Origin: an uncultured bacterium
Lineage (GTDB): Bacteria; Patescibacteriota; Minisyncoccia; UBA6257; GWB1-50-10
Reading direction: 5' to 3'
Assembly: GCA_963768835.1 (NCBI GenBank)
Contig: CAVYJB010000002.1
Coordinates: 459,082 to 523,081, forward strand
DNA length: 64,000 nucleotides
The notes beneath the pieces are model-generated. The model had not been told where the DNA came from. It did no database searches and saw nothing but the letters and a program-made list of their open reading frames with translations. Every line of letters begins with the position of its first letter. Position 1 is the first letter of the stretch. Made by a program: the position numbers and the translations under genes. Below are positions 1 to 64,000 of the stretch, piece after piece.

Positions 1-1
1 G

Positions 2-160
2 GAACTTCTAGGCCCCGACCAGCGCACGGTACTCTATCTTCGTTACAACGACCATTTCACCCTCCAGGAGATCGCTGATTCCTTAGGGAAGCCGCTCGAT
101 ACGATAAAAAGTCAGCATCGGCGTGGGCTCCTCAAGCTCCGGAAGCTTCTAACGCGCTAA
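2..160 (+). CDS. ECF-type RNA polymerase sigma factor, C-terminal region 4 (5' partial; gene begins upstream of window)
   Basis: Frame 2 translates to ...LGPDQRTVLYLRYNDHFTLQEIADSLGKPLDTIKSQHRRGLLKLRKLLTR*, a typical sigma-70 region-4 helix-turn-helix. Stop TAA at 158-160. Confidence 0.6.
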   Translation, partial: ELLGPDQRTVLYLRYNDHFTLQEIADSLGKPLDTIKSQHRRGLLKLRKLLTR

Positions 161-203
161 AGGCAAGCGCACCCTTTGACCCCACTAAACGGTATTAAGA
201 TAC

Positions 204-635
204 ATGGACGAGTTGCGGCCTGATTTTGAACAACTCTTTGCCCACGCGAGCCATCAAGAACCATCCCGCGAACTTCGGGGGAGAATTCTTGCACAGATTC
301 ACGCGGCCGAGCGCCGACAGATGCGAACCCACACGGTTCTCTGGGGCGTTCTGGCGCTCGGGGCGGCGGTTGCCCTAGTGCCGGCTTTTCGTGAGCTTCA
401 AGCGGAGATGGCGGGGTCCGGATTCCAGCAGTTCTTTTCTTTGCTCTTCTCGGACGCTGGGACCGTCCTTACATATTGGAAAGATTTCGGTTTCTCTCTT
501 CTCGAATCTCTCCCCACCCTCGGTGTCGCCGCAGTTCTCGCCTCCGTTCTCACGCTTCTTGCTTCCATACGTTTCCTTGTGAATGATATTCGTCGCATGG
601 GGACGCCCGTGCTTCTCGCGCGAGTTCGCCGCTAG
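204..635 (+). CDS. putative anti-sigma factor (membrane protein) cognate to the upstream ECF sigma
   Basis: 143-aa ORF immediately after the sigma gene. Charged N-terminus with RGRILAQIHAAERRQ, then two hydrophobic helices. The position and architecture are typical of anti-sigma factors. Confidence 0.45.
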   Translation: MDELRPDFEQLFAHASHQEPSRELRGRILAQIHAAERRQMRTHTVLWGVLALGAAVALVPAFRELQAEMAGSGFQQFFSLLFSDAGTVLTYWKDFGFSLLESLPTLGVAAVLASVLTLLASIRFLVNDIRRMGTPVLLARVRR

Positions 636-665
636 CACGATTTTTAAACACCGTATTGTTATCGT

Positions 666-1175
666 ATGGACCTCAAACCTATCGTGCAATCCAAAACGTT
701 CCAGCGGATTCTTGTAATCCTCGCGAGCCTTATCGTACTCCTTCTCGTCTTCATGGGAGGGGAAGCTGTAGGGTTTCGGAAAGCGAGCTATTCCTATCAG
801 TGGGGTGAGCGTTACTTCCAAAGCTTCGTGGGCCCTCGTCCCGGTTTCCCAGGTGATCTTGGCCGAGATGGGTTTCTTGGTGATCATGGCACGGCGGGAA
901 CGGTACTTTCTGTGAACGCGGCGAGTTCCACGCTTGCCGTGAACGATGTCGGGGGTACCGAGAGAGAGGTTCTTGTTTCCTCCTCGACATTCCTTCGTAT
1001 GGGCCGCGATACTATTTCTCTTTCAGATCTCAAAACGAACGAGCGGGTGGTCATCGTCGGCACCCCTGACTCGGTTGGTCGGATTGAGGCGCAGCTTATT
1101 CGGGTTCTCCCGCCAGGCGGTATGATGCCGCCGTCTGGACCTTCGGCGCCCCCTGCATCTTCTTCTATACAATGA
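666..1175 (+). CDS. hypothetical N-terminally anchored secreted protein (paralog of 6900..7364)
   Basis: 169-aa ORF with one N-terminal TM helix. Its C-terminal motif VVIVGTPDSVGRIEAQLIRVLPP resembles TVMIQGTPNSDGSITAQTVQIRP in ORF 6900..7364. Confidence 0.5.
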   Translation: MDLKPIVQSKTFQRILVILASLIVLLLVFMGGEAVGFRKASYSYQWGERYFQSFVGPRPGFPGDLGRDGFLGDHGTAGTVLSVNAASSTLAVNDVGGTEREVLVSSSTFLRMGRDTISLSDLKTNERVVIVGTPDSVGRIEAQLIRVLPPGGMMPPSGPSAPPASSSIQ

Positions 1176-2914
1176 AAAAACTCTTCAAAAGCAAGCGGTT
1201 CTGGGTCGTAGCGATTATCGTCGTTCTCGTCGTAGGCTACTTTGTATATCGGTCTCTCACGGGGAGCGTAACCACGGCGACCCAATATGTGACGGCGAAG
1301 GCTGCGAATGGCACCCTTGTGGTTTCTGTTGCCGGGAGCGGACAGGTCGCCGCACTGAACCAGACAAATATTCAGCCGCAGATATCTGGACAGGTTCTTC
1401 ACATCCCCGTCGTGAACAATCAATCCGTGAAAGCGGGGGATCTTCTCGTTGAGCTCGACCCAACGAACGATCAGCGTTCGGTCCGGAACGCACAGACGAG
1501 CCTGGAGAACGCACAGCTTTCTCTCGCGAGTCTTCTCGCACCCCCCGCGACGTCGACGCTTCTCCAGTCGCAGCAGTCCGTGGTGCAGGCACAGCAGTCT
1601 CTAGTATCTGACCAAAACACTCTTGCGACGGACTATGCGAACGCGTACACCGACATCTCGAACGCTTTTATTGATTTGCCTGGCGTGATGACAAGTCTGA
1701 ACAACGTGCTTTACAGTGTCATTATAAACAAAGCGCAGGGCCAGGCAGATGCGGATGCGTATACAAACCTCGTGAGTACCTACAACCCGACCGTTGTCAC
1801 GTATAACCAGAGTGCTATCGCCGGCTATCAGACAGCACTTACGGCGTACAACCAGAGTCTCGCTGACTTTAAAGCGACTACGATCAATTCAAGCACCTCG
1901 ACTGTTGAAACCATGCTGGCAGAAACCTATGCCACACTGAAAACCGTCTCGGTCGCCAATGGCAACGTGAAGAATCTCCTGGATGTTGTGGCGAACAGTC
2001 TCCAGCAGATACAACAGAAAGCCCCGGCTCAGCTCTCAATCGACGAGAACACGCTTCAGACTATTATCACGACGACAAACTCTCACCTCGCGACCATCCT
2101 TCAGACCTTAAACACTCTCCAAAATGACAAGCAGAACATTATAACTGCTGGACTTTCCACGCAGCAGACGGCCGCATCCCTCGCGCAGCTCCAAGCGGGC
2201 GCGACACAGCTTCAGATACAGACTCAGCAGATTTCTGTCACGCAGGCAGAAAATGCTCTTTCGGACGCGCAGCAGAACCTCGCGAACGACTATGTGCGGG
2301 CGCCTTTTAGCGGAATTGTCACGAGCATCACTGCCAAGGTGGACGAACCGGTCGGGACCGGGTCGACTCTGGCCGTGCTTCTCACAGATCAGCAGACCGC
2401 CGAGGCGACGCTGAACGAGGTGGATGCCGTAAATGTGATGGTGGGAGATCCTGCCACGATTACTTTTGCTGCCCTTCCGAACGTTTCCTTGACCGGCAAG
2501 GTTTCGCAGGTAGACACGTTGGGCACCGTCTCGCAGGGGGTAGTGACTTACAATGTGCAGGTGACCTTGGATGTCACGAACCCGCAGGTGAAACCGGGCA
2601 TGAGCGACAATGTCTCGATCGTGACGAAGGTGGAACCTGATGTGCTCCTTGTGCCGAATGCGGCCGTGACGACGAGGCAGGGTGTCTCAACGGTCCAGGT
2701 CATGGGAGCAAACGGAGTGCCTACCACTGCGACTGTAACGGTGGGCGATTCTAATTCAACCATGACCGTAATCACAGCAGGTCTGAACGAGGGCGATGCA
2801 GTGGTCACGCGGACCACGACCGCGGCAAAGACAACCACGGCAGCAACGACAGGGGGTCTAGGGGGTATCCGTATCCCCGGCCTTACAGGTGGCGGGGGCG
2901 CGCGTGGCGGCTAG
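1172..2914 (+). CDS. HlyD-family efflux transporter periplasmic adaptor (membrane fusion protein, MacA-like)
   Basis: 580 aa with an N-terminal TM. The IQPQISGQVLHIPVVNNQSVKAGDLLVELDP lipoyl/beta-barrel signature is followed by a long Q/A/T-rich coiled coil and a C-terminal Gly-rich tail. Overlaps the preceding gene (ATGA). Confidence 0.8.
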   Translation: MKKLFKSKRFWVVAIIVVLVVGYFVYRSLTGSVTTATQYVTAKAANGTLVVSVAGSGQVAALNQTNIQPQISGQVLHIPVVNNQSVKAGDLLVELDPTNDQRSVRNAQTSLENAQLSLASLLAPPATSTLLQSQQSVVQAQQSLVSDQNTLATDYANAYTDISNAFIDLPGVMTSLNNVLYSVIINKAQGQADADAYTNLVSTYNPTVVTYNQSAIAGYQTALTAYNQSLADFKATTINSSTSTVETMLAETYATLKTVSVANGNVKNLLDVVANSLQQIQQKAPAQLSIDENTLQTIITTTNSHLATILQTLNTLQNDKQNIITAGLSTQQTAASLAQLQAGATQLQIQTQQISVTQAENALSDAQQNLANDYVRAPFSGIVTSITAKVDEPVGTGSTLAVLLTDQQTAEATLNEVDAVNVMVGDPATITFAALPNVSLTGKVSQVDTLGTVSQGVVTYNVQVTLDVTNPQVKPGMSDNVSIVTKVEPDVLLVPNAAVTTRQGVSTVQVMGANGVPTTATVTVGDSNSTMTVITAGLNEGDAVVTRTTTAAKTTTAATTGGLGGIRIPGLTGGGGARGG

Positions 2915-2918
2915 CATC

Positions 2919-3632
2919 ATGATAGAGGTTCGCCACGTTTCCAAAATCTATCAGATTGGTGATATTGAGACTCGGGCCCTGGATGATATCTCCTTCACCA
3001 TAAAGGATGGAGACTTCGTTTCCATCATGGGGCCGTCTGGTTCCGGGAAATCAACAACGATGCATATTCTTGGTGCGCTCGATACGCCGACTTCCGGGCA
3101 GTATCTCCTAGACGGCCGAGACGTCTCAAAACTCTCAGATGATGAGCTCGCAGACATACGGAACGAGAAGATTGGGTTTGTTTTCCAACAGTTCAATCTC
3201 TTGCCTCGTGCCACGGTAATCCGGAATGTAATGCTCCCCATGATCTACGCTGGTGTCCCTCGGGGCGAGCGTGAGGAGCGCGCAAAGGAAGCGCTTAAAT
3301 CCGCGGCGCTTCCAGAGGCCTGGTGGGATCACCACTCGAACCAGATCTCCGGCGGTCAGATGCAGCGGGTGGCCATCGCGCGAGCTCTCGTCAACAACCC
3401 TTCGCTCATTCTTGCCGACGAGCCGACCGGCAACCTAGATTCGAAAACCGGGGAGATTGTTCTCGGAACGTTCCAGCGGTTGCACAAAGCAGGCCGCACC
3501 ATCGTTCTTATCACGCACGAACGCTATGTCGCGGAACACGCGGAGCGTATTATCCATATCCGTGACGGTAAGATTGCGGAGGACGGCTCAAATCACAGTC
3601 AGCGTGTCATCCACACAGTCCACGAAGACTAA
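2919..3632 (+). CDS. ABC transporter ATP-binding protein (MacB/LolD family)
   Basis: Walker A GPSGSGKST, ABC signature LSGGQMQRVAIARAL and Walker B ILADEPTGNLD. The ATG at 2919 gives the IEVRHVSKIY start typical of this family; the ORF-track start at 2889 is an upstream extension. Confidence 0.9.
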   Translation: MIEVRHVSKIYQIGDIETRALDDISFTIKDGDFVSIMGPSGSGKSTTMHILGALDTPTSGQYLLDGRDVSKLSDDELADIRNEKIGFVFQQFNLLPRATVIRNVMLPMIYAGVPRGEREERAKEALKSAALPEAWWDHHSNQISGGQMQRVAIARALVNNPSLILADEPTGNLDSKTGEIVLGTFQRLHKAGRTIVLITHERYVAEHAERIIHIRDGKIAEDGSNHSQRVIHTVHED

Positions 3633-3643
3633 CGAACACGACC

Positions 3644-4885
3644 ATGCTATTTTCTGAACTTATTGAGGAAGCTTTCTCCGCTGTCACTGTGAACAAGGTC
3701 CGTTCAGGTCTCACGACCCTCGGCATCGTCATTGGTATTGGGTCTGTCATCGCGATGATTGCGATCGGACAGGGGGCCCAGGGTTCCATTACTGCAAGCA
3801 TACAGGCGATCGGCTCTAATCTCCTGATTGTAACCCCGGGAGCTCAGCGTGGTGTGGGTTTTCAGGTGAGTACAGGGAGAGGTTCGGCTCAGACCTTGAC
3901 CCCCGCAGATTCCGACGCGGTTTCCCAGCTTAACGGTATCGAAGCGATATCTCCGGAAATAAGTGGTCGATATCAGGTGGTATATCTTGGTACCAACACC
4001 AATACTAGTGTTATGGGAACAGTTCCGGCGTATCCCCAGGTGAGGAATCTCCAGATCGATCAAGGAAATTTCATAACGGATACCGATGTGAACAGTTCCA
4101 ACAGGGTAGCTGTCATAGGCCCGACGGTACTTCAGGACCTTTTCGGTTCGGCTTACGCCACGGCGACTCCCGACCAGGCTGTCGGTCAAATCATCAAGAT
4201 CAAAGGAACTGAATTCACTGTCATCGGAGTTACGAAAGCCAAAGGAGGGAGCGGTTTCAATAACCAAGACGACATGATCTACGTCCCTCTTTCGACCGCC
4301 CAACATTTCCTTTTGGGCAACTCAACTTATATAACGGAGTTAGATATTCAGGTGCAAAACCAACAGCAGATGACGAGTGTTCAGAACGCCATCACGAGCC
4401 TTCTCTTGCAACGTCATAATATTTCAGATCCGACGCTAGCGGATTTCAGTGTGCTGAACCAGCAAGACATCGTTTCAGCGGCGTCGAGCGTCACCGGCAC
4501 ATTCACCATCCTTCTCTCGTCCATCGCGGGCATCTCGCTTATCGTGGGCGGTATCGGGATCATGAATATGATGCTTACGACAGTGACCGAGCGGACCCGC
4601 GAGATCGGGCTCCGAAAAGCCATCGGCGCCAAGCGACGCGATGTGAGCACCCAATTCCTCATGGAGTCCATCATGCTTACGTTCCTTGGTGGTGGGGTGG
4701 GGATTGTGCTTGGGTGGGTTCTGTCGCTCCTCGTGACCGCCTTCGCCGGTATCGCGACCAGTGTCGCTCCGTGGTCTATTCTCCTTGCGGTTGGCGTTTC
4801 AGGACTTATCGGCATCGTGTTTGGATACTATCCTGCCCGTCGTGCCGCAGGGTTGAACCCAATCGAGGCACTACGGTACGAGTAG
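3644..4885 (+). CDS. ABC transporter permease (MacB/FtsX family)
   Basis: 413 aa with the MacB_PCD-like periplasmic domain between TM1 and TM2 and a C-terminal FtsX 3-TM bundle (IGIMNMMLTTVTERTREIGLRKAIGA). Confidence 0.85.
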   Translation: MLFSELIEEAFSAVTVNKVRSGLTTLGIVIGIGSVIAMIAIGQGAQGSITASIQAIGSNLLIVTPGAQRGVGFQVSTGRGSAQTLTPADSDAVSQLNGIEAISPEISGRYQVVYLGTNTNTSVMGTVPAYPQVRNLQIDQGNFITDTDVNSSNRVAVIGPTVLQDLFGSAYATATPDQAVGQIIKIKGTEFTVIGVTKAKGGSGFNNQDDMIYVPLSTAQHFLLGNSTYITELDIQVQNQQQMTSVQNAITSLLLQRHNISDPTLADFSVLNQQDIVSAASSVTGTFTILLSSIAGISLIVGGIGIMNMMLTTVTERTREIGLRKAIGAKRRDVSTQFLMESIMLTFLGGGVGIVLGWVLSLLVTAFAGIATSVAPWSILLAVGVSGLIGIVFGYYPARRAAGLNPIEALRYE

Positions 4886-4955
4886 CTGCGGAACCGTTCG
4901 TCGGCGGTAACCCCGCGGCTGGTGGATTGTAAAGTCGAAGAATATAATTTTTAAG

Positions 4956-6812
4956 ATGAACAACTATTCCATGTTTCATGTCCGAATCGCCAAATGCAGC
5001 GCGCTCATCATTATCGCAAGCTTTTTTGCGGTTGCGGGATCTGTCGCGTACGCCGCAGGGCCTACGCTTGTAAGTGCCCGCGTCACAGGCTCGAACACTA
5101 TCGTGATCGTATACTCGGAGCCGGTATCAACCGGTATGGGTGATTACACCAACTTTACAGGAGGTATTGGCGGCGCGGCGCTCGTGGCTGTGGGTGGAAG
5201 TGGGACAAACACAATCACACTCACATTCTCGGGGACTCCTTTCTCCGCCGGCTCGAATGGTTATATAAGCATCGGGACAGGAGTCTATGGCATAAGCGAT
5301 AGTACGTACTTCTCCGGGGGGACCTTCTCGGTCACAAACAATCAAACGCCGGTTCTCGCTTCTGTCTCCGCCACCTTTGTGAACGTTGGCAACGCGTTTC
5401 TGGGGATTGGCAGTACGGTCACCCTCAATTTCACTGCGAGTGAGTCGGTGACGAATCCCACGGTGACCATACAAGGGCACACGATTTCGATGAACGGCAA
5501 CGGTGCGGGGCCGTACTCCGTTACTTACACACTCGCGGGCACTGACACCACTGGAGCGCTCACCGCCACGATTGCCTTCACGGATTCAAATGGCAACCAG
5601 GGAAAGTCTACGGTGGATATCGGAGGTGCTAGCGGCTCCACCGCGAGCGTAAATGGCTATCTCAACTCCAACGCCACGACGCCTGGCGCACTCGGTATCG
5701 GAGGTTCCATCACCTTTAACCTGAACCTTTCAACGCCCGAACCGAATGCCCGAGTCACAGGTTCCTACAACGGCGTCCCGCTCGTCTGGTACACGACCAA
5801 CAATGGGACGACCTATACCGCAACTTACGTAGTGACGAGCGGGCAGACTAGCCAGGCCTATCCGCTCCAGATTAGCGGGGTTGTTTTGACAGACCAGTAT
5901 GGAAACACAAGCACTCCTTTCGCGGGCTCCGATGTCGTAAAGACCATCAGCGCGACGGGCGGTTCCACGGGGAGCGTCGGAGGTTACATCACTTCAAACG
6001 CCACGGCACCCGGCGTTCTCACGATTGGGAGCTCCATCACCTTCACGCTCGTTCCTTCGACACCGGCGCCGAATGGCCGAGTCACAGGTTCCTACAACGG
6101 AGTCCCACTCGCGTGGTACTCGACGAACGGCGGTGTCTCCTACTCGGCTACCTATACCGTCGGGAGCGGTCAAGCGAACCAGCCATACCCGCTCCAGATC
6201 ACTGGCGTGATGCTGACCGACCAGTATAACAATAGTATCGGTCCGATGTCCGGTTCCGATATCGTGAAAACCATCAGCACGACCCCCACCAATACCGTCA
6301 TCTATGAAGTAGCCCCAGTACCGTCGGTCACGACGAATCCGAATCCAACCTACGCCTTCAATTCGAGCGAAGCGGGGACCATCCGCTACGGAGGCGACTG
6401 CTGGAGCGCGACCACGGCCGCTGTGACGGGTACGAACACCGTCACCTTCAACACCCTCGCAAACGGATATCACTCGAATTGTACGGTCACTGTCGCCGAT
6501 TCACTGGGGAATATAAGCAACATACTCCCAGTCACTCCCTTCACGGTTCAGGCGCCGTCGACTGTGGTTACGCCTCCTTCCACTTCCTCCGCCTCGACCT
6601 ACCAGTTTATGAATTTCCTAAACCTGGGTTCCAAGGGAACGGACGTGACGCAACTTCAGCAACGGCTTACCGTCGGAGGGTTCTATACTGGACCGATCAC
6701 GGGATATTTCGGTCCCCTCACGAAAGCAGCTGTAAAACGGTATCAGGCTCAGCATGGTCTCTCGCCCGTCGGGTACGTAGGCCCCGGCACGCGAGCGGCG
6801 TTGAATCAGTAA
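4956..6812 (+). CDS. secreted surface protein with tandem Ig-like repeats and a C-terminal peptidoglycan-binding domain
   Basis: Signal peptide, T/S/G-rich beta-sandwich repeats and a PG_binding_1-like tail (LQQRLTVGGFYTGPITGYFGPLTKAAVKRYQAQHGLSPVGYVGPGTRAAL). Confidence 0.7.
   Translation: MNNYSMFHVRIAKCSALIIIASFFAVAGSVAYAAGPTLVSARVTGSNTIVIVYSEPVSTGMGDYTNFTGGIGGAALVAVGGSGTNTITLTFSGTPFSAGSNGYISIGTGVYGISDSTYFSGGTFSVTNNQTPVLASVSATFVNVGNAFLGIGSTVTLNFTASESVTNPTVTIQGHTISMNGNGAGPYSVTYTLAGTDTTGALTATIAFTDSNGNQGKSTVDIGGASGSTASVNGYLNSNATTPGALGIGGSITFNLNLSTPEPNARVTGSYNGVPLVWYTTNNGTTYTATYVVTSGQTSQAYPLQISGVVLTDQYGNTSTPFAGSDVVKTISATGGSTGSVGGYITSNATAPGVLTIGSSITFTLVPSTPAPNGRVTGSYNGVPLAWYSTNGGVSYSATYTVGSGQANQPYPLQITGVMLTDQYNNSIGPMSGSDIVKTISTTPTNTVIYEVAPVPSVTTNPNPTYAFNSSEAGTIRYGGDCWSATTAAVTGTNTVTFNTLANGYHSNCTVTVADSLGNISNILPVTPFTVQAPSTVVTPPSTSSASTYQFMNFLNLGSKGTDVTQLQQRLTVGGFYTGPITGYFGPLTKAAVKRYQAQHGLSPVGYVGPGTRAALNQ
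5634..6281 (+). repeat. two tandem ~327-nt (~109-aa) coding repeats inside the Ig-like surface protein
   Basis: The repeat units GS..S..GY..SNAT.PG.L.IG.SITF.L..STP.PN.RVTGSYNGVPL.WY.TN.G..Y.ATY.V.SGQ..Q.YPLQI.GV.LTDQY.N...P..GSD.VKTIS begin near 5634 and 5961. Confidence 0.7.
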
Positions 6813-6899
6813 CGAGATCTCTAGCTAACCAAAACATCGAGGGGGGACCGCCGGTCGACGGTGCCCTGATGAAAAGATGGTCGTAAAAATAAAATAACA

Positions 6900-7364
6900 A
6901 TGAAAAACAAAATAATCGTTCCCATTCTAGTAACAGTGGTAGTTGCGGGTGGTATTGGGTTCTATGCGGGGATGCAGGTCGGGAAGGGAGCAGCACCGGC
7001 GAGTGGCGGCTCTGTCAGCTACCAGGGCGGTGGTGGGCAAGGTTTTCAGGGCGGTGCAGGCGGTCCTAGCGGTGCTGGTCGCCGCGGAGGTTTGGCTGGT
7101 GGCATCGTGACCGGCCAAGTTCTCTCCCTGAGCGGGGGGAACCTCACGGTCCAATCACGCAGTGGAAGCTCGCAACTCGTCATTCTCCCAGGTTCAGCTG
7201 CGGTCACGAAGTCGGTGAGCGGCTCGGCGAGTGATATCACGGCTGGAGAGACGGTGATGATCCAAGGAACACCGAACAGTGACGGGAGCATCACAGCCCA
7301 AACGGTCCAGATCCGGCCGACGATGCCGAGTGGCTCGCAGGCGACTTCATCTCAACCCCAGTAG
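6900..7364 (+). CDS. hypothetical Gly-rich N-terminally anchored protein (paralog of 666..1175)
   Basis: 154 aa with an N-terminal TM, a GGGQGFQGGAGGPSGAG low-complexity segment and a C-terminal domain shared with ORF 666..1175. Confidence 0.5.
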   Translation: MKNKIIVPILVTVVVAGGIGFYAGMQVGKGAAPASGGSVSYQGGGGQGFQGGAGGPSGAGRRGGLAGGIVTGQVLSLSGGNLTVQSRSGSSQLVILPGSAAVTKSVSGSASDITAGETVMIQGTPNSDGSITAQTVQIRPTMPSGSQATSSQPQ

Positions 7365-7376
7365 CAAACGCGCTTT

Positions 7377-8204
7377 ATGGAGCGACCCGCCTCTTCCCTC
7401 ACGATTGTAAGCTTCAATATCTGGGATCTTCCTCTCTGGTTCGTCCGTAAACGGAAGGAGCGGGTCGTCGCGAGTGCCCAGTATTTCCGCGACCTTGGAG
7501 TCGACGTTATTTGCCTCCAAGAATCGTTCGACACAAAACACCGGGCGCTCTTCTACTCAGCACTTACGGGTGCGGGGTACCACATGACCGATCGCCGGCC
7601 GGAAGACCGGCGCGTGCCCCTCGCGCGGCTTGACCGCACGGGGGGTCTCGTTATTTTCTCGAAATTTCCCATCATTGAGAGTTCGTTTATTCCATTTCGT
7701 CGCGCCGTAAATGTTTCCGCTGTGGAATTTTTTAGTCGCAAGGGCGCGCTCTTAGCGACGCTCCGCACGCCAATGGGCAACCTGCGCGTCGTGAACACTC
7801 ACCTCCATATGACGAGCCTTGTTCTCGACCGGCGGGTCCGGCTACATCAACTCTCCTGGATCTTTGACCGGTTACGGGAAGAGGAGCGGATGCCTACGAT
7901 CCTAACCGGCGATTTTAACGAGGATCGGATGCTTGCAGAATCCCACTTTCTGGAACTCCTTGTCCGGGAGGGGTTTTCTGACCCTAAGGAAGGCGTCCTC
8001 GAGCCGTCCTATCGTTCCGAGAACCCTTATGTGAACGGTATCTGGGCAAACCGGACGGAAACGTCGCAGCGTTTGGACTACATTTTCTGCCGCGACCTTG
8101 GGATGCTTGGTTCCAAGGTGGAAGGATATCACGTGCTTCATACGCCGGAGCCCTTGTCGGATCACGATCCTATCCTGCTCGCACTCGTCCCCATTTCCCG
8201 CTAG
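7377..8204 (+). CDS. endonuclease/exonuclease/phosphatase (EEP) family protein
   Basis: The EEP motifs IVSFNIW, ICLQES, GDFNE and SDHDPILL are present in canonical order. Confidence 0.75.
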   Translation: MERPASSLTIVSFNIWDLPLWFVRKRKERVVASAQYFRDLGVDVICLQESFDTKHRALFYSALTGAGYHMTDRRPEDRRVPLARLDRTGGLVIFSKFPIIESSFIPFRRAVNVSAVEFFSRKGALLATLRTPMGNLRVVNTHLHMTSLVLDRRVRLHQLSWIFDRLREEERMPTILTGDFNEDRMLAESHFLELLVREGFSDPKEGVLEPSYRSENPYVNGIWANRTETSQRLDYIFCRDLGMLGSKVEGYHVLHTPEPLSDHDPILLALVPISR

Positions 8205-8230
8205 AATAGAGGGAAGAAACGGACGAACCC

Positions 8231-8863
8231 ATGCCAGCAAGTCTAGCGTCCTACATAACGCAGTACGGATACGTCGCTATCTTCTCGCTCATCTTTCTAC
8301 AGGAACTCGGGGTCCCAAACCCCGTTCCGAATGAGCTCGTTCTCATTTTTAGTGGCTACCTCGCCTCGGCGGGGATTCTAGATTTTTCTTTGGTGCTTCT
8401 CGCAGCCATTGCCGGAGATTTCTTGGGAACGACCATCCTTTTTCTCATTTTCTATCATGGCGGAGAGTACATCTTGAACCATCGACCCCGATGGCTTCCT
8501 TTATCCCGCGAGCGGGTCGAGCGTATGAGCAGCCGGATTTCAAGGCAGGAACGCTTAGGTATCTATCTCGGACGGCTCGTCCCGTACCTTCGTGGGTATA
8601 CATCGGTGGCAGCCGGTCTCATGCAGGTACGTCCCACTGTGTTCCTCACGGCGGTGGCCGTCTCCGCGGTCACCTGGAGTGGTGGTTACGTCGTGGCGGG
8701 GAAACTGATGGGGCCCTATTGGAAACGCGTTGCGGATCAGGTGGGGAACGTAGAAAACGTGCTCGTTATTTTGATAGCCATTATCTGTATCACCCTTCTC
8801 GTACGATATTTCCGTCGACAACGAGCCCGGCGGCGGCCCGAGAGTCCAACTCTTACCCCATGA
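8231..8863 (+). CDS. DedA/SNARE-associated family membrane protein
   Basis: GYVAIFSLIFLQELGVPNPVPNELVLIFSGYLA matches the DedA signature; multiple TM helices. Confidence 0.8.
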   Translation: MPASLASYITQYGYVAIFSLIFLQELGVPNPVPNELVLIFSGYLASAGILDFSLVLLAAIAGDFLGTTILFLIFYHGGEYILNHRPRWLPLSRERVERMSSRISRQERLGIYLGRLVPYLRGYTSVAAGLMQVRPTVFLTAVAVSAVTWSGGYVVAGKLMGPYWKRVADQVGNVENVLVILIAIICITLLVRYFRRQRARRRPESPTLTP

Positions 8864-9567
8864 CGTTTTCTGTTGTCGTCCCCGCGTATAACGAAGAGGG
8901 GAACGTCGGTGATGCCGTACGCAGCCTTGCGCTTCAAGATTGGGACCGTTCGGATTTTGAGATTATTGTGGTGGATAATAATTCGACGGACCGCACCTCC
9001 GACGCGGCGCGTCTCGCAAAAGCGGACCGCGTGGTCGTGGAGATTGAAAAGGGGACCAATATGGCTCGGAACCGTGGGTACAAAGAGTCCCGCGGGGATA
9101 TCGTGGCATTCCTTGACGCGGACTCCGAACCGCCAGTCGAATGGCTACAGCGCATCGCCCGGGATTTTGCCGATCCCGCGGTCGCGGCTGTTTCCGGTCC
9201 CTATAATTATGGTTTTCAAGGGTTCCGTCGCCTCGCCGAACGATTCTTTACCTATGACGTGTTACGCCTTGTGCCACCTATCCTAAAGTTTCTCTTCGGA
9301 CGGAGGGCTGGGGTTCTAATCGGGGGGAACTTTGCCGTGCGCCGCACGGTCCTGGACGACATCGGGGGTATCCCCCCACTCTCGTTCTGGGGCGATGATG
9401 CGACTTTGGCAATGATGATCGCTCGCCGGTCGGGTAAGGTATTTTTTGACCCCTGGCTCCGCGTGCGGAGCTCCCCGCGGCGGTTTGAGAAGGAAGGATT
9501 TCTGCATCTCCAGTACCTCTACACGAAGGCATATTTCAGAGCATACTTCGCCGTGCCGGGTCGTTAA
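8860..9567 (+). CDS. family 2 glycosyltransferase
   Basis: MTFSVVVPAYNEEGNV, VVDNNSTDRT and a DAD acidic motif are typical of GT-A/GT2 enzymes. The start overlaps the DedA stop (ATGA at 8860-8863). The ORF-track upstream extension to 8491 is rejected. Confidence 0.8.
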   Translation: MTFSVVVPAYNEEGNVGDAVRSLALQDWDRSDFEIIVVDNNSTDRTSDAARLAKADRVVVEIEKGTNMARNRGYKESRGDIVAFLDADSEPPVEWLQRIARDFADPAVAAVSGPYNYGFQGFRRLAERFFTYDVLRLVPPILKFLFGRRAGVLIGGNFAVRRTVLDDIGGIPPLSFWGDDATLAMMIARRSGKVFFDPWLRVRSSPRRFEKEGFLHLQYLYTKAYFRAYFAVPGR

Positions 9568-9612
9568 CCTCTTGCGCTCCGCCCCTCGCTCAAGGTAGGG
9601 TGGAGATACGAT

Positions 9613-10446
9613 GTGCGAGCATGGAACATGAAACGCGAAACCCTCACTTTAATTCTTCTCATTGCCACAGTGGTGCTCTCTGCGGCAACCCTAACCTTTG
9701 TTCTCCATGGTGCGAGCTGGGTCGCGCTCTCAGGGAGCAGTGAGGACTGCAACGTTCTTGGTGTGAAACTCCACGGAAGTCTCTACACCTACGGCGTGCC
9801 CACGGACCCCTTGAGTACGAGCACTGCCTCCCAAGATGCGACGGCTTCCGATGATCTCACATCCTCTATCACGGACGGTTCCACCGATTCTAGTATTAAA
9901 GCGATCATCATGGAGGTAGATTCGGGAGGAGGCCAGCCGGTGGCTGGCGAGGAGATCGCAAACGCCCTCAAGAATGTATCAAAGCCTACTGTGGCGTTCA
10001 TTCGGAGCGCCGGAGATTCCGCGGCGTACATGGCCGCAACTGGCGCGAAAACAATCTTCGCCTCGAAATTCTCAGATGTGGGGAGTATCGGCGTCACTCA
10101 GTCTTATTCCGATACGCATATCCAGGACCAGCAAAACGGTATTACCTGGAACCAGCTCTCTTCGGGGCCTTTCAAGGATACAGGGGACACCGAAAAAGCG
10201 CTCACGCCAGCTGAACGAACTCTTCTCATGCGGGACGTTAACATCGCATACCAAGATTTTGTGGCCCTCGTCGCGGAGAATCGGCATCTCGATGTACAAA
10301 AAGTGACCTCGCTCGCAGACGGCTCTTCTATGCTTGGTGAAGCGGCGCTTCAGAACGGCCTCATCGACCGCATTGGCGGTCTCCCAGAAGTGGAAAGTTA
10401 TCTTAAGGACCAAATCGGCACGGACCCCATTGTTTGCTGGCGGTAA
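9613..10446 (+). CDS. sppA: signal peptide peptidase SppA (S49 family, 36K type)
   Basis: N-terminal TM followed by IIMEVDSGGGQPVAGEEIANAL and SAGDSAAYMAATGAKTIFASKFSDVGSIGV, the ClpP/crotonase-fold S49 motifs. Confidence 0.8.
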   Translation: MRAWNMKRETLTLILLIATVVLSAATLTFVLHGASWVALSGSSEDCNVLGVKLHGSLYTYGVPTDPLSTSTASQDATASDDLTSSITDGSTDSSIKAIIMEVDSGGGQPVAGEEIANALKNVSKPTVAFIRSAGDSAAYMAATGAKTIFASKFSDVGSIGVTQSYSDTHIQDQQNGITWNQLSSGPFKDTGDTEKALTPAERTLLMRDVNIAYQDFVALVAENRHLDVQKVTSLADGSSMLGEAALQNGLIDRIGGLPEVESYLKDQIGTDPIVCWR

Positions 10447-10546
10447 GGCGTACCAGGCGCCTGGACATTTTTCCTCGATCGCCGGATTCGTGTATAATAG
10501 TCAGGCAAAGGTCGACCACGACCCTATCACTTCAGAATAGAAATCT

Positions 10547-10876
10547 ATGGATTCTACAGAACACACAGAACATGCGCACGGAAAACCGAATGGCATTGCC
10601 ATCCTTTCCTACCTCTGGATCCTCTGCATCGTACCTCTCATCATCGGGAAAGATGACCCGTTCGTGAAGTTTCATGCGAAGCAGGGCTTGGCCCTCTTCA
10701 TCGGGGAGATCGTGCTTTTTGTGATTGCGATGATTCCATTCCTCGGCTGGGCCATTGCCTGGATCGGCAATATCGTGGCCGTCGTTCTCTCCATCATCGG
10801 CATCGTGAATGTCGCACAGGGGAAACGCGCCGAACTCCCCATCGTCGGAAGGTTCGCTGAAAGTTTCAAGTTTTAG
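10547..10876 (+). CDS. DUF4870-family small membrane protein
   Basis: ILSYLWILCIVPLIIGKDDPFVKFHAKQGLALF is the DUF4870 signature; two TM segments. A TATAAT lies at 10493-10498 upstream. Confidence 0.6.
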   Translation: MDSTEHTEHAHGKPNGIAILSYLWILCIVPLIIGKDDPFVKFHAKQGLALFIGEIVLFVIAMIPFLGWAIAWIGNIVAVVLSIIGIVNVAQGKRAELPIVGRFAESFKF

Positions 10877-10954
10877 AAGGCTGACCATGGGATGGCTCTC
10901 GAGAAAGAGGCCCGTTCGGGATTCCGAGCGGGTCTCTTGTTGTATAATAGGATC

Positions 10955-11608
10955 ATGAGAACCCTGCGACGGAGCGAGTGGACCCTTCTTATTATCGTAG
11001 CTGTTATGATCGTTCTGGGCATCTTCGTATACCCGGCGCTTCCAGAGCAGACGGCGTCGCACTGGAATGCGGCGGGAGAAGTAAATGGCTATCTGCCGCG
11101 GTTCTGGGGGGCCTTTCTTTTGCCGATCATCGCTCTCATCATCGCACTTCTTTTCATCGCTATTCCGCGCGTCGATCCAAAACGAGCAAATATCGAGGGG
11201 TTCCGGTCATACTTCGATCGGGCAGTCATTCTCCTGCTCCTGTTTTTCTTCTATCTCTACGGGCTTACGCTTTTTTGGAATGTTGGGTATCATCCGAACT
11301 TCGCGCAATGGCTCGCGCCCGCGTTCGGTATCCTTTTTTACTATCTCGGGGTACTTTCGACTCATACGAAAATGAACTGGTTTATCGGCATCCGCACTCC
11401 TTGGACACTCTCAAGCGAGCGCGTTTGGGACAAGACGCATGCGCTCGGCGGGAAGCTTTTCCGGGCGGCTGGCGCCATCGCCCTCTTCGGCCTGGTATTC
11501 CCAGCCTACGGCATCTGGTTCATGCTTGTGCCCGTTCTTGTGGCGGCCGTGTGGGCCGTAGCATACTCTTACGTGGAGTATCGGAGAGAGGAACGGTCAA
11601 GAGCATAA
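10955..11608 (+). CDS. SdpI/YhfL-family membrane protein (DUF1648 + SdpI-like)
   Basis: A multi-TM protein with [17 protein letters not shown] resembles SdpI immunity proteins. A TATAAT at 10943-10948 sits 6 nt before the ATG at 10955; the ORF-track start at 10892 lies upstream of this promoter. Confidence 0.6.
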
Positions 11609-11630
11609 TCGCTGGCTCGTTATCTCTATC

Positions 11631-12026
11631 ATGAAGATCGCTCAGGAATTCAAAGAGTTCGCGATGCGGGGGAGTGTGGTGGACCTAGCTGTCGGCGTCA
11701 TCATCGGCGCGGCTTTCGGGAAGATTGTTTCCTCGCTCGTCGCAGATGTTCTTATGCCACCGCTGGGAGTCCTTTTAGGTGGTATCAACTTTGCAGACTA
11801 TCAGTGGACTCTCCGGTCGGCAGTCGGTGCGTCACCTGCGGTGACGCTGAACTACGGTCTCTTTATCCAGAACATCGTAGATTTTCTTATCGTGGCGTTT
11901 GTAATCTTCCTTGTGGTGAAAGGGGTCAACAGGTTGCGGAAAGAAAAACCAGCTGTCCCTCCGGAGCCCGCACCAGAAGTGAAGCTTCTCACGGAGATTC
12001 GTGATGCGCTAAAAGAGCGGAAGTAG
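11631..12026 (+). CDS. mscL: large-conductance mechanosensitive channel
   Basis: [46 protein letters not shown] matches the MscL TM1 and periplasmic loop consensus. Confidence 0.85.
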
Positions 12027-12061
12027 TGGTCCTAAGGAATCTTGTGGGGTAGAATAAAAGC

Positions 12062-12469
12062 ATGGACGACAAAGCGAAACAGAATGAGGATGTTTGGCAG
12101 AAGATGCTCACGCCGGAGCAATACAATGTGTGCCGGCTCGGCGGGACCGAGCCTCCAGGGAGTGGGAAATACACCTACACAAAGGAGAATGGGATGTATA
12201 TCTGTGTAGCCTGCGGACAGCCACTTTTCTCCTCGGAGACGAAATTCGATTCCAGCACGGGGTGGCCGAGCTTCTATGATGTCGTGGAGAGGGGGAATGT
12301 AGAACTCAGAGAGGACGCGAGCTACGGCATGCGTCGTACTGAAGTGCGCTGTCGGAACTGCGGCTCGCATCTCGGCCATGTTTTCGATGATGGCCCGGCC
12401 CCGACTGGGAAACGCTATTGTATCAATTCCGTTGCCTTGGATTTTAAAAAGAAAGATGGGAAGGCGTAG
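12062..12469 (+). CDS. msrB: peptide-methionine (R)-S-oxide reductase
   Basis: The SelR fold shows two zinc CxxC pairs (CVACGQPLF ... [16 protein letters not shown]) and the catalytic RYCINS motif. Confidence 0.9.
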
Positions 12470-12704
12470 GGGATTCACCGCTACACCTTTCCTTTCTTGG
12501 CTTTTCCTATGACTATAGCTGGGCAGTGAAGAAGCGACACCTAAAAGGGAACAGAGCTTTCTCGAGAGTGATGACGGCGGAGTCGCGAACTCCGCGGTTT
12601 TCTTTCCAGAAGCTCATAGAGTCCTCCACCAGCGCGTTGACGCTCGCGTCCATGGGTGCTATTTTTCTATCAGTTCATCGAACACACTCACGGAAGGAGA
12701 TGGT

Positions 12705-13265
12705 ATGGGCGCGTCCATGGTTCCTCAGAAGATGTTTGCCACAAAAGGTGTCGGTCGGCATAAGGATTATCTTCAGTCCTTCGAGCTCGCGCTCCGGGAC
12801 GCCAAGATCGAGAAGTGCAATTTGGTAACTGTTTCCAGCATTTACCCACCTGGGTGCAAACGAATCTCGGTGGAGGAAGGCGTGAAGATGCTTTTGCCCG
12901 GGGAGCTCACCTATTGCGTCATGGCCCGCAATGCAACCAACGAGCCGAACCGGCTCATCGCTGCATCCATCGGTGTCGCTACCCCGGCGGACGACACCCA
13001 GTATGGCTATCTTTCCGAGCATCATCCCTACGGCGAAACCGATGAGAGGGCAGGCGAGTATGCCGAAGATCTGGCGGCGACGATGCTTGCCACCACGTTG
13101 GGGGTCGAGTTCGACCCGGGTATCGCCTGGGACGAGCGGGAAAAGCTCTTCAAGATGAGCGGGAAGATTGTGAAAACCTACAATGTGACGCAGTCGGCTG
13201 AGGGCCATAAAGATGGTATCTGGACGACCGTCCTCGCCTCTGTGGTCTTTATTCTCGACACCTGA
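12705..13265 (+). CDS. pdaD: pyruvoyl-dependent arginine decarboxylase
   Basis: [19 protein letters not shown] and [12 protein letters not shown] carry the Ser-Ser self-cleavage site typical of PdaD. The length of 186 aa fits. A GGAAGGAG Shine-Dalgarno sits 7 nt upstream. Confidence 0.8.
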
Positions 13266-13343
13266 TTGCGGATGTTTTCTCTATTACCCCGGTGCGATCT
13301 ACCCATGATCGCAGCCGGGGCTATTTTTTGTTACGATGGTGAC

Positions 13344-14282
13344 ATGCGAATTCTGAAGGGCCTTCTTTTAGCCATTCTTTTCCTTGGTGTAGTTTTCGTA
13401 GCCTATCATTTTCGAGCTCCTATCGAGGATGTTACACAAGGCCTTCTGCCAGCGCCGAAACCCTGTGCCGAACCCATCCGCTATACGCTCGGTGTTTTTG
13501 ATACCCGTTTCGGGATTTCGCAGACGGATTTCCTTGCAGCCGCTAAGCAGGCGACCGCGATCTGGTCTGCGCCCGTTGGCCACGACCTCTTCGCGTATGG
13601 GACGCCCGCTACACTCACACTCAACCTCATCTATGACCAGCGGCAGGATGTTACGCAGCGTCTTCAGGGTCTCGGCATCGTCATCCAGGACAACCAAGCG
13701 AGCTACAATATCTTGAAAACCAAGTTTGAAACGCTCAAGACCGCATACGGTGGGGAAGAGACGGCATATAATAGCGATCTTGCCGCATTCAACACCCAAA
13801 AAACCGCTTATGAGACAGAGGTTGAAAAATGGAACGCGGAGGGTGGGGCTCCGGCGGACGTATATGCCCGCCTTCAGACGGAGAAAGCGGCCCTGGACCA
13901 GGAAGTAGCCCGCGTAAACCAGGAGGGTGCAGACCTCCAGACCTCAGCGGACAACCTAAATGCGGTTGTCGAAGCTCTGAATCGGCTCGCTGGCATCTTG
14001 AATCTTACGGTGGTGAACTACAATGCCATCGATGCGAGCCAGGGCCAGGAATTTCAGGAAGGTGTCTATCAAAGCGATGCCGCAAGCTCTTCTATTGCGG
14101 TCTATCAGTTCGGCACCCGCGACAAGTTGGTACGTGTCCTGGCACACGAGTTCGGCCATGCGCTGGGCCTGGAGCACGTGAACGATCCCCAAGCTATCAT
14201 GTATAAACTGAACCAGGGCACGACGGAGAAGCTCGCGCCCGCGGATATCGCCGAGCTCCGTGCCCGGTGCGGAGGTTTCTGA
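13344..14282 (+). CDS. membrane-anchored matrixin-like zinc metalloprotease with long coiled-coil stalk
   Basis: HEFGHALGLEH followed by a Met-turn AIMY is a metzincin signature. The N-terminal TM is MRILKGLLLAILFLGVVFVAY. The ORF-track start at 13266 is probably an upstream extension. Confidence 0.7.
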   Translation: MRILKGLLLAILFLGVVFVAYHFRAPIEDVTQGLLPAPKPCAEPIRYTLGVFDTRFGISQTDFLAAAKQATAIWSAPVGHDLFAYGTPATLTLNLIYDQRQDVTQRLQGLGIVIQDNQASYNILKTKFETLKTAYGGEETAYNSDLAAFNTQKTAYETEVEKWNAEGGAPADVYARLQTEKAALDQEVARVNQEGADLQTSADNLNAVVEALNRLAGILNLTVVNYNAIDASQGQEFQEGVYQSDAASSSIAVYQFGTRDKLVRVLAHEFGHALGLEHVNDPQAIMYKLNQGTTEKLAPADIAELRARCGGF

Positions 14283-14303
14283 ATTGTGGTAAGCTGAGAT
14301 CAT

Positions 14304-15050
14304 ATGCGGATAGAGTGGAACAAGGTTACGTGGTACTCCGTCACCCTCTCCATTGTTGTCATTGGAGGATTCATTGCTGGTGTCGTTTCGTATATCTCGT
14401 GGTACCGTTCCGTCTCGAGCCGAGCGGAGGCGAGTTATGAGGCGCTTCAACAAGCTGTCGTGGCTCAGACACAACAAGCGCAGCACATCATGACCCTCTC
14501 GCCGGGGTCTCTGGGCACTGGAATCCAGTCGGTAGATACATCGAGCTGGAAGGTTTATACAAATACGAAGTACGGATTTTCGTTCCAATACCCGTCAGGT
14601 CTCGAATTGAAGGAAGGGCCCGTGCCGGATTTTCCGATGTGGAGGTACGGGAGCATGGTGCAGGGGGACCGTGTTGTCGCGGTCGGGGTTTTGGAGTCGC
14701 AGTATCCGAAAACGAATCTTGGGTTCGCGGGATTCCATGTGGGCGTGAGTGCGGACCCCAAAGAAGTAGCCGCCTGTCTTAGTCCTGACTATCCTAGCGA
14801 ACAGATGATTTCAACCTCGCTCTCGGGTGTCCCGTTTGAGTTTACAACCACGACTGATGTGGGAGCGGGGAACTACTATGACATTACAAGCTATCGCACG
14901 GTCCATGCGGGAACCTGTTTCGCGCTGGAGATTGTCCTACACTCTTCGAACATTATGAATTACTCCGAAACGCTTGGCATGAAGGAATTCGACCGCGCCA
15001 GCATCTATCCGCTTCTTCTACACACTCTCCAGACCTTCCGTTTCCAATAG
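14304..15050 (+). CDS. hypothetical N-terminally anchored protein
   Basis: 248-aa ORF with one TM (VTLSIVVIGGFIAGVVSYI). No recognizable catalytic motif. Confidence 0.5.
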   Translation: MRIEWNKVTWYSVTLSIVVIGGFIAGVVSYISWYRSVSSRAEASYEALQQAVVAQTQQAQHIMTLSPGSLGTGIQSVDTSSWKVYTNTKYGFSFQYPSGLELKEGPVPDFPMWRYGSMVQGDRVVAVGVLESQYPKTNLGFAGFHVGVSADPKEVAACLSPDYPSEQMISTSLSGVPFEFTTTTDVGAGNYYDITSYRTVHAGTCFALEIVLHSSNIMNYSETLGMKEFDRASIYPLLLHTLQTFRFQ

Positions 15051-15140
15051 CGAGTTGACCTCATGACCGTTCGGGGAGTAGAGTGTTCATCAGTGAACGC
15101 TCTTTTTCATCTCCAATAACGAAAAACAAAGGAGGGTTGT

Positions 15141-15503
15141 ATGGAGACGGTGAATGAAAGAATCGAGGCGTGGTGTGTCCAGCCCTTGGATAGTTATACC
15201 AATCAGGTGATCGCGAGACGTCTGGATGCCAGCGCAGGAGACGAAGTGCAGGAATCCCATGAGCTCTTCGGCCTCTATCTCTGTTCTCTTAAGGATATTG
15301 AAAGTTTTGTTCTCAGTCGGCACGATCTTAACCTTAAATTCCTCGTTTACGGCCGCCTCGAGAATACACAGAAGTTTGCGAACATAACCTCTCTTTTCGA
15401 CCGCGGAAGACGGCCTATGCGAAGGATGCCCCCGGCGGAACCGACATCTCGTTTCCTGACCGGCCTCACTCATCATTTCCCTGAGTCTGGTGTAAAAGCC
15501 TGA
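15141..15503 (+). CDS. hypothetical protein
   Basis: A GGAGGG Shine-Dalgarno lies 6 nt upstream of the ATG, and a rho-independent terminator follows. An antisense ORF at 15090..15476 is disfavoured. Confidence 0.4.
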   Translation: METVNERIEAWCVQPLDSYTNQVIARRLDASAGDEVQESHELFGLYLCSLKDIESFVLSRHDLNLKFLVYGRLENTQKFANITSLFDRGRRPMRRMPPAEPTSRFLTGLTHHFPESGVKA

Positions 15504-15508
15504 CTCTA

Positions 15509-15550
15509 AAAAAACCCCCGGTGCGCTATAACAGCGTGTCCGGGGGTTTA
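15509..15550. terminator. bidirectional rho-independent terminator between convergent genes
   Basis: AAAAAACCCCCGG-(loop)-CCGGGGGTTT: a 7-bp GC stem flanked by an A-run and a T-run. Confidence 0.7.
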
Positions 15551-15570
15551 CTTATGCTCTCTGCTGTTTC

Positions 15571-16305
15571 TCATTTTCTAGTAGAAGCGAGGAGGGAGCG
15601 GGTGGCGAAGGATTGAAATTTTCGTTTCAAGACAGGAAGTACGGTTGCATCGTAGGGAAGTTCGATCTTGACTGAGATGGAGAAGGTGGCAGGGTTTGGG
15701 AATTCAGGGAACCGGCGCATGAGCTCGAGTTTGATCTCCTCCGGTGTCGAAGGGAGGGGCAGCTTCATCTCCAGGCGACGTGAACGCAGTCCACGTAGGC
15801 GATCTTCGCCAGCGGTATAGATAGAGACTTCGTATTGGTGCAGATCAGGAGTTTGTTCCGGTCTTGAGATGATCCAGTATCCTTCGAGTTTGTGCTGAGG
15901 CTCAAGACCGACCGTGGTGATATGAACGTGCTGTCCAACGAACTCGAAGATTGCAGAGCCTTCTTCGTTTACTTTTCGAATCTGCGGCAGAGCCCAACTC
16001 ATCAAGCTTGCCACCGAATCGAAAGCAGTGTCGTCGCCCGCGAGACAGAAAAGAAGTTTCCGATGTTCGACATCGACCCGTCGTAGTTTATGAGGCAAGC
16101 GATCTTGTAGCTGCTTTCGGTGTTCCAGCACCTCCTCTAGCCCGAGTTGGAGGTCGACGAGCTTGGCGAATGAGGGGTAGAGGCGGTTATGTCTCAACTC
16201 CTTCCTTGCCGCCGTGAGGTGAGCCAGGATGCGGTAGCGCTGCAATTCCTCGTCCTTTTCCGGATGAAGAAAAAGATCGAACGAGAGCTTCTCTGAAACT
16301 TCCAT
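15571..16305 (-). CDS. hypothetical protein
   Basis: Start assigned to the internal Met (MEVSEKLSF...) because GGGAGG lies 6 nt upstream on the minus strand. No recognizable domain. Confidence 0.45.
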   Translation of the reverse strand: MEVSEKLSFDLFLHPEKDEELQRYRILAHLTAARKELRHNRLYPSFAKLVDLQLGLEEVLEHRKQLQDRLPHKLRRVDVEHRKLLFCLAGDDTAFDSVASLMSWALPQIRKVNEEGSAIFEFVGQHVHITTVGLEPQHKLEGYWIISRPEQTPDLHQYEVSIYTAGEDRLRGLRSRRLEMKLPLPSTPEEIKLELMRRFPEFPNPATFSISVKIELPYDATVLPVLKRKFQSFATRSLLASTRK

Positions 16306-16641
16306 AATAAGCCTCCCTCGTTGATAGGTGGGTGAAGTTACTGTTCCATAGTATGCGGCGTGATCGCGGGGTCCGTCAACGGTCGACAACCACAAACCCC
16401 CCGCTGTAGGGCAGGGGGTTTTGTTCTTTGCACGGAACGCACTCCGTGCGGTGCTCCCGAAACGAGAGCTATATGGTTCGCTCATCGGTCGATGAGGTGG
16501 AGAGTTGTGGGGTTTTCAGCCCTGCGGAGGAGGCCGCGGAGGAAAGTAACCGATTGTATGCTCAGCCTGTGTAAGCTTGCGACTATGAGCTGCGGCGTGG
16601 GAAATGATGCGGTAGCGTTTCATGGTTGTAATTAATAGTTT

Positions 16642-17103
16642 TTAGTTGAGGAAGGGAACTCGTATCAAGACACCTCGCGTGGCCGACTTCATGTGGCCCC
16701 AGAAGAAGCCTGCCACTCCTCGGATGGTGCGGAGAATCCGTTCCCAGATGCGACCCCACCGCAAGGCGCGAGTTCCGAGGCCAACAACGAGAAGGATGTC
16801 GACCAGGAGACCGAAGAAAAGGTCGAAGTGGTGAAACTGTGCTGGTACTAGTCCTCCGAGACCGATAGAGTTAGCAAGGGAGCGCACCCCCGTCGCAATG
16901 CCGTCGTTCAAACCATGGTGCGTGAGGTCGAGGATGTGCCAGGAGTCAGCTATGAAACTTCCGATCGCAAGGCCGAGGAGGAGAAGAAAGGGGCCTCGAC
17001 GTGTGTAATGACGGAGACGCGCCCGCCGCAAGATGCGCCGGTGGAGCCGCCCCGATACCGGTTCGGAATCAAGGGATTTAATTTTTTGGAAATAGTAGTC
17101 CAT
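16642..17103 (-). CDS. putative anti-sigma factor (membrane) downstream of the ECF sigma
   Basis: Overlaps the 3' end of the sigma gene on the same strand. Charged N-terminus (RLHRRILRRARLRHYTRRG) followed by TM helices, the same layout as ORF 204..635. Confidence 0.4.
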   Translation of the reverse strand: MDYYFQKIKSLDSEPVSGRLHRRILRRARLRHYTRRGPFLLLLGLAIGSFIADSWHILDLTHHGLNDGIATGVRSLANSIGLGGLVPAQFHHFDLFFGLLVDILLVVGLGTRALRWGRIWERILRTIRGVAGFFWGHMKSATRGVLIRVPFLN

Positions 17104-17665
17104 ATGGTTTTGGGTGCGCGGCGGCGGGGAGGATTTGCGCTTCAAGTTCAAGCGCACGACCGAGCTCCTGCCGCGCGTTTCTTAGATGTGTTTTCAGGGT
17201 TCCGAGGGGTATATTGAGGATGGACGCGATCTCACGGTAACTGAATTCGTCATGGTAGTAGAGGAGCAGCACCGATTGGTGTAAGTGCGGAAGCCGGATG
17301 AGAGCCCGTCGAATATCGAGACCCTCGGCCCAGTCGGCAGGGCGCGATGCGGGGGCCGGGACCTCTTCCGCCGCCTCAAGCGGCGCTTCCTTGAGCCGTT
17401 TCCGCTTCCGGAGCGCATCGAAAGCAAGATTCGTCGCGACGCGGTAGAGCCAACCGCGCACGTTTCGCCCCGTGTCAATCCGCCGTAGGTTGGTGTAGAG
17501 CCGCAGAAACGTTTCTTGAGTGAGATCTTCTGCGTCCTCCCTCTGGCCCACAAGCCGTATGAGATAGTTCAGGATAGGTCGCTCGTGAGCGGTGAGAATC
17601 GCCTCGAAGACCATGAGGCCCCCACTCTTCCCCTCGTTTTGTGGCATATCCGGTCTGGTGTTCAT
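17078..17665 (-). CDS. RNA polymerase ECF-type sigma factor (sigma-70 family, group 4)
   Basis: Region 2 (DAEDLTQETFLRLYTNLRRIDTGRNVRGWLYRVATNLAFD) and region 4 (FSYREIASILNIPLGTLKTHLRNARQEL). Confidence 0.85.
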   Translation of the reverse strand: MNTRPDMPQNEGKSGGLMVFEAILTAHERPILNYLIRLVGQREDAEDLTQETFLRLYTNLRRIDTGRNVRGWLYRVATNLAFDALRKRKRLKEAPLEAAEEVPAPASRPADWAEGLDIRRALIRLPHLHQSVLLLYYHDEFSYREIASILNIPLGTLKTHLRNARQELGRALELEAQILPAAAHPKPYGLLFPKN

Positions 17666-17840
17666 AGCGTAGTTGGCTCCTGGTCCTTCACTTATTAATA
17701 CGAAGGGGAGGAGGAAAAGGTTTGCGAAGCCAGAGAACCATTGGATTTTCGAGCTCTCTGAAGGTTGCCCTTTCCTGGGAATGTGGCGTTCTCATTGTCG
17801 CGTTCTTGCGCAGGGCGGGGGCAGGGTTAAACTGTAGCCA

Positions 17841-19565
17841 ATGCCGAAGGAGACCGATCTTATTAAGCAAAAACTAAATATCGTGGATTTTATCCGCGGA
17901 TATCTTCCCCTCATGCCCGCAGGGAAGAATTTCAAGGCGCTCTGCCCCTTTCATCCCGAGAAGACACCTTCGTTCATTGTCTCACCGGATCGTCAAACCT
18001 GGCACTGTTTTGGTTGCAGTGAAGGCGGAGACATTATCAAGTTTGTGATGAAATATGAGAACCTGGAGTTCCCCGAAGCGCTGCGTTTTCTTGGAGAGAA
18101 AGCCGGCGTCCCCATCCAGGTTTTGAATCCGCGCGAGCAACGGGAGTTCGGCGTACTCTACGATCTCCACGAAGCGGCGCGCGACTACTACCGCGCTGCT
18201 CTTGGAAAGCATGAACGGGCACGCAAGTATCTCGCAGACCGAGGCTTGAGGCCGGAAACGCTCGAAGCGTTCGGTGTGGGGTACGCTCCAGGTGGGGAAT
18301 CCCTAACACTCCATCTTATTCAAAAAGGATTCGACGTTGCGGATGTAGTGCGCGGCGGGCTCGCGGGGAAGGCAGCAAGCGGGATGTTCCGCGACCGTTT
18401 CCAAGCCCGCATCACATTCCCTATCGCGAATCAGCTTGGGAAAATAGTGGCATTCACGGGGCGCATCCTCGAGGTGCCCGTGGGCATGAAGGAAGGGGAT
18501 CTCCCGAAGTATCTAAACAGTCCTGAGACCCCCATCTTCTCGAAGTCCAAGGTACTCTATGGGCTCGATCGCACGAAGAACGCCATCGCCCGGAGTCGCA
18601 CCGCGCTTCTTGTCGAAGGCCAGATGGACCTTCTGATGGCATGGCAGTCCGGCGTGGAGAACATAGTAGCGACTTCTGGCACCGCGCTTACAACCCAACA
18701 TCTCGAACGGCTCCGTCGCATCGCGGACACCGTCATTGTGAGTTTCGACAACGACCCCGCGGGCTTGAAGGCTCTGGAGCGGTCGCTGGATACAATGGGT
18801 GGTTTTGATTTCCACGTGAAGGCCATCCGCATCAGTCCCTATAAGGATCCGGCGGATGCCGTGAAGGCTGACCCTGAGTTTTTGAAACGAGCCGTTGCGG
18901 CCGCGGAACCTGCTTTCCGCTACCTTTTCGCCGAGACCTTTGCTCTTCCGGCGGTGGTGGATGACACGGCGGAGCGGAAACGTGCGGTGCGGGAGTTCTT
19001 GGGGAAGATCCGCCGACTCCCAAGTGCTGTGGAACAGGACGTATGGCTGAAAGATTTGGCAAACTATTCGGGTGTCTCGGAGACAGCGCTTGCGACCGAG
19101 CTTGCGAACCTGCCCGCGCCGAAGACTGGAACCGCAGAACCTGCTGCGGAAGCGAAAGTCATTCTCCCCGGGGCCGAACGTATCGATCTCATCGCGCGAC
19201 GGCTTCTCACGCTTGCGTTTTTCCGCGATGAATTTTTGGAAGCGGTGCGCGTGAAGCGCGATCTACTACCCGCGTTCTATGCTGCAGCACTTGACGACCC
19301 TTCTTCTCAAGCACGGCAGATGCTCGAGCTTCAGGCGAGCTACACGCTTCCCAGCGATGACCCGCTTGCGCTCCGGGAGGAGCTTGATGAACTTCTGGAG
19401 CAGTTGGAACTTGAGAAACTTGTCCGGGATCAACTTGCTCTCCGAGTGGAGATACGCGCGGCTGAGCGACGAGGGGATGAACCGGGGACCCTCACGCTTA
19501 TGGAGCGGTTCAACAAGCTATCCCACGCGATTGACGAACTCCGTGGGAACCTCTATAGTACCTAG
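17841..19565 (+). CDS. dnaG: DNA primase
   Basis: CHC2 zinc finger (CPFHPEKTPSFIVSPDRQTWHCFGC), a TOPRIM domain (LLVEGQMDLL ... SFDNDPAG) and a C-terminal helical domain. Confidence 0.9.
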   Translation: MPKETDLIKQKLNIVDFIRGYLPLMPAGKNFKALCPFHPEKTPSFIVSPDRQTWHCFGCSEGGDIIKFVMKYENLEFPEALRFLGEKAGVPIQVLNPREQREFGVLYDLHEAARDYYRAALGKHERARKYLADRGLRPETLEAFGVGYAPGGESLTLHLIQKGFDVADVVRGGLAGKAASGMFRDRFQARITFPIANQLGKIVAFTGRILEVPVGMKEGDLPKYLNSPETPIFSKSKVLYGLDRTKNAIARSRTALLVEGQMDLLMAWQSGVENIVATSGTALTTQHLERLRRIADTVIVSFDNDPAGLKALERSLDTMGGFDFHVKAIRISPYKDPADAVKADPEFLKRAVAAAEPAFRYLFAETFALPAVVDDTAERKRAVREFLGKIRRLPSAVEQDVWLKDLANYSGVSETALATELANLPAPKTGTAEPAAEAKVILPGAERIDLIARRLLTLAFFRDEFLEAVRVKRDLLPAFYAAALDDPSSQARQMLELQASYTLPSDDPLALREELDELLEQLELEKLVRDQLALRVEIRAAERRGDEPGTLTLMERFNKLSHAIDELRGNLYST

Positions 19566-19568
19566 CGA

Positions 19569-20780
19569 ATGGCCCCCCGATTCCACAAACGGTCCTCTAA
19601 AGCGAGGCCGAAGAGAGTTTTGGCCCTAACCAAGAAAGGTAGCGCGGGGAAGAAGGCGAAAACGAAGGCGCCGGTGGCGAAGCACACTCGACCGGTGGAT
19701 CCGGAATATCTCGAGCACCTGAACGCGCTGGTGATCCGGGGCCGCGGACGCGGCTTTGTCACAGACGCGGAGGTTCTAAATTACTTCCCGGATATCGAGA
19801 AAAACCTCCCCTTCCTTGAACAGGTCTACGATCGGCTTGAAAAGGAGGGTATCAAAGTGCAGGAGTCGAGCCCGCTTGTGAAACACGTGCGGGAGGACCG
19901 TGCCGAGGTGACCGCCGAGGAACTGAAAGCTGCGACGCGCATCGAAGCGGACTTGCCGGATGCGGTTCAGATGTACCTGCGAGAGATTGGCCGCACGCCG
20001 CTCCTCACACAGAAGGAAGAGAAGGAACTTGCGAAGCGCATCGAGCGTGGCGACGAACTGGCCCGGCAGAAACTTATCCAGGCGAACCTCCGGCTCGTGG
20101 TGTCCATCGCGAAGCGCTATGTAAACCGCTCCCCCCATCTCTCCATCCTTGACCTCATTCAAGAGGGGAATATCGGCCTTTCGAAAGCCGTCGACAAGTT
20201 TGACTACCATAAAGGATTTAAATTTTCCACCTATGCTACCTGGTGGATACGGCAGGCGGTGACCCGCGCCCTGGCCGACTACTCGCGCACCATTCGTATC
20301 CCGGTCCACATGGTGGAGACCATCACGAAGTACACGCAGACGAAGCGGCGCCTCATGCAGGAGCTGGGCCGCGAACCGCTGCCGGAGGAGATCGCCTCGG
20401 AACTCGGCGTGGATGTGGAAAAGATCCACTACATCCAAAAGATATCGCAGGAGGTCATTTCCCTCGAGTCGCCGGTAGGGGACGATGACGAGGATTCTAT
20501 CCTCTCGGATTTCATCAAGGATGAGCAGTCTCTTTCGCCCGACCAGCTCGCCTCCCACGCGCTCCTGAAAGACCAGATTAAGGAGATTCTGATCGAGCTT
20601 ACGGACCGTGAGCGAAAAATCCTCGCGATGCGTTTCGGCCTGGATGATAATATCCAGCACACGCTCGAGGAGGTAGGTAAGGTTTTCGGTGTCACGCGCG
20701 AACGCATTCGGCAGATTGAGGCGAAGGCTCTGGAGCGTATCCGCCAGCACGATAAAGTAAAGAAGCTGGAAGGATATTGA
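19569..20780 (+). CDS. rpoD: RNA polymerase primary sigma factor (sigma-70)
   Basis: Region 2.x [40 protein letters not shown], region 3 and region 4 [24 protein letters not shown]. Lies 4 nt after dnaG, the classic dnaG-rpoD operon. Confidence 0.9.
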
Positions 20781-20810
20781 GCCTCCCGGATATCAAAGAA
20801 GTACAAAAAG

Positions 20811-20848
20811 AAAGACCCTCGATGAAATCTATCAAGGGTCTTTTTCTG
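20811..20848. terminator. rho-independent terminator after rpoD (bidirectional)
   Basis: AAAGACCCTCGATG-(loop)-ATCAAGGGTCTTTTTCTG hairpin with a T-run. Confidence 0.65.
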
Positions 20849-20874
20849 TCTGCTTATCAGTTTGCAAGGATTCT

Positions 20875-21261
20875 CTATTCCCCGCTTTCTTCTGCAGAGG
20901 CGGATGAAGAGAAAATAGTGAACACGACGATGTCGATGACGAGCCATGCGAGGGTTCCGATGAGGAAAGCGCGGATACACCAGCCCCACCCCTCGTCGGT
21001 CAAGAGCCGGATGCCGTTGATCCCGAAAAAGGCCCAAGCGGCGACGGCCCAGAGCTTCCGCATTGAGATGTTGGGCGTGAGGGGTTCCCAAACGAGAACC
21101 GCAAAGAGTAGAGGCCACGCAACGAATTTGAAGAAGGAATCCTTAAGGAACCACCAAAATCGATGTGTAGCGGATGGCGCGCCGGGCTTGTGCATGTCGC
21201 TCAAGGTGCTTACGCAGAAGGGCATGAGGAGTAAGAATAAGATGCTGAGGATGGTCTGCAT
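20875..21261 (-). CDS. hypothetical multi-pass membrane protein
   Basis: Hydrophobic 128-aa ORF starting MQTILSILFLLLMPF. The ORF-track version extends to 21315. No known motif. Confidence 0.4.
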   Translation of the reverse strand: MQTILSILFLLLMPFCVSTLSDMHKPGAPSATHRFWWFLKDSFFKFVAWPLLFAVLVWEPLTPNISMRKLWAVAAWAFFGINGIRLLTDEGWGWCIRAFLIGTLAWLVIDIVVFTIFSSSASAEESGE

Positions 21262-21387
21262 GCGACACCTCTCTTTGGCTGTGGATGGAAATAGTTCTGG
21301 ATTTACAGTACTCATTTAGAACATTTTCGTCAAGATGGCGTTGCCCTAGATGGAACTTTCTTGAGAACGGCGGTACAATGCAAAATC

Positions 21388-23148
21388 ATGACCTCGGCGG
21401 ACCTTCGGGAAAAATATATCGAATTTTTTAAGAGCAAGGGGCATACTCCCATCCCTTCGGCGTCACTTATTCCCGAGAACGACTCGACAGTGCTCTTTAC
21501 GACCGCGGGGATGCATCCCTTAGTTCCGTACCTTCTAGGTGGCGTGCATCCAGGCGGGAAGCGTCTCGTCTCGGTCCAGAAGTGCATTCGTACAGGCGAC
21601 ATAGATGAGGTGGGCGATGACGTACACCTCACTTTCTTTGAAATGCTGGGGAACTGGTCTCTCGGTGATTACTGGAAAAAAGAAGCCATTGCTTTTAGCT
21701 TCGAGTTTCTGACAAAAGAATTGAGACTCCCTATTGAAAAACTTGCGGTATCTTGCTTCGCGGGCGACGCGGATGCGCCGCGTGACGAAGAATCGGCGAC
21801 CATCTGGGAATCACTCGGCATCCCACACGAGCGCATCTATTTCTTCGGGAAAAGGGATAACTGGTGGGGGCCAGCGGGGGAGACGGGGCCCTGCGGACCG
21901 GATACGGAAATGTTTTACTGGACGGGCGCTGGGGAGCCTGAACCGCTTACGACTGGTGATAACAAGGAAAAGTGGGTGGAGATTTGGAATGACGTCTTCA
22001 TGCAGTACAACAAAACGACTGCAGGGGCTTTCGAACCTCTGAAGCAGAGGAACGTGGACACTGGTATGGGTCTCGAGCGGACCGTCGCGGTGGTGAACCA
22101 GCAGGACGTTTTCTCCATCGATACGCTTGCGCCGCTCGTTGAAGAGATTGAGAAGCTTTCGTTGAAGAGATACGCCGATGGAGGCGAGACAGCGCGCGCA
22201 ATGCGTATTGTTATAGACCACCTCCGTGCCGCCACGTTCATCCTCGGCGATGAAAGAGGGGTGGCGCCCTCCAATGTCGGCCAGGGGTATGTTCTTCGAC
22301 GCCTTATTCGTCGCGCGGTGCGGTACTGGAAAACACTAGGCATCACCGTGACCCCGTTTTCTCCGCTGCTAGCCCAAAAAATAATTAATATATTTGGCGA
22401 ACAATATCCAGAACTCAGGAATAATCAGGCGCGGATTCAAGGCGAGCTTGTGATGGAAGAACAGAAGTTTGCGGTGGCGCTTGAGAAGGGGATTCGAGAA
22501 TTCTCTCGTCTCGCTCATGTGGACGGTAAGGTGGCCTTCGATCTCTATCAGTCTTACGGGTTCCCCCTAGAGTTTACCGAGGAGCTTTCCCGGGAACGCG
22601 GGTTTGCTATTGATAAAAAGATCTTTGAAGAAGAGTTCCGGAAGCATCAGGAGCTCTCGCGCACGGCATCTGCCGGCCAGTTCAAAGGAGGTCTTGCCGA
22701 CCATTCTGAGACTGTGGTGAAATTGCACACTGCGACACACCTTCTCCATCAAGCACTCATCGATGTTCTGGGAGGTACCGTGGATCAGAAGGGTTCAAAT
22801 ATTACGACAGAGCGTCTCCGATTCGACTTTGCTTGTCCGCGGAAACTGACGCCGGAGGAATTAAAGAAAGTCGAGAACATTGTGAATGAAAATATCATGA
22901 AGGACCTGCCGGTGCGCTTTGAGCTTCTCACGGTCGAGCAAGCGAAAGCGCGGGGCGCCATTGGTATTTTCGAGGATAAGTATGCCCAATTGGGCGACAA
23001 AGTGAAGGTTTACTTTGTGGGGGAGTACTCGAAAGAGATTTGCGGTGGCCCGCACGTGGAACACACGGGTGAGATCGGGAGTTTCAAGATCGTGAAAGAG
23101 GAGGCGGTAGCGGCGGGGGTCCGGCGCATCAAGGCGACCGTGGGATAG
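21388..23148 (+). CDS. alaS: alanine--tRNA ligase, short form lacking the C-terminal C-Ala domain
   Basis: Class II catalytic core (FTTAGMHPLVP, KCIRTGDIDEVG, FFEMLGNWSLGDYWK, WWGPAGETGPCGPDTEMFYW) and an editing domain with HTATHLL ... CGGPHV. Total of about 586 aa, versus about 870 aa for the canonical enzyme. Confidence 0.85.
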   Translation: MTSADLREKYIEFFKSKGHTPIPSASLIPENDSTVLFTTAGMHPLVPYLLGGVHPGGKRLVSVQKCIRTGDIDEVGDDVHLTFFEMLGNWSLGDYWKKEAIAFSFEFLTKELRLPIEKLAVSCFAGDADAPRDEESATIWESLGIPHERIYFFGKRDNWWGPAGETGPCGPDTEMFYWTGAGEPEPLTTGDNKEKWVEIWNDVFMQYNKTTAGAFEPLKQRNVDTGMGLERTVAVVNQQDVFSIDTLAPLVEEIEKLSLKRYADGGETARAMRIVIDHLRAATFILGDERGVAPSNVGQGYVLRRLIRRAVRYWKTLGITVTPFSPLLAQKIINIFGEQYPELRNNQARIQGELVMEEQKFAVALEKGIREFSRLAHVDGKVAFDLYQSYGFPLEFTEELSRERGFAIDKKIFEEEFRKHQELSRTASAGQFKGGLADHSETVVKLHTATHLLHQALIDVLGGTVDQKGSNITTERLRFDFACPRKLTPEELKKVENIVNENIMKDLPVRFELLTVEQAKARGAIGIFEDKYAQLGDKVKVYFVGEYSKEICGGPHVEHTGEIGSFKIVKEEAVAAGVRRIKATVG

Positions 23149-23230
23149 CGAGAAGATTGACATCCACAACCGATTCTGGCAGCGTTACTTTAGAAAGTGC
23201 TTTCACAAACAGCGATGGGAGGAGGATGCC

Positions 23231-23644
23231 ATGCGGACCATAGTCGGTTCCGTTCTGCTCTGTCTCTGGGGTACGGCTGGCTGTTCGATTTTTGACGCTG
23301 CTCCGGCGTCCGAGGAGAGCATCGGGAGTTTTCTTATTAGTGTCGGTGCCGCTTCCAGTCAACAGGTCGTGGATCATCTGGAGTTGAGCGCCTTTGAGCA
23401 GGAAGACCTTATCAGCAAGGGGACCTACGAATGTCTCGCGGCGCTTCTGTGCAGTGCGGACACCATCTTCGGGATCCAAAAGCGCTTCGTTAACCACCCT
23501 GAGGTTGTGAGCGCCGATGAACTCCGGAGCGCCTGGATGGAGTTAACGAGAGTCGGTAAGGCTCAGAAAGTTTTCAACGAGGAATTCCTGGGCGTTCTTG
23601 AATCCATCCGAGGGGCACGGATAAGCGGGCTCCGCCATGTATGA
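23231..23644 (+). CDS. hypothetical lipoprotein
   Basis: Signal peptide with a lipobox-like LWGTAGCS. A GGAGGAGG Shine-Dalgarno lies upstream. Confidence 0.5.
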   Translation: MRTIVGSVLLCLWGTAGCSIFDAAPASEESIGSFLISVGAASSQQVVDHLELSAFEQEDLISKGTYECLAALLCSADTIFGIQKRFVNHPEVVSADELRSAWMELTRVGKAQKVFNEEFLGVLESIRGARISGLRHV

Positions 23645-23708
23645 ATTCCGGTCCCCGATGCCAAACAATGGCATCGGGGACCAACTGTTTTTGAGTTATA
23701 CTATTTCC

Positions 23709-24239
23709 ATGCAAACATTCATGCGCAAGGAACTGGCGCGGGCACTCAAGCAAGGAGCCGTCGGCGTGCTCCCGACCGATACGCTCTATGGCCTTGTGGC
23801 CTCCGCGCTTGATCGCCAAGCGGTGGAACGGGTTTACCATTTAAGAAAACGGAACCCAAAGAAGCCCTGCATCATCCTCATTGCATCAGGGCACGATCTT
23901 GCGCGATTCGGTATCCGAATACCTGCCCGCGCTCGAACGGTTCTCCGGAAGCTTTGGCCCGGGCCGATAAGCATCGTTCTCCCGTGCTCTGCCGCGAAGT
24001 TCCGGTATCTCCATCGTGGAACGAAGACCCTTGCCTTTCGTATGCCCGCCGAGCCCTGGCTCCAAACATTCCTCAGGGCATCTGGTCCCCTTATCGCGCC
24101 CACGGCGAACCGTGAAGGGGAGCCGCCAGCTCGGACTGCCGCAGCGGCGCGAAGGATCTTCGGCGCGCACATCGATTTCTACATGGACCGCGGATTTCAG
24201 GTGGGCGCGCCTTCCACACTGATTAAAATCCTTCGCTAG
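23709..24239 (+). CDS. tsaC: L-threonylcarbamoyladenylate synthase (YrdC/TsaC family)
   Basis: LKQGAVGVLPTDTLYGLVASALDRQAVERVYHLRKRNPKKPCIILIAS is the YrdC fold signature. The ORF-track start at 23637 is probably an upstream extension. Confidence 0.8.
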   Translation: MQTFMRKELARALKQGAVGVLPTDTLYGLVASALDRQAVERVYHLRKRNPKKPCIILIASGHDLARFGIRIPARARTVLRKLWPGPISIVLPCSAAKFRYLHRGTKTLAFRMPAEPWLQTFLRASGPLIAPTANREGEPPARTAAAARRIFGAHIDFYMDRGFQVGAPSTLIKILR

Positions 24240-24254
24240 CGTATAATAAGGACA

Positions 24255-26180
24255 ATGAACCTGGAAACAGGCGAAAACGGAGGCCCGGATAAGGACGTCA
24301 TCTATTTTGGTCGCGCTAACTTTAGGAACGCGAACCGGCTTTTCGGCATCAAGCGAAAAGACCGGCGGCAGCACATGTACATCATCGGGAAGAGCGGTAC
24401 CGGGAAGTCGGTGCTCATTGAGAACATGGTTGTGCAGGACATCGCGAATGGGGAAGGCCTCTGTGTGGTGGATCCGCACGGTGAACTCATCGAACACATT
24501 CTTGCGAAGGTTCCGGTGGACCGCGTGAAAGATGTGGTGTATTTCAATCCTGCCGATCCGGATTACGCGGTGGGATTCAACGTGCTCGAGATCCCGGACC
24601 CGCGGTACAAGCACCTTGTTGCACAGGGGCTGATGGGCATCTTCACGAAGATCTGGTCGAATGTCTGGTCGGCGCGTATGGAATACATCCTGAACAACTC
24701 CATCCTCGCCCTCGTCGACACGCCCGGTTCGACACTTCTCGGCATCCCGCGGCTCCTCGTGGACAAGGAATACCGCCAGAAGGTGGTCTCGAACATCCAG
24801 GATCCCGTCATCAAATCCTTCTGGGTGAACGAATTCGAAGACTGGAAGGATCAGTACCGCATGGAGGCTATTGCGCCTATTCAGAACAAAGTAGGGCAGT
24901 TTCTTTCAACAGCCATCATCCGCAACATCGTAGGGCAATCCAAGAGCACTATCGATATCTTCGACATCATGAACACGTCGAAGATATTCCTCGTGGATGT
25001 CTCGAAGGGGCGTATTGGCGAGGACAACTCAGCGCTCCTCGGCGCCATGATTATCACAAAGATTCAGCTTGCGGCGATGGAGCGGGTGCGTGTGGCGGAG
25101 GAGGAGCGCGTGGATTTCTACCTCTATGTAGACGAGTTCCAGAATTTTGCGACGGACTCCTTTGCAAACATCCTTTCGGAGGCCCGGAAGTATCGGCTGG
25201 ACCTTATCATCGCGAACCAGTACGTGGGGCAGCTCGTGACCGATGTTTCGACTAAGGTGCGCGACGCTATCTTCGGTAACGTCGGGACCGCCGTGGTCTT
25301 CCGCGTCGGAGCGGCGGATGCGGAATTTCTGGAGCCGGAATTCGAGCCTGAGTTTGTCATTCAAGACATCGTGGGCCTTCCGAACTATCACATCTATTTG
25401 AAACTAATGGTGGAGGGGGTTTCCTCGAGGCCCTTTTCAGCGACGACGCTGCCACCTTTCAAGGTCAAAACCTCGGACCGCGTGAAGGAAGAGATCACGG
25501 AATCGTCACGTAAGCTTTACTCGCGCCCGCGTTACGTCGTGGAAGATGAAATACGCTTCTGGACCGGCATGGGGCTCACGGGTGGTTCTTCGGCCCCTGC
25601 GGAAGGCCGGGCGGAGCGGGGACAGGGCTACAGTGGGTATGCGACTGGGCGTGGACGCCCCGGCGGAGGTTATGTGCGGCGTGAACAGCCCCAAGACGTT
25701 GCAGATCTGAGCCATCTCGGCATTGAGTTCTCCCCAAGCGAAGCGGGGCGCGGACCTGCGCCGGTGCGCGCAAGCGCCCCGTCTCCTTCCGTGGCACAAC
25801 AACGTCCACCTTTTCGGGATAGCGGCCCTCCGCGTCCTCAAGGGCCGGTGCCCCGTCCGATAGAGAGCCGGCCTACAGAGAATCGAGAGAGTCGTCCGCA
25901 GGAACGTAACCGTTGGGAGCGTCCGCCGGGCTTCACGCCGGGCCGCCGGCAATCGATCATGCAGAGAGATATTCCCAACGCCACGCCGGCCGAGAATGGA
26001 CCAGTCATGCCTGACAGACCCTCTGGGCCAGCTGCCCCAGCGGCGCCGAGCATCAGTCTCCGCGATCTAAAACCCGAAGAGCGTCACACTATCCAGCCGA
26101 AGGGAGAGCCGAACTTGGATGAACTGCGGAAGGCCTTAAGCTCCGCGCTTGAGAATCTGAAGGACAAACCCGGGGAATAG
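24255..26180 (+). CDS. TraD/VirD4-like (TrwB_AAD/DUF87-type) P-loop ATPase with a long disordered Pro/Arg/Gly-rich C-terminal tail
   Basis: Walker A IIGKSGTGKS, DPHGEL, a Walker B-like LYVDEFQNF and ANQY. The C-terminal roughly 200 aa is low-complexity. A TATAAT at 24242-24247 sits 7 nt before the ATG, suggesting a leaderless transcript. Confidence 0.65.
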   Translation: MNLETGENGGPDKDVIYFGRANFRNANRLFGIKRKDRRQHMYIIGKSGTGKSVLIENMVVQDIANGEGLCVVDPHGELIEHILAKVPVDRVKDVVYFNPADPDYAVGFNVLEIPDPRYKHLVAQGLMGIFTKIWSNVWSARMEYILNNSILALVDTPGSTLLGIPRLLVDKEYRQKVVSNIQDPVIKSFWVNEFEDWKDQYRMEAIAPIQNKVGQFLSTAIIRNIVGQSKSTIDIFDIMNTSKIFLVDVSKGRIGEDNSALLGAMIITKIQLAAMERVRVAEEERVDFYLYVDEFQNFATDSFANILSEARKYRLDLIIANQYVGQLVTDVSTKVRDAIFGNVGTAVVFRVGAADAEFLEPEFEPEFVIQDIVGLPNYHIYLKLMVEGVSSRPFSATTLPPFKVKTSDRVKEEITESSRKLYSRPRYVVEDEIRFWTGMGLTGGSSAPAEGRAERGQGYSGYATGRGRPGGGYVRREQPQDVADLSHLGIEFSPSEAGRGPAPVRASAPSPSVAQQRPPFRDSGPPRPQGPVPRPIESRPTENRESRPQERNRWERPPGFTPGRRQSIMQRDIPNATPAENGPVMPDRPSGPAAPAAPSISLRDLKPEERHTIQPKGEPNLDELRKALSSALENLKDKPGE

Positions 26181-26230
26181 AGAAGTGAGCGCGTCCCGGG
26201 GTGGATTCCTTGGCAGAGGTTTCTAAAAAA

Positions 26231-26264
26231 GAAACGGCAACTCACCTGGAGCGAGTTGCCGTTC
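26231..26264. terminator. rho-independent terminator (perfect 11-bp stem) between convergent genes
   Basis: AACGGCAACTC-ACCTGGAGC-GAGTTGCCGTT. The upstream A-run on the + strand becomes a T-run for the minus-strand gene. Confidence 0.7.
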
Positions 26265-26292
26265 ATTGTAGCAAGAGAATATACACCACCCC

Positions 26293-27069
26293 TCACAGGA
26301 CGAGTTCCTTCGCGCGGCCGAGCGTGTAGTAGTCTCGGGTGAGCTGGTTGAGTTGCGAGAGGCGTTTCTTTGCCATCTCCATGGCAAGCGATCCTTCCTC
26401 CTCTGCTTTTTGAGCCGCGGGGTAGCAGAGGTCGATGGTGACGCATTCGACTCGCTTCCCGTCGGCTTTCGCGAGCATCGGAAGATAGTGCTGGATGTAG
26501 GTATCTTTCACTCCATGCGCAAGGTAAAGAGATTGCGAAAGAAGGTACCGCTCCGCGTACTCAGGCGTGAAGGCGATGGGCCCATGCATAATATCCGCGC
26601 CCTCAATGCCCGTAACCTCGCGAAAGACTAGGTTTCCGATTCCCTCGGATATCACCTGGAATTCCGGATAGGATTTCCATCCCGCTTCACTTCGACCGGC
26701 GATGACGACATCCGCGCGGCCCTCCGCTATGGGTGCGATGATATGCGGGATGCATTCAACAACGCCGTACTTTTCGGGTTCGGTCCATACCATGATCGTG
26801 TTGGAGTGCAAGTGAGTCGGAAGATGGCAAAGGGCGACATCGATGGCCTGCCGTCGCGCCGCTCCCATGGTTTTCCCGGACTGCATAGCGACATTGGCCC
26901 CGAGTCTCATGAACGTGTCCCGAATCAGGGGGACCGGTGATGCATCGACGATATTGATGGGTATCATTGCTTTCCCGGCGGATGCAACAAGCTCTTTTGC
27001 GAACGAGAATCTTGTCTCGTTTATGCCCTTGTAAGACGTGGTTGTTATAATCACAACGGTCGGTTTCAC
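26293..27069 (-). CDS. hypothetical protein (possible nucleotide-sugar-transferase-like/Rossmann fold)
   Basis: 258-aa ORF (MKPTVVIITTTSYKGINE...) with an alpha/beta pattern. No confident motif. Confidence 0.45.
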   Translation of the reverse strand: MKPTVVIITTTSYKGINETRFSFAKELVASAGKAMIPINIVDASPVPLIRDTFMRLGANVAMQSGKTMGAARRQAIDVALCHLPTHLHSNTIMVWTEPEKYGVVECIPHIIAPIAEGRADVVIAGRSEAGWKSYPEFQVISEGIGNLVFREVTGIEGADIMHGPIAFTPEYAERYLLSQSLYLAHGVKDTYIQHYLPMLAKADGKRVECVTIDLCYPAAQKAEEEGSLAMEMAKKRLSQLNQLTRDYYTLGRAKELVL

Positions 27070-27164
27070 GAATCACCTCTAGCGTTTGGTGGATGTATAG
27101 ATGAATTGCAAAAAACTGCCACCATTGTAGCAGTTTTATAATCTGATGTCAATGATTGTTTGCT

Positions 27165-27752
27165 TTAGGCCTTCTCAACCCGTTCTACATACTCGCCAGT
27201 TACTGTACTTACCTTCACGATATCGCCTTCATTGATGAAGAGGGGAACATTCACTTTGGCGCCGGTCTCAAGTGTCACGCTCTTTGTGCCGCCCGTTGCG
27301 GTATCGCCCTTCACGGCCGGCGGCGCTTCGGTAACTTTCAGGTCAACTTTGGGAGGGAGCTCGACGCTGATGGTTTTCTCCTTGAACTTGCATGCCCTCA
27401 CCTCTGTGCCTGCTTTCAAAAACTGCCCCGTGCCGCCTAGAACATCATCCGTAAGGGAAAAACGGTTTTTGGGGTTTCCAATTTCATGGAACCAATATTG
27501 GTCTTTCGAGTGATAGATGAAGACAACAGGCTGTTTCTCTATTTCAACCTCATAGAATGATTCATTTTGATGGGCGGCGTAGTCCTGTACTTTCCCGGAG
27601 AGGAGATTCTTTATCTTCAACTGTGTTACGGGCTTGCGCTGCTGCATCCGAATGAAGGCATAGTCTAGTACCACGTAGGGATCCGGATCCTCGTTCTTCG
27701 TGAAAATAGTACCGACTTTAAGTTCGTTATAGTTCAACATTGCGGGGTTCAT
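27165..27752 (-). CDS. efp: elongation factor P
   Basis: KOW-like N-domain (NELKVGTIFTKNEDPDPYVVLDYAFIRMQQRKPVTQLKIKNLLSGKV) and the C-terminal PLFINEGDIVKVSTVTGEYVERV, matching EF-P along its full length. Confidence 0.85.
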   Translation of the reverse strand: MNPAMLNYNELKVGTIFTKNEDPDPYVVLDYAFIRMQQRKPVTQLKIKNLLSGKVQDYAAHQNESFYEVEIEKQPVVFIYHSKDQYWFHEIGNPKNRFSLTDDVLGGTGQFLKAGTEVRACKFKEKTISVELPPKVDLKVTEAPPAVKGDTATGGTKSVTLETGAKVNVPLFINEGDIVKVSTVTGEYVERVEKA

Positions 27753-27844
27753 TGTACCCGACCGAAGAAAATAATCAAGAGTGGGGAAGGAAAAGTAACC
27801 CCGCACCGTGTGAACGGTGCGGGGTATATGCCGGCCTGGAGAGC

Positions 27845-28045
27845 TCAGACCCCTTTCTCTCGCGCCTCCCTTAAAATCCGTTTCCTGCGCATCTCCTCGA
27901 CCACTACTTTTGTTGCGGCACGACCCCTGTCCTGTTTTTTCGCTCTCCTCGCGAGCTCTTCGCTTACCTTAGCAAGGTAAGCCGCTGCTTCCTTTCGGGT
28001 GGCAATAGGGGTCGGCGTTTCCTTATGAAATAGACATCGTTTCAT
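27845..28045 (-). CDS. small basic hypothetical protein (66 aa)
   Basis: MKRCLFHKETPTPIATRKEAAAYLAKVSEELARRAKKQDRGRAATKVVVEEMRRKRILREAREKGV. GAGGTG lies 6 nt upstream on the minus strand. The ORF-track 5' extension would overlap mnmA. Confidence 0.3.
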   Translation of the reverse strand: MKRCLFHKETPTPIATRKEAAAYLAKVSEELARRAKKQDRGRAATKVVVEEMRRKRILREAREKGV

Positions 28046-28100
28046 ATAGCACCTCGCATTTGTGGGTGAGCTGATTTTACAGTAAAGTTTCGGTACCGGA

Positions 28101-29243
28101 ATGTCAAAAACAGAAGCAAAAAAGGTTTTTGTCGCTATGAGTGGAGGAGTAGATTCCTCTGTTGCGGCGCTGCTGATGAAGAAGGCTGGGTACGACGTGA
28201 CCGGCGTCTTCATGCGTTGCTATAACCTTGACGGTTGTGCCGAGCGGGATGCGGAGGACGCCCGGCGCGTGGCGGACCATCTTGGTATTCCGTTCTACAC
28301 CTTCGATTTCGAGAAAGAATACAAAGCGAAGGTCGTCGAGTATATGATTGCGGGGTATCGGCAGGGGATTACCCCAAATCCGGACGTAATGTGCAATCGT
28401 GAGATAAAGTTCGGGTTATTTCTCACGAAAGCGCTCTCGCTGGGAGCGGAACATGTGGTGACTGGACACTATGTGCGGCTCGGAAAGCACGCTGATCGTT
28501 TTACGCTCCATATCGCGAATGACAAAAACAAGGACCAGAGTTATTTTCTCTGGACGCTTACACAGAAGGAACTCGAGCACTGCCTATTCCCCATCGGCGG
28601 TTATCTGAAAAGTGAGGTACGAGAGATGGCGAGAAAGGCAGAGTTACCGACTGCGGAGAAGAAGGATTCGCAGGGCGTCTGCTTTCTTGGTGATGTGGAC
28701 ATCTTCGATTTCCTGAGAAGGCACATCCCCGAAAAGCGGGGTGATATCGTGGTTGCCCTGCAAGGGATTGGAGGAGTAGTCTACCGCAAGGTGGGGGAGC
28801 ACCGCGGTGTTTGGTTCTATACCATAGGGCAGCGCCACGGTCTCGATCTGCGGGAGCCCGGGAAACTGCTTCGCCGTCGTGGTACAGAACCGACGGGGCC
28901 TTTCTACGTCGCAGCGAAGGATCTCAATACCAACACACTTGTTGTGGCGGAGGGAAACGATGCCCCCGCCCTGTTTCGAACGGAAATCACGCTTGCAGAC
29001 ACGAACTTGATTTCGGGGAATGCTCTGACTTCCGGCTCCAAGCTCTCGGTCCTTGCACGCGTGCGGTATCGGCAACCCGTTTCCGAAGCTATTCTTTCAT
29101 ATTTCAATTCAAACGAATCAATGAAAAATGAAGGTGTGGCAACACTTGTTTTTAAGAAGCCCCAGAAGTTTGTGGCTCCGGGTCAGTCCGCGGTCTTTTA
29201 TGAAGGAAGTGGGGAGATGCTCGGTGGAGGGGTAATCGAATAG
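28101..29243 (+). CDS. mnmA: tRNA-specific 2-thiouridylase
   Basis: PP-loop SGGVDSS, the catalytic Cys motifs NPDVMCN and CFLGD, and overall MnmA layout. Confidence 0.9.
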   Translation: MSKTEAKKVFVAMSGGVDSSVAALLMKKAGYDVTGVFMRCYNLDGCAERDAEDARRVADHLGIPFYTFDFEKEYKAKVVEYMIAGYRQGITPNPDVMCNREIKFGLFLTKALSLGAEHVVTGHYVRLGKHADRFTLHIANDKNKDQSYFLWTLTQKELEHCLFPIGGYLKSEVREMARKAELPTAEKKDSQGVCFLGDVDIFDFLRRHIPEKRGDIVVALQGIGGVVYRKVGEHRGVWFYTIGQRHGLDLREPGKLLRRRGTEPTGPFYVAAKDLNTNTLVVAEGNDAPALFRTEITLADTNLISGNALTSGSKLSVLARVRYRQPVSEAILSYFNSNESMKNEGVATLVFKKPQKFVAPGQSAVFYEGSGEMLGGGVIE

Positions 29244-29321
29244 CGTCTCCCGCACTCCACGAAATACGATTTATCCACTTATTTTGTGGCTTTTTTCGCG
29301 TATAATGGAGAAGAAGGGCCA

Positions 29322-29327
29322 ACTCGG
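29322..29327 (+). promoter_or_regulatory. candidate -10 hexamer (TATAAT) upstream of the giant gene
   Basis: CGCGTATAATGG lies 30 nt upstream of the ATG at 29358, preceded by a T-rich weak hairpin that may terminate mnmA. Confidence 0.3.
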
Positions 29328-29357
29328 AATCGATTGGCCGCTTTCACGTCATAAAAA

Positions 29358-32300
29358 ATGACCGTTCCCAAACCAAAGACTCCACGAACTAGGAAACCCC
29401 GCGTACCGAAAAACCCAACGGTACAACCTACGCCCATCTCAGACGTCTTAGAAGGGGGGCGTCGAACTATTTACCTTAGGGAGCGTTTTCCCCGCCTCGT
29501 CCAGCTCTCGCGCCAGCGTTTTGCAATCCCCATCTTTATTCTTGCCGCGGCGCTCGCGATAGTGGGGACCTATCAAGCGCTCTTCGTACACGCCGATCTC
29601 ACGACCCTTTACCCAAGCTCCTGTCTTGGCGGGTGGCGGTACCCGGGGAACGCGACAGGGAAGCCGGATATTCCCCTCGACATCGTCCCGGATCTGAACC
29701 AGTTTACGACGGCAAACTCCGCCATCTCGGATGGGGGAGAGAGTCCGCTCTTCTGCGGAAGTTTCACGGGCGACACACTCGATCCTGCGGCCACAATCAC
29801 GCATGTACGGCTCCGGTTTTCTCTCGCGGCCTTTTTCGGTTTGGATGCGGTGAAACGTGGAGCCGCCGCCGCGGCGGCGCCTGCCGGGAACGCGCCAGGG
29901 GATGTTCCTCTCCTCATTCTCGATACACGACCGTCGTCCACAGAACCTTCAGCGCTCCCCGAGGAAGGCTCTTCGACACCAACCGAGGAAAGTTTTTCGA
30001 CGTCTTCAACGGGTTCGACAGCCTCGCCACAGGTTCCTTCGGCAAGCTCAGGACAAGCGGATTCGACGGATACATCTCCCACCGCGACGGACACGCCTCC
30101 CACGCCATCAGCCCCTCCGGTCCTCCCGCCACCCAGCGATGCCTCGGGGACACTTCCGTCCGCTGCGCTCCGTACGCTCGCGGAACTCTTCTTCCCTCAT
30201 GCGGCTGCGCAGGAAGCATCTGCTTCAACCCCTTCAACAAATCCACCGCAAGCGGATTCAACAAGCTCACCAGAAGCGGATTCGATTCCTTCGATAGATT
30301 CAGGACAAGCGAACCCACCGCAAGCCGCTTCAGCTCCGAACGACGAAACCTCGACATCCCCAGTGCTTGTCTCACCACCCTTGCCGTCAGTGCCTTCCTC
30401 GACCCCTCCGACCTCCTCGACAAGCTCAGGAGAGGCGCCCTCGGGATCGGCGCCGCCTCTCGAACTTTCCGCATCTTCCACGAACGCCACCGGGACGCAG
30501 AACAGCGAGCTTGTCCCGACCTCTACTTCATCGAGTTCCCCTGAGGAATCTCCGGCTCCGTCTCCCGAGCCTCCCGCCCCCGCTCCTGCGGATACTACCT
30601 CCACCGCCTTCCTCGTGGTTTCCTATACCCTGGACGGCCAAACCTGGCAGCCGCTGGGGTACGTCACTCCCGACAACTGGCAGCAGGCGAACTTCGATGT
30701 TCCTGTCACTTCGACAGATGACATTTCGAAGCTTCAGGTGAGCGTAGAAAGCGTTCTCACGGCGGACCAGCCGCCCGTCGTGTACCTCGACGGCATGGCG
30801 CTTGAGGTGAGCTATGGGCCTCCGCCGGCTCCGAAAAGCCTGACGCCCGAGGATATCAACAAACTGTCGCGCGTCCAGGTGGATGCGAACAAGCTGTTCC
30901 GCGCGGCGAGACACGATTTCCGAGCCGGTGAGACCCCGTCCTTCGAGATCGATATTCCATCGAGCACGGACGCGCTCCTTTCTTCTCCTTCTTCTTCGGT
31001 CTCCACCTCGACCCTGGACGCGCCCGGAGAAGAAACGGTTCCCGGCGCTTCCACAACTCCTTCGGAAGGCGATATTCCATCCTCCTCTCCTGCCAGCGGC
31101 TTTTTGGATTCGCTGCGCAAGCTTGCAGGGATACCGGACGCAGCGGCGCAGACCTCCTCCTCAAGCATCCAGCGCGTGGAGGTCCTAGATATTTTCAATA
31201 ACCCGGTCGATGTCCAGCCGCAGGTCGTTCAGAACGGAAATCAGATTGTGATCAATTTCCCCGCGCCCCCGCGGGCGTTCCGTCCTGGGAGATACCAACT
31301 GGACGTGGAGGTGCTCGTGGGGGATACCGTCTATGCCTCGGAGCAGGACTTCACGTGGGGTATCCTCGCCCTTAACCTCGACCGCTCCATTTTCACACCG
31401 GGGCAGACGGCTTATTTACAAATGGCGGCCTTGAGCGATGAGGGGGACACGCTCTGCAACGCGAACCTCTCCCTCTCAATCACCGATCCGGGCGGAACTG
31501 TCACCCACGTCCCCGTGCAGCCGGGGGCTTCCTGCGGCCCGAACAACGTCACGGACGTTCCGGACTACACAGCTCATTATTCGGTGGGGAACACTACGGG
31601 TGTCTATACCATAACGCTTGAGAATCAGGATACCGGGCACACGATCACCGATACCTTCCAAGTCCAGAATTCCGTTCCGTTCGATGTGGAGCGCATAGGG
31701 GCGACCCGCATCAACCCGTTCATGTCCGACTATCGCATGCGTTTCCGCGTCACGGCGAATCAGGGCTTCGACGGCACCGTGCAGGAGCAGCTCCCGCAGG
31801 GTTTCGCCGTTATTGACCCAGGTGGCGGGGACGTTGCGGCGGGAGATGCCGCGACAATCCTTGGCTGGGAGGTACATCTTGCGGCGGGCCAGAGCATCGA
31901 GCTCTCCTACGTGTATCGGGCTCCCCGCGTGTCGCCGCAGTTCTATCTTCTCGGGCCCGCGCAGTTCATCCACCAAGCGGGCGTTCTGGATAAAATCGTG
32001 GGTTTTCTCTTCTCGAACCTCACGGGGTCCCAACCGCCCGTGGTATTCCAGGAAGCGCGGCAGTGGCAGCTCGCGGCGGACGCTTCCAACCCGGCTACCA
32101 TCCGCCAAGAGATCAATATTCTCGACCATACGTTCACCGCGGGGACCGTCGCCACTTCCTCGATGGAGATCGTGAACCTTAACCCGACGCAGTACGCGAC
32201 CGGGACCAATACCTTCTACTTCGAGATCGTCGCCTCAACGACCGGTGTTGTAGCGACCGCGACCCTGCAGGAAGCGGGGGGGCTTATCGACGCCACCACC

Positions 32301-35300
32301 ACCATCCCTGCGACCGCCACGTCCTCCACTCTCATCCGGACCGCGTTCACCCCCAATGCAGCCACGACGAACTACATTGTCGGTCTCCAAGGGCTCTCCT
32401 CCGGGTCGGCATATCTCCAGGCGGCCCGTATTGTCGTCAAAGAGGCCGCGACGAACTTCACAAACACAGAGACCCAGATCGAGATCGGAAACTACGAAAC
32501 GGGGAAAACGAACACCGCGACTTCAAGCTTGAGCAAACCGAAATACTGGCTGTATACCTCCTCGTCATGGGACGGCACAAAAACTTTCTACGCGGAGGTG
32601 ACGTACCAAACCAGCGCGTCGGTGACTACCTCAAGCATAGCCTCATCCTCGCTCTACACGGCGGCCGGCAACTTTACCTGGACGGCCCCCACAAACATCT
32701 ACGGGACGACGACCATGGAGGCGTGGGGTGCAGGTGGAGGTGGTGGAGGTGTGAACACGTCGAACGAGGGTGGTGGGGGTGGGGGTGGTGGCGCCTATGC
32801 GAGGGTTAACTCCTCCACGACTCCGGCGGGAACCCCGCTCGCGGTGACCGTCGGTGCGGCGGGCGGCGCTGGCGCGAGCTCGGGCGGGACCGGCGGTGTA
32901 GGTTCGACCTCGACCATCGCGACGAGCACGGTCGTGGCACAAGGTGGAAACGGTGGTGTCGGGAACGACGGGGCGGGAGGTACCGGGACGACCACACAGA
33001 GCGTCGGAGATGTGAAATTCGCGGGCGGCACCGGCTCCGCCGGTGCGTCGGCGTCGTACAGTGGTGGCGGTGGCGGTGGCGCAGGTTCAACCGGTGCCGG
33101 AGGCAGCGTGACCGCTACGACGACGGCCGGGCTGGGAACGACCGTGGGCGGCGGGAACGGCGGTGCGGGAAGACTGTCGTCCAGCGCGGGAGTCGGGAAT
33201 AATGGTAACCAGGCAGGCGGCGGTGGTTCCGGAGGGTACAGGGGGTCTTCTACGAACCGCGCCGGGGGCTCGGGAGGACCAGGGGAGGCAAAATTGACCT
33301 ATAGCCTGCTCGTCACGACCACGACGTTCGCCACCACCACTGTCTCTCTTCAGGAAGATAACGGTGCGTTCGGAGGATGGACGGACAAGCTCATCATCCT
33401 CGCTGCCGGTGTGAACACGACCTCGACGCGGGTCCGTGCGGGGCCTTTCACGCCCACGGACGGTCGGCACTACCGTTTGGCGTTTACGAACGCGACCACG
33501 ACCCGTGCCTTCAATATCTACAACGCGAAGATCATTGTGGACCAGGCGGGGAACCCGACGATGCTCGAACCCCAATACCTCCTCGCCAACACCGCGCTCG
33601 GCACGGGGACCTCCCTGCAAGGATTTCAGACCAAGTGGGATTCGACCGAGTGGAGCAATGTGTCGAACGTGTACCTCCACGAGGTGGAGGCCACCTCCTC
33701 CGCGACGTCCACCATCGAGCTGGACACCACCGGAGGGTCGCAGGTCGCCGGTTCCTCCATCGCGAATCCGAGCAACCTCGCGACCTCGACCCTCACGATG
33801 CCCGCGAGCCAGAACTTCGATGTGAAGGCCACCGCAAACTACGGGGGCATTTATGCGGACAGGATCCTGGTGGACGTTTCGTCCATTCTTCCGGTCTTCG
33901 AACAGACCGCGTACCGATGGTACCAGAATGCCAACATCGCTAACCTCCTCTTTGGTGTCGGGGGAGCCACCTCATCGAACCCATCGGCGGGTGATGACGA
34001 GGCGAACGGCATCGCCCTCAACGCCGCCTCGGGGACAATGTACGTGGCGGGGTATGATAATGCCAGCGGCACCGAATGGCGCATCGAAGCCCGCAACCTC
34101 TCCAACGGCTCGCTCATCTACGCGACGAACTCAATCCCGACCCTCAATTCTCCCGAGGCGAACGCCATCGCCATCAATGCCGCTTCAGGAACGATGTATG
34201 TGGTGGGGAGTGCGAATCCTGTTCTCGGGAACCTACAGTGGCGCATCGAAGCCCGCAACCTCTCCGACGGCTCGCTCATCTACGCGACAACCTCGAACCT
34301 AGCTGTGGGCACCAACATCGCGACCGCCATCGCCCTCAACGCCGCTTCGGGGACGATGTACGTGGCGGGGTATGATAATAGTCTTGGCGGCGGTGACCTA
34401 GAATGGCGCATCGAAGCCCGCAACCTCTCCGACGGCTCGCTCATCTACGCGACAACCTCGAACCCAACAGTCAATACAAACGAGGCGACCGCCATCGCCC
34501 TCAACGCCGCTTCGGGGACGATGTACGTGGCGGGGTATGATAGCCCTAGCGTCAGTGAGTGGCGCATCGAAGCCCGCAATCTCTCCAACGGCTCGCTCAT
34601 CTACGCGACGACCACTGCCCCGACCGCGGGTGGTGACCAAGCGACTTCCATCGCCCTCAATACCGCTTCGGGGACGATGTACGTGGCAGGGTCCGAGAAC
34701 AGCACTGGAAAATGGCGCATCGAGGCCCGCAACCTGTCCGACGGCTCGCTCGTCTACCGACAGTCTCTTAGCCTGACAACCTCTGACAAGGCGAAAACCA
34801 TCGCCCTCAATACCGCTTTGGGGACGATGTACGTGGCGGGGTATGACAATTTTGCTGCCGATACGGAATGGCACATTGAGGCCCGTAACCTCTCCGACGG
34901 CTCGCAGGTTTATGGGACAAGCTCGAACCCGACCGCGGGCCTTGACGAGGCGAACGGCATCGCCCTCAACGCCGCCTCGGGAAAGATGTACGTGGCGGGG
35001 TATGACAGCGGTGGTGGCACCGAATGGCGCATCGAAGCCCGCAACCTGTCCGACGGTACGCTTCTCAGCACCATCACCAGTCTTGTCCCCGGCACGCCCC
35101 TCGCGGCGCAGAACACCTCAACGACGCTCGGTACTGTGACGGCCTCGAGCACTTTCCGCCTACGCTTACTCCTCAAGGATTCCGTCGCCACCTCCACCAA
35201 TAGCAAGTTCAACCTGCAGGTCGCGAGCACGACAGTCGGTAACTGCCCCGGTAACTATACTGGGCTGACGTATACTAACGTCCCCACCTCGACGGGCTAC

Positions 35301-38300
35301 ATCACCTACAACACCAATAGTAACATCACTTACGGTACCGTCATCGCCACGAGCACCAACGACCCGACGAACGGCGGCGATACCGTCATCCCAGAGACCT
35401 ACAACGATCAGAATCCATTCTCCGTCGCTTCAGCCATCGGTTTGGGTCAGGACGGTGAGTGGGATTTCTCGCTCGTAAGCAGTAGCTCTATGCCCACGAG
35501 CACCGCTTTTTGCTTCCGAGCGGTCAATACCAGCGGCCAGCTCCTTACGACTACGACCGCTACGCAGATCCCTGAGATCGATACCCCGAATATATCAGCG
35601 GGAAGTACGATCAGTGGCTACCTTTACTCGGACGAGGGGGTGACCCTCACGACCTCCACGGTGAAGATTGCGGTGAACGGGTCCACACAATTTTCCTCGA
35701 CGACGATCGCGAGCTGGTACAACCCCTCCTGGCTATATCGGAAGCTCATCACTATCACGGGTTCCTTGGTCTCGGGCACGCAGACGGGCTTCCCGGTGCT
35801 TGTGAACACCACGGATCCGAACTGGGCCTACACCGGTAATGGCGGGCACATGGGTTCCTCGACGGGATATGACGCGCTCTTTACCGCTGCGGACGGCGTG
35901 ACGAAGCTGAACCATGAGGTGGAGTCCTACAATGCCACGTCGGGCCAGCTCGTCGCGTGGGTGCAGATACCCCAACTCACGGCGAGCACCACCTTCTATA
36001 TCTACTACGGCAACGCGGGGGCCAGCAACCAGCAGAACGCGACCTCCACCTGGGATGTAAACTATGCGGGCGTCTGGCACATGAATGAGGTCGGAGCGGC
36101 GACCACGACCGTGCCCGATTCAACAGGAAACAGAAACACAGGGACAAAGCTTTCCGCGTCCCAACCTTTCGCAACCTCCGGTCCCATTGCGGGCGCCCTC
36201 GCGTTTGACGGAAGCGCGGCGAAGATCACCACACCGTTCACGGCGACAACAACGAGCTTTACGCTTTCGGGATGGGTCTACTCAACGAGTACCGCGACCA
36301 CCGGAACGGTCAATAACGCGATGGCAGGATCGGTAAACAGCTCACGAGGTTTCGCGTTCTGGCCGGAGTGGGGCAACCCGGCGCCGCCGCAACAAGATAA
36401 CCTCATTGTCTACGGCAGTTCCGGGACCGTATCTCTGCAGACCTCCGACAACTTCAACCGGGGCGGCTGGTTCTATTTTGTGGCAACATATGCGAGCCCC
36501 AATGCCACGGTATACAAGAATGGAGCGTTCCTGAACTCGCAGAGTGTCGCTGTCGGTACCACTACAAACGTAGGATTCGACATCGGGGATCGTGGGGATG
36601 GTGCCCATTTCTGGCCCGGTGACATCGCCGAGGTACGACTCTCGACTATCGCACGCTCGGCGGCCTGGATCCTCACCGAGTACAACAACCAGTCTGCGCC
36701 GGGCGTGTTCTACACAGTGGGTCCCGAGCTGGCTTCAGGTGAATACTCATTTACTCTAGGTTCCTCCCTGAACACTGGCGATGTCATCACGGTCTGGATG
36801 GGGAACGGCATCTCGGCGCGCACGGGCGCGACTGTTACCCGCTGGTCAAACTCCCTCTCCACGCTTTCAGGCCTCAACATCTACCAACAGCACCTTATCG
36901 CGCGCCACGAGGACACAGGACCCCTCACCGACGCGAATATTCTCCTCTGCTCGAAGACTGCGGGGAGCGCCTGCTCGGACCCCGACCTCCACTTTGCGGC
37001 AGGCACGAACCCCAGTGACCTCACGGTGGACCCCGACTGGGGCCTCTATCTCTGGGGGGGGAAAACCTTCTCGCCGAACGGGACAGTCACGCTTTCTGCG
37101 GGCACCACCTCTTCGACCTACGGCGGCACTTTGAAGTGGGGGTCCTCGTCCACGATGCTCGCGGCGAGCACCTCCACGCTCTCCATTGGGGGGAGCTGGC
37201 TGAATGCTGTGGATGGGCTATTCTTCTCGTCCTCAGGTCAGGTCACCTTTTTTACAGGGAGTTCCTCACCAGTCTACAGCGTGGATAGCACTGGCAATAG
37301 TTTCCAGAATATCGTGTTTGGGTCTTCGACGCCCGCGACCAGCACTGCCTGGTACAGCGCCTCCTGGCTCCACCGTAAACTTATCAATATAACCGGTTCC
37401 CTCGTATCCGGCACACAAACAAACTTCCCGGTCCTTGTCTCGACCGTCGATCCGAACTTGGCTTACACCGGGAACGGCGGCCACGTGGGGACCTCCACAG
37501 GGAACGATATCCTTTTCACCGCCGCGGACGGCGTGACGAAGCTGAACCACGAGATCGAATCCTACACTTCCTCGACTGGGGCGCTTGTGGCCTGGGTTCA
37601 GGTGCCACAGCTTACCTCGACTACAAGTCTCTATATTTATTACGGCAACGCGGGGGCCAGCAACCAGCAAAACGCGACCTCCACCTGGGACCCCACTTTC
37701 TTGGGGGTTTGGCACTTAGGGGATTCTGCAAGCTCTGCCACCTCGATCGACTCCACCGGGAATGGGTATAGTGCAAAGAAGCAGGCGGTGAACAATCCGG
37801 CCGCGATTTCGACTGGCACTATTGATGGAGCTTCCTCCTTCAATGGCTCAACATCCTTCGCCTCCACATCCAAGCCGCTGAATTTGAATTCCACCACCAC
37901 AATCAGCGCTTGGGTTAAGCGCTACACAACTGGGGCCATCCAGCTCTACTTCACGAAGACAGATGCGCATGCTGGCAACTCCGACTACGCCGTCGGCTTC
38001 GAGGGCCCAGGGGCCAATGTCGACAAGTTCCAGTTTTGGGACAGCAATCTCAATCCCGGAACTCTCTATGCAGCACGTACGATTACCGATACCAATTGGC
38101 ACCAGCTTGTAGTAGTCACTGACTTCCATTGGTATGCAAGTTTCTATGTTGATGGCGCATTCGTGAACACAGGGACATACGATGGGAATAATAGCCAAAC
38201 CATCCATTCTTATCCCACTCACATCGGAGACGCGTTCGGGAACGCTCCTGATCTTTATTGGATGAATGGCGCGGTCGACGAACTTCGCGTCGCTTCCTCC

Positions 38301-41300
38301 CCCCGCTCGGCGGCCTGGATTCTCACCGAGTTTAACAATGAGTCCTCACCAGGCACCTTCTTAACGGTGAAGCCGGAGGATAGCTACCCGGGCGGTGTTT
38401 GGAACATCACGAGTGATTTAAATGCGAGCGGGAATCTTGCGGTTGTGACCGGGACGGTGGTGGGCTCCGCGAACGTCCTCATCGCGGGTGGGAACGCTAC
38501 GAGCAGCGGCGGCACGCTTAGCTTCGCAGGCGGTACCTTCACGCTTGCGCACCCCGGTTTCTACGGTGGTCTCCAGCCGTGGAGTCTCTACAACTTCATA
38601 GCTAGCTCCGGGGCCTCCGGCATCACCACAACCACTGGCACGGGCACCACAACGGTTACGGGCGCCTTCACTATCTGGCCGGGCTCCGGGTTCAACGCCG
38701 CGACCTCCACCTTTGTCCTTACAGCGATCTCCGGGGCGCCTTTCGTTCCCCAGGGCACCTTCCTGCCCGCCACCTCGACGGTCCTCTTCACGGGTGACGG
38801 CAACATTACAATCGCCTCCACGACCTACTATAATCTCACCCTCAGCCCAACCTTGACGGCAAGCCGAGCTTATAGTTTGGGAGGGCCGGGCATTATTCAG
38901 TTCATCCAAGCCACCTCGACGGTCACAACTACCACGGCGGCCTCTGTCACTTTCCCTTCGCCGGTAGGGGCAGGCGACACCATTATCGGCAGCATGATCG
39001 AGCCATCCGGTAGTACGGTCCAAGTCGGTGACACGCGGGGGAATTCCTACACCATTGCCGTTGGATCCTTCCCCGATCCCTTGGGCGACCTGATCTATAT
39101 GTTCTATGCCCCGAATGTGGCGGGCGGGCCAACCACGGTTATTGCCACGAGCTCTCTTGCCTCCCCGGCCTTCAATGAGCTCAACATTACCGAGTATAGC
39201 GGCCTCAATACCGTGAGCTCGTTGGACGCCATCTCCACTGGCACCAGCGTCGGCGGTGGTGTGAACCCCACAACTGCCACCACGACCATCACCTCTGCGA
39301 AGGAGCTCATCTGGGCCTACGGCCCGGATCTCGGTAGCGGCCTCAGTGCGGGGGCGAGTTTCACACCTCGGCTCGTCACGCAGGGCGATACCGTCGAAGA
39401 CAAAATCGTGTCCACTGCGGGATCCTACAGCGCCTACATGATTGCCACCACTACGAGCAACTGGGCCATCGTGATGGGGACTTTTAAGACGGGCCCAGGA
39501 TCCGGTATCCCTGGTGCGACAACAATCAACAACAATTTCCTTATCAACCCCACCTCCTCGAGTGCTCTGAACCTCGATGTAACTCTTGCCTCCACAACCA
39601 CCGTTCTTGGTGGGACGACCGTAATGAGTGGCGGTTCCTCCACTTCCACCCTCGACACGACGCCCTCAAACTCTTCCCTCACGACCGGGAATCTTACAAT
39701 CCAGGCGGGGGACGGTATGAATGCGAACGGTTCAAACGTGACCTTGACCGGCATCAACTCTCCTCTCGTTAATAACGGCCTCCTTTCCGTCGGCACCTCC
39801 ACCTTCATATACACCGGCGCCGGGGCCACGGTTGTTAACGCAAGCACCACGTACTGGAACCTTACGCTCCAGCCCGTATCCTCAGGCGCCGCTTTCGGGT
39901 ACCAGATGGCAACAGGCACCCCACTCACAGTTTCAAGCACGCTGAATGTGAACGGGTCAGGCGATGAAGGCGCAAACTGGACCCAGGCGACCTCGAGCGC
40001 CGCGTGGGCCGGGCGGAAATCCGAACCCGCCCTCGTCTATCACGGAAAGCTCTGGCTCCTCGGGGGGCAGCTATCGGGGCCTGTGGCGACCTCGAGCGTC
40101 TGGTCCTCCTCGGACGGTGTGAACTGGACCTTTATGGGTTACGCGCCTTGGACTGCGCGCTACTCGGCGGCGGGGCTTGTGTATAAGGACAAGATGTGGA
40201 TCATGGGCGGTACAGACCAATCCGCGGCGCGGAAGAATGATGTCTGGTGGTCCACCGACGGCGTGAACTGGACCCAGGCCACCTCGTCCGCGACCTGGGC
40301 GGCGCGTGAAGCCCCCCGCGCCGTCGTGTTCAAGGGCTACATGTGGATTGTGGGGGGGTACATCGGCTCTGTCACCCATGATGTCTACTATTCGTCGAGC
40401 GGCATCGCATGGGCTACAGCGACGTCGAGCGCGAACTGGTCTATCCGCTACTACAACGCGTTGGTCGTCAAGGACGGGAAGATGTGGGTGTACGGAGGGT
40501 ACGGAGGCGTTGATGACTGTGCGAGCGGTTCCCGCAACGATGTCTGGTGGTCCTCCGACGGCGTGAACTGGACCCAGGCGACTGCAAGCGCTCCCTGGGC
40601 CTGCCGATGGCAGCTTTCCTACGGTGTCTACGACAACAAGCTGTGGGTGGTGGGAGGGTACGATAGCTCGGCCGGCTATAGGACTGATGCTTGGTACTCG
40701 CCGGACGGAGTGAACTGGACAATGGCCACGAGTGGGACTGCAACGAAAACAAATGACACGCCGCTTTTAGCTTTCCAGAACCGCCTCTGGAGAATCGGCG
40801 GCGAAAATGGATCGTATTTGAACAATGTCTGGTACACACCTTCCTCGACCCTCACTGTCACGCTCGGAGCTACCACGACCGTTGCCTCGACGACGAACGT
40901 AAATGCGGGCATCCTCGATGCAACTTCCTTAAACTACCCGCTGACGACCATGAATCTCGCAGTCGGGCCCGGTGGCACCCTCACTGGTCGCGGCTCAGCG
41001 CTCCTCGCGACGGGGGATGTCAGTATCAATGGGTACGGTCGTGACAACGGTGGCATCCTCCAATCTACGACCAACACCCTCACTATCCAGGGCAACTACA
41101 CCCAAACTGGCACCTTCGCAAGCGGCACGACAGGAACCGTTCTCTTCAACGGAAGCGCTCAGCAGGTTCTAGCGGGGGAGATGACGGGCGGGAACGCGTT
41201 CGGCCTCCTCACCTTCGCGAACAACTCCGGAGGCGATCCTTCTTCCACCCCCTCCCTCATCGTTTCCTCGTCGCTCGACGCCGCAACTTCCACCATCACG

Positions 41301-42644
41301 ACTGCGAACGTGAAGGTCCGCTGGACCGCGGGTGCGACAACCACCATCTTCAACGGCGTGAACTGGAACGGACAGGCGAGCACGACGCGCATCGCGTTTC
41401 GAAGTTCGGTCTCGGGCACGCCTTGGGGCCTTATCGTGGAATCAACCTCCTCTGTTTTCAACGTGGACACGAAAGATTCGAATGCTTGCGGCCAAGCTAC
41501 CTCCTCTGCCCCGAACACAGCGAACAGCGCGACGACCATTACGGCGGGCAACGGCACGAGCCTGGACAGCGGGGGGAACTACTGCTGGAGCTTCGCCTCC
41601 TCCACGCAGACCCAATCCATCACGCTCACCCTAGACACCAATACTTTAAATCTCCCGAGCCTGACGCCGGGGGCTCCGGTCAAGGCGACCACGACCGCGA
41701 CCGTTAGTATCACAAACACAGGTGGGAGCGGGTACACCCTCTTTTTCAATCGGATCGCCACGACCTCGACGCTCACAGCTTTGGGAAGTGGCGGCGCCTC
41801 CTCGTCGGGGCCCTTTAATACCGCGACCGTCGTGAACGATGTCACGACCGGCACGATTGCATGGACCAGTCCGGGGAATGCAACGACGAGCGATAACGTG
41901 GTGGCATCGTCCGGCGTCTTCGGCGTCGTGGAGTCGAACTATCTGAAAGCGACAAACTTCGGTTTCTCCATCCCCTCGACCGCCACGGTGACTGGCATCA
42001 AGGTAGAGGTGCGGCGGGAGGATTCGAACTTGAACGCCTATGATGCATCCGTTCGTATTGTGAAGGGCGGGACCATCCAGAACGCGGTTGACGAGGCGAG
42101 TTCGACCGTGTGGCCGGTGTCGATGGCTTACGCCACATACGGTTCCTCCACGGATCTTTGGGGTACCACGTGGGCGCCCTCCGACATCAACGCTTCGAAC
42201 TTCGGTTTCGTGTTGGCGTGCCGGGGGGTCAGCTTCGGGGACACCTGCTGGGTCGACCAGATCCGCATCACGGCTTATTACACGGTCCCCGGTTACACCG
42301 GTGTAGCCACCTTCCCCGACTACGCGGCCTGGGCACCGACCGGCACGACTTGTTCACCGGGAGAGGGGAATGGGACCACAACCCCCAACCGGGCCTTTTC
42401 CTTCCGCGTCCAACAATCCGGCACGAACTCCAATTACTGTACAAACTGGTGGGGAGCAAACGATACCCTAGGCACCGCCATCTACGCTGGTACTCCGACC
42501 TCAACCCAGACCATCATGAATTGTCCTACCTGCAATTCCGGTACCACCGTAACCTACATTCTCTATCAGGCGGACGCTCCGGCGACCCAACCGATCGCTA
42601 GTTATACGGGTCAGGTCACTATCACGGCGCTTGCGAACCCATAA
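29358..42644 (+). CDS. giant (4,428 aa) membrane-anchored multidomain surface protein
   Basis: Uninterrupted 13.3-kb ORF. The N-terminal TM (AIPIFILAAALAIVGTY) is followed by a P/S/T-rich linker.
The Gly-rich domain WTAPTNIYGTTTMEAWGAGGGGGGVNTSNEGGGGGGGGAY resembles PF12810.
Seven tandem ..IALNAASGTMYVAGYD...EWRIEARNLSDGSLIYAT.. units resemble SBBP beta-propeller repeats.
Two DUF2341-like modules (WLYRKLITITGSLVSGTQTGFPVLV...YIYYGNAGASNQQNATSTWD) are each followed by a LamG-like domain.
Six Kelch-like W..DGVNWT repeats follow.
The C-terminal domain ends ...YTGQVTITALANP*, the motif shared with the downstream small proteins. Confidence 0.85.
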   Translation: MTVPKPKTPRTRKPRVPKNPTVQPTPISDVLEGGRRTIYLRERFPRLVQLSRQRFAIPIFILAAALAIVGTYQALFVHADLTTLYPSSCLGGWRYPGNATGKPDIPLDIVPDLNQFTTANSAISDGGESPLFCGSFTGDTLDPAATITHVRLRFSLAAFFGLDAVKRGAAAAAAPAGNAPGDVPLLILDTRPSSTEPSALPEEGSSTPTEESFSTSSTGSTASPQVPSASSGQADSTDTSPTATDTPPTPSAPPVLPPPSDASGTLPSAALRTLAELFFPHAAAQEASASTPSTNPPQADSTSSPEADSIPSIDSGQANPPQAASAPNDETSTSPVLVSPPLPSVPSSTPPTSSTSSGEAPSGSAPPLELSASSTNATGTQNSELVPTSTSSSSPEESPAPSPEPPAPAPADTTSTAFLVVSYTLDGQTWQPLGYVTPDNWQQANFDVPVTSTDDISKLQVSVESVLTADQPPVVYLDGMALEVSYGPPPAPKSLTPEDINKLSRVQVDANKLFRAARHDFRAGETPSFEIDIPSSTDALLSSPSSSVSTSTLDAPGEETVPGASTTPSEGDIPSSSPASGFLDSLRKLAGIPDAAAQTSSSSIQRVEVLDIFNNPVDVQPQVVQNGNQIVINFPAPPRAFRPGRYQLDVEVLVGDTVYASEQDFTWGILALNLDRSIFTPGQTAYLQMAALSDEGDTLCNANLSLSITDPGGTVTHVPVQPGASCGPNNVTDVPDYTAHYSVGNTTGVYTITLENQDTGHTITDTFQVQNSVPFDVERIGATRINPFMSDYRMRFRVTANQGFDGTVQEQLPQGFAVIDPGGGDVAAGDAATILGWEVHLAAGQSIELSYVYRAPRVSPQFYLLGPAQFIHQAGVLDKIVGFLFSNLTGSQPPVVFQEARQWQLAADASNPATIRQEINILDHTFTAGTVATSSMEIVNLNPTQYATGTNTFYFEIVASTTGVVATATLQEAGGLIDATTTIPATATSSTLIRTAFTPNAATTNYIVGLQGLSSGSAYLQAARIVVKEAATNFTNTETQIEIGNYETGKTNTATSSLSKPKYWLYTSSSWDGTKTFYAEVTYQTSASVTTSSIASSSLYTAAGNFTWTAPTNIYGTTTMEAWGAGGGGGGVNTSNEGGGGGGGGAYARVNSSTTPAGTPLAVTVGAAGGAGASSGGTGGVGSTSTIATSTVVAQGGNGGVGNDGAGGTGTTTQSVGDVKFAGGTGSAGASASYSGGGGGGAGSTGAGGSVTATTTAGLGTTVGGGNGGAGRLSSSAGVGNNGNQAGGGGSGGYRGSSTNRAGGSGGPGEAKLTYSLLVTTTTFATTTVSLQEDNGAFGGWTDKLIILAAGVNTTSTRVRAGPFTPTDGRHYRLAFTNATTTRAFNIYNAKIIVDQAGNPTMLEPQYLLANTALGTGTSLQGFQTKWDSTEWSNVSNVYLHEVEATSSATSTIELDTTGGSQVAGSSIANPSNLATSTLTMPASQNFDVKATANYGGIYADRILVDVSSILPVFEQTAYRWYQNANIANLLFGVGGATSSNPSAGDDEANGIALNAASGTMYVAGYDNASGTEWRIEARNLSNGSLIYATNSIPTLNSPEANAIAINAASGTMYVVGSANPVLGNLQWRIEARNLSDGSLIYATTSNLAVGTNIATAIALNAASGTMYVAGYDNSLGGGDLEWRIEARNLSDGSLIYATTSNPTVNTNEATAIALNAASGTMYVAGYDSPSVSEWRIEARNLSNGSLIYATTTAPTAGGDQATSIALNTASGTMYVAGSENSTGKWRIEARNLSDGSLVYRQSLSLTTSDKAKTIALNTALGTMYVAGYDNFAADTEWHIEARNLSDGSQVYGTSSNPTAGLDEANGIALNAASGKMYVAGYDSGGGTEWRIEARNLSDGTLLSTITSLVPGTPLAAQNTSTTLGTVTASSTFRLRLLLKDSVATSTNSKFNLQVASTTVGNCPGNYTGLTYTNVPTSTGYITYNTNSNITYGTVIATSTNDPTNGGDTVIPETYNDQNPFSVASAIGLGQDGEWDFSLVSSSSMPTSTAFCFRAVNTSGQLLTTTTATQIPEIDTPNISAGSTISGYLYSDEGVTLTTSTVKIAVNGSTQFSSTTIASWYNPSWLYRKLITITGSLVSGTQTGFPVLVNTTDPNWAYTGNGGHMGSSTGYDALFTAADGVTKLNHEVESYNATSGQLVAWVQIPQLTASTTFYIYYGNAGASNQQNATSTWDVNYAGVWHMNEVGAATTTVPDSTGNRNTGTKLSASQPFATSGPIAGALAFDGSAAKITTPFTATTTSFTLSGWVYSTSTATTGTVNNAMAGSVNSSRGFAFWPEWGNPAPPQQDNLIVYGSSGTVSLQTSDNFNRGGWFYFVATYASPNATVYKNGAFLNSQSVAVGTTTNVGFDIGDRGDGAHFWPGDIAEVRLSTIARSAAWILTEYNNQSAPGVFYTVGPELASGEYSFTLGSSLNTGDVITVWMGNGISARTGATVTRWSNSLSTLSGLNIYQQHLIARHEDTGPLTDANILLCSKTAGSACSDPDLHFAAGTNPSDLTVDPDWGLYLWGGKTFSPNGTVTLSAGTTSSTYGGTLKWGSSSTMLAASTSTLSIGGSWLNAVDGLFFSSSGQVTFFTGSSSPVYSVDSTGNSFQNIVFGSSTPATSTAWYSASWLHRKLINITGSLVSGTQTNFPVLVSTVDPNLAYTGNGGHVGTSTGNDILFTAADGVTKLNHEIESYTSSTGALVAWVQVPQLTSTTSLYIYYGNAGASNQQNATSTWDPTFLGVWHLGDSASSATSIDSTGNGYSAKKQAVNNPAAISTGTIDGASSFNGSTSFASTSKPLNLNSTTTISAWVKRYTTGAIQLYFTKTDAHAGNSDYAVGFEGPGANVDKFQFWDSNLNPGTLYAARTITDTNWHQLVVVTDFHWYASFYVDGAFVNTGTYDGNNSQTIHSYPTHIGDAFGNAPDLYWMNGAVDELRVASSPRSAAWILTEFNNESSPGTFLTVKPEDSYPGGVWNITSDLNASGNLAVVTGTVVGSANVLIAGGNATSSGGTLSFAGGTFTLAHPGFYGGLQPWSLYNFIASSGASGITTTTGTGTTTVTGAFTIWPGSGFNAATSTFVLTAISGAPFVPQGTFLPATSTVLFTGDGNITIASTTYYNLTLSPTLTASRAYSLGGPGIIQFIQATSTVTTTTAASVTFPSPVGAGDTIIGSMIEPSGSTVQVGDTRGNSYTIAVGSFPDPLGDLIYMFYAPNVAGGPTTVIATSSLASPAFNELNITEYSGLNTVSSLDAISTGTSVGGGVNPTTATTTITSAKELIWAYGPDLGSGLSAGASFTPRLVTQGDTVEDKIVSTAGSYSAYMIATTTSNWAIVMGTFKTGPGSGIPGATTINNNFLINPTSSSALNLDVTLASTTTVLGGTTVMSGGSSTSTLDTTPSNSSLTTGNLTIQAGDGMNANGSNVTLTGINSPLVNNGLLSVGTSTFIYTGAGATVVNASTTYWNLTLQPVSSGAAFGYQMATGTPLTVSSTLNVNGSGDEGANWTQATSSAAWAGRKSEPALVYHGKLWLLGGQLSGPVATSSVWSSSDGVNWTFMGYAPWTARYSAAGLVYKDKMWIMGGTDQSAARKNDVWWSTDGVNWTQATSSATWAAREAPRAVVFKGYMWIVGGYIGSVTHDVYYSSSGIAWATATSSANWSIRYYNALVVKDGKMWVYGGYGGVDDCASGSRNDVWWSSDGVNWTQATASAPWACRWQLSYGVYDNKLWVVGGYDSSAGYRTDAWYSPDGVNWTMATSGTATKTNDTPLLAFQNRLWRIGGENGSYLNNVWYTPSSTLTVTLGATTTVASTTNVNAGILDATSLNYPLTTMNLAVGPGGTLTGRGSALLATGDVSINGYGRDNGGILQSTTNTLTIQGNYTQTGTFASGTTGTVLFNGSAQQVLAGEMTGGNAFGLLTFANNSGGDPSSTPSLIVSSSLDAATSTITTANVKVRWTAGATTTIFNGVNWNGQASTTRIAFRSSVSGTPWGLIVESTSSVFNVDTKDSNACGQATSSAPNTANSATTITAGNGTSLDSGGNYCWSFASSTQTQSITLTLDTNTLNLPSLTPGAPVKATTTATVSITNTGGSGYTLFFNRIATTSTLTALGSGGASSSGPFNTATVVNDVTTGTIAWTSPGNATTSDNVVASSGVFGVVESNYLKATNFGFSIPSTATVTGIKVEVRREDSNLNAYDASVRIVKGGTIQNAVDEASSTVWPVSMAYATYGSSTDLWGTTWAPSDINASNFGFVLACRGVSFGDTCWVDQIRITAYYTVPGYTGVATFPDYAAWAPTGTTCSPGEGNGTTTPNRAFSFRVQQSGTNSNYCTNWWGANDTLGTAIYAGTPTSTQTIMNCPTCNSGTTVTYILYQADAPATQPIASYTGQVTITALANP
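33960..35100 (+). repeat. seven tandem ~156-165-nt coding repeats (beta-propeller SBBP-like) within the giant gene
   Basis: TGGCGCATCGAAGCCCGCAACCT recurs near 34077, 34239, 34404, 34560, 34713, 34868 and 35024. Confidence 0.75.
35710..38380 (+). repeat. internal duplication of a ~1.0-kb DUF2341+LamG-like module (copies at ~35710-36730 and ~37350-38380)
   Basis: WYNPSWLYRKLITITGSLVSGTQTGFPVLVNTTDPNWAYTGNGGHMG...ARSAAWILTEYNN aligns with WYSASWLHRKLINITGSLVSGTQTNFPVLVSTVDPNLAYTGNGGHVG...PRSAAWILTEFNN. Confidence 0.75.
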
Positions 42645-42709
42645 TGATGCTCTGGAGACTACCATCTCCCAATCCTGTGGATAATTTAGCATTCAGAACG
42701 ACTTTGGTA

Positions 42710-42718
42710 TGGTATACT
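42710..42718 (+). promoter_or_regulatory. extended -10 promoter element TGGTATACT upstream of the small WxL-like gene
   Basis: TTTGGTATGGTATACT. The same TGTGGTATACT element recurs upstream of the paralog at 48193-48201. Confidence 0.4.
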
Positions 42719-42798
42719 TATCCAGTAGCGAGGCATTTCCTCTCCAATCACCAAAATTCAAGAAAAGAAAAGGTCGGAACGACAGTTTGTATGAAAAA

Positions 42799-43497
42799 AT
42801 GAGGAATCACATTAATTTAGAGACCGTTATAGGAGGGATTGCGGTTGTAGGCATGGCCGCGTTTATGTTCAGTGGAGTAGCGGGGTCGTTCTGGTCCGTT
42901 TTGGACATCCAGCACGCTTTTGCCGGCACTTCCACTTCGACCAACCAGACCATTAACCTGACCGTGAACCAGGTTATCACGCTTTTTCTTTCCACAACGA
43001 CGCTCACGCTGCCATCCCTCACGCCTGGCATCCCGGTTTCAGGGAATGCATCGGCAACCGTCACGACAAATGCCGACCAGGGTTTCCAGCTTCTCTTCAA
43101 TCGCGTGAATAACCCGACCTCGACCCTAACCTACGGCGCCACCTCGACCTTCCCGGATGCGACGAACACCTGGAACCCGACGTTGTTCGGTGGTGTTGGT
43201 AACGCAACAGACACGACCCGCACAGTGGTTCAGTCGGACCTTTCTTTCCGCGTGGCATCCTCTGGAACCACCGGTTCGCTCCTGAACACTTCGTACTGGG
43301 GTTCGGTTGACACGGACGGTGTTGGGCAGGCGGAGTATGCAGGTTTCCCGACCACAAGTCAGGTCGTTGCTTCGACAAGTACTTATACCGGTGTCTCGCA
43401 GATCATCACCTATAAGGTACGTGCGGACGCTCCGCTGACGCAACGATCCGGTACTTATTCCGGTCAGATTACCATCACAGCGACGGCGCAGCCATAG
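42799..43497 (+). CDS. small secreted WxL-like (SCPU/WxL-like) surface protein, member of a local paralog family
   Basis: Signal anchor followed by AGTSTSTNQTINLTVNQVITLFLSTTTLTLPSLTPGIPVSGNASATVTTNADQGFQL. The C-terminus RSGTYSGQITITATAQP* matches the C-terminus of the giant protein (YTGQVTITALANP*) and of 48226..48896 (YTGQITITATALP*). Start chosen downstream of the promoter element. Confidence 0.6.
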   Translation: MRNHINLETVIGGIAVVGMAAFMFSGVAGSFWSVLDIQHAFAGTSTSTNQTINLTVNQVITLFLSTTTLTLPSLTPGIPVSGNASATVTTNADQGFQLLFNRVNNPTSTLTYGATSTFPDATNTWNPTLFGGVGNATDTTRTVVQSDLSFRVASSGTTGSLLNTSYWGSVDTDGVGQAEYAGFPTTSQVVASTSTYTGVSQIITYKVRADAPLTQRSGTYSGQITITATAQP

Positions 43498-43685
43498 TTT
43501 TACCCCGCTGGGGTTTCTTCTTGGGAAGAGCCTGTGACTCTCTCGACCTCAGCGGGTGCGTCGCCAACCGCTCGTGTAGTTCTCTGTCCCGTTTCTTTGG
43601 TAGATTGACAGAGAGCAAGAGTGGGGCCACAATTTCTCCTGAAGGAGTTCTCCTGCCTGAGGGGAGCGATGCTACCATAAATGTA

Positions 43686-44591
43686 ATGAAGAGGAAAGTA
43701 TTCAGCCTTTCGGTTCTTGTTCTGTCAGTCGTGTTCGGTATGTTGCTTTTTCCATCCGCAGGTTTTGCGCAGGTGGGTATTTCTTTGTTCCCGATTAAGT
43801 TTCGCGTGACGATAAACCCGGGCGATACGTACTCCGACACGGTCACGGTCATGAACCCGAACAGCTTTCCAATTGGTGTCCAGCCAGAGATCGAGAACAT
43901 CGGTGGGGGCGATGAGGGCGCCATTACGCTCATTGCGGGCGATGCGCCCTACGGCCTCATGTCATGGATCCAGATGACCAAGGACCCGTTCACCCTAGCG
44001 CCGAACGAGCGACGCCAGGTACCTTTTAGCATCGTGATTCCCAAAGATGGTGAACCCGGTGGTCACTACGGAGCTATCCTTTTCCGAGCCATCCAACCCA
44101 CGAATGGCACTTCCACTCAAAGTGGTGTAGGAGTCTCGGGACGCGTCGGGAGTGTCATCTTGGTAGAGGTTCCTGGAGCGACCCAAAAGACCGGAGAACT
44201 CTACAATTTTACGGGCCCGTCTTATATGTCTCACGGACCCGTCACGTTCACTTTTCATGTAAAAGACACAGGAAACACTCACTTTGATCCCACTGGTGCG
44301 GTGACAGTGAGCGGATGGTTCATGGCGGACGCGGTGCTTCCTTTTGAGTCGCGCGTCGTCTTCCCGGGGTACTCGCGGACTTTCACGGCCACATGGCCGT
44401 CCCGCTATGCTTTTGGCCCGCTCACAGCAAAGGTGGAGGTACAAATGCCGGATGGAGGTACACAGGTAGCTACCCTGTCCTTCTTCGCGTTTCCATGGCA
44501 GGAAGGCCTTATCGTAGTGGTGGGCCTTTCCGCTCTGTGGTTTGTGGCTCGCTTTTTCAAACGAAAGTTCAAGATCGTGAAGGTTTCCTAG
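43686..44591 (+). CDS. CscA-like (DUF916/DUF3324-like) secreted protein with C-terminal transmembrane anchor
   Basis: Signal peptide (MKRKVFSLSVLVLSVVFGMLLFPSAGFAQ), beta-rich Ig-like domains (FPIKFRVTINPGDTYSDTVTVMNPNSFPIG ... HYGAILFRAIQP ... GRVGSVILVEVPG) and a C-terminal TM plus basic tail (LIVVVGLSALWFVARFFKRKFKIVKVS). This mirrors WxL-interacting proteins of Firmicutes csc clusters. The assignment is inference. Confidence 0.5.
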   Translation: MKRKVFSLSVLVLSVVFGMLLFPSAGFAQVGISLFPIKFRVTINPGDTYSDTVTVMNPNSFPIGVQPEIENIGGGDEGAITLIAGDAPYGLMSWIQMTKDPFTLAPNERRQVPFSIVIPKDGEPGGHYGAILFRAIQPTNGTSTQSGVGVSGRVGSVILVEVPGATQKTGELYNFTGPSYMSHGPVTFTFHVKDTGNTHFDPTGAVTVSGWFMADAVLPFESRVVFPGYSRTFTATWPSRYAFGPLTAKVEVQMPDGGTQVATLSFFAFPWQEGLIVVVGLSALWFVARFFKRKFKIVKVS

Positions 44592-44605
44592 TGCCCTACG
44601 TATGA

Positions 44606-45097
44606 ATGCGTATCTTGCACCCTTTTGCTCGTTCTTTTCTCGCATTTTTTTCTGCGCTCGTTCTTTCGATTGAGTTCCCCGCGCTGCCGATAGCCCGTGC
44701 GCAGATTTTGACGACTTCGAGTTCGCAGACCGTGACTGTTGAGGTCTGCCCCTGCGAGATTCCTCCACCTCCTCCACCGCCCCCCCCACCGCCTCCCAGT
44801 GGAGGCGGTGGGGGTGTTTTCGGCGGCACTCTTCTGTCACCGCTTCCCCCCGCGCCGGCGCGCCCTATACCCTCGAAGCGCATTCTCCGGTCGGTGGATT
44901 TCAACCACGATGGCAAGGTGGACATTATCGACCTCTCCATCCTTCTCTACTACTACAACCGTTTTAGGCCAGGGGTCGACCGTGCGGATGTTGATATCAA
45001 CGGTGATGGGGTCGTGGATCTAACCGATGTCTCTATCTTTCTCTATTATTGGGGCGGCTCCGGCGTCATCGAGGTGGCGAGTGGAACAGGAAATTGA
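44606..45097 (+). CDS. secreted dockerin-domain protein with poly-proline linker
   Basis: Signal peptide, P12 plus G5 linker, then two Ca-binding dockerin repeats (DFNHDGKVDIIDLSILLYYY and DINGDGVVDLTDVSIFLYYW). Confidence 0.6.
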   Translation: MRILHPFARSFLAFFSALVLSIEFPALPIARAQILTTSSSQTVTVEVCPCEIPPPPPPPPPPPPSGGGGGVFGGTLLSPLPPAPARPIPSKRILRSVDFNHDGKVDIIDLSILLYYYNRFRPGVDRADVDINGDGVVDLTDVSIFLYYWGGSGVIEVASGTGN

Positions 45098-45099
45098 CC

Positions 45100-46020
45100 A
45101 TGAGAAAGTTTTTTCCAATATTTATTGGATCCCTCGCGCTCCTTTGTGCGCCCGCTCTCGCGTCTGCGCGAGTAAGTTTCTCGTTCGAAGGATACACGCC
45201 GCCGGGACTTTCCGCCGCGGATTTTGGCGTTCGCATCCTCGTGGATTCAGATGAACCCGTAAATGCCTTTGATCTTATCGTGTCCTACCCAGTGGGGCTT
45301 GCAAAGCTTACCGGTATCGATACCAGCCGCTCCATTGCGGATCTCTGGCAGAGCTCTCTCACACCACCCGATGGGAACCAAGTCCCGCTCGTGGGCGCGG
45401 CTACCAAGCCGTTCATCGGGACCCACGGGGAGTTCGCGACCCTTATCTTTAATGGTCTGCGGGTTGGCTCAAGCACGCTCCATTTTGTCCAGGCGGATGT
45501 CTATCGTGCGGACGGAAAGGGGACGCTGGCCGAGGTGGAGACACAGGATCAGAGCCTTGCGCTCTACGCCGTGCAGGTGGAAACAACCTCCACAGAATCC
45601 GTGAGCGAGGCAAGCGGTGTAGGCCAGGTGCAAAATGGACCCACACCCGCAGGAGCGGGCCCCACTATCGGCGACCTTCGCATTGTGGACAACTCCTTCG
45701 CACCCGGAGAAAAACTTCTCATCTTTACGGTGGGAGAAACTAATGGCGTTCTCCGCCGTACAGCGGTCCGCACCCGTTCTTGGCTTTTTTGGAGCGCTTG
45801 GCAAGAGGCGCGGAACCCCTTTCCTGTTCCATCTGGCGCTTGGGCAGTGGATTTCGCCGCTGTCGACAGCCTTGGGAACGTAGCTGAGCGCGTGTTGTAT
45901 CGTTCCGACATTATATTGGAGAAGGGAGGCCTCGTCCTCGCGGTTATCATTCTCCTTTTGCTCGCTCGATACTATTTTGTGCGGAGGAGAAGAAAGCGCG
46001 CGCTCCAAAGTGTACAATAA
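45100..46020 (+). CDS. cohesin-domain protein with C-terminal transmembrane anchor
   Basis: Signal peptide followed by a cohesin-like beta-sandwich (FSFEGYTPPGLSAADFGVRILVDSDEPVNAFDLIVSYPVGLAKLTGID ... GEFATLIFNGLRVGSSTLHFVQADVY) and a C-terminal TM (LVLAVIILLLLARYYFVRRRRKRA). The ATG at 45100 sits 2 nt after the dockerin gene stop. Confidence 0.55.
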   Translation: MRKFFPIFIGSLALLCAPALASARVSFSFEGYTPPGLSAADFGVRILVDSDEPVNAFDLIVSYPVGLAKLTGIDTSRSIADLWQSSLTPPDGNQVPLVGAATKPFIGTHGEFATLIFNGLRVGSSTLHFVQADVYRADGKGTLAEVETQDQSLALYAVQVETTSTESVSEASGVGQVQNGPTPAGAGPTIGDLRIVDNSFAPGEKLLIFTVGETNGVLRRTAVRTRSWLFWSAWQEARNPFPVPSGAWAVDFAAVDSLGNVAERVLYRSDIILEKGGLVLAVIILLLLARYYFVRRRRKRALQSVQ

Positions 46021-46025
46021 GAAGC

Positions 46026-48137
46026 ATGGTGGGTTCCTTGCACTGTAGGGGGTGGATGCCCCGCACCGCAGCGCTGGCGGTTGTCTTTGCGCTCGCCGGA
46101 TTCACGATGGCGCCTTGCGCGTCCGCACAAAGCGACGTCAGCCCGGCATCGCTCTATGTGAGCCCTTCCACAGGAACCTTCACAGTGGGGAGCACTTTCA
46201 CGGTCTCCTTCTATCTGAACACCGGCGGTCAATCGGTGAACGCGCTTCAGGCAAACGTAATTTTCCCGCCGGACATGCTGCAGGTGGTCTCGCCCACCAC
46301 CGGGACCTCTTTCGTTCAATTCTGGACCTCGCAGCCGAGCTATTCGAACGGGGACGGGACCCTTTCGTTTCAAGGAGCGGTCGCCGCGCCGGGCATTAAT
46401 ACCTCGGCAGGCCTCATTGCCACCGTCACCTTCCGGGTCACGGCTCTGGGGACCGCGGTCATTAAATTTGCAGATAATTCCCGCGTCCTTTTGAACGACG
46501 GCCAGGGAACGAACGTTCTGGGCCAGACGAGCGGGGCTATCTATTCGCTTGCACTGCCGCCGCCTGCCGGTCCGATCGTGACCTCGCCCACAGATCCTGA
46601 CCAACAAAAATGGTACTCGAATTCCGATGTGTCCTTCGAGTGGCAACCGCAGGATGCTGCAGTCACGGGCTACAGCTATATCCTGAGCCATAACCCCTCC
46701 GACATTCCCGACGATATCGCGGAAGGGGACCAGACTTCCGTGTCCTATCCTAATCTCCCCGATGGCATCTATTATTTTCATATCAAGGCGCTCCGGAACG
46801 GAAGCTGGGGAGGCGTCACTTCTTATTCGGTGAAAATCGATGCCACGCCGCCCGCGACGTTTCCCATTGAGGTCTCGCCGGGTACGCGGACGACCCTCAG
46901 GAGTCCTATCATCTCGTTCATCACCACGGACAATCTCTCGGGCATCGACCACTATGAAGTGAAGGTGCTTCCGCTCACGCCCCTCCCGCCGTCCACGGGG
47001 AGCAACGCACCTTCGAGTGCCATCCAGCCTTTCTTCATCGAGGCCACAAGCCCCTATGTGCCGCAGCTCGATCTCGGGTCTTACGACATTATCGTTCGTG
47101 CTGTGGACCGCGCGGGGAATGAAACAGATTCGAAGACCCACATTGATGTGGTGACGCCGCTCTTCGAGGTGGTGAGCGGCGAGGGGCTTCGGGTGAACAA
47201 CACCTTCACCATTCCTTGGCTCGGTCTCTGGGCTACTCTCGCGGCTTTGGTGCCCCTTCTTTCTTATTTCGCATGGAAAGTGCGTCGTTCCCATCGCTTG
47301 ATACAGCTTAAGCTTGCGGAAGGCGCCCTCTCCGATCCGGTGATACGAAAACGTCTCGAGGAATTAAAAGCGAAGCGGCAGGAATATGCCAAGAAGGCGC
47401 TTCTCATATTTTTTGCCTTAGCATTCAGTCTCACGCTCGGGATTGGCTCGGTCCGCGCGGCCGCGACCTCCTCCATTTCTACCATTTCGCCGCCTCTCGT
47501 CACGCTCTATGGAAACAATATTTCAGACGCGGAGCTTCTCTACATCGGTGGGAAGTCCGAAGAGCTCGGTGCCACGGTCGAAGTCTATCTCCAGAACACC
47601 CACACGGGCGAGACGCTCTCTGAGGAGGCGGTGGTGGATCCCCAAGGCGAATGGTTCTACTCGTACCCCAAATTCCTCCAGGCAGGGAAGTATCTCCTTT
47701 GGACCCAGGTCAAGGCAGGCGACCAATTCTCGCCGCCGAGCCCGCAGCTCGAGGTGAACGTCGAGCCCACCGCGTTCCAGTTCGGCGCTTCCCGTGTGAG
47801 TTATGAACTTATTTATCTTGCGATCTCCGTCCTCCTCGCGCTTGTGATCCTCGGGTTCGTCAGTTTCATTCTCTACCACTTCGCTCAAGGGCGGCGGAAG
47901 CGCGCGCTCCTCGAGCGGGAGCTCCAGGAGGCGGAGGAGTCTATCCGGCGGGGGTTCGCCGTGCTCCGGCGCGACATTGAAGCGGAACTCGAGGTTATCC
48001 ACCGCGCAAAACTGCAGGGGGAACTTGCTATCGACGAGCGGGTACGTGAAGAAAAGCTTATCCGTGACCTCGACCTCGTACGGCGCTACATCGGGAAGGA
48101 GGTTTGGGATCTTGAGCGGTTCCGGCACATAGAGTAA
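46026..48137 (+). CDS. multi-pass membrane protein with N-terminal cohesin domain, Ig/Fn3-like domain and coiled coils
   Basis: The cohesin signature LYVSPSTGTFTVGSTFTVSFYLNTGGQSVNALQANVIFPPDMLQVVSP ... GLIATVTFRVTALGTAVIKFADNSRVL is followed by a beta-sandwich domain and three predicted TM helices separated by charged coiled-coil segments. Confidence 0.55.
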   Translation: MVGSLHCRGWMPRTAALAVVFALAGFTMAPCASAQSDVSPASLYVSPSTGTFTVGSTFTVSFYLNTGGQSVNALQANVIFPPDMLQVVSPTTGTSFVQFWTSQPSYSNGDGTLSFQGAVAAPGINTSAGLIATVTFRVTALGTAVIKFADNSRVLLNDGQGTNVLGQTSGAIYSLALPPPAGPIVTSPTDPDQQKWYSNSDVSFEWQPQDAAVTGYSYILSHNPSDIPDDIAEGDQTSVSYPNLPDGIYYFHIKALRNGSWGGVTSYSVKIDATPPATFPIEVSPGTRTTLRSPIISFITTDNLSGIDHYEVKVLPLTPLPPSTGSNAPSSAIQPFFIEATSPYVPQLDLGSYDIIVRAVDRAGNETDSKTHIDVVTPLFEVVSGEGLRVNNTFTIPWLGLWATLAALVPLLSYFAWKVRRSHRLIQLKLAEGALSDPVIRKRLEELKAKRQEYAKKALLIFFALAFSLTLGIGSVRAAATSSISTISPPLVTLYGNNISDAELLYIGGKSEELGATVEVYLQNTHTGETLSEEAVVDPQGEWFYSYPKFLQAGKYLLWTQVKAGDQFSPPSPQLEVNVEPTAFQFGASRVSYELIYLAISVLLALVILGFVSFILYHFAQGRRKRALLERELQEAEESIRRGFAVLRRDIEAELEVIHRAKLQGELAIDERVREEKLIRDLDLVRRYIGKEVWDLERFRHIE

Positions 48138-48192
48138 AGGTTTCGGAGCTTGGGAATTATCCACCGTCGGGGGTCCTTTGGGTACCCGATTG

Positions 48193-48201
48193 TGGTATAC
48201 T
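48193..48201 (+). promoter_or_regulatory. extended -10 promoter element TGGTATACT upstream of the WxL-like paralog
   Basis: TTGTGGTATACTCTAGG. Identical core to 42710-42718. Confidence 0.4.
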
Positions 48202-48225
48202 CTAGGTATAAATTCTCTTTCTGGT

Positions 48226-48896
48226 ATGCATAAGAGATTCGAGATTGGAACGGTTGTTATGGGATGTCTTCTCCTCGGAGGGATGAGCTTCCTTTTCTTC
48301 GGAGGTGGCTTTTTGGTATCTCTTTTTGCGCCAAACGTCCAAGCTGGTACTTCTACTTCTACCAATCAGACGGTGAGCGTCACCGTGAACCAGACTATTA
48401 CGCTCACGCTTGCTTCCACGACGCTTACGCTCCCGACTCTCACGCCCGGTACTCCGGTCTCGGCGATGTCGTCAGCAACCGTCGTGACAAATGCCGACCA
48501 GGGCTTCCAACTTTCTTCAGCCGCGTGAACAACCCGACCTCGACCCTAATCTACGGCGCCACCTCCACCTTCCCGGATGCGGTCGCGTTCGACGGGACGA
48601 CCAATACGACGACCGACACGACCGCAATCGGCGCGAACCTTCATTTCCGCGTGGCGTCCTCGGGGACACCAGGCGGCCTTTACAGCTCGAGTCTCTGGGG
48701 ACCGAACGACTCGGACGGGATTGGGGAACGCGGAGTACTCGGGTTTTCCGACTACAAGCAAAGTCGTCGCCTCGACGAGCACCTACGCTGGTGTCTCGGA
48801 GACCATCACGTACAAGGGCGTGCGAACGCGCCAGGCACGCAGCGGTCCGGTAACTATACCGGCCAGATTACGATTACCGCGACGGCGCTACCGTAG
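48226..48896 (+). pseudogene. WxL-like small secreted protein paralog interrupted by three apparent 1-nt frameshifts
   Basis: Matches ORF 42799..43497 across three reading frames: MHKRFEIG...NADQGFQL in frame A to 48528, RVNNPTSTLIYGATSTFPDA... in frame B, and a middle AEYSGFPTTSKVVASTSTYAGVSETITYK segment in frame C. It returns to ...GNYTGQITITATALP*. One frameshift maps to a 1-nt deletion in CTTCTCTTC>CTTTCTTC. Confidence 0.6.
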
Positions 48897-49013
48897 TCGA
48901 TCTACGGCGGAGACATAAACGGTTTGCCTTCCGAATCTTTTCTCCCGCACCATAAAGCATAGTGCGGGAGTTTTATTTGAAGTCCGTCGGTTTCATGGTA
49001 CGATAGGAATACT

Positions 49014-50414
49014 ATGGTTCGCATGCTTGCGAAGGATATCGGTGGGCATGAAGGGAAAGAAGTAGAACTCCTGGGGTGGGTGGACACCCGCCGTGACCAC
49101 GGGAAGCTCATCTTCATCGATCTTCGGGATCGATCGGGGATTTCCCAGCTTGTGTTCAAGCCGACGGAGAAGGCAACGCATGTGGCCGCGGAGCAACTCC
49201 GATCCGAGTGGGTTATCCGGGTGAAGGGAATGGTAGGGAAGCGTCCGTCGGGGATGGAGAACCCCAAGATCCCGAACGGGGCATTCGAGATTCCCGTCAC
49301 CGAGCTCGAGGTTCTCAACGAAGCGAAGACGCCGCCGTTCGATCTCGCGGGTTCGGGGCTCGAGGTGAGCGAGGATGTACGGATGCAGTATCGGTACCTC
49401 GACCTCCGCCGCGCGCGCCTCCAAAAAAACCTTCGGCATCGGGCGAAGGTGTTTCAGCACATCCGGGATTTCTTGACGGCGCGCGAGTTTGTCGACGTGG
49501 AAACCCCCATCCTCACGAAATCAACGCCTGAAGGCGCGCGGGACTATCTCGTGCCTTCCCGGCTTCACCCCGGCACCTTCTACGCGCTCCCACAGGCTCC
49601 CCAGCAATACAAGCAGCTCTGTATGGTGGCGGGTCTTGAGCGGTATTTCCAGATTCCGCGCTGTTTCCGCGACGAGGACACCCGCGGTGACCGTCAGCCG
49701 GAGTTCACCCAGCTGGATCTTGAGATGAGCTTCGTGGAGCGTGAGGATGTGATGGCCCTGAATGAGGAGCTCCTAGTCTCTATTGTGAAAACGCTCTATC
49801 CGGAGAAGAAAATTCAAGATATCCCGTTCCCGCGCCTCACGTATGCGGAAGCCATGAAGAAGTACAAGACGGACCGGCCGGACCTTCGAAAGGATACGAA
49901 CGACCCGAATCTACTCGCTTTTTGCTGGGTCATCGATTTTCCCTTTTTCGAGAAGACGGACAAGGGCGGGTGGACCTTCACGCATAACCCGTTCTCCGCT
50001 CCGAAGCCGGAATTCATGGACGATCTTCTCGCGAAGCGGAATATTCCGGACATCCTGACGAGCCAGTATGATGTGGCGCTGAATGGCTGGGAGATCGGTG
50101 GAGGAAGTATCCGGAACCACAAATCCGAAGCTTTGAAAGCGGCACTCTCTATCATGGGATACTCGGACGAGCGCATTAATGCAAATTTTGGTCACATGCT
50201 TGAAGCTTTTGATTTTGGAGCGCCGCCGCATGGCGGAATCGCTTGGGGGCTCGACCGGCTCGTGATGATTCTGGAGAACGAATCAAACATCCGGGAGGTC
50301 ATCGCGTTCCCGAAGACCGGTGACGGGCGCGACTTCATGATGCATGCGCCCTCAGCGGTATCGCCGGAGCAGCTTCACGAGTTGCACATCAGTATTGAAA
50401 AGAAAGAGGATTAG
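49014..50414 (+). CDS. aspS: aspartate--tRNA ligase (short bacterial-type lacking the GAD insertion domain)
   Basis: An N-terminal OB anticodon-binding domain is followed by class II motifs: FRDEDTRGDRQPEFTQLDLEMSF, GGGSIR and GLDRLVMIL. Total 466 aa. Confidence 0.9.
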   Translation: MVRMLAKDIGGHEGKEVELLGWVDTRRDHGKLIFIDLRDRSGISQLVFKPTEKATHVAAEQLRSEWVIRVKGMVGKRPSGMENPKIPNGAFEIPVTELEVLNEAKTPPFDLAGSGLEVSEDVRMQYRYLDLRRARLQKNLRHRAKVFQHIRDFLTAREFVDVETPILTKSTPEGARDYLVPSRLHPGTFYALPQAPQQYKQLCMVAGLERYFQIPRCFRDEDTRGDRQPEFTQLDLEMSFVEREDVMALNEELLVSIVKTLYPEKKIQDIPFPRLTYAEAMKKYKTDRPDLRKDTNDPNLLAFCWVIDFPFFEKTDKGGWTFTHNPFSAPKPEFMDDLLAKRNIPDILTSQYDVALNGWEIGGGSIRNHKSEALKAALSIMGYSDERINANFGHMLEAFDFGAPPHGGIAWGLDRLVMILENESNIREVIAFPKTGDGRDFMMHAPSAVSPEQLHELHISIEKKED

Positions 50415-50418
50415 AATC

Positions 50419-51024
50419 ATGTCACACCAAAAAGCAGAACGAACCTTGGTTGTTGTAAAACCCGATGGGGTCCAACGAGGACTCATCGGTGAGGTTATCC
50501 AACGATATGAACGAACCGGTCTGAAACTCGTCGGTGTCAAAATGGTTGTGCCGACCGAGGAGTTTGTGCGCAAGCACTATATGCTCGATCCTGAGTGGCC
50601 AATGAAGAACGGTTCCAAGAGTATTGAGGCCTACCGAAAACAAGGAAAGAAACCTCCCTCCGAGGACCCATTGGAGATGAACCGGATGACACTCGCGAAA
50701 CTCACGAAGTATATCGCGTCAGGGCCGGTCATCGCCATGGTGTGGGAAGGCATTCATGCGGTGGGTATCGTGCGAAAAATCACGGGCGGCACCGAGCCCC
50801 TCACAACGGATGTAGGAACAATCCGGGGCGATTTTACCATCGACTCGTACGAAATCTCGGACGTGGATGGCCGCGCGGTACGCAACCTCGTCCACGCCTC
50901 GGGGTCTCCCCAAGAAGCCGAAATGGAAATTCCGCTGTGGTTCAAGCCGGAGGAGCTCCATAGGTACCGCCTTATCAATGAAGAAATCCTCTACGACGTG
51001 AATCTCGACGGGATTCTGGAATAG
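50419..51024 (+). CDS. ndk: nucleoside-diphosphate kinase (with an internal insertion)
   Basis: ERTLVVVKPDGVQRGLIGEVIQRYERTGLKLVGVKM, the active-site region NLVHASGSPQEA and His-containing TIRGDF. Total of about 201 aa versus about 140-150 aa typical. Confidence 0.85.
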   Translation: MSHQKAERTLVVVKPDGVQRGLIGEVIQRYERTGLKLVGVKMVVPTEEFVRKHYMLDPEWPMKNGSKSIEAYRKQGKKPPSEDPLEMNRMTLAKLTKYIASGPVIAMVWEGIHAVGIVRKITGGTEPLTTDVGTIRGDFTIDSYEISDVDGRAVRNLVHASGSPQEAEMEIPLWFKPEELHRYRLINEEILYDVNLDGILE

Positions 51025-51025
51025 T

Positions 51026-51523
51026 ATGGAACAAGGTAAGCCTGATCCGCGGCTCCATATCATTACCGTCACGGGCATCATCGAACGTGACAGGAAATAC
51101 TTGATTTTGAAGCGTTCTGAGCGCGAAATCGTTTACCCAGGGTGGTGGACGGTGCCGGGCGGGAAGTTCGTCCGGCATGAATACGAAGGACTTCCGAAGA
51201 CCGAAGGGTCCGATGGTTGGTATCGCGTCGTTCAGTTCGTCTTGGAAAAAGAGATTCGTGAGGAAGCGGGACTCGAAGTGAAGGATGTTTGCTATCTCAC
51301 TGATATGACCTTCATTCGTCCCGACAATATTCCGGTGTTGGTACTCTCATACTGGTGCCGATGGGTGCGCGGAGAGGTGAAACTCGGCAAGGATATGACG
51401 GGGTCGGCCTGGATAACACCGGAGGAAGGAAAAAAATATCAGATCATCCCGGGTATCTTGACGGAGATAACAGAAGTAGACCACCTCATCCTCAAAGAAT
51501 CGACAAGCGGCAAAGGAAGTTGA
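51026..51523 (+). CDS. NUDIX hydrolase
   Basis: Nudix box GGKFVRHEYEGL...LEKEIREEAGLEV (GX5EX7REUXEEXGU pattern). Confidence 0.8.
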   Translation: MEQGKPDPRLHIITVTGIIERDRKYLILKRSEREIVYPGWWTVPGGKFVRHEYEGLPKTEGSDGWYRVVQFVLEKEIREEAGLEVKDVCYLTDMTFIRPDNIPVLVLSYWCRWVRGEVKLGKDMTGSAWITPEEGKKYQIIPGILTEITEVDHLILKESTSGKGS

Positions 51524-51567
51524 CGCAGAGCAAGGGTTGTGACGTGCTTGCTTCGCATTGAAAAAAC

Positions 51568-51602
51568 ATTGCCGGCGATAAGTTTTTCGCCGGCGTTTTT
51601 AT
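51568..51602 (+). terminator. rho-independent terminator after the ndk-nudix unit
   Basis: GCCGGCGA-TAAGTTTT-TCGCCGGC followed by GTTTTT. Confidence 0.7.
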
Positions 51603-51659
51603 CCACAGACGCGGATTGCGTAGGGCTTGAGGCGTACGGCCCCGGGGTATAATGGGGAT

Positions 51660-51850
51660 AGATCCTGCCCTTTGATTCCGGATCATGTAATCACAAAATG
51701 AGATTGCAGTATTCGCCGATTCGATTGAGGAATTAATCTTCTTCGTAAGGATCGGAACGAGCAAACTCACGTGGCATTTAGCCGGGAACCTCAAGGGCAG
51801 GATCGATCGTAATCAGTGCCCCGCTTGTCCAATCAACACGCGGGGTTTTG
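51660..51850 (+). ncRNA. candidate ~190-nt structured small RNA with its own promoter and terminator
   Basis: GGGGTATAATGGGG (-10 at 51648-51653) lies upstream. The 5' segment GATCCTGCCCTT (51661-72) is perfectly complementary to AAGGGCAGGATC (51793-804). The unit ends with the CCCCGC...GCGGGG+TTTT terminator (51819-51849). No ORF longer than 11 codons. Confidence 0.3.
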
Positions 51851-51875
51851 GTTTCTCGGTGGGGGACCACGCTAG

Positions 51876-51884
51876 TGGTATAAT
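51876..51884 (+). promoter_or_regulatory. extended -10 promoter TGGTATAAT for the downstream hypothetical gene
   Basis: CTAGTGGTATAATGGTG, about 45 nt upstream of the AAGGAG Shine-Dalgarno and the ATG at 51928. Confidence 0.4.
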
Positions 51885-51927
51885 GGTGGGCAGTTCTGCA
51901 GTTCACATAGGACAAGGAGCTGTGGCG

Positions 51928-52527
51928 ATGACACCAATGAGCCGGGTAGTTATCAAGGAACTCCTGCAATTCATTCGAGTCGCGTGTTTGCAGGAGGAGA
52001 TTTCATTTGGGAGCGTCGAATTTAAGAAACAGGTCCAGGGCGCGAAAGCGGCGGTTGATTGGAAGCCAGAAGAGGACGGAGAGGTGACGCGCATCGTGCG
52101 GACGATCCGGTCATCTGAAGGACCTGTTCTCCCGGCAGAAGAAGCCCTCCGTGTCGCGGAGGTCCCACCGGAGCCACTCGAGGTATGGGAGCGGCAAGCG
52201 ATTGTGGAGTTTCTGACGTTCATTGAGGTCACCAAGAGACTTCCAGATCAGTTCTGGGTCGCGCGATATAAGAGCACGGCGTTCCGCGAAAAAATGGGAG
52301 CGGTCGAATGCGCACTTCGCTGGACACCCGAGGAGCAGAAAGAGGTCGAGGAGCTTACCAAGGTTTTCCCCAAAGGCTTCGGTGCTACCAAGGAGAGAGC
52401 GACCAAGAACTTTAACGCGTGGCTCAAAATCGCAACGAGCATTGCGCTTGTCACCACAGTAGGTGCGACAATCGGCTTCGTGCACCACAGGCGGAGAAAA
52501 AAACAAAAGAAAAGCGCCAAGGAATAA
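51928..52527 (+). CDS. hypothetical protein with C-terminal TM and basic tail
   Basis: An AAGGAG Shine-Dalgarno lies 8 nt upstream. The ORF ends IALVTTVGATIGFVHHRRRKKQKKSAKE. The ORF-track start at 51859 lies inside the promoter. Confidence 0.45.
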   Translation: MTPMSRVVIKELLQFIRVACLQEEISFGSVEFKKQVQGAKAAVDWKPEEDGEVTRIVRTIRSSEGPVLPAEEALRVAEVPPEPLEVWERQAIVEFLTFIEVTKRLPDQFWVARYKSTAFREKMGAVECALRWTPEEQKEVEELTKVFPKGFGATKERATKNFNAWLKIATSIALVTTVGATIGFVHHRRRKKQKKSAKE

Positions 52528-52550
52528 TTCCGAGGCGCTTTCCTTATTTG

Positions 52551-52621
52551 TCGGGCCGCCGGGAATCGAACCCGGTCTACATGCACCCCATGCATGCGTA
52601 CTACCGGTATACGACGGCCCG
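52551..52621 (-). tRNA. tRNA-Pro (anticodon GGG)
   Basis: Reverse complement CGGGCCG-TC-GTAT-ACCGGTA-GTAC-G-CATGC-AUGGGGU-GCATG-TAGA-CCGGG-TTCGATT-CCCGG-CGGCCCG-A. Features are a C1:G72 pair and A73 (Pro identity elements), the GG D-loop, U33-GGG-G37 and a canonical T-loop. CCA is not encoded. Confidence 0.8.
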
Positions 52622-52778
52622 CGTCTTTCTTTTAGCCATTGAAGTATGGCATTTCATTCCAGGCCCGGCAAGGCTTTATAGAAGATGGACAGTAAGGGAG
52701 TTCTGTGGTACGATAGAAACAGTTCGTTCTAACATCAGAAACCACAATTAATTATTCCATTTGGAAGGAAGGAATAAT

Positions 52779-52991
52779 ATGGAGCAGACAGAAAGTGGTG
52801 GCGGGCAGCGGCAATCACCGGCGCCCATGCACGCATTTTATTTCCCTGGGCCAACCCAGCCCGTTCGGTGGGCGCGTGATCAGTCTGAGGTATCTCGATT
52901 GAGGGCTGAGCTTGAAGCTGCGGTCGCTGATAGGCTGAGAGAGTACAAAGAAGCTCAGGGGCCACAGGAACCTCCTCTGATTGGTTGCTAG
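52779..52991 (+). CDS. small hypothetical protein (70 aa)
   Basis: A GGAAGG Shine-Dalgarno sits 6 nt upstream of ATG 52779, and a strong terminator follows. No homology is evident. Confidence 0.3.
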   Translation: MEQTESGGGQRQSPAPMHAFYFPGPTQPVRWARDQSEVSRLRAELEAAVADRLREYKEAQGPQEPPLIGC

Positions 52992-53016
52992 CAATTCCCT
53001 CCGTTCTTTCTCCAAA

Positions 53017-53050
53017 CAAAAGACCCCATCTTCTGGGGTCTTTTCCTTTT
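53017..53050. terminator. bidirectional rho-independent terminator
   Basis: AAAGACCCCA-TCTTC-TGGGGTCTTTTCCTTTT. Confidence 0.7.
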
Positions 53051-53066
53051 CGTGCTGATTTGCTAC

Positions 53067-53291
53067 CTACGCGTTTGCCGGTGCGGTTTTCTTGGTGCGA
53101 GTCCGTTTCCCACGGGTCAAAACTTTGAGACATTTCGTGCAGACAAACGAACGTCTTCGGGGGTTAAGGAGGCTCGTCCATTGCAGATTAGCTTTTTTCC
53201 GCCCAGAAGTAGTCGGGTTGTAGTGGGCGCGGAGCAACTTTCGCGTTCCGCCCATCTGATAGGATTTTCCGCATCTTTCACACGCGCGCAT
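53067..53291 (-). CDS. rpmB: 50S ribosomal protein L28
   Basis: MRACERCGKSYQMGGTRKLLRAHYNPTTSGRKKANLQWTSLLNPRRRSFVCTKCLK shows the L28-like C..CGK...N..SH....T.R...PNLQ...RVC..C pattern. Confidence 0.6.
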   Translation of the reverse strand: MRACERCGKSYQMGGTRKLLRAHYNPTTSGRKKANLQWTSLLNPRRRSFVCTKCLKVLTRGKRTRTKKTAPANA

Positions 53292-53342
53292 AGTAGGTCC
53301 AGCTTACACGCTGGCGGTGTTTGTTGTCAACGGTATCGCCGG

Positions 53343-53990
53343 TTAGCCGATGACCGTCTCCTTGTAGGTTTGTTTCACGAAATCGATCTCGTAGAACTTG
53401 AAATCCTGCCCCGTCTGCACTTGCAGAATGATGGGATTGGGATTCCCGGGTACTAGGAACTGGACGTTCCCGCCGACCGAGCTGCCGGGCGCCATCGAGC
53501 TGAACTGGCCTGTGATGTTCGTCGCCATGAAGTTATCTCCGTTCAGGTTGACGATCTGGAAGGTGCTCGAAGCATCGAATGCGCTGTAGGAGGTCGCGTC
53601 GCTTGTATAGACTTTAAAATTCAACGTGATAGTTCCATCGGTCGCCTGCGAGACACTATCCACGGTGATGGTGAGCGGGGCCTGGGGCTGGAGGCTCGGG
53701 CTTGAGGAGGCGGCGAGTACGATGGCGGTTGGGATGGAGACCTCCTCAGAAGAATTGTTGCCCGTAGGCCCTTCGGTTGGCGCAGGCGTGGGGGAGGTCG
53801 TCGTGGGAGATGGCGTCGGGCTTGAAGGCGTGGTAGGCTCTGTCTTTTGTGCAAGTTGGGTTTGGAGTTCTAAGTTCTTCACGTCGGCATCAAGCCCCGA
53901 GATCCGATCGAACATAAAATAGAACCCCGCGAGTACGAGGAGCGCGAAGACGACCACTAAAATGTAGGGACCCCGATCAGTTCGTTCCAT
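53343..53990 (-). CDS. hypothetical N-terminally anchored secreted protein with P/T/S-rich linker
   Basis: TM helix (ILVVVFALLVLAGFYFMF), a coiled segment, a PT linker and a beta-rich C-domain (DUF4352-like pattern). Confidence 0.5.
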   Translation of the reverse strand: MERTDRGPYILVVVFALLVLAGFYFMFDRISGLDADVKNLELQTQLAQKTEPTTPSSPTPSPTTTSPTPAPTEGPTGNNSSEEVSIPTAIVLAASSSPSLQPQAPLTITVDSVSQATDGTITLNFKVYTSDATSYSAFDASSTFQIVNLNGDNFMATNITGQFSSMAPGSSVGGNVQFLVPGNPNPIILQVQTGQDFKFYEIDFVKQTYKETVIG

Positions 53991-54055
53991 AATGCTTATT
54001 CTACCATATCCCGTTTCCGGTGGTGTATACTGAAACAGCGAATCTATTACTAACT

Positions 54056-54685
54056 ATGGATATTCCCATCCTTATCTACGAGATTATCGTTTTGGTTTTC
54101 TCCGCCGTCGTCCACGAGGTGTCGCACGGCTTTATGGCGGAACGCCTCGGGGATCCCACCGCGCGGCTCGCGGGGCGCTTGACCCTGAATCCCCTGAAAC
54201 ACCTCGACCCGTTCGGTTCCGTGCTCTTGCCGCTCCTCATGCTTCTTTCGGGGACTGGTATCGTTTTCGGGTGGGCGAAACCGGTGCCCTACAACCCCTA
54301 CCAGCTCAAAGACCCAGCGAAGGGGGGAGCGCTCATCGCCGCCGCGGGTCCCGCCTCGAACCTCGCCATCGCGGCGGTCTTCGCACTTTTCTTCCGGGTC
54401 CTCGCGGCCGCCACCGGGCCCGTCCCGGGTTCAGCTGCGGCGCTCCTGCTCCTTACGGGTCTCATCGTGCAAGTGAATTTAATGCTCGCCATCTTTAATC
54501 TAGTACCGATTCCGCCCCTCGATGGTTCCAAGATCCTCATCGCGTTTTTGCCCGCGTCAGCCGGCAGAGCTTTCGGGAGTATTGAACGCTACGGTTTCCT
54601 TTTGGTACTTCTCTTCATCTTCTTTGGGTTTTCCATCATCGCTCCAGTTATCGGTGCCCTGTTCCACCTTCTTACGGGAGCGTGA
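54056..54685 (+). CDS. site-2 protease family (M50) membrane metalloprotease
   Basis: HExxH in TM helix (AVVHEVSHGFMA). Multiple TM helices and an LDGS motif (NLVPIPPLDGSKIL). Confidence 0.7.
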   Translation: MDIPILIYEIIVLVFSAVVHEVSHGFMAERLGDPTARLAGRLTLNPLKHLDPFGSVLLPLLMLLSGTGIVFGWAKPVPYNPYQLKDPAKGGALIAAAGPASNLAIAAVFALFFRVLAAATGPVPGSAAALLLLTGLIVQVNLMLAIFNLVPIPPLDGSKILIAFLPASAGRAFGSIERYGFLLVLLFIFFGFSIIAPVIGALFHLLTGA

Positions 54686-54695
54686 GGGGTTGGGA

Positions 54696-54725
54696 TTGAC
54701 ATATTCACGGCTTTTTCTCTATACT
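54696..54725 (+). promoter_or_regulatory. sigma-70-type promoter of the str operon (TTGACA-18 nt-TATACT)
   Basis: TTGACA at 54696-54701 and TATACT at 54720-54725, about 25 nt upstream of the rpsL ATG. No Shine-Dalgarno in the short leader. Confidence 0.55.
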
Positions 54726-54750
54726 TACGGGGCACTCGAAATTCCTTACC

Positions 54751-55164
54751 ATGCCTACAGTGCATCAACTGATCAAGCGCGGGCGCTCGAGCGCGGTCTC
54801 CAAGGCCAAGGCGCCGGCTTTGCGTTCCTATTTCAATTATCTCAAGAACCGACCGGTGGATTCACCATCGCCGTTCAAGCGCGGTGTCTGCCTCAAGGTA
54901 TTCACCACCACGCCGAAAAAGCCGAACTCTGCACTTCGGAAAGTCGCACGTGTGCGTCTCACGAACGGTATGGAGGTCACGGCCTATATTCCCGGTGAAG
55001 GACACTCGCTTCAGGAGCACTCTGTGGTGGTCGTGCGCGGTGGCCGCGTGAAGGATCTTCCCGGCGTGCGCTATCACATCATTCGCGGTGTTCTCGACAC
55101 CACGGGCGTGGAGGCGCGGCATCAGCAGCGATCGAAGTACGGCGCAAAGCGCCCTAAGAAATAG
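54751..55164 (+). CDS. rpsL: 30S ribosomal protein S12
   Basis: [12 protein letters not shown]...[59 protein letters not shown]. Confidence 0.95.
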
Positions 55165-55165
55165 C

Positions 55166-55636
55166 ATGCGTAAGCGCGGGTATTACAAGCGGCGGGAACA
55201 CGCGGTGGATCCAGTCCATGGCCGCGTTGACGCGGCGCGGTTCATCAACTACCTCATGGTGGGTGGTCGGAAAACCGCCGCGGAGAAAAATTTCTATGGA
55301 GCTCTGAAGATCGTAGAGACGACCGCGAAAGAGGACCCGGTGAAGGTGTTTGAACGGGCACTCCAGAACGCGACGCCGCTCCTTGAGGTGATGTCACGGC
55401 GCGTCGGCGGCGCAAACTACCAGATCCCGCGCGAGGTGCGCCCCGAGCGGAAGTTTTTCCTTGCGTGTCACTGGCTTATCGCGGCAGCGCGCGCCAAGAA
55501 AGGAAAGCCCATGGCGGCCAAGCTTGCGGAAGAAATCCTCGCGGCCTCCAAGGGCGAGGGGTCGGCGATCAAGAAAAAGCAGGATATGCATCGGATGGCG
55601 GAGGCGAACCGAGCGTTCGCGTCCCTGATCCGCTAA
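55166..55636 (+). CDS. rpsG: 30S ribosomal protein S7
   Basis: MRKRGYYKRREHAVDPVHGRVDAARFINYLMVGGRKTAAEKNFYGAL...GGANYQIPREVRPERKFFLACHWLI. Confidence 0.95.
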   Translation: MRKRGYYKRREHAVDPVHGRVDAARFINYLMVGGRKTAAEKNFYGALKIVETTAKEDPVKVFERALQNATPLLEVMSRRVGGANYQIPREVRPERKFFLACHWLIAAARAKKGKPMAAKLAEEILAASKGEGSAIKKKQDMHRMAEANRAFASLIR

Positions 55637-55702
55637 CGCACGGAGCGAGCCCTGAAACCAAACCCGGCTCGCCAAAGCGAGCCGGTTTCCATACTACAAC
55701 GT

Positions 55703-57813
55703 ATGCCCAGACAGTATCCCATCGAGAAAGTCCGCGACATCGGTATTATCGCACACATCGACGCGGGCAAGACCACGGTTTCCGAGCGGGTGCTTTTCTA
55801 CACCGGCGTTTCGCACAAGATCGGAGAGGTGCACACGGGTGACACCGTGATGGACTGGATGGAGCAGGAGCGGGAGCGCGGCATCACGATTACCTCGGCT
55901 GCCACAACCTGTTTCTGGATACCCACCTATCGCAAAGGGGACAAGAAGTACGAGCACCGCATCAACCTCATCGACACCCCGGGCCACATCGATTTCACCG
56001 TCGAGGTGAAACGATCTCTCCGTGTCCTGGACGGCGCCGTCGTCGTTTTTGACGGCGTGGCGGGCGTGGAACCTCAATCGGAGACGAACTGGCGATACGC
56101 CGACGAGTATGTCGTCCCGCGCATGTGTTTCGTGAACAAGCTCGACCGGATGGGCGCGGACTTTTACGCGGACATGCAGAGCATCCATGAGCGGCTCACC
56201 CCGAACGCGGTGGCGCTCCAGCTCCCCGTGGGTATCGAGGACAATTTCTCAGGCATCATCGACCTCCTCACGATGAAGATGTACACGTCCGAGGGGGACA
56301 AGGGGGAACGGCTCATCGAGAAAGAAGTGCCCGCGGAGATGAAAGTGAAAGCGGATGAGTATCGCCATATCCTCGTCGAGAAGATTGCGGAGACCGACGA
56401 CATCCTCATCCAGAGATATTTAGATAACAAGGAAATTTCGGTCGAGGAGCTCAAGGCTGCGCTTCGCAAAGCGACACTCGCGGTGAAACTCATCCCGGTG
56501 CTCTGCGGATCGGCGCTCAAGAATAAGGGTGTCCAGCTTATGTTGGATGCCGTGGTGGACTACCTGCCATCGCCGAACGACATGCCGGCCACGAAAGGTA
56601 TCGACCCCGCGACCGGCGCCGAAGTGGAGCGTCACCCGAAGGATGACGAGCCTTTCGCCGCGCTGGCCTTCAAGATCGCGGCCGATCCCTTTGTGGGGTC
56701 GCTAACGTACTTCCGCGTATATTCGGGAACGCTGAAGCGCGGAAGCTATATTATGAATGCGACGAAGGGGGACCAGGAACGCATCGGGCGCATCGTGCTG
56801 ATGCACGCAAACCATCGCGAGGAAGCGGAGGAAGTCCACGCGGGCGATCTCGGAGCGCTCGTAGGCCTCAAAAATACCACGACGGGGGATTCGCTCGTGG
56901 ATCCGGAACATCCCATGGTGCTCGAGACCATCACGTTCCCGGAGCCCGTGATTTTCATCCGCATCGAGCCGAAAACCAAGGTAGACCAGGAGAAGATGGG
57001 GGTGGCCCTGCGACGCCTCGCGGAAGAGGACCCCACCTTCCGCGTGAAGGGAGACGAGGCGACCGGGGAGACCATCATCGGTGGAATGGGTGAGCTCCAC
57101 CTCGAGATCATTGTCGACCGAATGAAGCGCGAGTTCTCAGTCGAGGCAAATGTCGGCCGCCCGCAGGTGGCGTATAAGGAGACCGTGAAGGGGAAAGCGG
57201 AAGCGGAAGGAAAATATATTCGACAATCCGGTGGCCGCGGGCAGTATGGGCATGTCTGGCTTCGGGTCCAACCGATGGAGCGAGGGAAGGGTTTCGAGTT
57301 CTTGGACGAGATCAAGGGTGGTGTTATCCCGCAAGAGTTCATTGCTCCGACCGAGAAGGGCGTGCGCGAGGCGCTTGATAAGGGCGTGCTCGCGCCGGCT
57401 ATCCGTTGACCGACATCGAGGTGACGCTCTTCGATGGTTCCTTCCACGAAGTGGACTCCTCGGAGTTCGCGTTCAAGATCGCGGCTTCGATGGCCGTGCA
57501 GGAGGCGACGAAGCGTGCGAAGCTCGTGCTCTTGGAGCCCGTGATGAAAGTGCAGGTCATTACCCCACCCGATTTCCTGGGTGATGTGACGGGAGATCTC
57601 TCGTCCCGCCGCGCCAAGATCACGTCGATGGGGGAGCGCGGCTCCGCGCGTATCGTGGACGCCGAAGTGCCGCTCGCGGAGATGTTCGGCTATGTTACCA
57701 ACCTTCGCTCGATGTCCCAGGGTCGTGGCAGCTTCACGATGGAATTTTTGAAGTACGACGAGGTCCCGGCGAGTGTCGCGCAGGTCATCATCGAGGGGAA
57801 AGCGAAGAAGTAA
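55703..57813 (+). CDS. fusA: elongation factor G, split by an apparent 1-nt deletion near 57395
   Basis: GTPase G1-G5 motifs ([18 protein letters not shown]). Frame A stops after ...KGVLAPAIR* at 57409, and frame B continues ...[33 protein letters not shown], which is EF-G domain IV/V. A single-base deletion in GCGGCC explains the split. Confidence 0.85.
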
Positions 57814-58006
57814 CCCTACCTGTTCCAAGGATTTCGAGTTAGAACTTATATACTTATCCACACCTTGGTCGGGAACTTGACATTTCAAGGGGTTTCCGCA
57901 AGAATGAGCTTGCACACTTTGGACCCGTGTGAGGACGGGTTCGAAGAATTCTCGAAATTTTATTAGGTCGAAACCAAAAACAAATTTAAATAGAAACAAT
58001 ACACTA

Positions 58007-59212
58007 TGGCAGAAAAAGAAAAATTCGCAGCGGTCGAAGCCGCACGTGAACGTCGGCACCATCGGTCACGTCGACCACGGCAAGACGACCTTGACCGCGG
58101 CGATCACGCACGTGTTGCACATGAAGGGTCTCGCAAAGAAAGGAGGAAGGCGTGAACGAGATCGACAACGCTCCGGAAGAGAAGGCGCGCGGTATCACTA
58201 TCGCGCTGCACCACTCGGAATATGAGTCGGAGAAGCGCCACTACGCGCACATCGACGCTCCGGGACACGCGGACTACATCAAGAACATGATCACGGGCGC
58301 CGCCCAGATGGACGGCGCGATCCTCGTGGTCGCCGCGACGGACGGCCCGATGCCGCAGACGCGCGAGCACATCCTTCTGGCCACCAGGTAGGCGTGCCGA
58401 AGATCATCGTCTTCCTGAACAAGTGCGACATGGTGGACGATCCGGAACTCATCGATCTCGTGGAATCCGAGGTGCGCGAGCTTCTGAAGAAGTACCGGCT
58501 TCGACGGGCGACAACGACCCCGATCATCCGCGGTTCGGCACTCAAGGCGCTTGAGCACGAAATCGCCGGATGACGCGGCCGCGAAGCCGATCCTGGACCT
58601 CGTGAAGGCGCTGGACGACTATATTCCGGACCCGGTCCGCGAAATGGACAAGCCGTTCCTTATGCCGATCGAAGACATCTTCTCGATTGAAGGCCGCGGC
58701 ACGGTCGTGACCGGGCCGCATTGAGCGCGGCAACGTCAAGGTGAACGAGGAAGTGGAGATCGTCGGTCTCCGCCCGACGCCGAAGACGGTCGTGACGGGC
58801 ATCGAGATGTTCAACAAGATCTTGGACGAGGGCCGGCCGGCGACAACGTCGGTGTGCTGCTCCGCGGCTTCAAGAAAGAGGACGTGGAGCGCGGGCAGGT
58901 CATCGCGAAGCCGGGTTCGCGTCACGCCGCACACCGAATTCGAGGCCGAAGTGTACGTGCTCTCGAAGGAGGAAGGCGGACGCCACACGCCGTTCTTCAA
59001 GGGCTACAAGCCGCAGTTCTACATCCGCACGACTGACGTGACCGGCGAGGTCACGCTGCCCGCAGGGCACGGAAATGGTCATGCCGGGCGACACCGTGAC
59101 GATCACCGTCAAGCTCATCGCTCCGGTGGCGCTCGAAGAGAAACAGCGCTTCGCCATCCGCGAAGGCGGCAAGACCGTCGGCGCCGGCGCCGTGACGAAG
59201 ATCATCAAATAA
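58007..59212 (+). pseudogene. tuf: elongation factor Tu with multiple (>=5) apparent frameshifts
   Basis: EF-Tu segments appear in all three frames. [27 protein letters not shown] is out of frame with the ATG, followed by [76 protein letters not shown] and then [24 protein letters not shown]... . Stops at 58391 and 58566 interrupt the frames. Confidence 0.8.
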
Positions 59213-59258
59213 CGGAAAGCCATCCGGCTTATACGGCCACCCGCACCTTACCAACCAC

Positions 59259-59596
59259 ATGGCAAAGAAAGAAGAACAGCGCACAAAGAAAGTCTGCGCC
59301 TGCAGGGTCAAGTCCTACGATCGCGAAGCTCATCGACAATTCGGTGCGCCAGATCATCGAAGCCATCGGAGCGCCAAGGCGGCGAAGGTCATCGGACCGA
59401 TGCCGCTTCCGACGGAGTTCAAGAAGTACACCGTGAACCGTTCGACCTTCGTGCACAAGAAATCGCGCGAACAGTTCGAGACTGCGCGTGCACAAGCGCC
59501 TGATGGACATCCTGAACCCGCACCAGAAGATAATTGAATCCCTCGAGGGATCTGAACCTTCCGGCGGGGGTGGATGTGGAGATAAAGATGAGCTAA
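59259..59596 (+). pseudogene. rpsJ: 30S ribosomal protein S10 with multiple apparent frameshifts
   Basis: S10 segments are spread over three frames: MAKKEEQR...RVKSYD, then [14 protein letters not shown], then [33 protein letters not shown], then [18 protein letters not shown], then DLNLPAGVDVEIKMS*. Confidence 0.75.
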
Positions 59597-60316
59597 GGGA
59601 AGGATTGGTATCGCTCATGAAGAACCGCCCTCATTCAAAGAATGGGGGCGTCGCTTTTGCAATAGCATAGAGCATGGAGGAGTTCGTGGAGCGGGTGATA
59701 ACCACCTTCCGACCGAAGTGGCGCGAGCAGTGAATACATCGCTGTCCGGAAAGGATAATCGCCATATGGGTGACCACTTTTTCAGAGAGACTCGCCCTGC
59801 GTTTCAGGTAAAGAACATATCCAGACGGGTGAGCTTTCGAGCTCTTCTGCCGTCACGTTTGATGCCAGGGGAGGCAATGTCAGGCGTACCGCTCGGTATA
59901 CTGCACGGACGAACGCCGTGCAATCAAAATCGGCTGAATAAGACCTTCCAAGATACAGGAGGGCTTCTCTTTCAACCCTTTCAGCCGTTTCCTTGGTAAA
60001 GGACATAGGCATTTCTCCTTATGGCGTGCGGATTTGGAGGGACTCGGGACTATGATATGGCATTGAAAAGCATTGTCAATCTGAGTCGAGCAGGGAGTTG
60101 ACGAAATTCGCGGCTCCTATAGGATACGTGAGGTTTAGCCAGTGTGGTTCGGTAGTAGAACTCCAGGCTTGACTTGGTGTTCTCTGTCCCTCACCCCTTG
60201 GAAACTTTCCCCCAGCGATGCTGGACCAGGAACAGCCCAACGGGTCGAGCATAGCGAATCGTGGAGTTGGGAAGCTGCGTGCTACCCCAAGTGGTTCTAT
60301 CTACGTTATACGAAGC

Positions 60317-60754
60317 ATGGAGAAAGTTACGCTCAAAAAACTGAAAATGACGCAGGTCTGGAAAGACGACGCCGTCGTCCCCGTAACCGTCCTCACTCTT
60401 TCTAAGGAAGGCGATGTCGCATCCCTCGGTGTCTTCAAGGTAGGCGATCTTGTAAAGGTTACCGGTACCTCGAAGGGGAAAGGATTCCAAGGCGTCGTGA
60501 AACGGCACGGCTTCCACGGTGGTCCTCGGAGTCACGGTCAAAAGGACCGCCTCCGCTCGCCCGGTTCCATTGGTCCTACGGCGCCGCAGCGCGTGCTGCC
60601 GGGCCGCAAGATGGCGGGACACATGGGGGCGGCGCGGGTTACCGTAAAAAATCTTTTAGTGGCAGACGTGAAACCGGAAGAGCGGACACTCCTCGTACGG
60701 GGCGCGGTGCCAGGCGCGCGCGGAAGTGCAGTTATCGTGCGAAAGGATTCTTAA
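60317..60754 (+). CDS. rplC: 50S ribosomal protein L3 (unusually short, ~146 aa)
   Basis: [26 protein letters not shown] ... [27 protein letters not shown] ... GRKMAGHMG ... [19 protein letters not shown]. About 50-60 residues between the PVTV and [10 protein letters not shown] motifs are missing relative to typical bacterial L3. The ORF-track start at 60218 is probably an upstream extension. Confidence 0.75.
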
Positions 60755-60762
60755 CTATTACC

Positions 60763-61386
60763 ATGGATGCTGAGCTTTTGAATCGCGAGAACAAGAAGGT
60801 AGGAACGGTGAGCGTCCCGGACGCCGTTTTTGCGCGAAAGTGGAACGCCGATCTGGTCCATCAAGTGGTGACGGCAGAGCGTGCCAACGCGCGGAATCCC
60901 ATTGCACACACAAAGGATCGGAGTGAGGTGCGTGGCGGTGGTAAGAAGCCGTGGGCGCAGAAACACGCCGGGAAAGCCCGTCATGGATCGACCCGTTCGC
61001 CCCTTTGGGCGGGTGGAGGTGTTACCTTCGGGCCGCGCAAAGACCGCGATTTCACTCAGAAAATCAACAAGAAGATGCGGCGGGCAGCTCTTTACTCGCT
61101 ACTTTCGCGGAAGCTCAAGGACGGCGAAGTGAAGTTTCTTGAGGATCTGAAGCTCCCAGAGCGGAAGACCAAGCAGGTCGCTCTCATGCTCAAGGGATTT
61201 TTCAAAACACCGCAGAGCGTTCTCATTGTCCCTGCCAAAGGGAATATCGATATTTTTCATGCAGGCCGGAACATTCCGCGCATCGCCATCACCGCAGCGC
61301 CGTCGCTTGGCGTCTACGAATGCTCAACCCACCGCTATCTCATGATCGAGAAGGCCGCCATTCTGGAGCTCACTCCGTCAAAATAA
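60763..61386 (+). CDS. rplD: 50S ribosomal protein L4
   Basis: VRGGGKKPWAQKHAGKARHGSTRSPLWAGGGVTFGPR is the L4 signature. Confidence 0.9.
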   Translation: MDAELLNRENKKVGTVSVPDAVFARKWNADLVHQVVTAERANARNPIAHTKDRSEVRGGGKKPWAQKHAGKARHGSTRSPLWAGGGVTFGPRKDRDFTQKINKKMRRAALYSLLSRKLKDGEVKFLEDLKLPERKTKQVALMLKGFFKTPQSVLIVPAKGNIDIFHAGRNIPRIAITAAPSLGVYECSTHRYLMIEKAAILELTPSK

Positions 61387-61390
61387 CCCT

Positions 61391-61762
61391 ATGAGCCTTT
61401 TAAAGAAAAAAGCGAAGCCCGAGCCGGCGGAAACCGCCGTTCCGACGGAGGTCCCAACGGAGAACAAGCCGACGGTCCTTTCCGGCAGCGTTTTCCAGAG
61501 CGTCATTCGTCGCCCGCATGTGAGCGAAAAGACCGCGCGCACGGAGGTGAACCGGCAGTACGCCTTTGAGGTGCATCCGGACGCCAACAAATCCGTGGTG
61601 CGGGAAGAGGTGGAGCATCTCTATCGCGTGACTGTGGAACGGGTGAACATCGTGCGTCTCAAGGGCAAGCCTAAGCGATGGGGTTCCCACGCCGGTTCCC
61701 AGTCCCCGCGGAAGAAAGCCATTGTTACCCTGAAAGCAGGACAGAAGATCGATACTATCTAA
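61391..61762 (+). CDS. rplW: 50S ribosomal protein L23
   Basis: VIRRPHVSEKTARTEVNRQYAFEVHPDANKSVVREEVEHLYRVTVERVNIV. Confidence 0.9.
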   Translation: MSLLKKKAKPEPAETAVPTEVPTENKPTVLSGSVFQSVIRRPHVSEKTARTEVNRQYAFEVHPDANKSVVREEVEHLYRVTVERVNIVRLKGKPKRWGSHAGSQSPRKKAIVTLKAGQKIDTI

Positions 61763-61764
61763 TC

Positions 61765-62592
61765 ATGAAACAGTTCGGACCCTACACCGCTTCGCGCCGG
61801 AATTACTCCACTGTTGACTACGGTGGCCTCACGCGTTCCAAGCCGCACAAAGCTCTTACGCGGAACCTTCCTTCACACGCAGGCCGGAACCATTCCGGGC
61901 GCATCACCGTGCGGCACCAGGGCGGGGGCAACAAGAGGACCTACCGCGACGTGGATTTCAAGCAGAACAAGATCGGCGTCATGGGACGTGTGGAGAGCAT
62001 CGAATACGATCCCTATCGCACGGCGTTCATCGCTCTCGTGGTGTATCGGGACGGCGACCGTCGCTACATCTTGGCGCCCCAGGGGCTTCAAGTAGGCGCC
62101 TCCATTATCACGTCCGAGGACGCACCGTTCGAAGTCGGGAATCGCACGAAGATGGAACGCATCCCGGCGGGCACTTTTGTATACAATGTGGAGCTTGCGC
62201 CCGGACGCGGTGGCCAGCTTGCGCGTTCCGCGGGATCTTCGGCGCAGGTCCTCGCGAACGAGGACGGCTACACGCACCTTCGGATGTCCTCCGGCGAGGT
62301 TCGTAAGGTTCTCTGGACCTGTCTCGCTTCTATTGGGCAAGTTTCAAATCCCGAACACAACCTCACGGTGATTGGTAAAGCGGGGCGCTCCCGGTGGCTC
62401 GGTGTTCGGCCCACCGTCCGCGGTACCGCGATGAACCCCCGCGACCATCCCTATGGAGGCGGTGAAGGCCGCCAGCCGCGCGGTACGCGTCGGCCCAAGA
62501 CCAAGTGGGGGAAGATCACCGGTGGTCGCAGGACGCGGAACAAGAAGAAGTGGTCGTCGAAGCTCATCCTCGAGCGACGGAAGAAGAAATAA
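61765..62592 (+). CDS. rplB: 50S ribosomal protein L2
   Basis: MKQFGPYTASRRNYSTVDYGG...GRNHSGRITVRHQGGGNKRTYR...GTAMNPRDHPYGGGEGR. The ORF-track start at 61678 overlaps rplW. Confidence 0.95.
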   Translation: MKQFGPYTASRRNYSTVDYGGLTRSKPHKALTRNLPSHAGRNHSGRITVRHQGGGNKRTYRDVDFKQNKIGVMGRVESIEYDPYRTAFIALVVYRDGDRRYILAPQGLQVGASIITSEDAPFEVGNRTKMERIPAGTFVYNVELAPGRGGQLARSAGSSAQVLANEDGYTHLRMSSGEVRKVLWTCLASIGQVSNPEHNLTVIGKAGRSRWLGVRPTVRGTAMNPRDHPYGGGEGRQPRGTRRPKTKWGKITGGRRTRNKKKWSSKLILERRKKK

Positions 62593-62598
62593 TCTATT

Positions 62599-62913
62599 AT
62601 GTCTCGATCATCCAAGAAGGGCCCGTGGGTCGACCCGCGGCTCCTCAAGAAAATCAATGGCGTGAAGCCCGATGGGAAGACCGTCATCAAGACCTGGTCG
62701 CGTTCCTCCGAAATCTCTCCGGAGATGGTCGGACACGTGTTCGGTGTCCACAACGGCAAGCAATTCATCGAAGTTCACGTGGGCGAGGATATGGTGGGGC
62801 ATCGTCTGGGGGAGTTCTCGCTGACCCGGAAGTTCGTGAAACACGGCGGCAAGATGCAGAAAGACCTTGAGCAGTCCGCCGCGCAGACGCCGGCCGTAGC
62901 CCCCAAGAAATAA
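62599..62913 (+). CDS. rpsS: 30S ribosomal protein S19
   Basis: [19 protein letters not shown]...[35 protein letters not shown]. Confidence 0.95.
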
Positions 62914-62916
62914 CCC

Positions 62917-63456
62917 ATGGCTACCACCGTCACCGTAAAACTTCGCTATCTCCACATTTCGACCCGCAAGGTTCGCTCGGTTGCAGACCTCATCCGGGGC
63001 CTTTCAGTGAACCACGCAGAGGCGCAGCTTTCGCTCTCGCCCCGGCGCGCGAGCGCGCCCATCCTGAAGCTCCTTCGAAGCGGGGTGGCGAGCGCGCAGG
63101 CGGTGTTGAAAGCCGAACCGAAGCAGCTGGTAATACGGGAGGTACGCGTGGATCAGGGGCCTCGCATGAAGCGATACACACCGCGGGCACGCGGGTCAAT
63201 GAGCAAGATTGAGCGAAAGACAAGCCACGTGACAATCGTTCTCGGCGTCGTGGAAGCGACACCGAAGCGGACCTTCACCTTCCGACCGAAACCCAAGAAA
63301 GAGAAGGAGAAAGAGTCGAAGTCGAAGCGGGCACCGAAAGCCGGTGAACCCCATGAGCACGACCACGAGCCGGCTGCGAAAGCGGCGCCCGCGGTGAAGC
63401 GCTCGCCCGCGAAGGAGGGCGGCTGGCGCCGGGTTTTCCGTCGCAAAGCCGTTTAG
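62917..63456 (+). CDS. rplV: 50S ribosomal protein L22 with a lysine/glutamate-rich C-terminal extension
   Basis: L22 core (LRYLHISTRKVRSVADLIRGLSVNHAEAQL ... RMKRYTPRARGSMSKIERKTSHVTIVL) plus a basic/acidic tail of about 60 aa. Confidence 0.9.
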   Translation: MATTVTVKLRYLHISTRKVRSVADLIRGLSVNHAEAQLSLSPRRASAPILKLLRSGVASAQAVLKAEPKQLVIREVRVDQGPRMKRYTPRARGSMSKIERKTSHVTIVLGVVEATPKRTFTFRPKPKKEKEKESKSKRAPKAGEPHEHDHEPAAKAAPAVKRSPAKEGGWRRVFRRKAV

Positions 63457-63501
63457 AAAGTTTGCGAATCCTCGCTCACTAAGGTATCGTTCCCTAAGCT
63501 T

Positions 63502-64000
63502 ATGGCACAGAAAGTCAAACCCAACACGTATCGTCTCGGTATCACGCAGCCCTGGTCTAGCCGGTGGTTTTACCACAAATCCCAGAGCTTCTTTCTCGAG
63601 GAAGACGAGTTCATGCGCAAGTTCATTACCAAGCGCATTCTCCAAGCGGGCATTGCTTCTATCGAGATCGAGCGTACCACCCAGATGATCCGAATCTCTA
63701 TTCACGCAGGGCGCCCCGGCCTCATCATCGGCCGCGGGGGCAAGGGGATTGAGGAGCTGAAGGACGGACTCATGAAAGGGATGGCAGCGCTCCGCACGGC
63801 GCGTGGCGTGCCTCCGAAGTTCGCTCTGTCCCTAAACATCGAGGAGCTTCGGCGCTCCGACGTATCCGCGCAGGTGACGGCGCAGCAAATCGCTTTCGAT
63901 CTGGAGAAACGGCAGCCCTATCGGCGGGTGATGAAGCGTGCCATCGAGGCCGTGATGCAGAACCGCGACGTGAAGGGCGTGAAGGTGCGCCTCTCGGGCC
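63502..64000 (+). CDS. rpsC: 30S ribosomal protein S3 (3' partial; continues past window end)
   Basis: MAQKVKPNTYRLGITQPWSSRWFY...KH domain GRPGLIIGRGGKGIEELK. Confidence 0.9.
   Translation, partial: MAQKVKPNTYRLGITQPWSSRWFYHKSQSFFLEEDEFMRKFITKRILQAGIASIEIERTTQMIRISIHAGRPGLIIGRGGKGIEELKDGLMKGMAALRTARGVPPKFALSLNIEELRRSDVSAQVTAQQIAFDLEKRQPYRRVMKRAIEAVMQNRDVKGVKVRLSG

Follow-up and report, generated by a model that had tools for sequence, protein, structure and literature searches.

The window analysed here, a stretch of 64,000 nucleotides, is part of a public NCBI/ENA contig of 551,795 nt from an uncultured member of the Patescibacteria (Parcubacteria/Paceibacteria-like), and the part of interest lies within a ribosomal-protein operon region (str/S10), where the genes run rpsL-rpsG-fusA-tuf-rpsJ, followed by a spacer that holds an antisense gene and then by rplC-rplD and onward (Table 1). 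In relatives with the same order, fusA, tuf, and rpsJ are all intact; P0045, from run ERR14788029, is an additional intact reference with this arrangement and, coming from a different run, was rejected as a co-occurring relative. Scans with Rfam and for tRNAs returned a tRNA-Pro at 52550-52621 as the sole match, with no match within the tract described below or in the spacers.

Table 1. Features of the locus, with matching Logan contigs and single differences between the window and Logan (window positions).
Feature	Position	Strand	Remark
rpsL and rpsG	54751-55636	+	intact left flank
fusA (EF-G)	55703-57813	+	split by frameshift
tuf (EF-Tu)	58006-59212	+	11 single-base indels
rpsJ (S10)	59259-59596	+	7 indels
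small NlpC/P60-like gene, rpsJ-rplC spacer	59631-60012	-	antisense, broken in the window
rplC, rplD, rplW, rplB, rpsS, rplV	60317-63456	+	intact right flank
very probable low-accuracy consensus tract	57392-60114		2,723 nt, ~23 indel events plus substitutions
part of the tract with an independent assembly to compare	59655-60114		Logan contig L163
Logan contig L164	52583-55071		100% identical to window
Logan contig L163	60115-60967		100% identical to window
Logan contig L165	61004-62519		100% identical to window
Logan contig L161	62755-64000		100% identical to window
window versus Logan	59672		extra G in window
window versus Logan	59674		A/C
window versus Logan	59692		window without one G of GGGG
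window versus Logan	59805		C/T
window versus Logan	59824		extra G in window
window versus Logan	60045		C/G
window versus Logan	60114		window without an A

Frameshifts were counted by aligning the intact homologous proteins of relatives to the DNA in a mode that tolerates changes of frame. This gave one event in fusA, 11 in tuf, and seven in rpsJ, which bears out the cluster that the preliminary description had placed at 57380-59600; its count for fusA stands, while its estimates for the other two genes (at least five in tuf and at least four in rpsJ) fell short of the density observed. In the window, fusA is read as ORFs of 568 and 135 aa, split by two extra bases at about 57392-57393. The best fit at this site, CTC GCG [CC] GGC TAT, reads ...GVLAGYPLTD with a length equal to that of all homologues, and removal of the 2 nt yields an EF-G of 702 aa that is colinear with homologues of 701 and 702 aa (the EF-G of L168 likewise has 702 aa). 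A 2-nt insertion is therefore likelier than the 1-nt deletion near 57395 that had been proposed, since a deletion would lengthen the protein by a residue absent from every homologue. The Pfam domain EFG_IV is split exactly at the shift, and EFG_IV and EFG_C match the C-terminal fragment.

The damage to tuf and rpsJ is far denser. The tuf gene measures 1,207 nt against 1,200 expected and carries nine single-base insertions (near 58027-30, 58139, 58499, 58506, 58516, 58550-56, 58713, 58920, and 59059) together with two single-base deletions (near 58380-83 and 58834-37). Three of the insertions, at 58499-58516, sum to +3, so the frame is kept and the peptide is garbled, with ...KKY-x-FDGDN-TP... 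turned into 12 residues not shown here. EF-Tu has no uninterrupted frame in the deposited DNA: its peptide is spread across three frames, and its start and stop are out of frame with each other. In rpsJ, one deletion near 59280 is accompanied by six single-base insertions near 59303, 59322, 59366, 59381-87, 59481, and 59545, and the longest window ORF for S10 covers only positions 5-61 of PF00338 at 40.9 bits.

Once the indels are removed, both products look ordinary. The corrected S10, of about 109 aa, matches Ribosomal_S10 (PF00338) over positions 1-98 of 98 at 113 bits. The corrected EF-Tu has 399 aa, is 90-92% identical to many intact 399-aa EF-Tu proteins of Patescibacteria, and contains the full GTP_EFTU domain as well as D2 and D3 (PF00009 at 217.7 bits, PF03144, and PF03143, all end to end). 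In columns where at least 97% of relatives agree, it deviates once; in a leave-one-out comparison, the intact relatives themselves show a mean of 0.8 and a maximum of 5 deviations there. Seven of its residues are unseen in relatives, two of them at junctions where the residue depends on the placement of the indel, and this number roughly agrees with the substitution-error rate measured against the independent assembly described below. Judged by its sequence, the corrected EF-Tu is a normal member of its family, with no decay of conserved residues.

The events are confined to a sharply bounded tract. On the left, the first frameshift, at about 57392, is preceded by 1,689 frameshift-free nt of fusA; on the right, position 60114 is the last mismatch to L163, and the next 853 nt are identical. 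The dense core spans 58027-59824, and event density reaches one per 48 nt in rpsJ and one per 110 nt in tuf. As the preliminary description had stated, the flanking genes are intact: across 5,691 nt (rpsL, rpsG, the first 1,689 nt of fusA, rplC, rplD, rplW, rplB, rpsS, and rplV) there were no real frameshifts, the only events called by the aligner there being at stop codons, a product of forced global alignment. The contrast between 19 events in 1,967 coding nt of the tract and none in these flanks is strong (Fisher p = 6e-12). The claim of the preliminary description that the cluster is confined to fusA, tuf, and rpsJ did not hold, for the tract reaches about 60114 in the rpsJ-rplC spacer; it includes the AT-rich fusA-tuf spacer and, past rpsJ, around 520 nt of spacer and antisense gene that are not conserved. 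Over the whole tract, insertions outnumber deletions by 18 to 5. The contexts of the shifts are heterogeneous (TTCGCAG, AAAGGAGG, GAGCACG, CCGGGCCG, TCGCGTC, and CCCGCAG), and several insertion sites have no homopolymer, for instance TTC[G]CAG near 58027 and TCG[C]GTC near 58920.

A comparison with a second assembly, which had been suggested as a check, was possible for part of the tract. The comparator was the Logan assembly of the public run ERR11594402, which contains the same organism; a literature search for this run found nothing. Outside the tract, five Logan contigs of the run align to the window without a single mismatch across 15,164 nt, while inside it L163 differs at seven places in 460 nt (four indels and three substitutions), a difference in rate with p = 2e-11. 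In this overlap, Logan lacks the indels of the window, and the reading frame of the antisense NlpC/P60-like gene is restored: the gene is broken into ORFs of 76 and 48 aa in the window, whereas in Logan it stays open up to the end of the contig, a length of at least 117 aa. In agreement with this, the Logan version matches the Pfam family NLPC_P60 over profile positions 10-91 of 105 at 26.7 bits, above the cut-off, whereas the window version matches positions 10-39 at 17.1 bits, below it. The searches turned up no independent sequence for 55071-59655, so the case against the indels in fusA, tuf, and rpsJ is an indirect one, made by homology, by the essentiality of the genes, and by the 460 nt next to them.

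We also looked for intact copies of the affected genes and for same-species comparators. There is no second copy of EF-Tu or S10 within the window, and among the best 120 matches to EF-Tu or S10, none lies on the 551,795-nt source contig and none exceeds 92% (EF-Tu) or 85% (S10) identity. In the protein collection, a variable EF-Tu segment of 128 aa retrieved nothing above 80% identity, and the corrected 702-aa EF-G had no exact match, so searches of that collection place no intact EF-Tu, S10, or EF-G of the source organism on record. Exact look-ups of rpsL, rplD, and the longer rpsG ORF as a route to same-species comparators gave no match. A scan of genome contigs with EF-G reached at most 77% identity among the matches listed, a scan of metagenome contigs with a variable EF-G segment reached only 59% at best, and a same-species locus covering tuf was not found in these contig scans.

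Taken together, we consider it about 95% probable that the region from about 57392 to 60114 is a local tract of low-accuracy consensus, that is, a flaw of the public assembly and not biology. The contig is otherwise base-perfect, and disagreement with Logan inside the tract combined with agreement outside it is the pattern that identifies a consensus-error tract. The error rate in the tract is about 1-1.5%, and single-base insertions predominate over deletions and substitutions. Such errors would have split fusA, shattered tuf and rpsJ over all three frames, and broken the antisense NlpC/P60-like gene, and all four genes are almost certainly intact in the organism itself. The view put forward in the preliminary description, that this is a hotspot of consensus or assembly error rather than a set of pseudogenes, is supported, in part directly, by the disagreement with Logan and by the conservation of the corrected EF-Tu.

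The tract resembles the residual indel errors of long-read and hybrid (meta)genome assemblies in several respects: the peptide of a gene is scattered across frames by small indels, correction returns an ordinary member of the family, gene prediction yields fragments, completeness and marker sets are mis-scored, and errors can survive locally in places to which accurate reads cannot be mapped. Watson and Warr reportedly described in 2019 how residual indel errors in long-read assemblies fragment genes. Here, however, the errors occupy a single 2.7-kb tract and are not genome-wide as they are in L166 and L167, and they are insertion-biased, with several not associated with homopolymers. L166 and L167 had been considered as a recurrence of a locus-specific pattern and were rejected; they are raw long-read assemblies with frameshifts everywhere, which makes them uninformative on any locus-specific cause. 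Tools directed at such residual indel errors include proovframe (10.1101/2021.08.23.457338) and Kastor (PMC12007338).

As for how a consensus-error tract might have arisen, accurate reads were probably left out of its consensus. This could have happened if a noisy long-read bridge or patch was placed where the accurate-read assembly broke, or if polishing windows were skipped or confounded, with tuf and rpsJ acting like inter-genome repeats where related Patescibacteria abound in the community. The causes suggested earlier, homopolymer errors and strain or species collapse in highly conserved sequence, are not established by our results: an origin in homopolymer errors alone was rejected because of the several insertion sites without a homopolymer, and collapse of highly conserved sequence alone fails to explain a tract that covers non-conserved spacer. 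A narrower version of the consensus-error explanation is that reads from other species or strains were recruited onto the conserved tuf and rpsJ genes and corrupted the consensus or its polishing. The dense core does coincide with the two most conserved genes, hundreds of Patescibacteria EF-Tu proteins at 88-92% identity exist, and the Polypolish article (PMC8812927) describes errors that persist in repeat-like regions after short-read polishing. Nevertheless, the tract takes in 520 nt of spacer and antisense gene without such conservation, as well as the AT-rich sequence between fusA and tuf. Two stretches of equal conservation, rpsL and the G domain of fusA, are clean, and the corrected EF-Tu is neither visibly mosaic nor an outlier. 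A purely conservation-driven cause thus fits imperfectly, and we hold recruitment as a tentative possibility at rather less than even odds.

The explanations that deny a consensus error fare much worse. It is very improbable that fusA, tuf, and rpsJ are real pseudogenes in a lineage that is losing them, whether on account of intact copies elsewhere or in a genome that is dying. The frameshifts do stand in a deposited public contig from an organism with no intact copy of these genes on record, and pseudogenes in reductive or decaying bacterial genomes likewise remain recognisable while carrying several frameshifts and premature stops. However, 11 indels in tuf have come with essentially no loss of conserved residues (a single deviation in conserved columns), and neutral decay would yield many more substitutions than indels. 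The decay of bacterial pseudogenes is biased towards deletion, and the 18:5 excess of insertions runs in the opposite direction. Furthermore, the errors ignore gene boundaries, being equally dense across them and into the spacer, where the independent assembly contradicts them; in the 460 nt compared, which cover a part of the spacer only, the lesions of the window find no support in Logan. In contrast to typical pseudogenes, the targets here are essential, single-copy genes: essentiality is universal for EF-Tu, EF-G, and S10, and the best matches include no paralogue on the same contig.

It is just as hard to credit that the Logan contig is wrong and the window right at 59655-60114. Modest coverage is suggested by the fragmentary state of the Logan contigs of this organism, which measure only 1.3-9.7 kb, but Logan equals the window at all 15,164 other bases, its NlpC/P60 domain is open over three differing sites where that of the window is broken, and the differences lie next to sequence whose essential genes are demonstrably frameshifted. 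More improbable still is that the indels are truly in the population DNA, with EF-G, EF-Tu, and S10 still being made and Logan representing a co-existing intact haplotype; this would require either pervasive recoding that needs no motif or a further, intact copy, for instance on an unassembled replicon. The least credible proposal is that the frame is recovered by recoding, through programmed ribosomal frameshifting, slippage in transcription, or RNA editing: that each frame segment is still a perfect EF-Tu or S10 peptide fits it without being specific to it, and against it stand some 19 sites in three genes with no shared motif and no slippery run or long homopolymer among them, the presence of both +1 and -1 events, uninterrupted genes in all the same-order relatives examined, and similar differences in non-coding and antisense sequence that are absent from the independent assembly. 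In known cases where the product requires a frame change (the +1 shift of prfB, the -1 shift of dnaX, and poly-A slippage in endosymbionts), each gene has a single site, marked by a slippery motif that is conserved and shared with relatives, in contrast to the 7-11 sites per gene seen in tuf and rpsJ, which run in both directions and are absent from all relatives.

The value of a consensus-error tract at this locus is that of a curation warning, and it is no new biology. A contig may be base-perfect over tens of kilobases and yet conceal a patch of a few kilobases with 1% error, and such patches can be exposed by frameshift-aware alignment of homologues together with an independent assembly of the same run. 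As deposited, this is a public Patescibacteria contig of near-genome length without a callable EF-Tu, S10, or full-length EF-G. Given that tuf, fusA, and rpsJ belong to the usual set of single-copy markers, the defect could distort completeness scores, trees built on markers, and claims that small CPR genomes lack essential genes. The corruption of automated annotation that the preliminary description had foreseen has in fact occurred, since broken fragments from the 551,795-nt contig already figure as proteins in their own right in the public collection (P0123, P0250, P0251, and P0256). These fragments, including P0123 and P0250 from fusA, derive from the NCBI/ENA contig only and not from Logan, which also speaks for a flaw of that assembly.

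The + strand of the window carries a ribosomal-protein gene cluster, recognised in the ORF listing and in translated searches; it is most closely related to uncultured members of the Patescibacteria, of Parcubacteria/Paceibacteria/Liptonbacteria type (EF-G identity of at most 77% among the genome-contig matches listed). Where relatives share this gene order, their fusA (701–702 aa), tuf (398–399 aa) and rpsJ (109–110 aa) are intact. A frameshift-tolerant protein-to-DNA aligner was written for the analysis, with the EF-G, EF-Tu and S10 proteins of three relatives' loci (L002, L006 and L168) plus the ten top EF-Tu and eight top S10 matches as references. It returned events that were reproducible from one reference to another: one in fusA, eleven in tuf and seven in rpsJ, which confirms the cluster reported in the preliminary description and exceeds its minimum counts. 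The intact state described for the flanking genes is borne out over the 5,691 nt of flanking conserved genes aligned, which contain no real frameshift, the events called there lying at stop codons only, as a product of forced global alignment (19 events in 1,967 nt versus 0 in 5,691 nt, p = 6e-12).

The fusA event is probably best read as two extra bases, CTC GCG [CC] GGC TAT. Without them the gene reads ...KGVLAGYPLTD... and has the length of all homologues, while the loss of 1 nt would leave the protein one residue longer than any homologue; thus, the single shift proposed earlier stands, but more likely as a two-base insertion than as a deletion. The 420 nt of fusA 3′ of this event are clean. 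In tuf, the nine insertions and two deletions, all of single bases, give 1,207 nt instead of the expected 1,200, so the stop codon does not lie in the frame of the start codon. Three of the insertions (58499–58516) sum to +3 and are masked in an ORF view, although they garble the family motif KKY-x-FDGDN-TP into another 12 letters. The affected tract runs from about 57392 to 60114 (2,723 nt; dense core 58027–59824) and is not confined to the three genes, since it extends into non-conserved gene and spacer sequence, namely an antisense gene and the rpsJ-rplC spacer. The fusA-tuf spacer (57814–58005) is AT-rich and 190 nt long; at this place L006, a Liptonbacteria relative, has a membrane-protein-like ORF of 132 aa (L006 12130–12528).

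Genes, frameshift events and independent contigs in window coordinates
Feature	Position	Strand	Remark
rpsL	54751-55164	+	ORF listing, translated search
rpsG	55166-55636	+	ORF listing, translated search
fusA	55703-57813	+	ORF listing, translated search
fusA event	~57392
tuf	58006-59212	+	ORF listing, translated search
tuf insertions	near 58027-30, 58139, 58499, 58506, 58516, 58550-56, 58713, 58920, 59059
tuf deletions	near 58380-83, 58834-37
rpsJ	59259-59596	+	ORF listing, translated search
rpsJ deletion	near 59280
rpsJ insertions	near 59303, 59322, 59366, 59381-87, 59481, 59545
rpsJ-rplC spacer			720 nt
NlpC/P60-like gene	59631-60012	-	L163 1-351
rplC	60317-60754	+	then rplD, rplW, rplB, rpsS, rplV
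L162	20693-29752		100% identity
L164	52583-55071		100% identity
L163	59655-60967		7 differences, all in 59672-60114; 853 identical nt after
L163 vs window	59672		extra G in window
L163 vs window	59674		A/C
L163 vs window	59692		window one G short in GGGG run
L163 vs window	59805		C/T
L163 vs window	59824		extra G in window
L163 vs window	60045		C/G
L163 vs window	60114		window without an A
L165	61004-62519		100% identity
L161	62755-64000		100% identity

Some window proteins are also sourced to "Logan", which leads to five contigs (L161–L165) of the Logan assembly of run ERR11594402. The comparison with a second assembly that had been recommended is thereby provided for 59655–60114 of the tract; it gives 7 differences in 460 nt there versus 0 in 15,164 nt elsewhere (p = 2e-11). 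For 55071–59655, no independent sequence was found. The Logan contigs end at 20693, 29752 (just inside the 5′ end of an uninterrupted giant ORF of 4,428 aa, 29358–42644, +), 55071, 59655, 60967/61004 and 62519/62755. Those in the ribosomal operon are short (1.3–2.5 kb) compared with about 9–10 kb for the upstream L162 and for L161, which continues past the window end.

The stretch where L163 and the window differ encodes a small minus-strand gene, NlpC/P60-like (C40 peptidase-like), antisense between rpsJ and rplC. In L163 its reading frame runs uninterrupted for 117 aa or more and matches Pfam NLPC_P60 over profile positions 10–91 of 105 (26.7 bits, above the curated cut-off), whereas in the window it is split into ORFs of 76 and 48 aa and matches positions 10–39 only (17.1 bits, below the cut-off). 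Because both the gene and its profile match are open in Logan and cut in the window, the window is the erroneous version. At this junction, L002 has a 76-nt spacer without cargo, L006 an ORF of 118 aa within a 740-nt spacer, and L168 an antisense PgpA-like gene; given this differing cargo, the junction seems to be a place of repeated insertion in these Parcubacteria-like genomes.

The tract is thus, judging from sequence comparison, not a real genomic feature, and most likely reflects consensus building or polishing that failed locally, with about 0.8% indel and 0.65% substitution error over 2.7 kb in an otherwise perfect contig. Three candidate triggers may be inferred. A noisy long-read bridge or patch may have been laid over a break in the accurate-read graph, in keeping with the short Logan contigs and their breaks at 55071, 59655, 60967/61004 and 62519/62755. 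Alternatively, polishing windows may have been skipped or confounded if tuf and rpsJ acted as inter-genome repeats among many related Patescibacteria; the position of the tract's core on the two most conserved genes favours this route, and repeat-like regions are known to keep errors after short-read polishing (PMC8812927). Finally, usable coverage may simply have been short locally. That the tract reaches the non-conserved spacer while sparing rpsL and the G domain of fusA favours the bridge or the coverage shortage. The homopolymer errors suggested in the preliminary description fit poorly as a pure length-error model, as insertion events outnumber deletions 18 to 5 and several sites, such as TTC[G]CAG near 58027 and TCG[C]GTC near 58920, lie outside homopolymers.

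Error, rather than the presence of pseudogenes, had been favoured from the start, and the Logan mismatch, the indel spectrum and a normal corrected EF-Tu support this. Corrected EF-Tu has the standard family length (399 aa), complete GTP_EFTU, D2 and D3 architecture and 90–92% identity to relatives. It deviates from 114 intact relatives at one column conserved at 97% or more (leave-one-out among the relatives: mean 0.8, maximum 5). Seven of its residues are unseen in relatives, two of them at junctions, where identity is set by indel placement; so few odd residues would match the prediction from the substitution rate against Logan (3 in 460 nt). Drift long enough for eleven indels would have cost tuf many conserved residues, and a loss of that kind is not seen. 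Bacterial pseudogenes show a deletion bias, to which the insertion excess runs opposite. A second tuf or rpsJ was not found by translated search within the 64-kb window, nor did any of the 120 top-scoring matches to EF-Tu or S10 fall on the 551,795-nt contig. For the three essential genes, the case against real indels draws on homology, on essentiality, on the indel spectrum and on continuity with the directly contradicted 460 nt. Programmed frameshifting and slippage are excluded for practical purposes, as the sites share no common motif, include +1 and -1 events, and correspond to uninterrupted genes in all relatives examined.

Exact look-ups place the window proteins in the public collection on one NCBI/ENA contig (551,795 nt), together with the broken pieces: EF-G fragments of 568 and 135 aa and EF-Tu fragments of 79 and 59 aa, stored as separate proteins (P0123, P0250, P0251, P0256). 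The frameshifts thus belong to the deposited record, and the public annotation of this genome's EF-Tu, S10 and EF-G is wrong. Intact versions from this organism were not found in the protein collection, exact look-ups there revealed no other same-species genome, and the matches listed in genome and metagenome contig scans include no same-species locus. For the intact proteins looked up, the 90%-identity cluster has no other member, except for rplC, whose cluster also contains the Logan version; the EF-Tu fragment of 79 aa groups with partial EF-Tu or "GTP-binding protein" entries from other organisms' MAGs.

Gene-fragmenting indel errors are a familiar class in long-read or hybrid assemblies, for which tools such as proovframe (10.1101/2021.08.23.457338) and Kastor (PMC12007338) exist, and the tract is unusual only in its confinement to one short stretch. 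In contrast, L166 (ERZ1286166 contig_5908) and L167 (ERZ25039515 contig_59171), generic unpolished long-read assemblies of related bacteria, are broken throughout, with EF-Tu, EF-G, L4, S3 and others in many pieces. Many EF-Tu fragments (120–224 aa) are also present in the protein collection, from contigs as long as 1.45 Mb.

Elsewhere in the window, tRNA-Pro (GGG) at 52550–52621 (-) is the sole RNA gene in the 64 kb (ARAGORN, Rfam). A 641-aa protein at 24255–26180 (+) has TrwB/TraG/VirD4-type coupling-protein matches in the L162 annotation (PF10412; PF12696, weak; PF02534, faint), and its gene adjoins those of a Sua5/YciO/YrdC-family protein and alanyl-tRNA synthetase.
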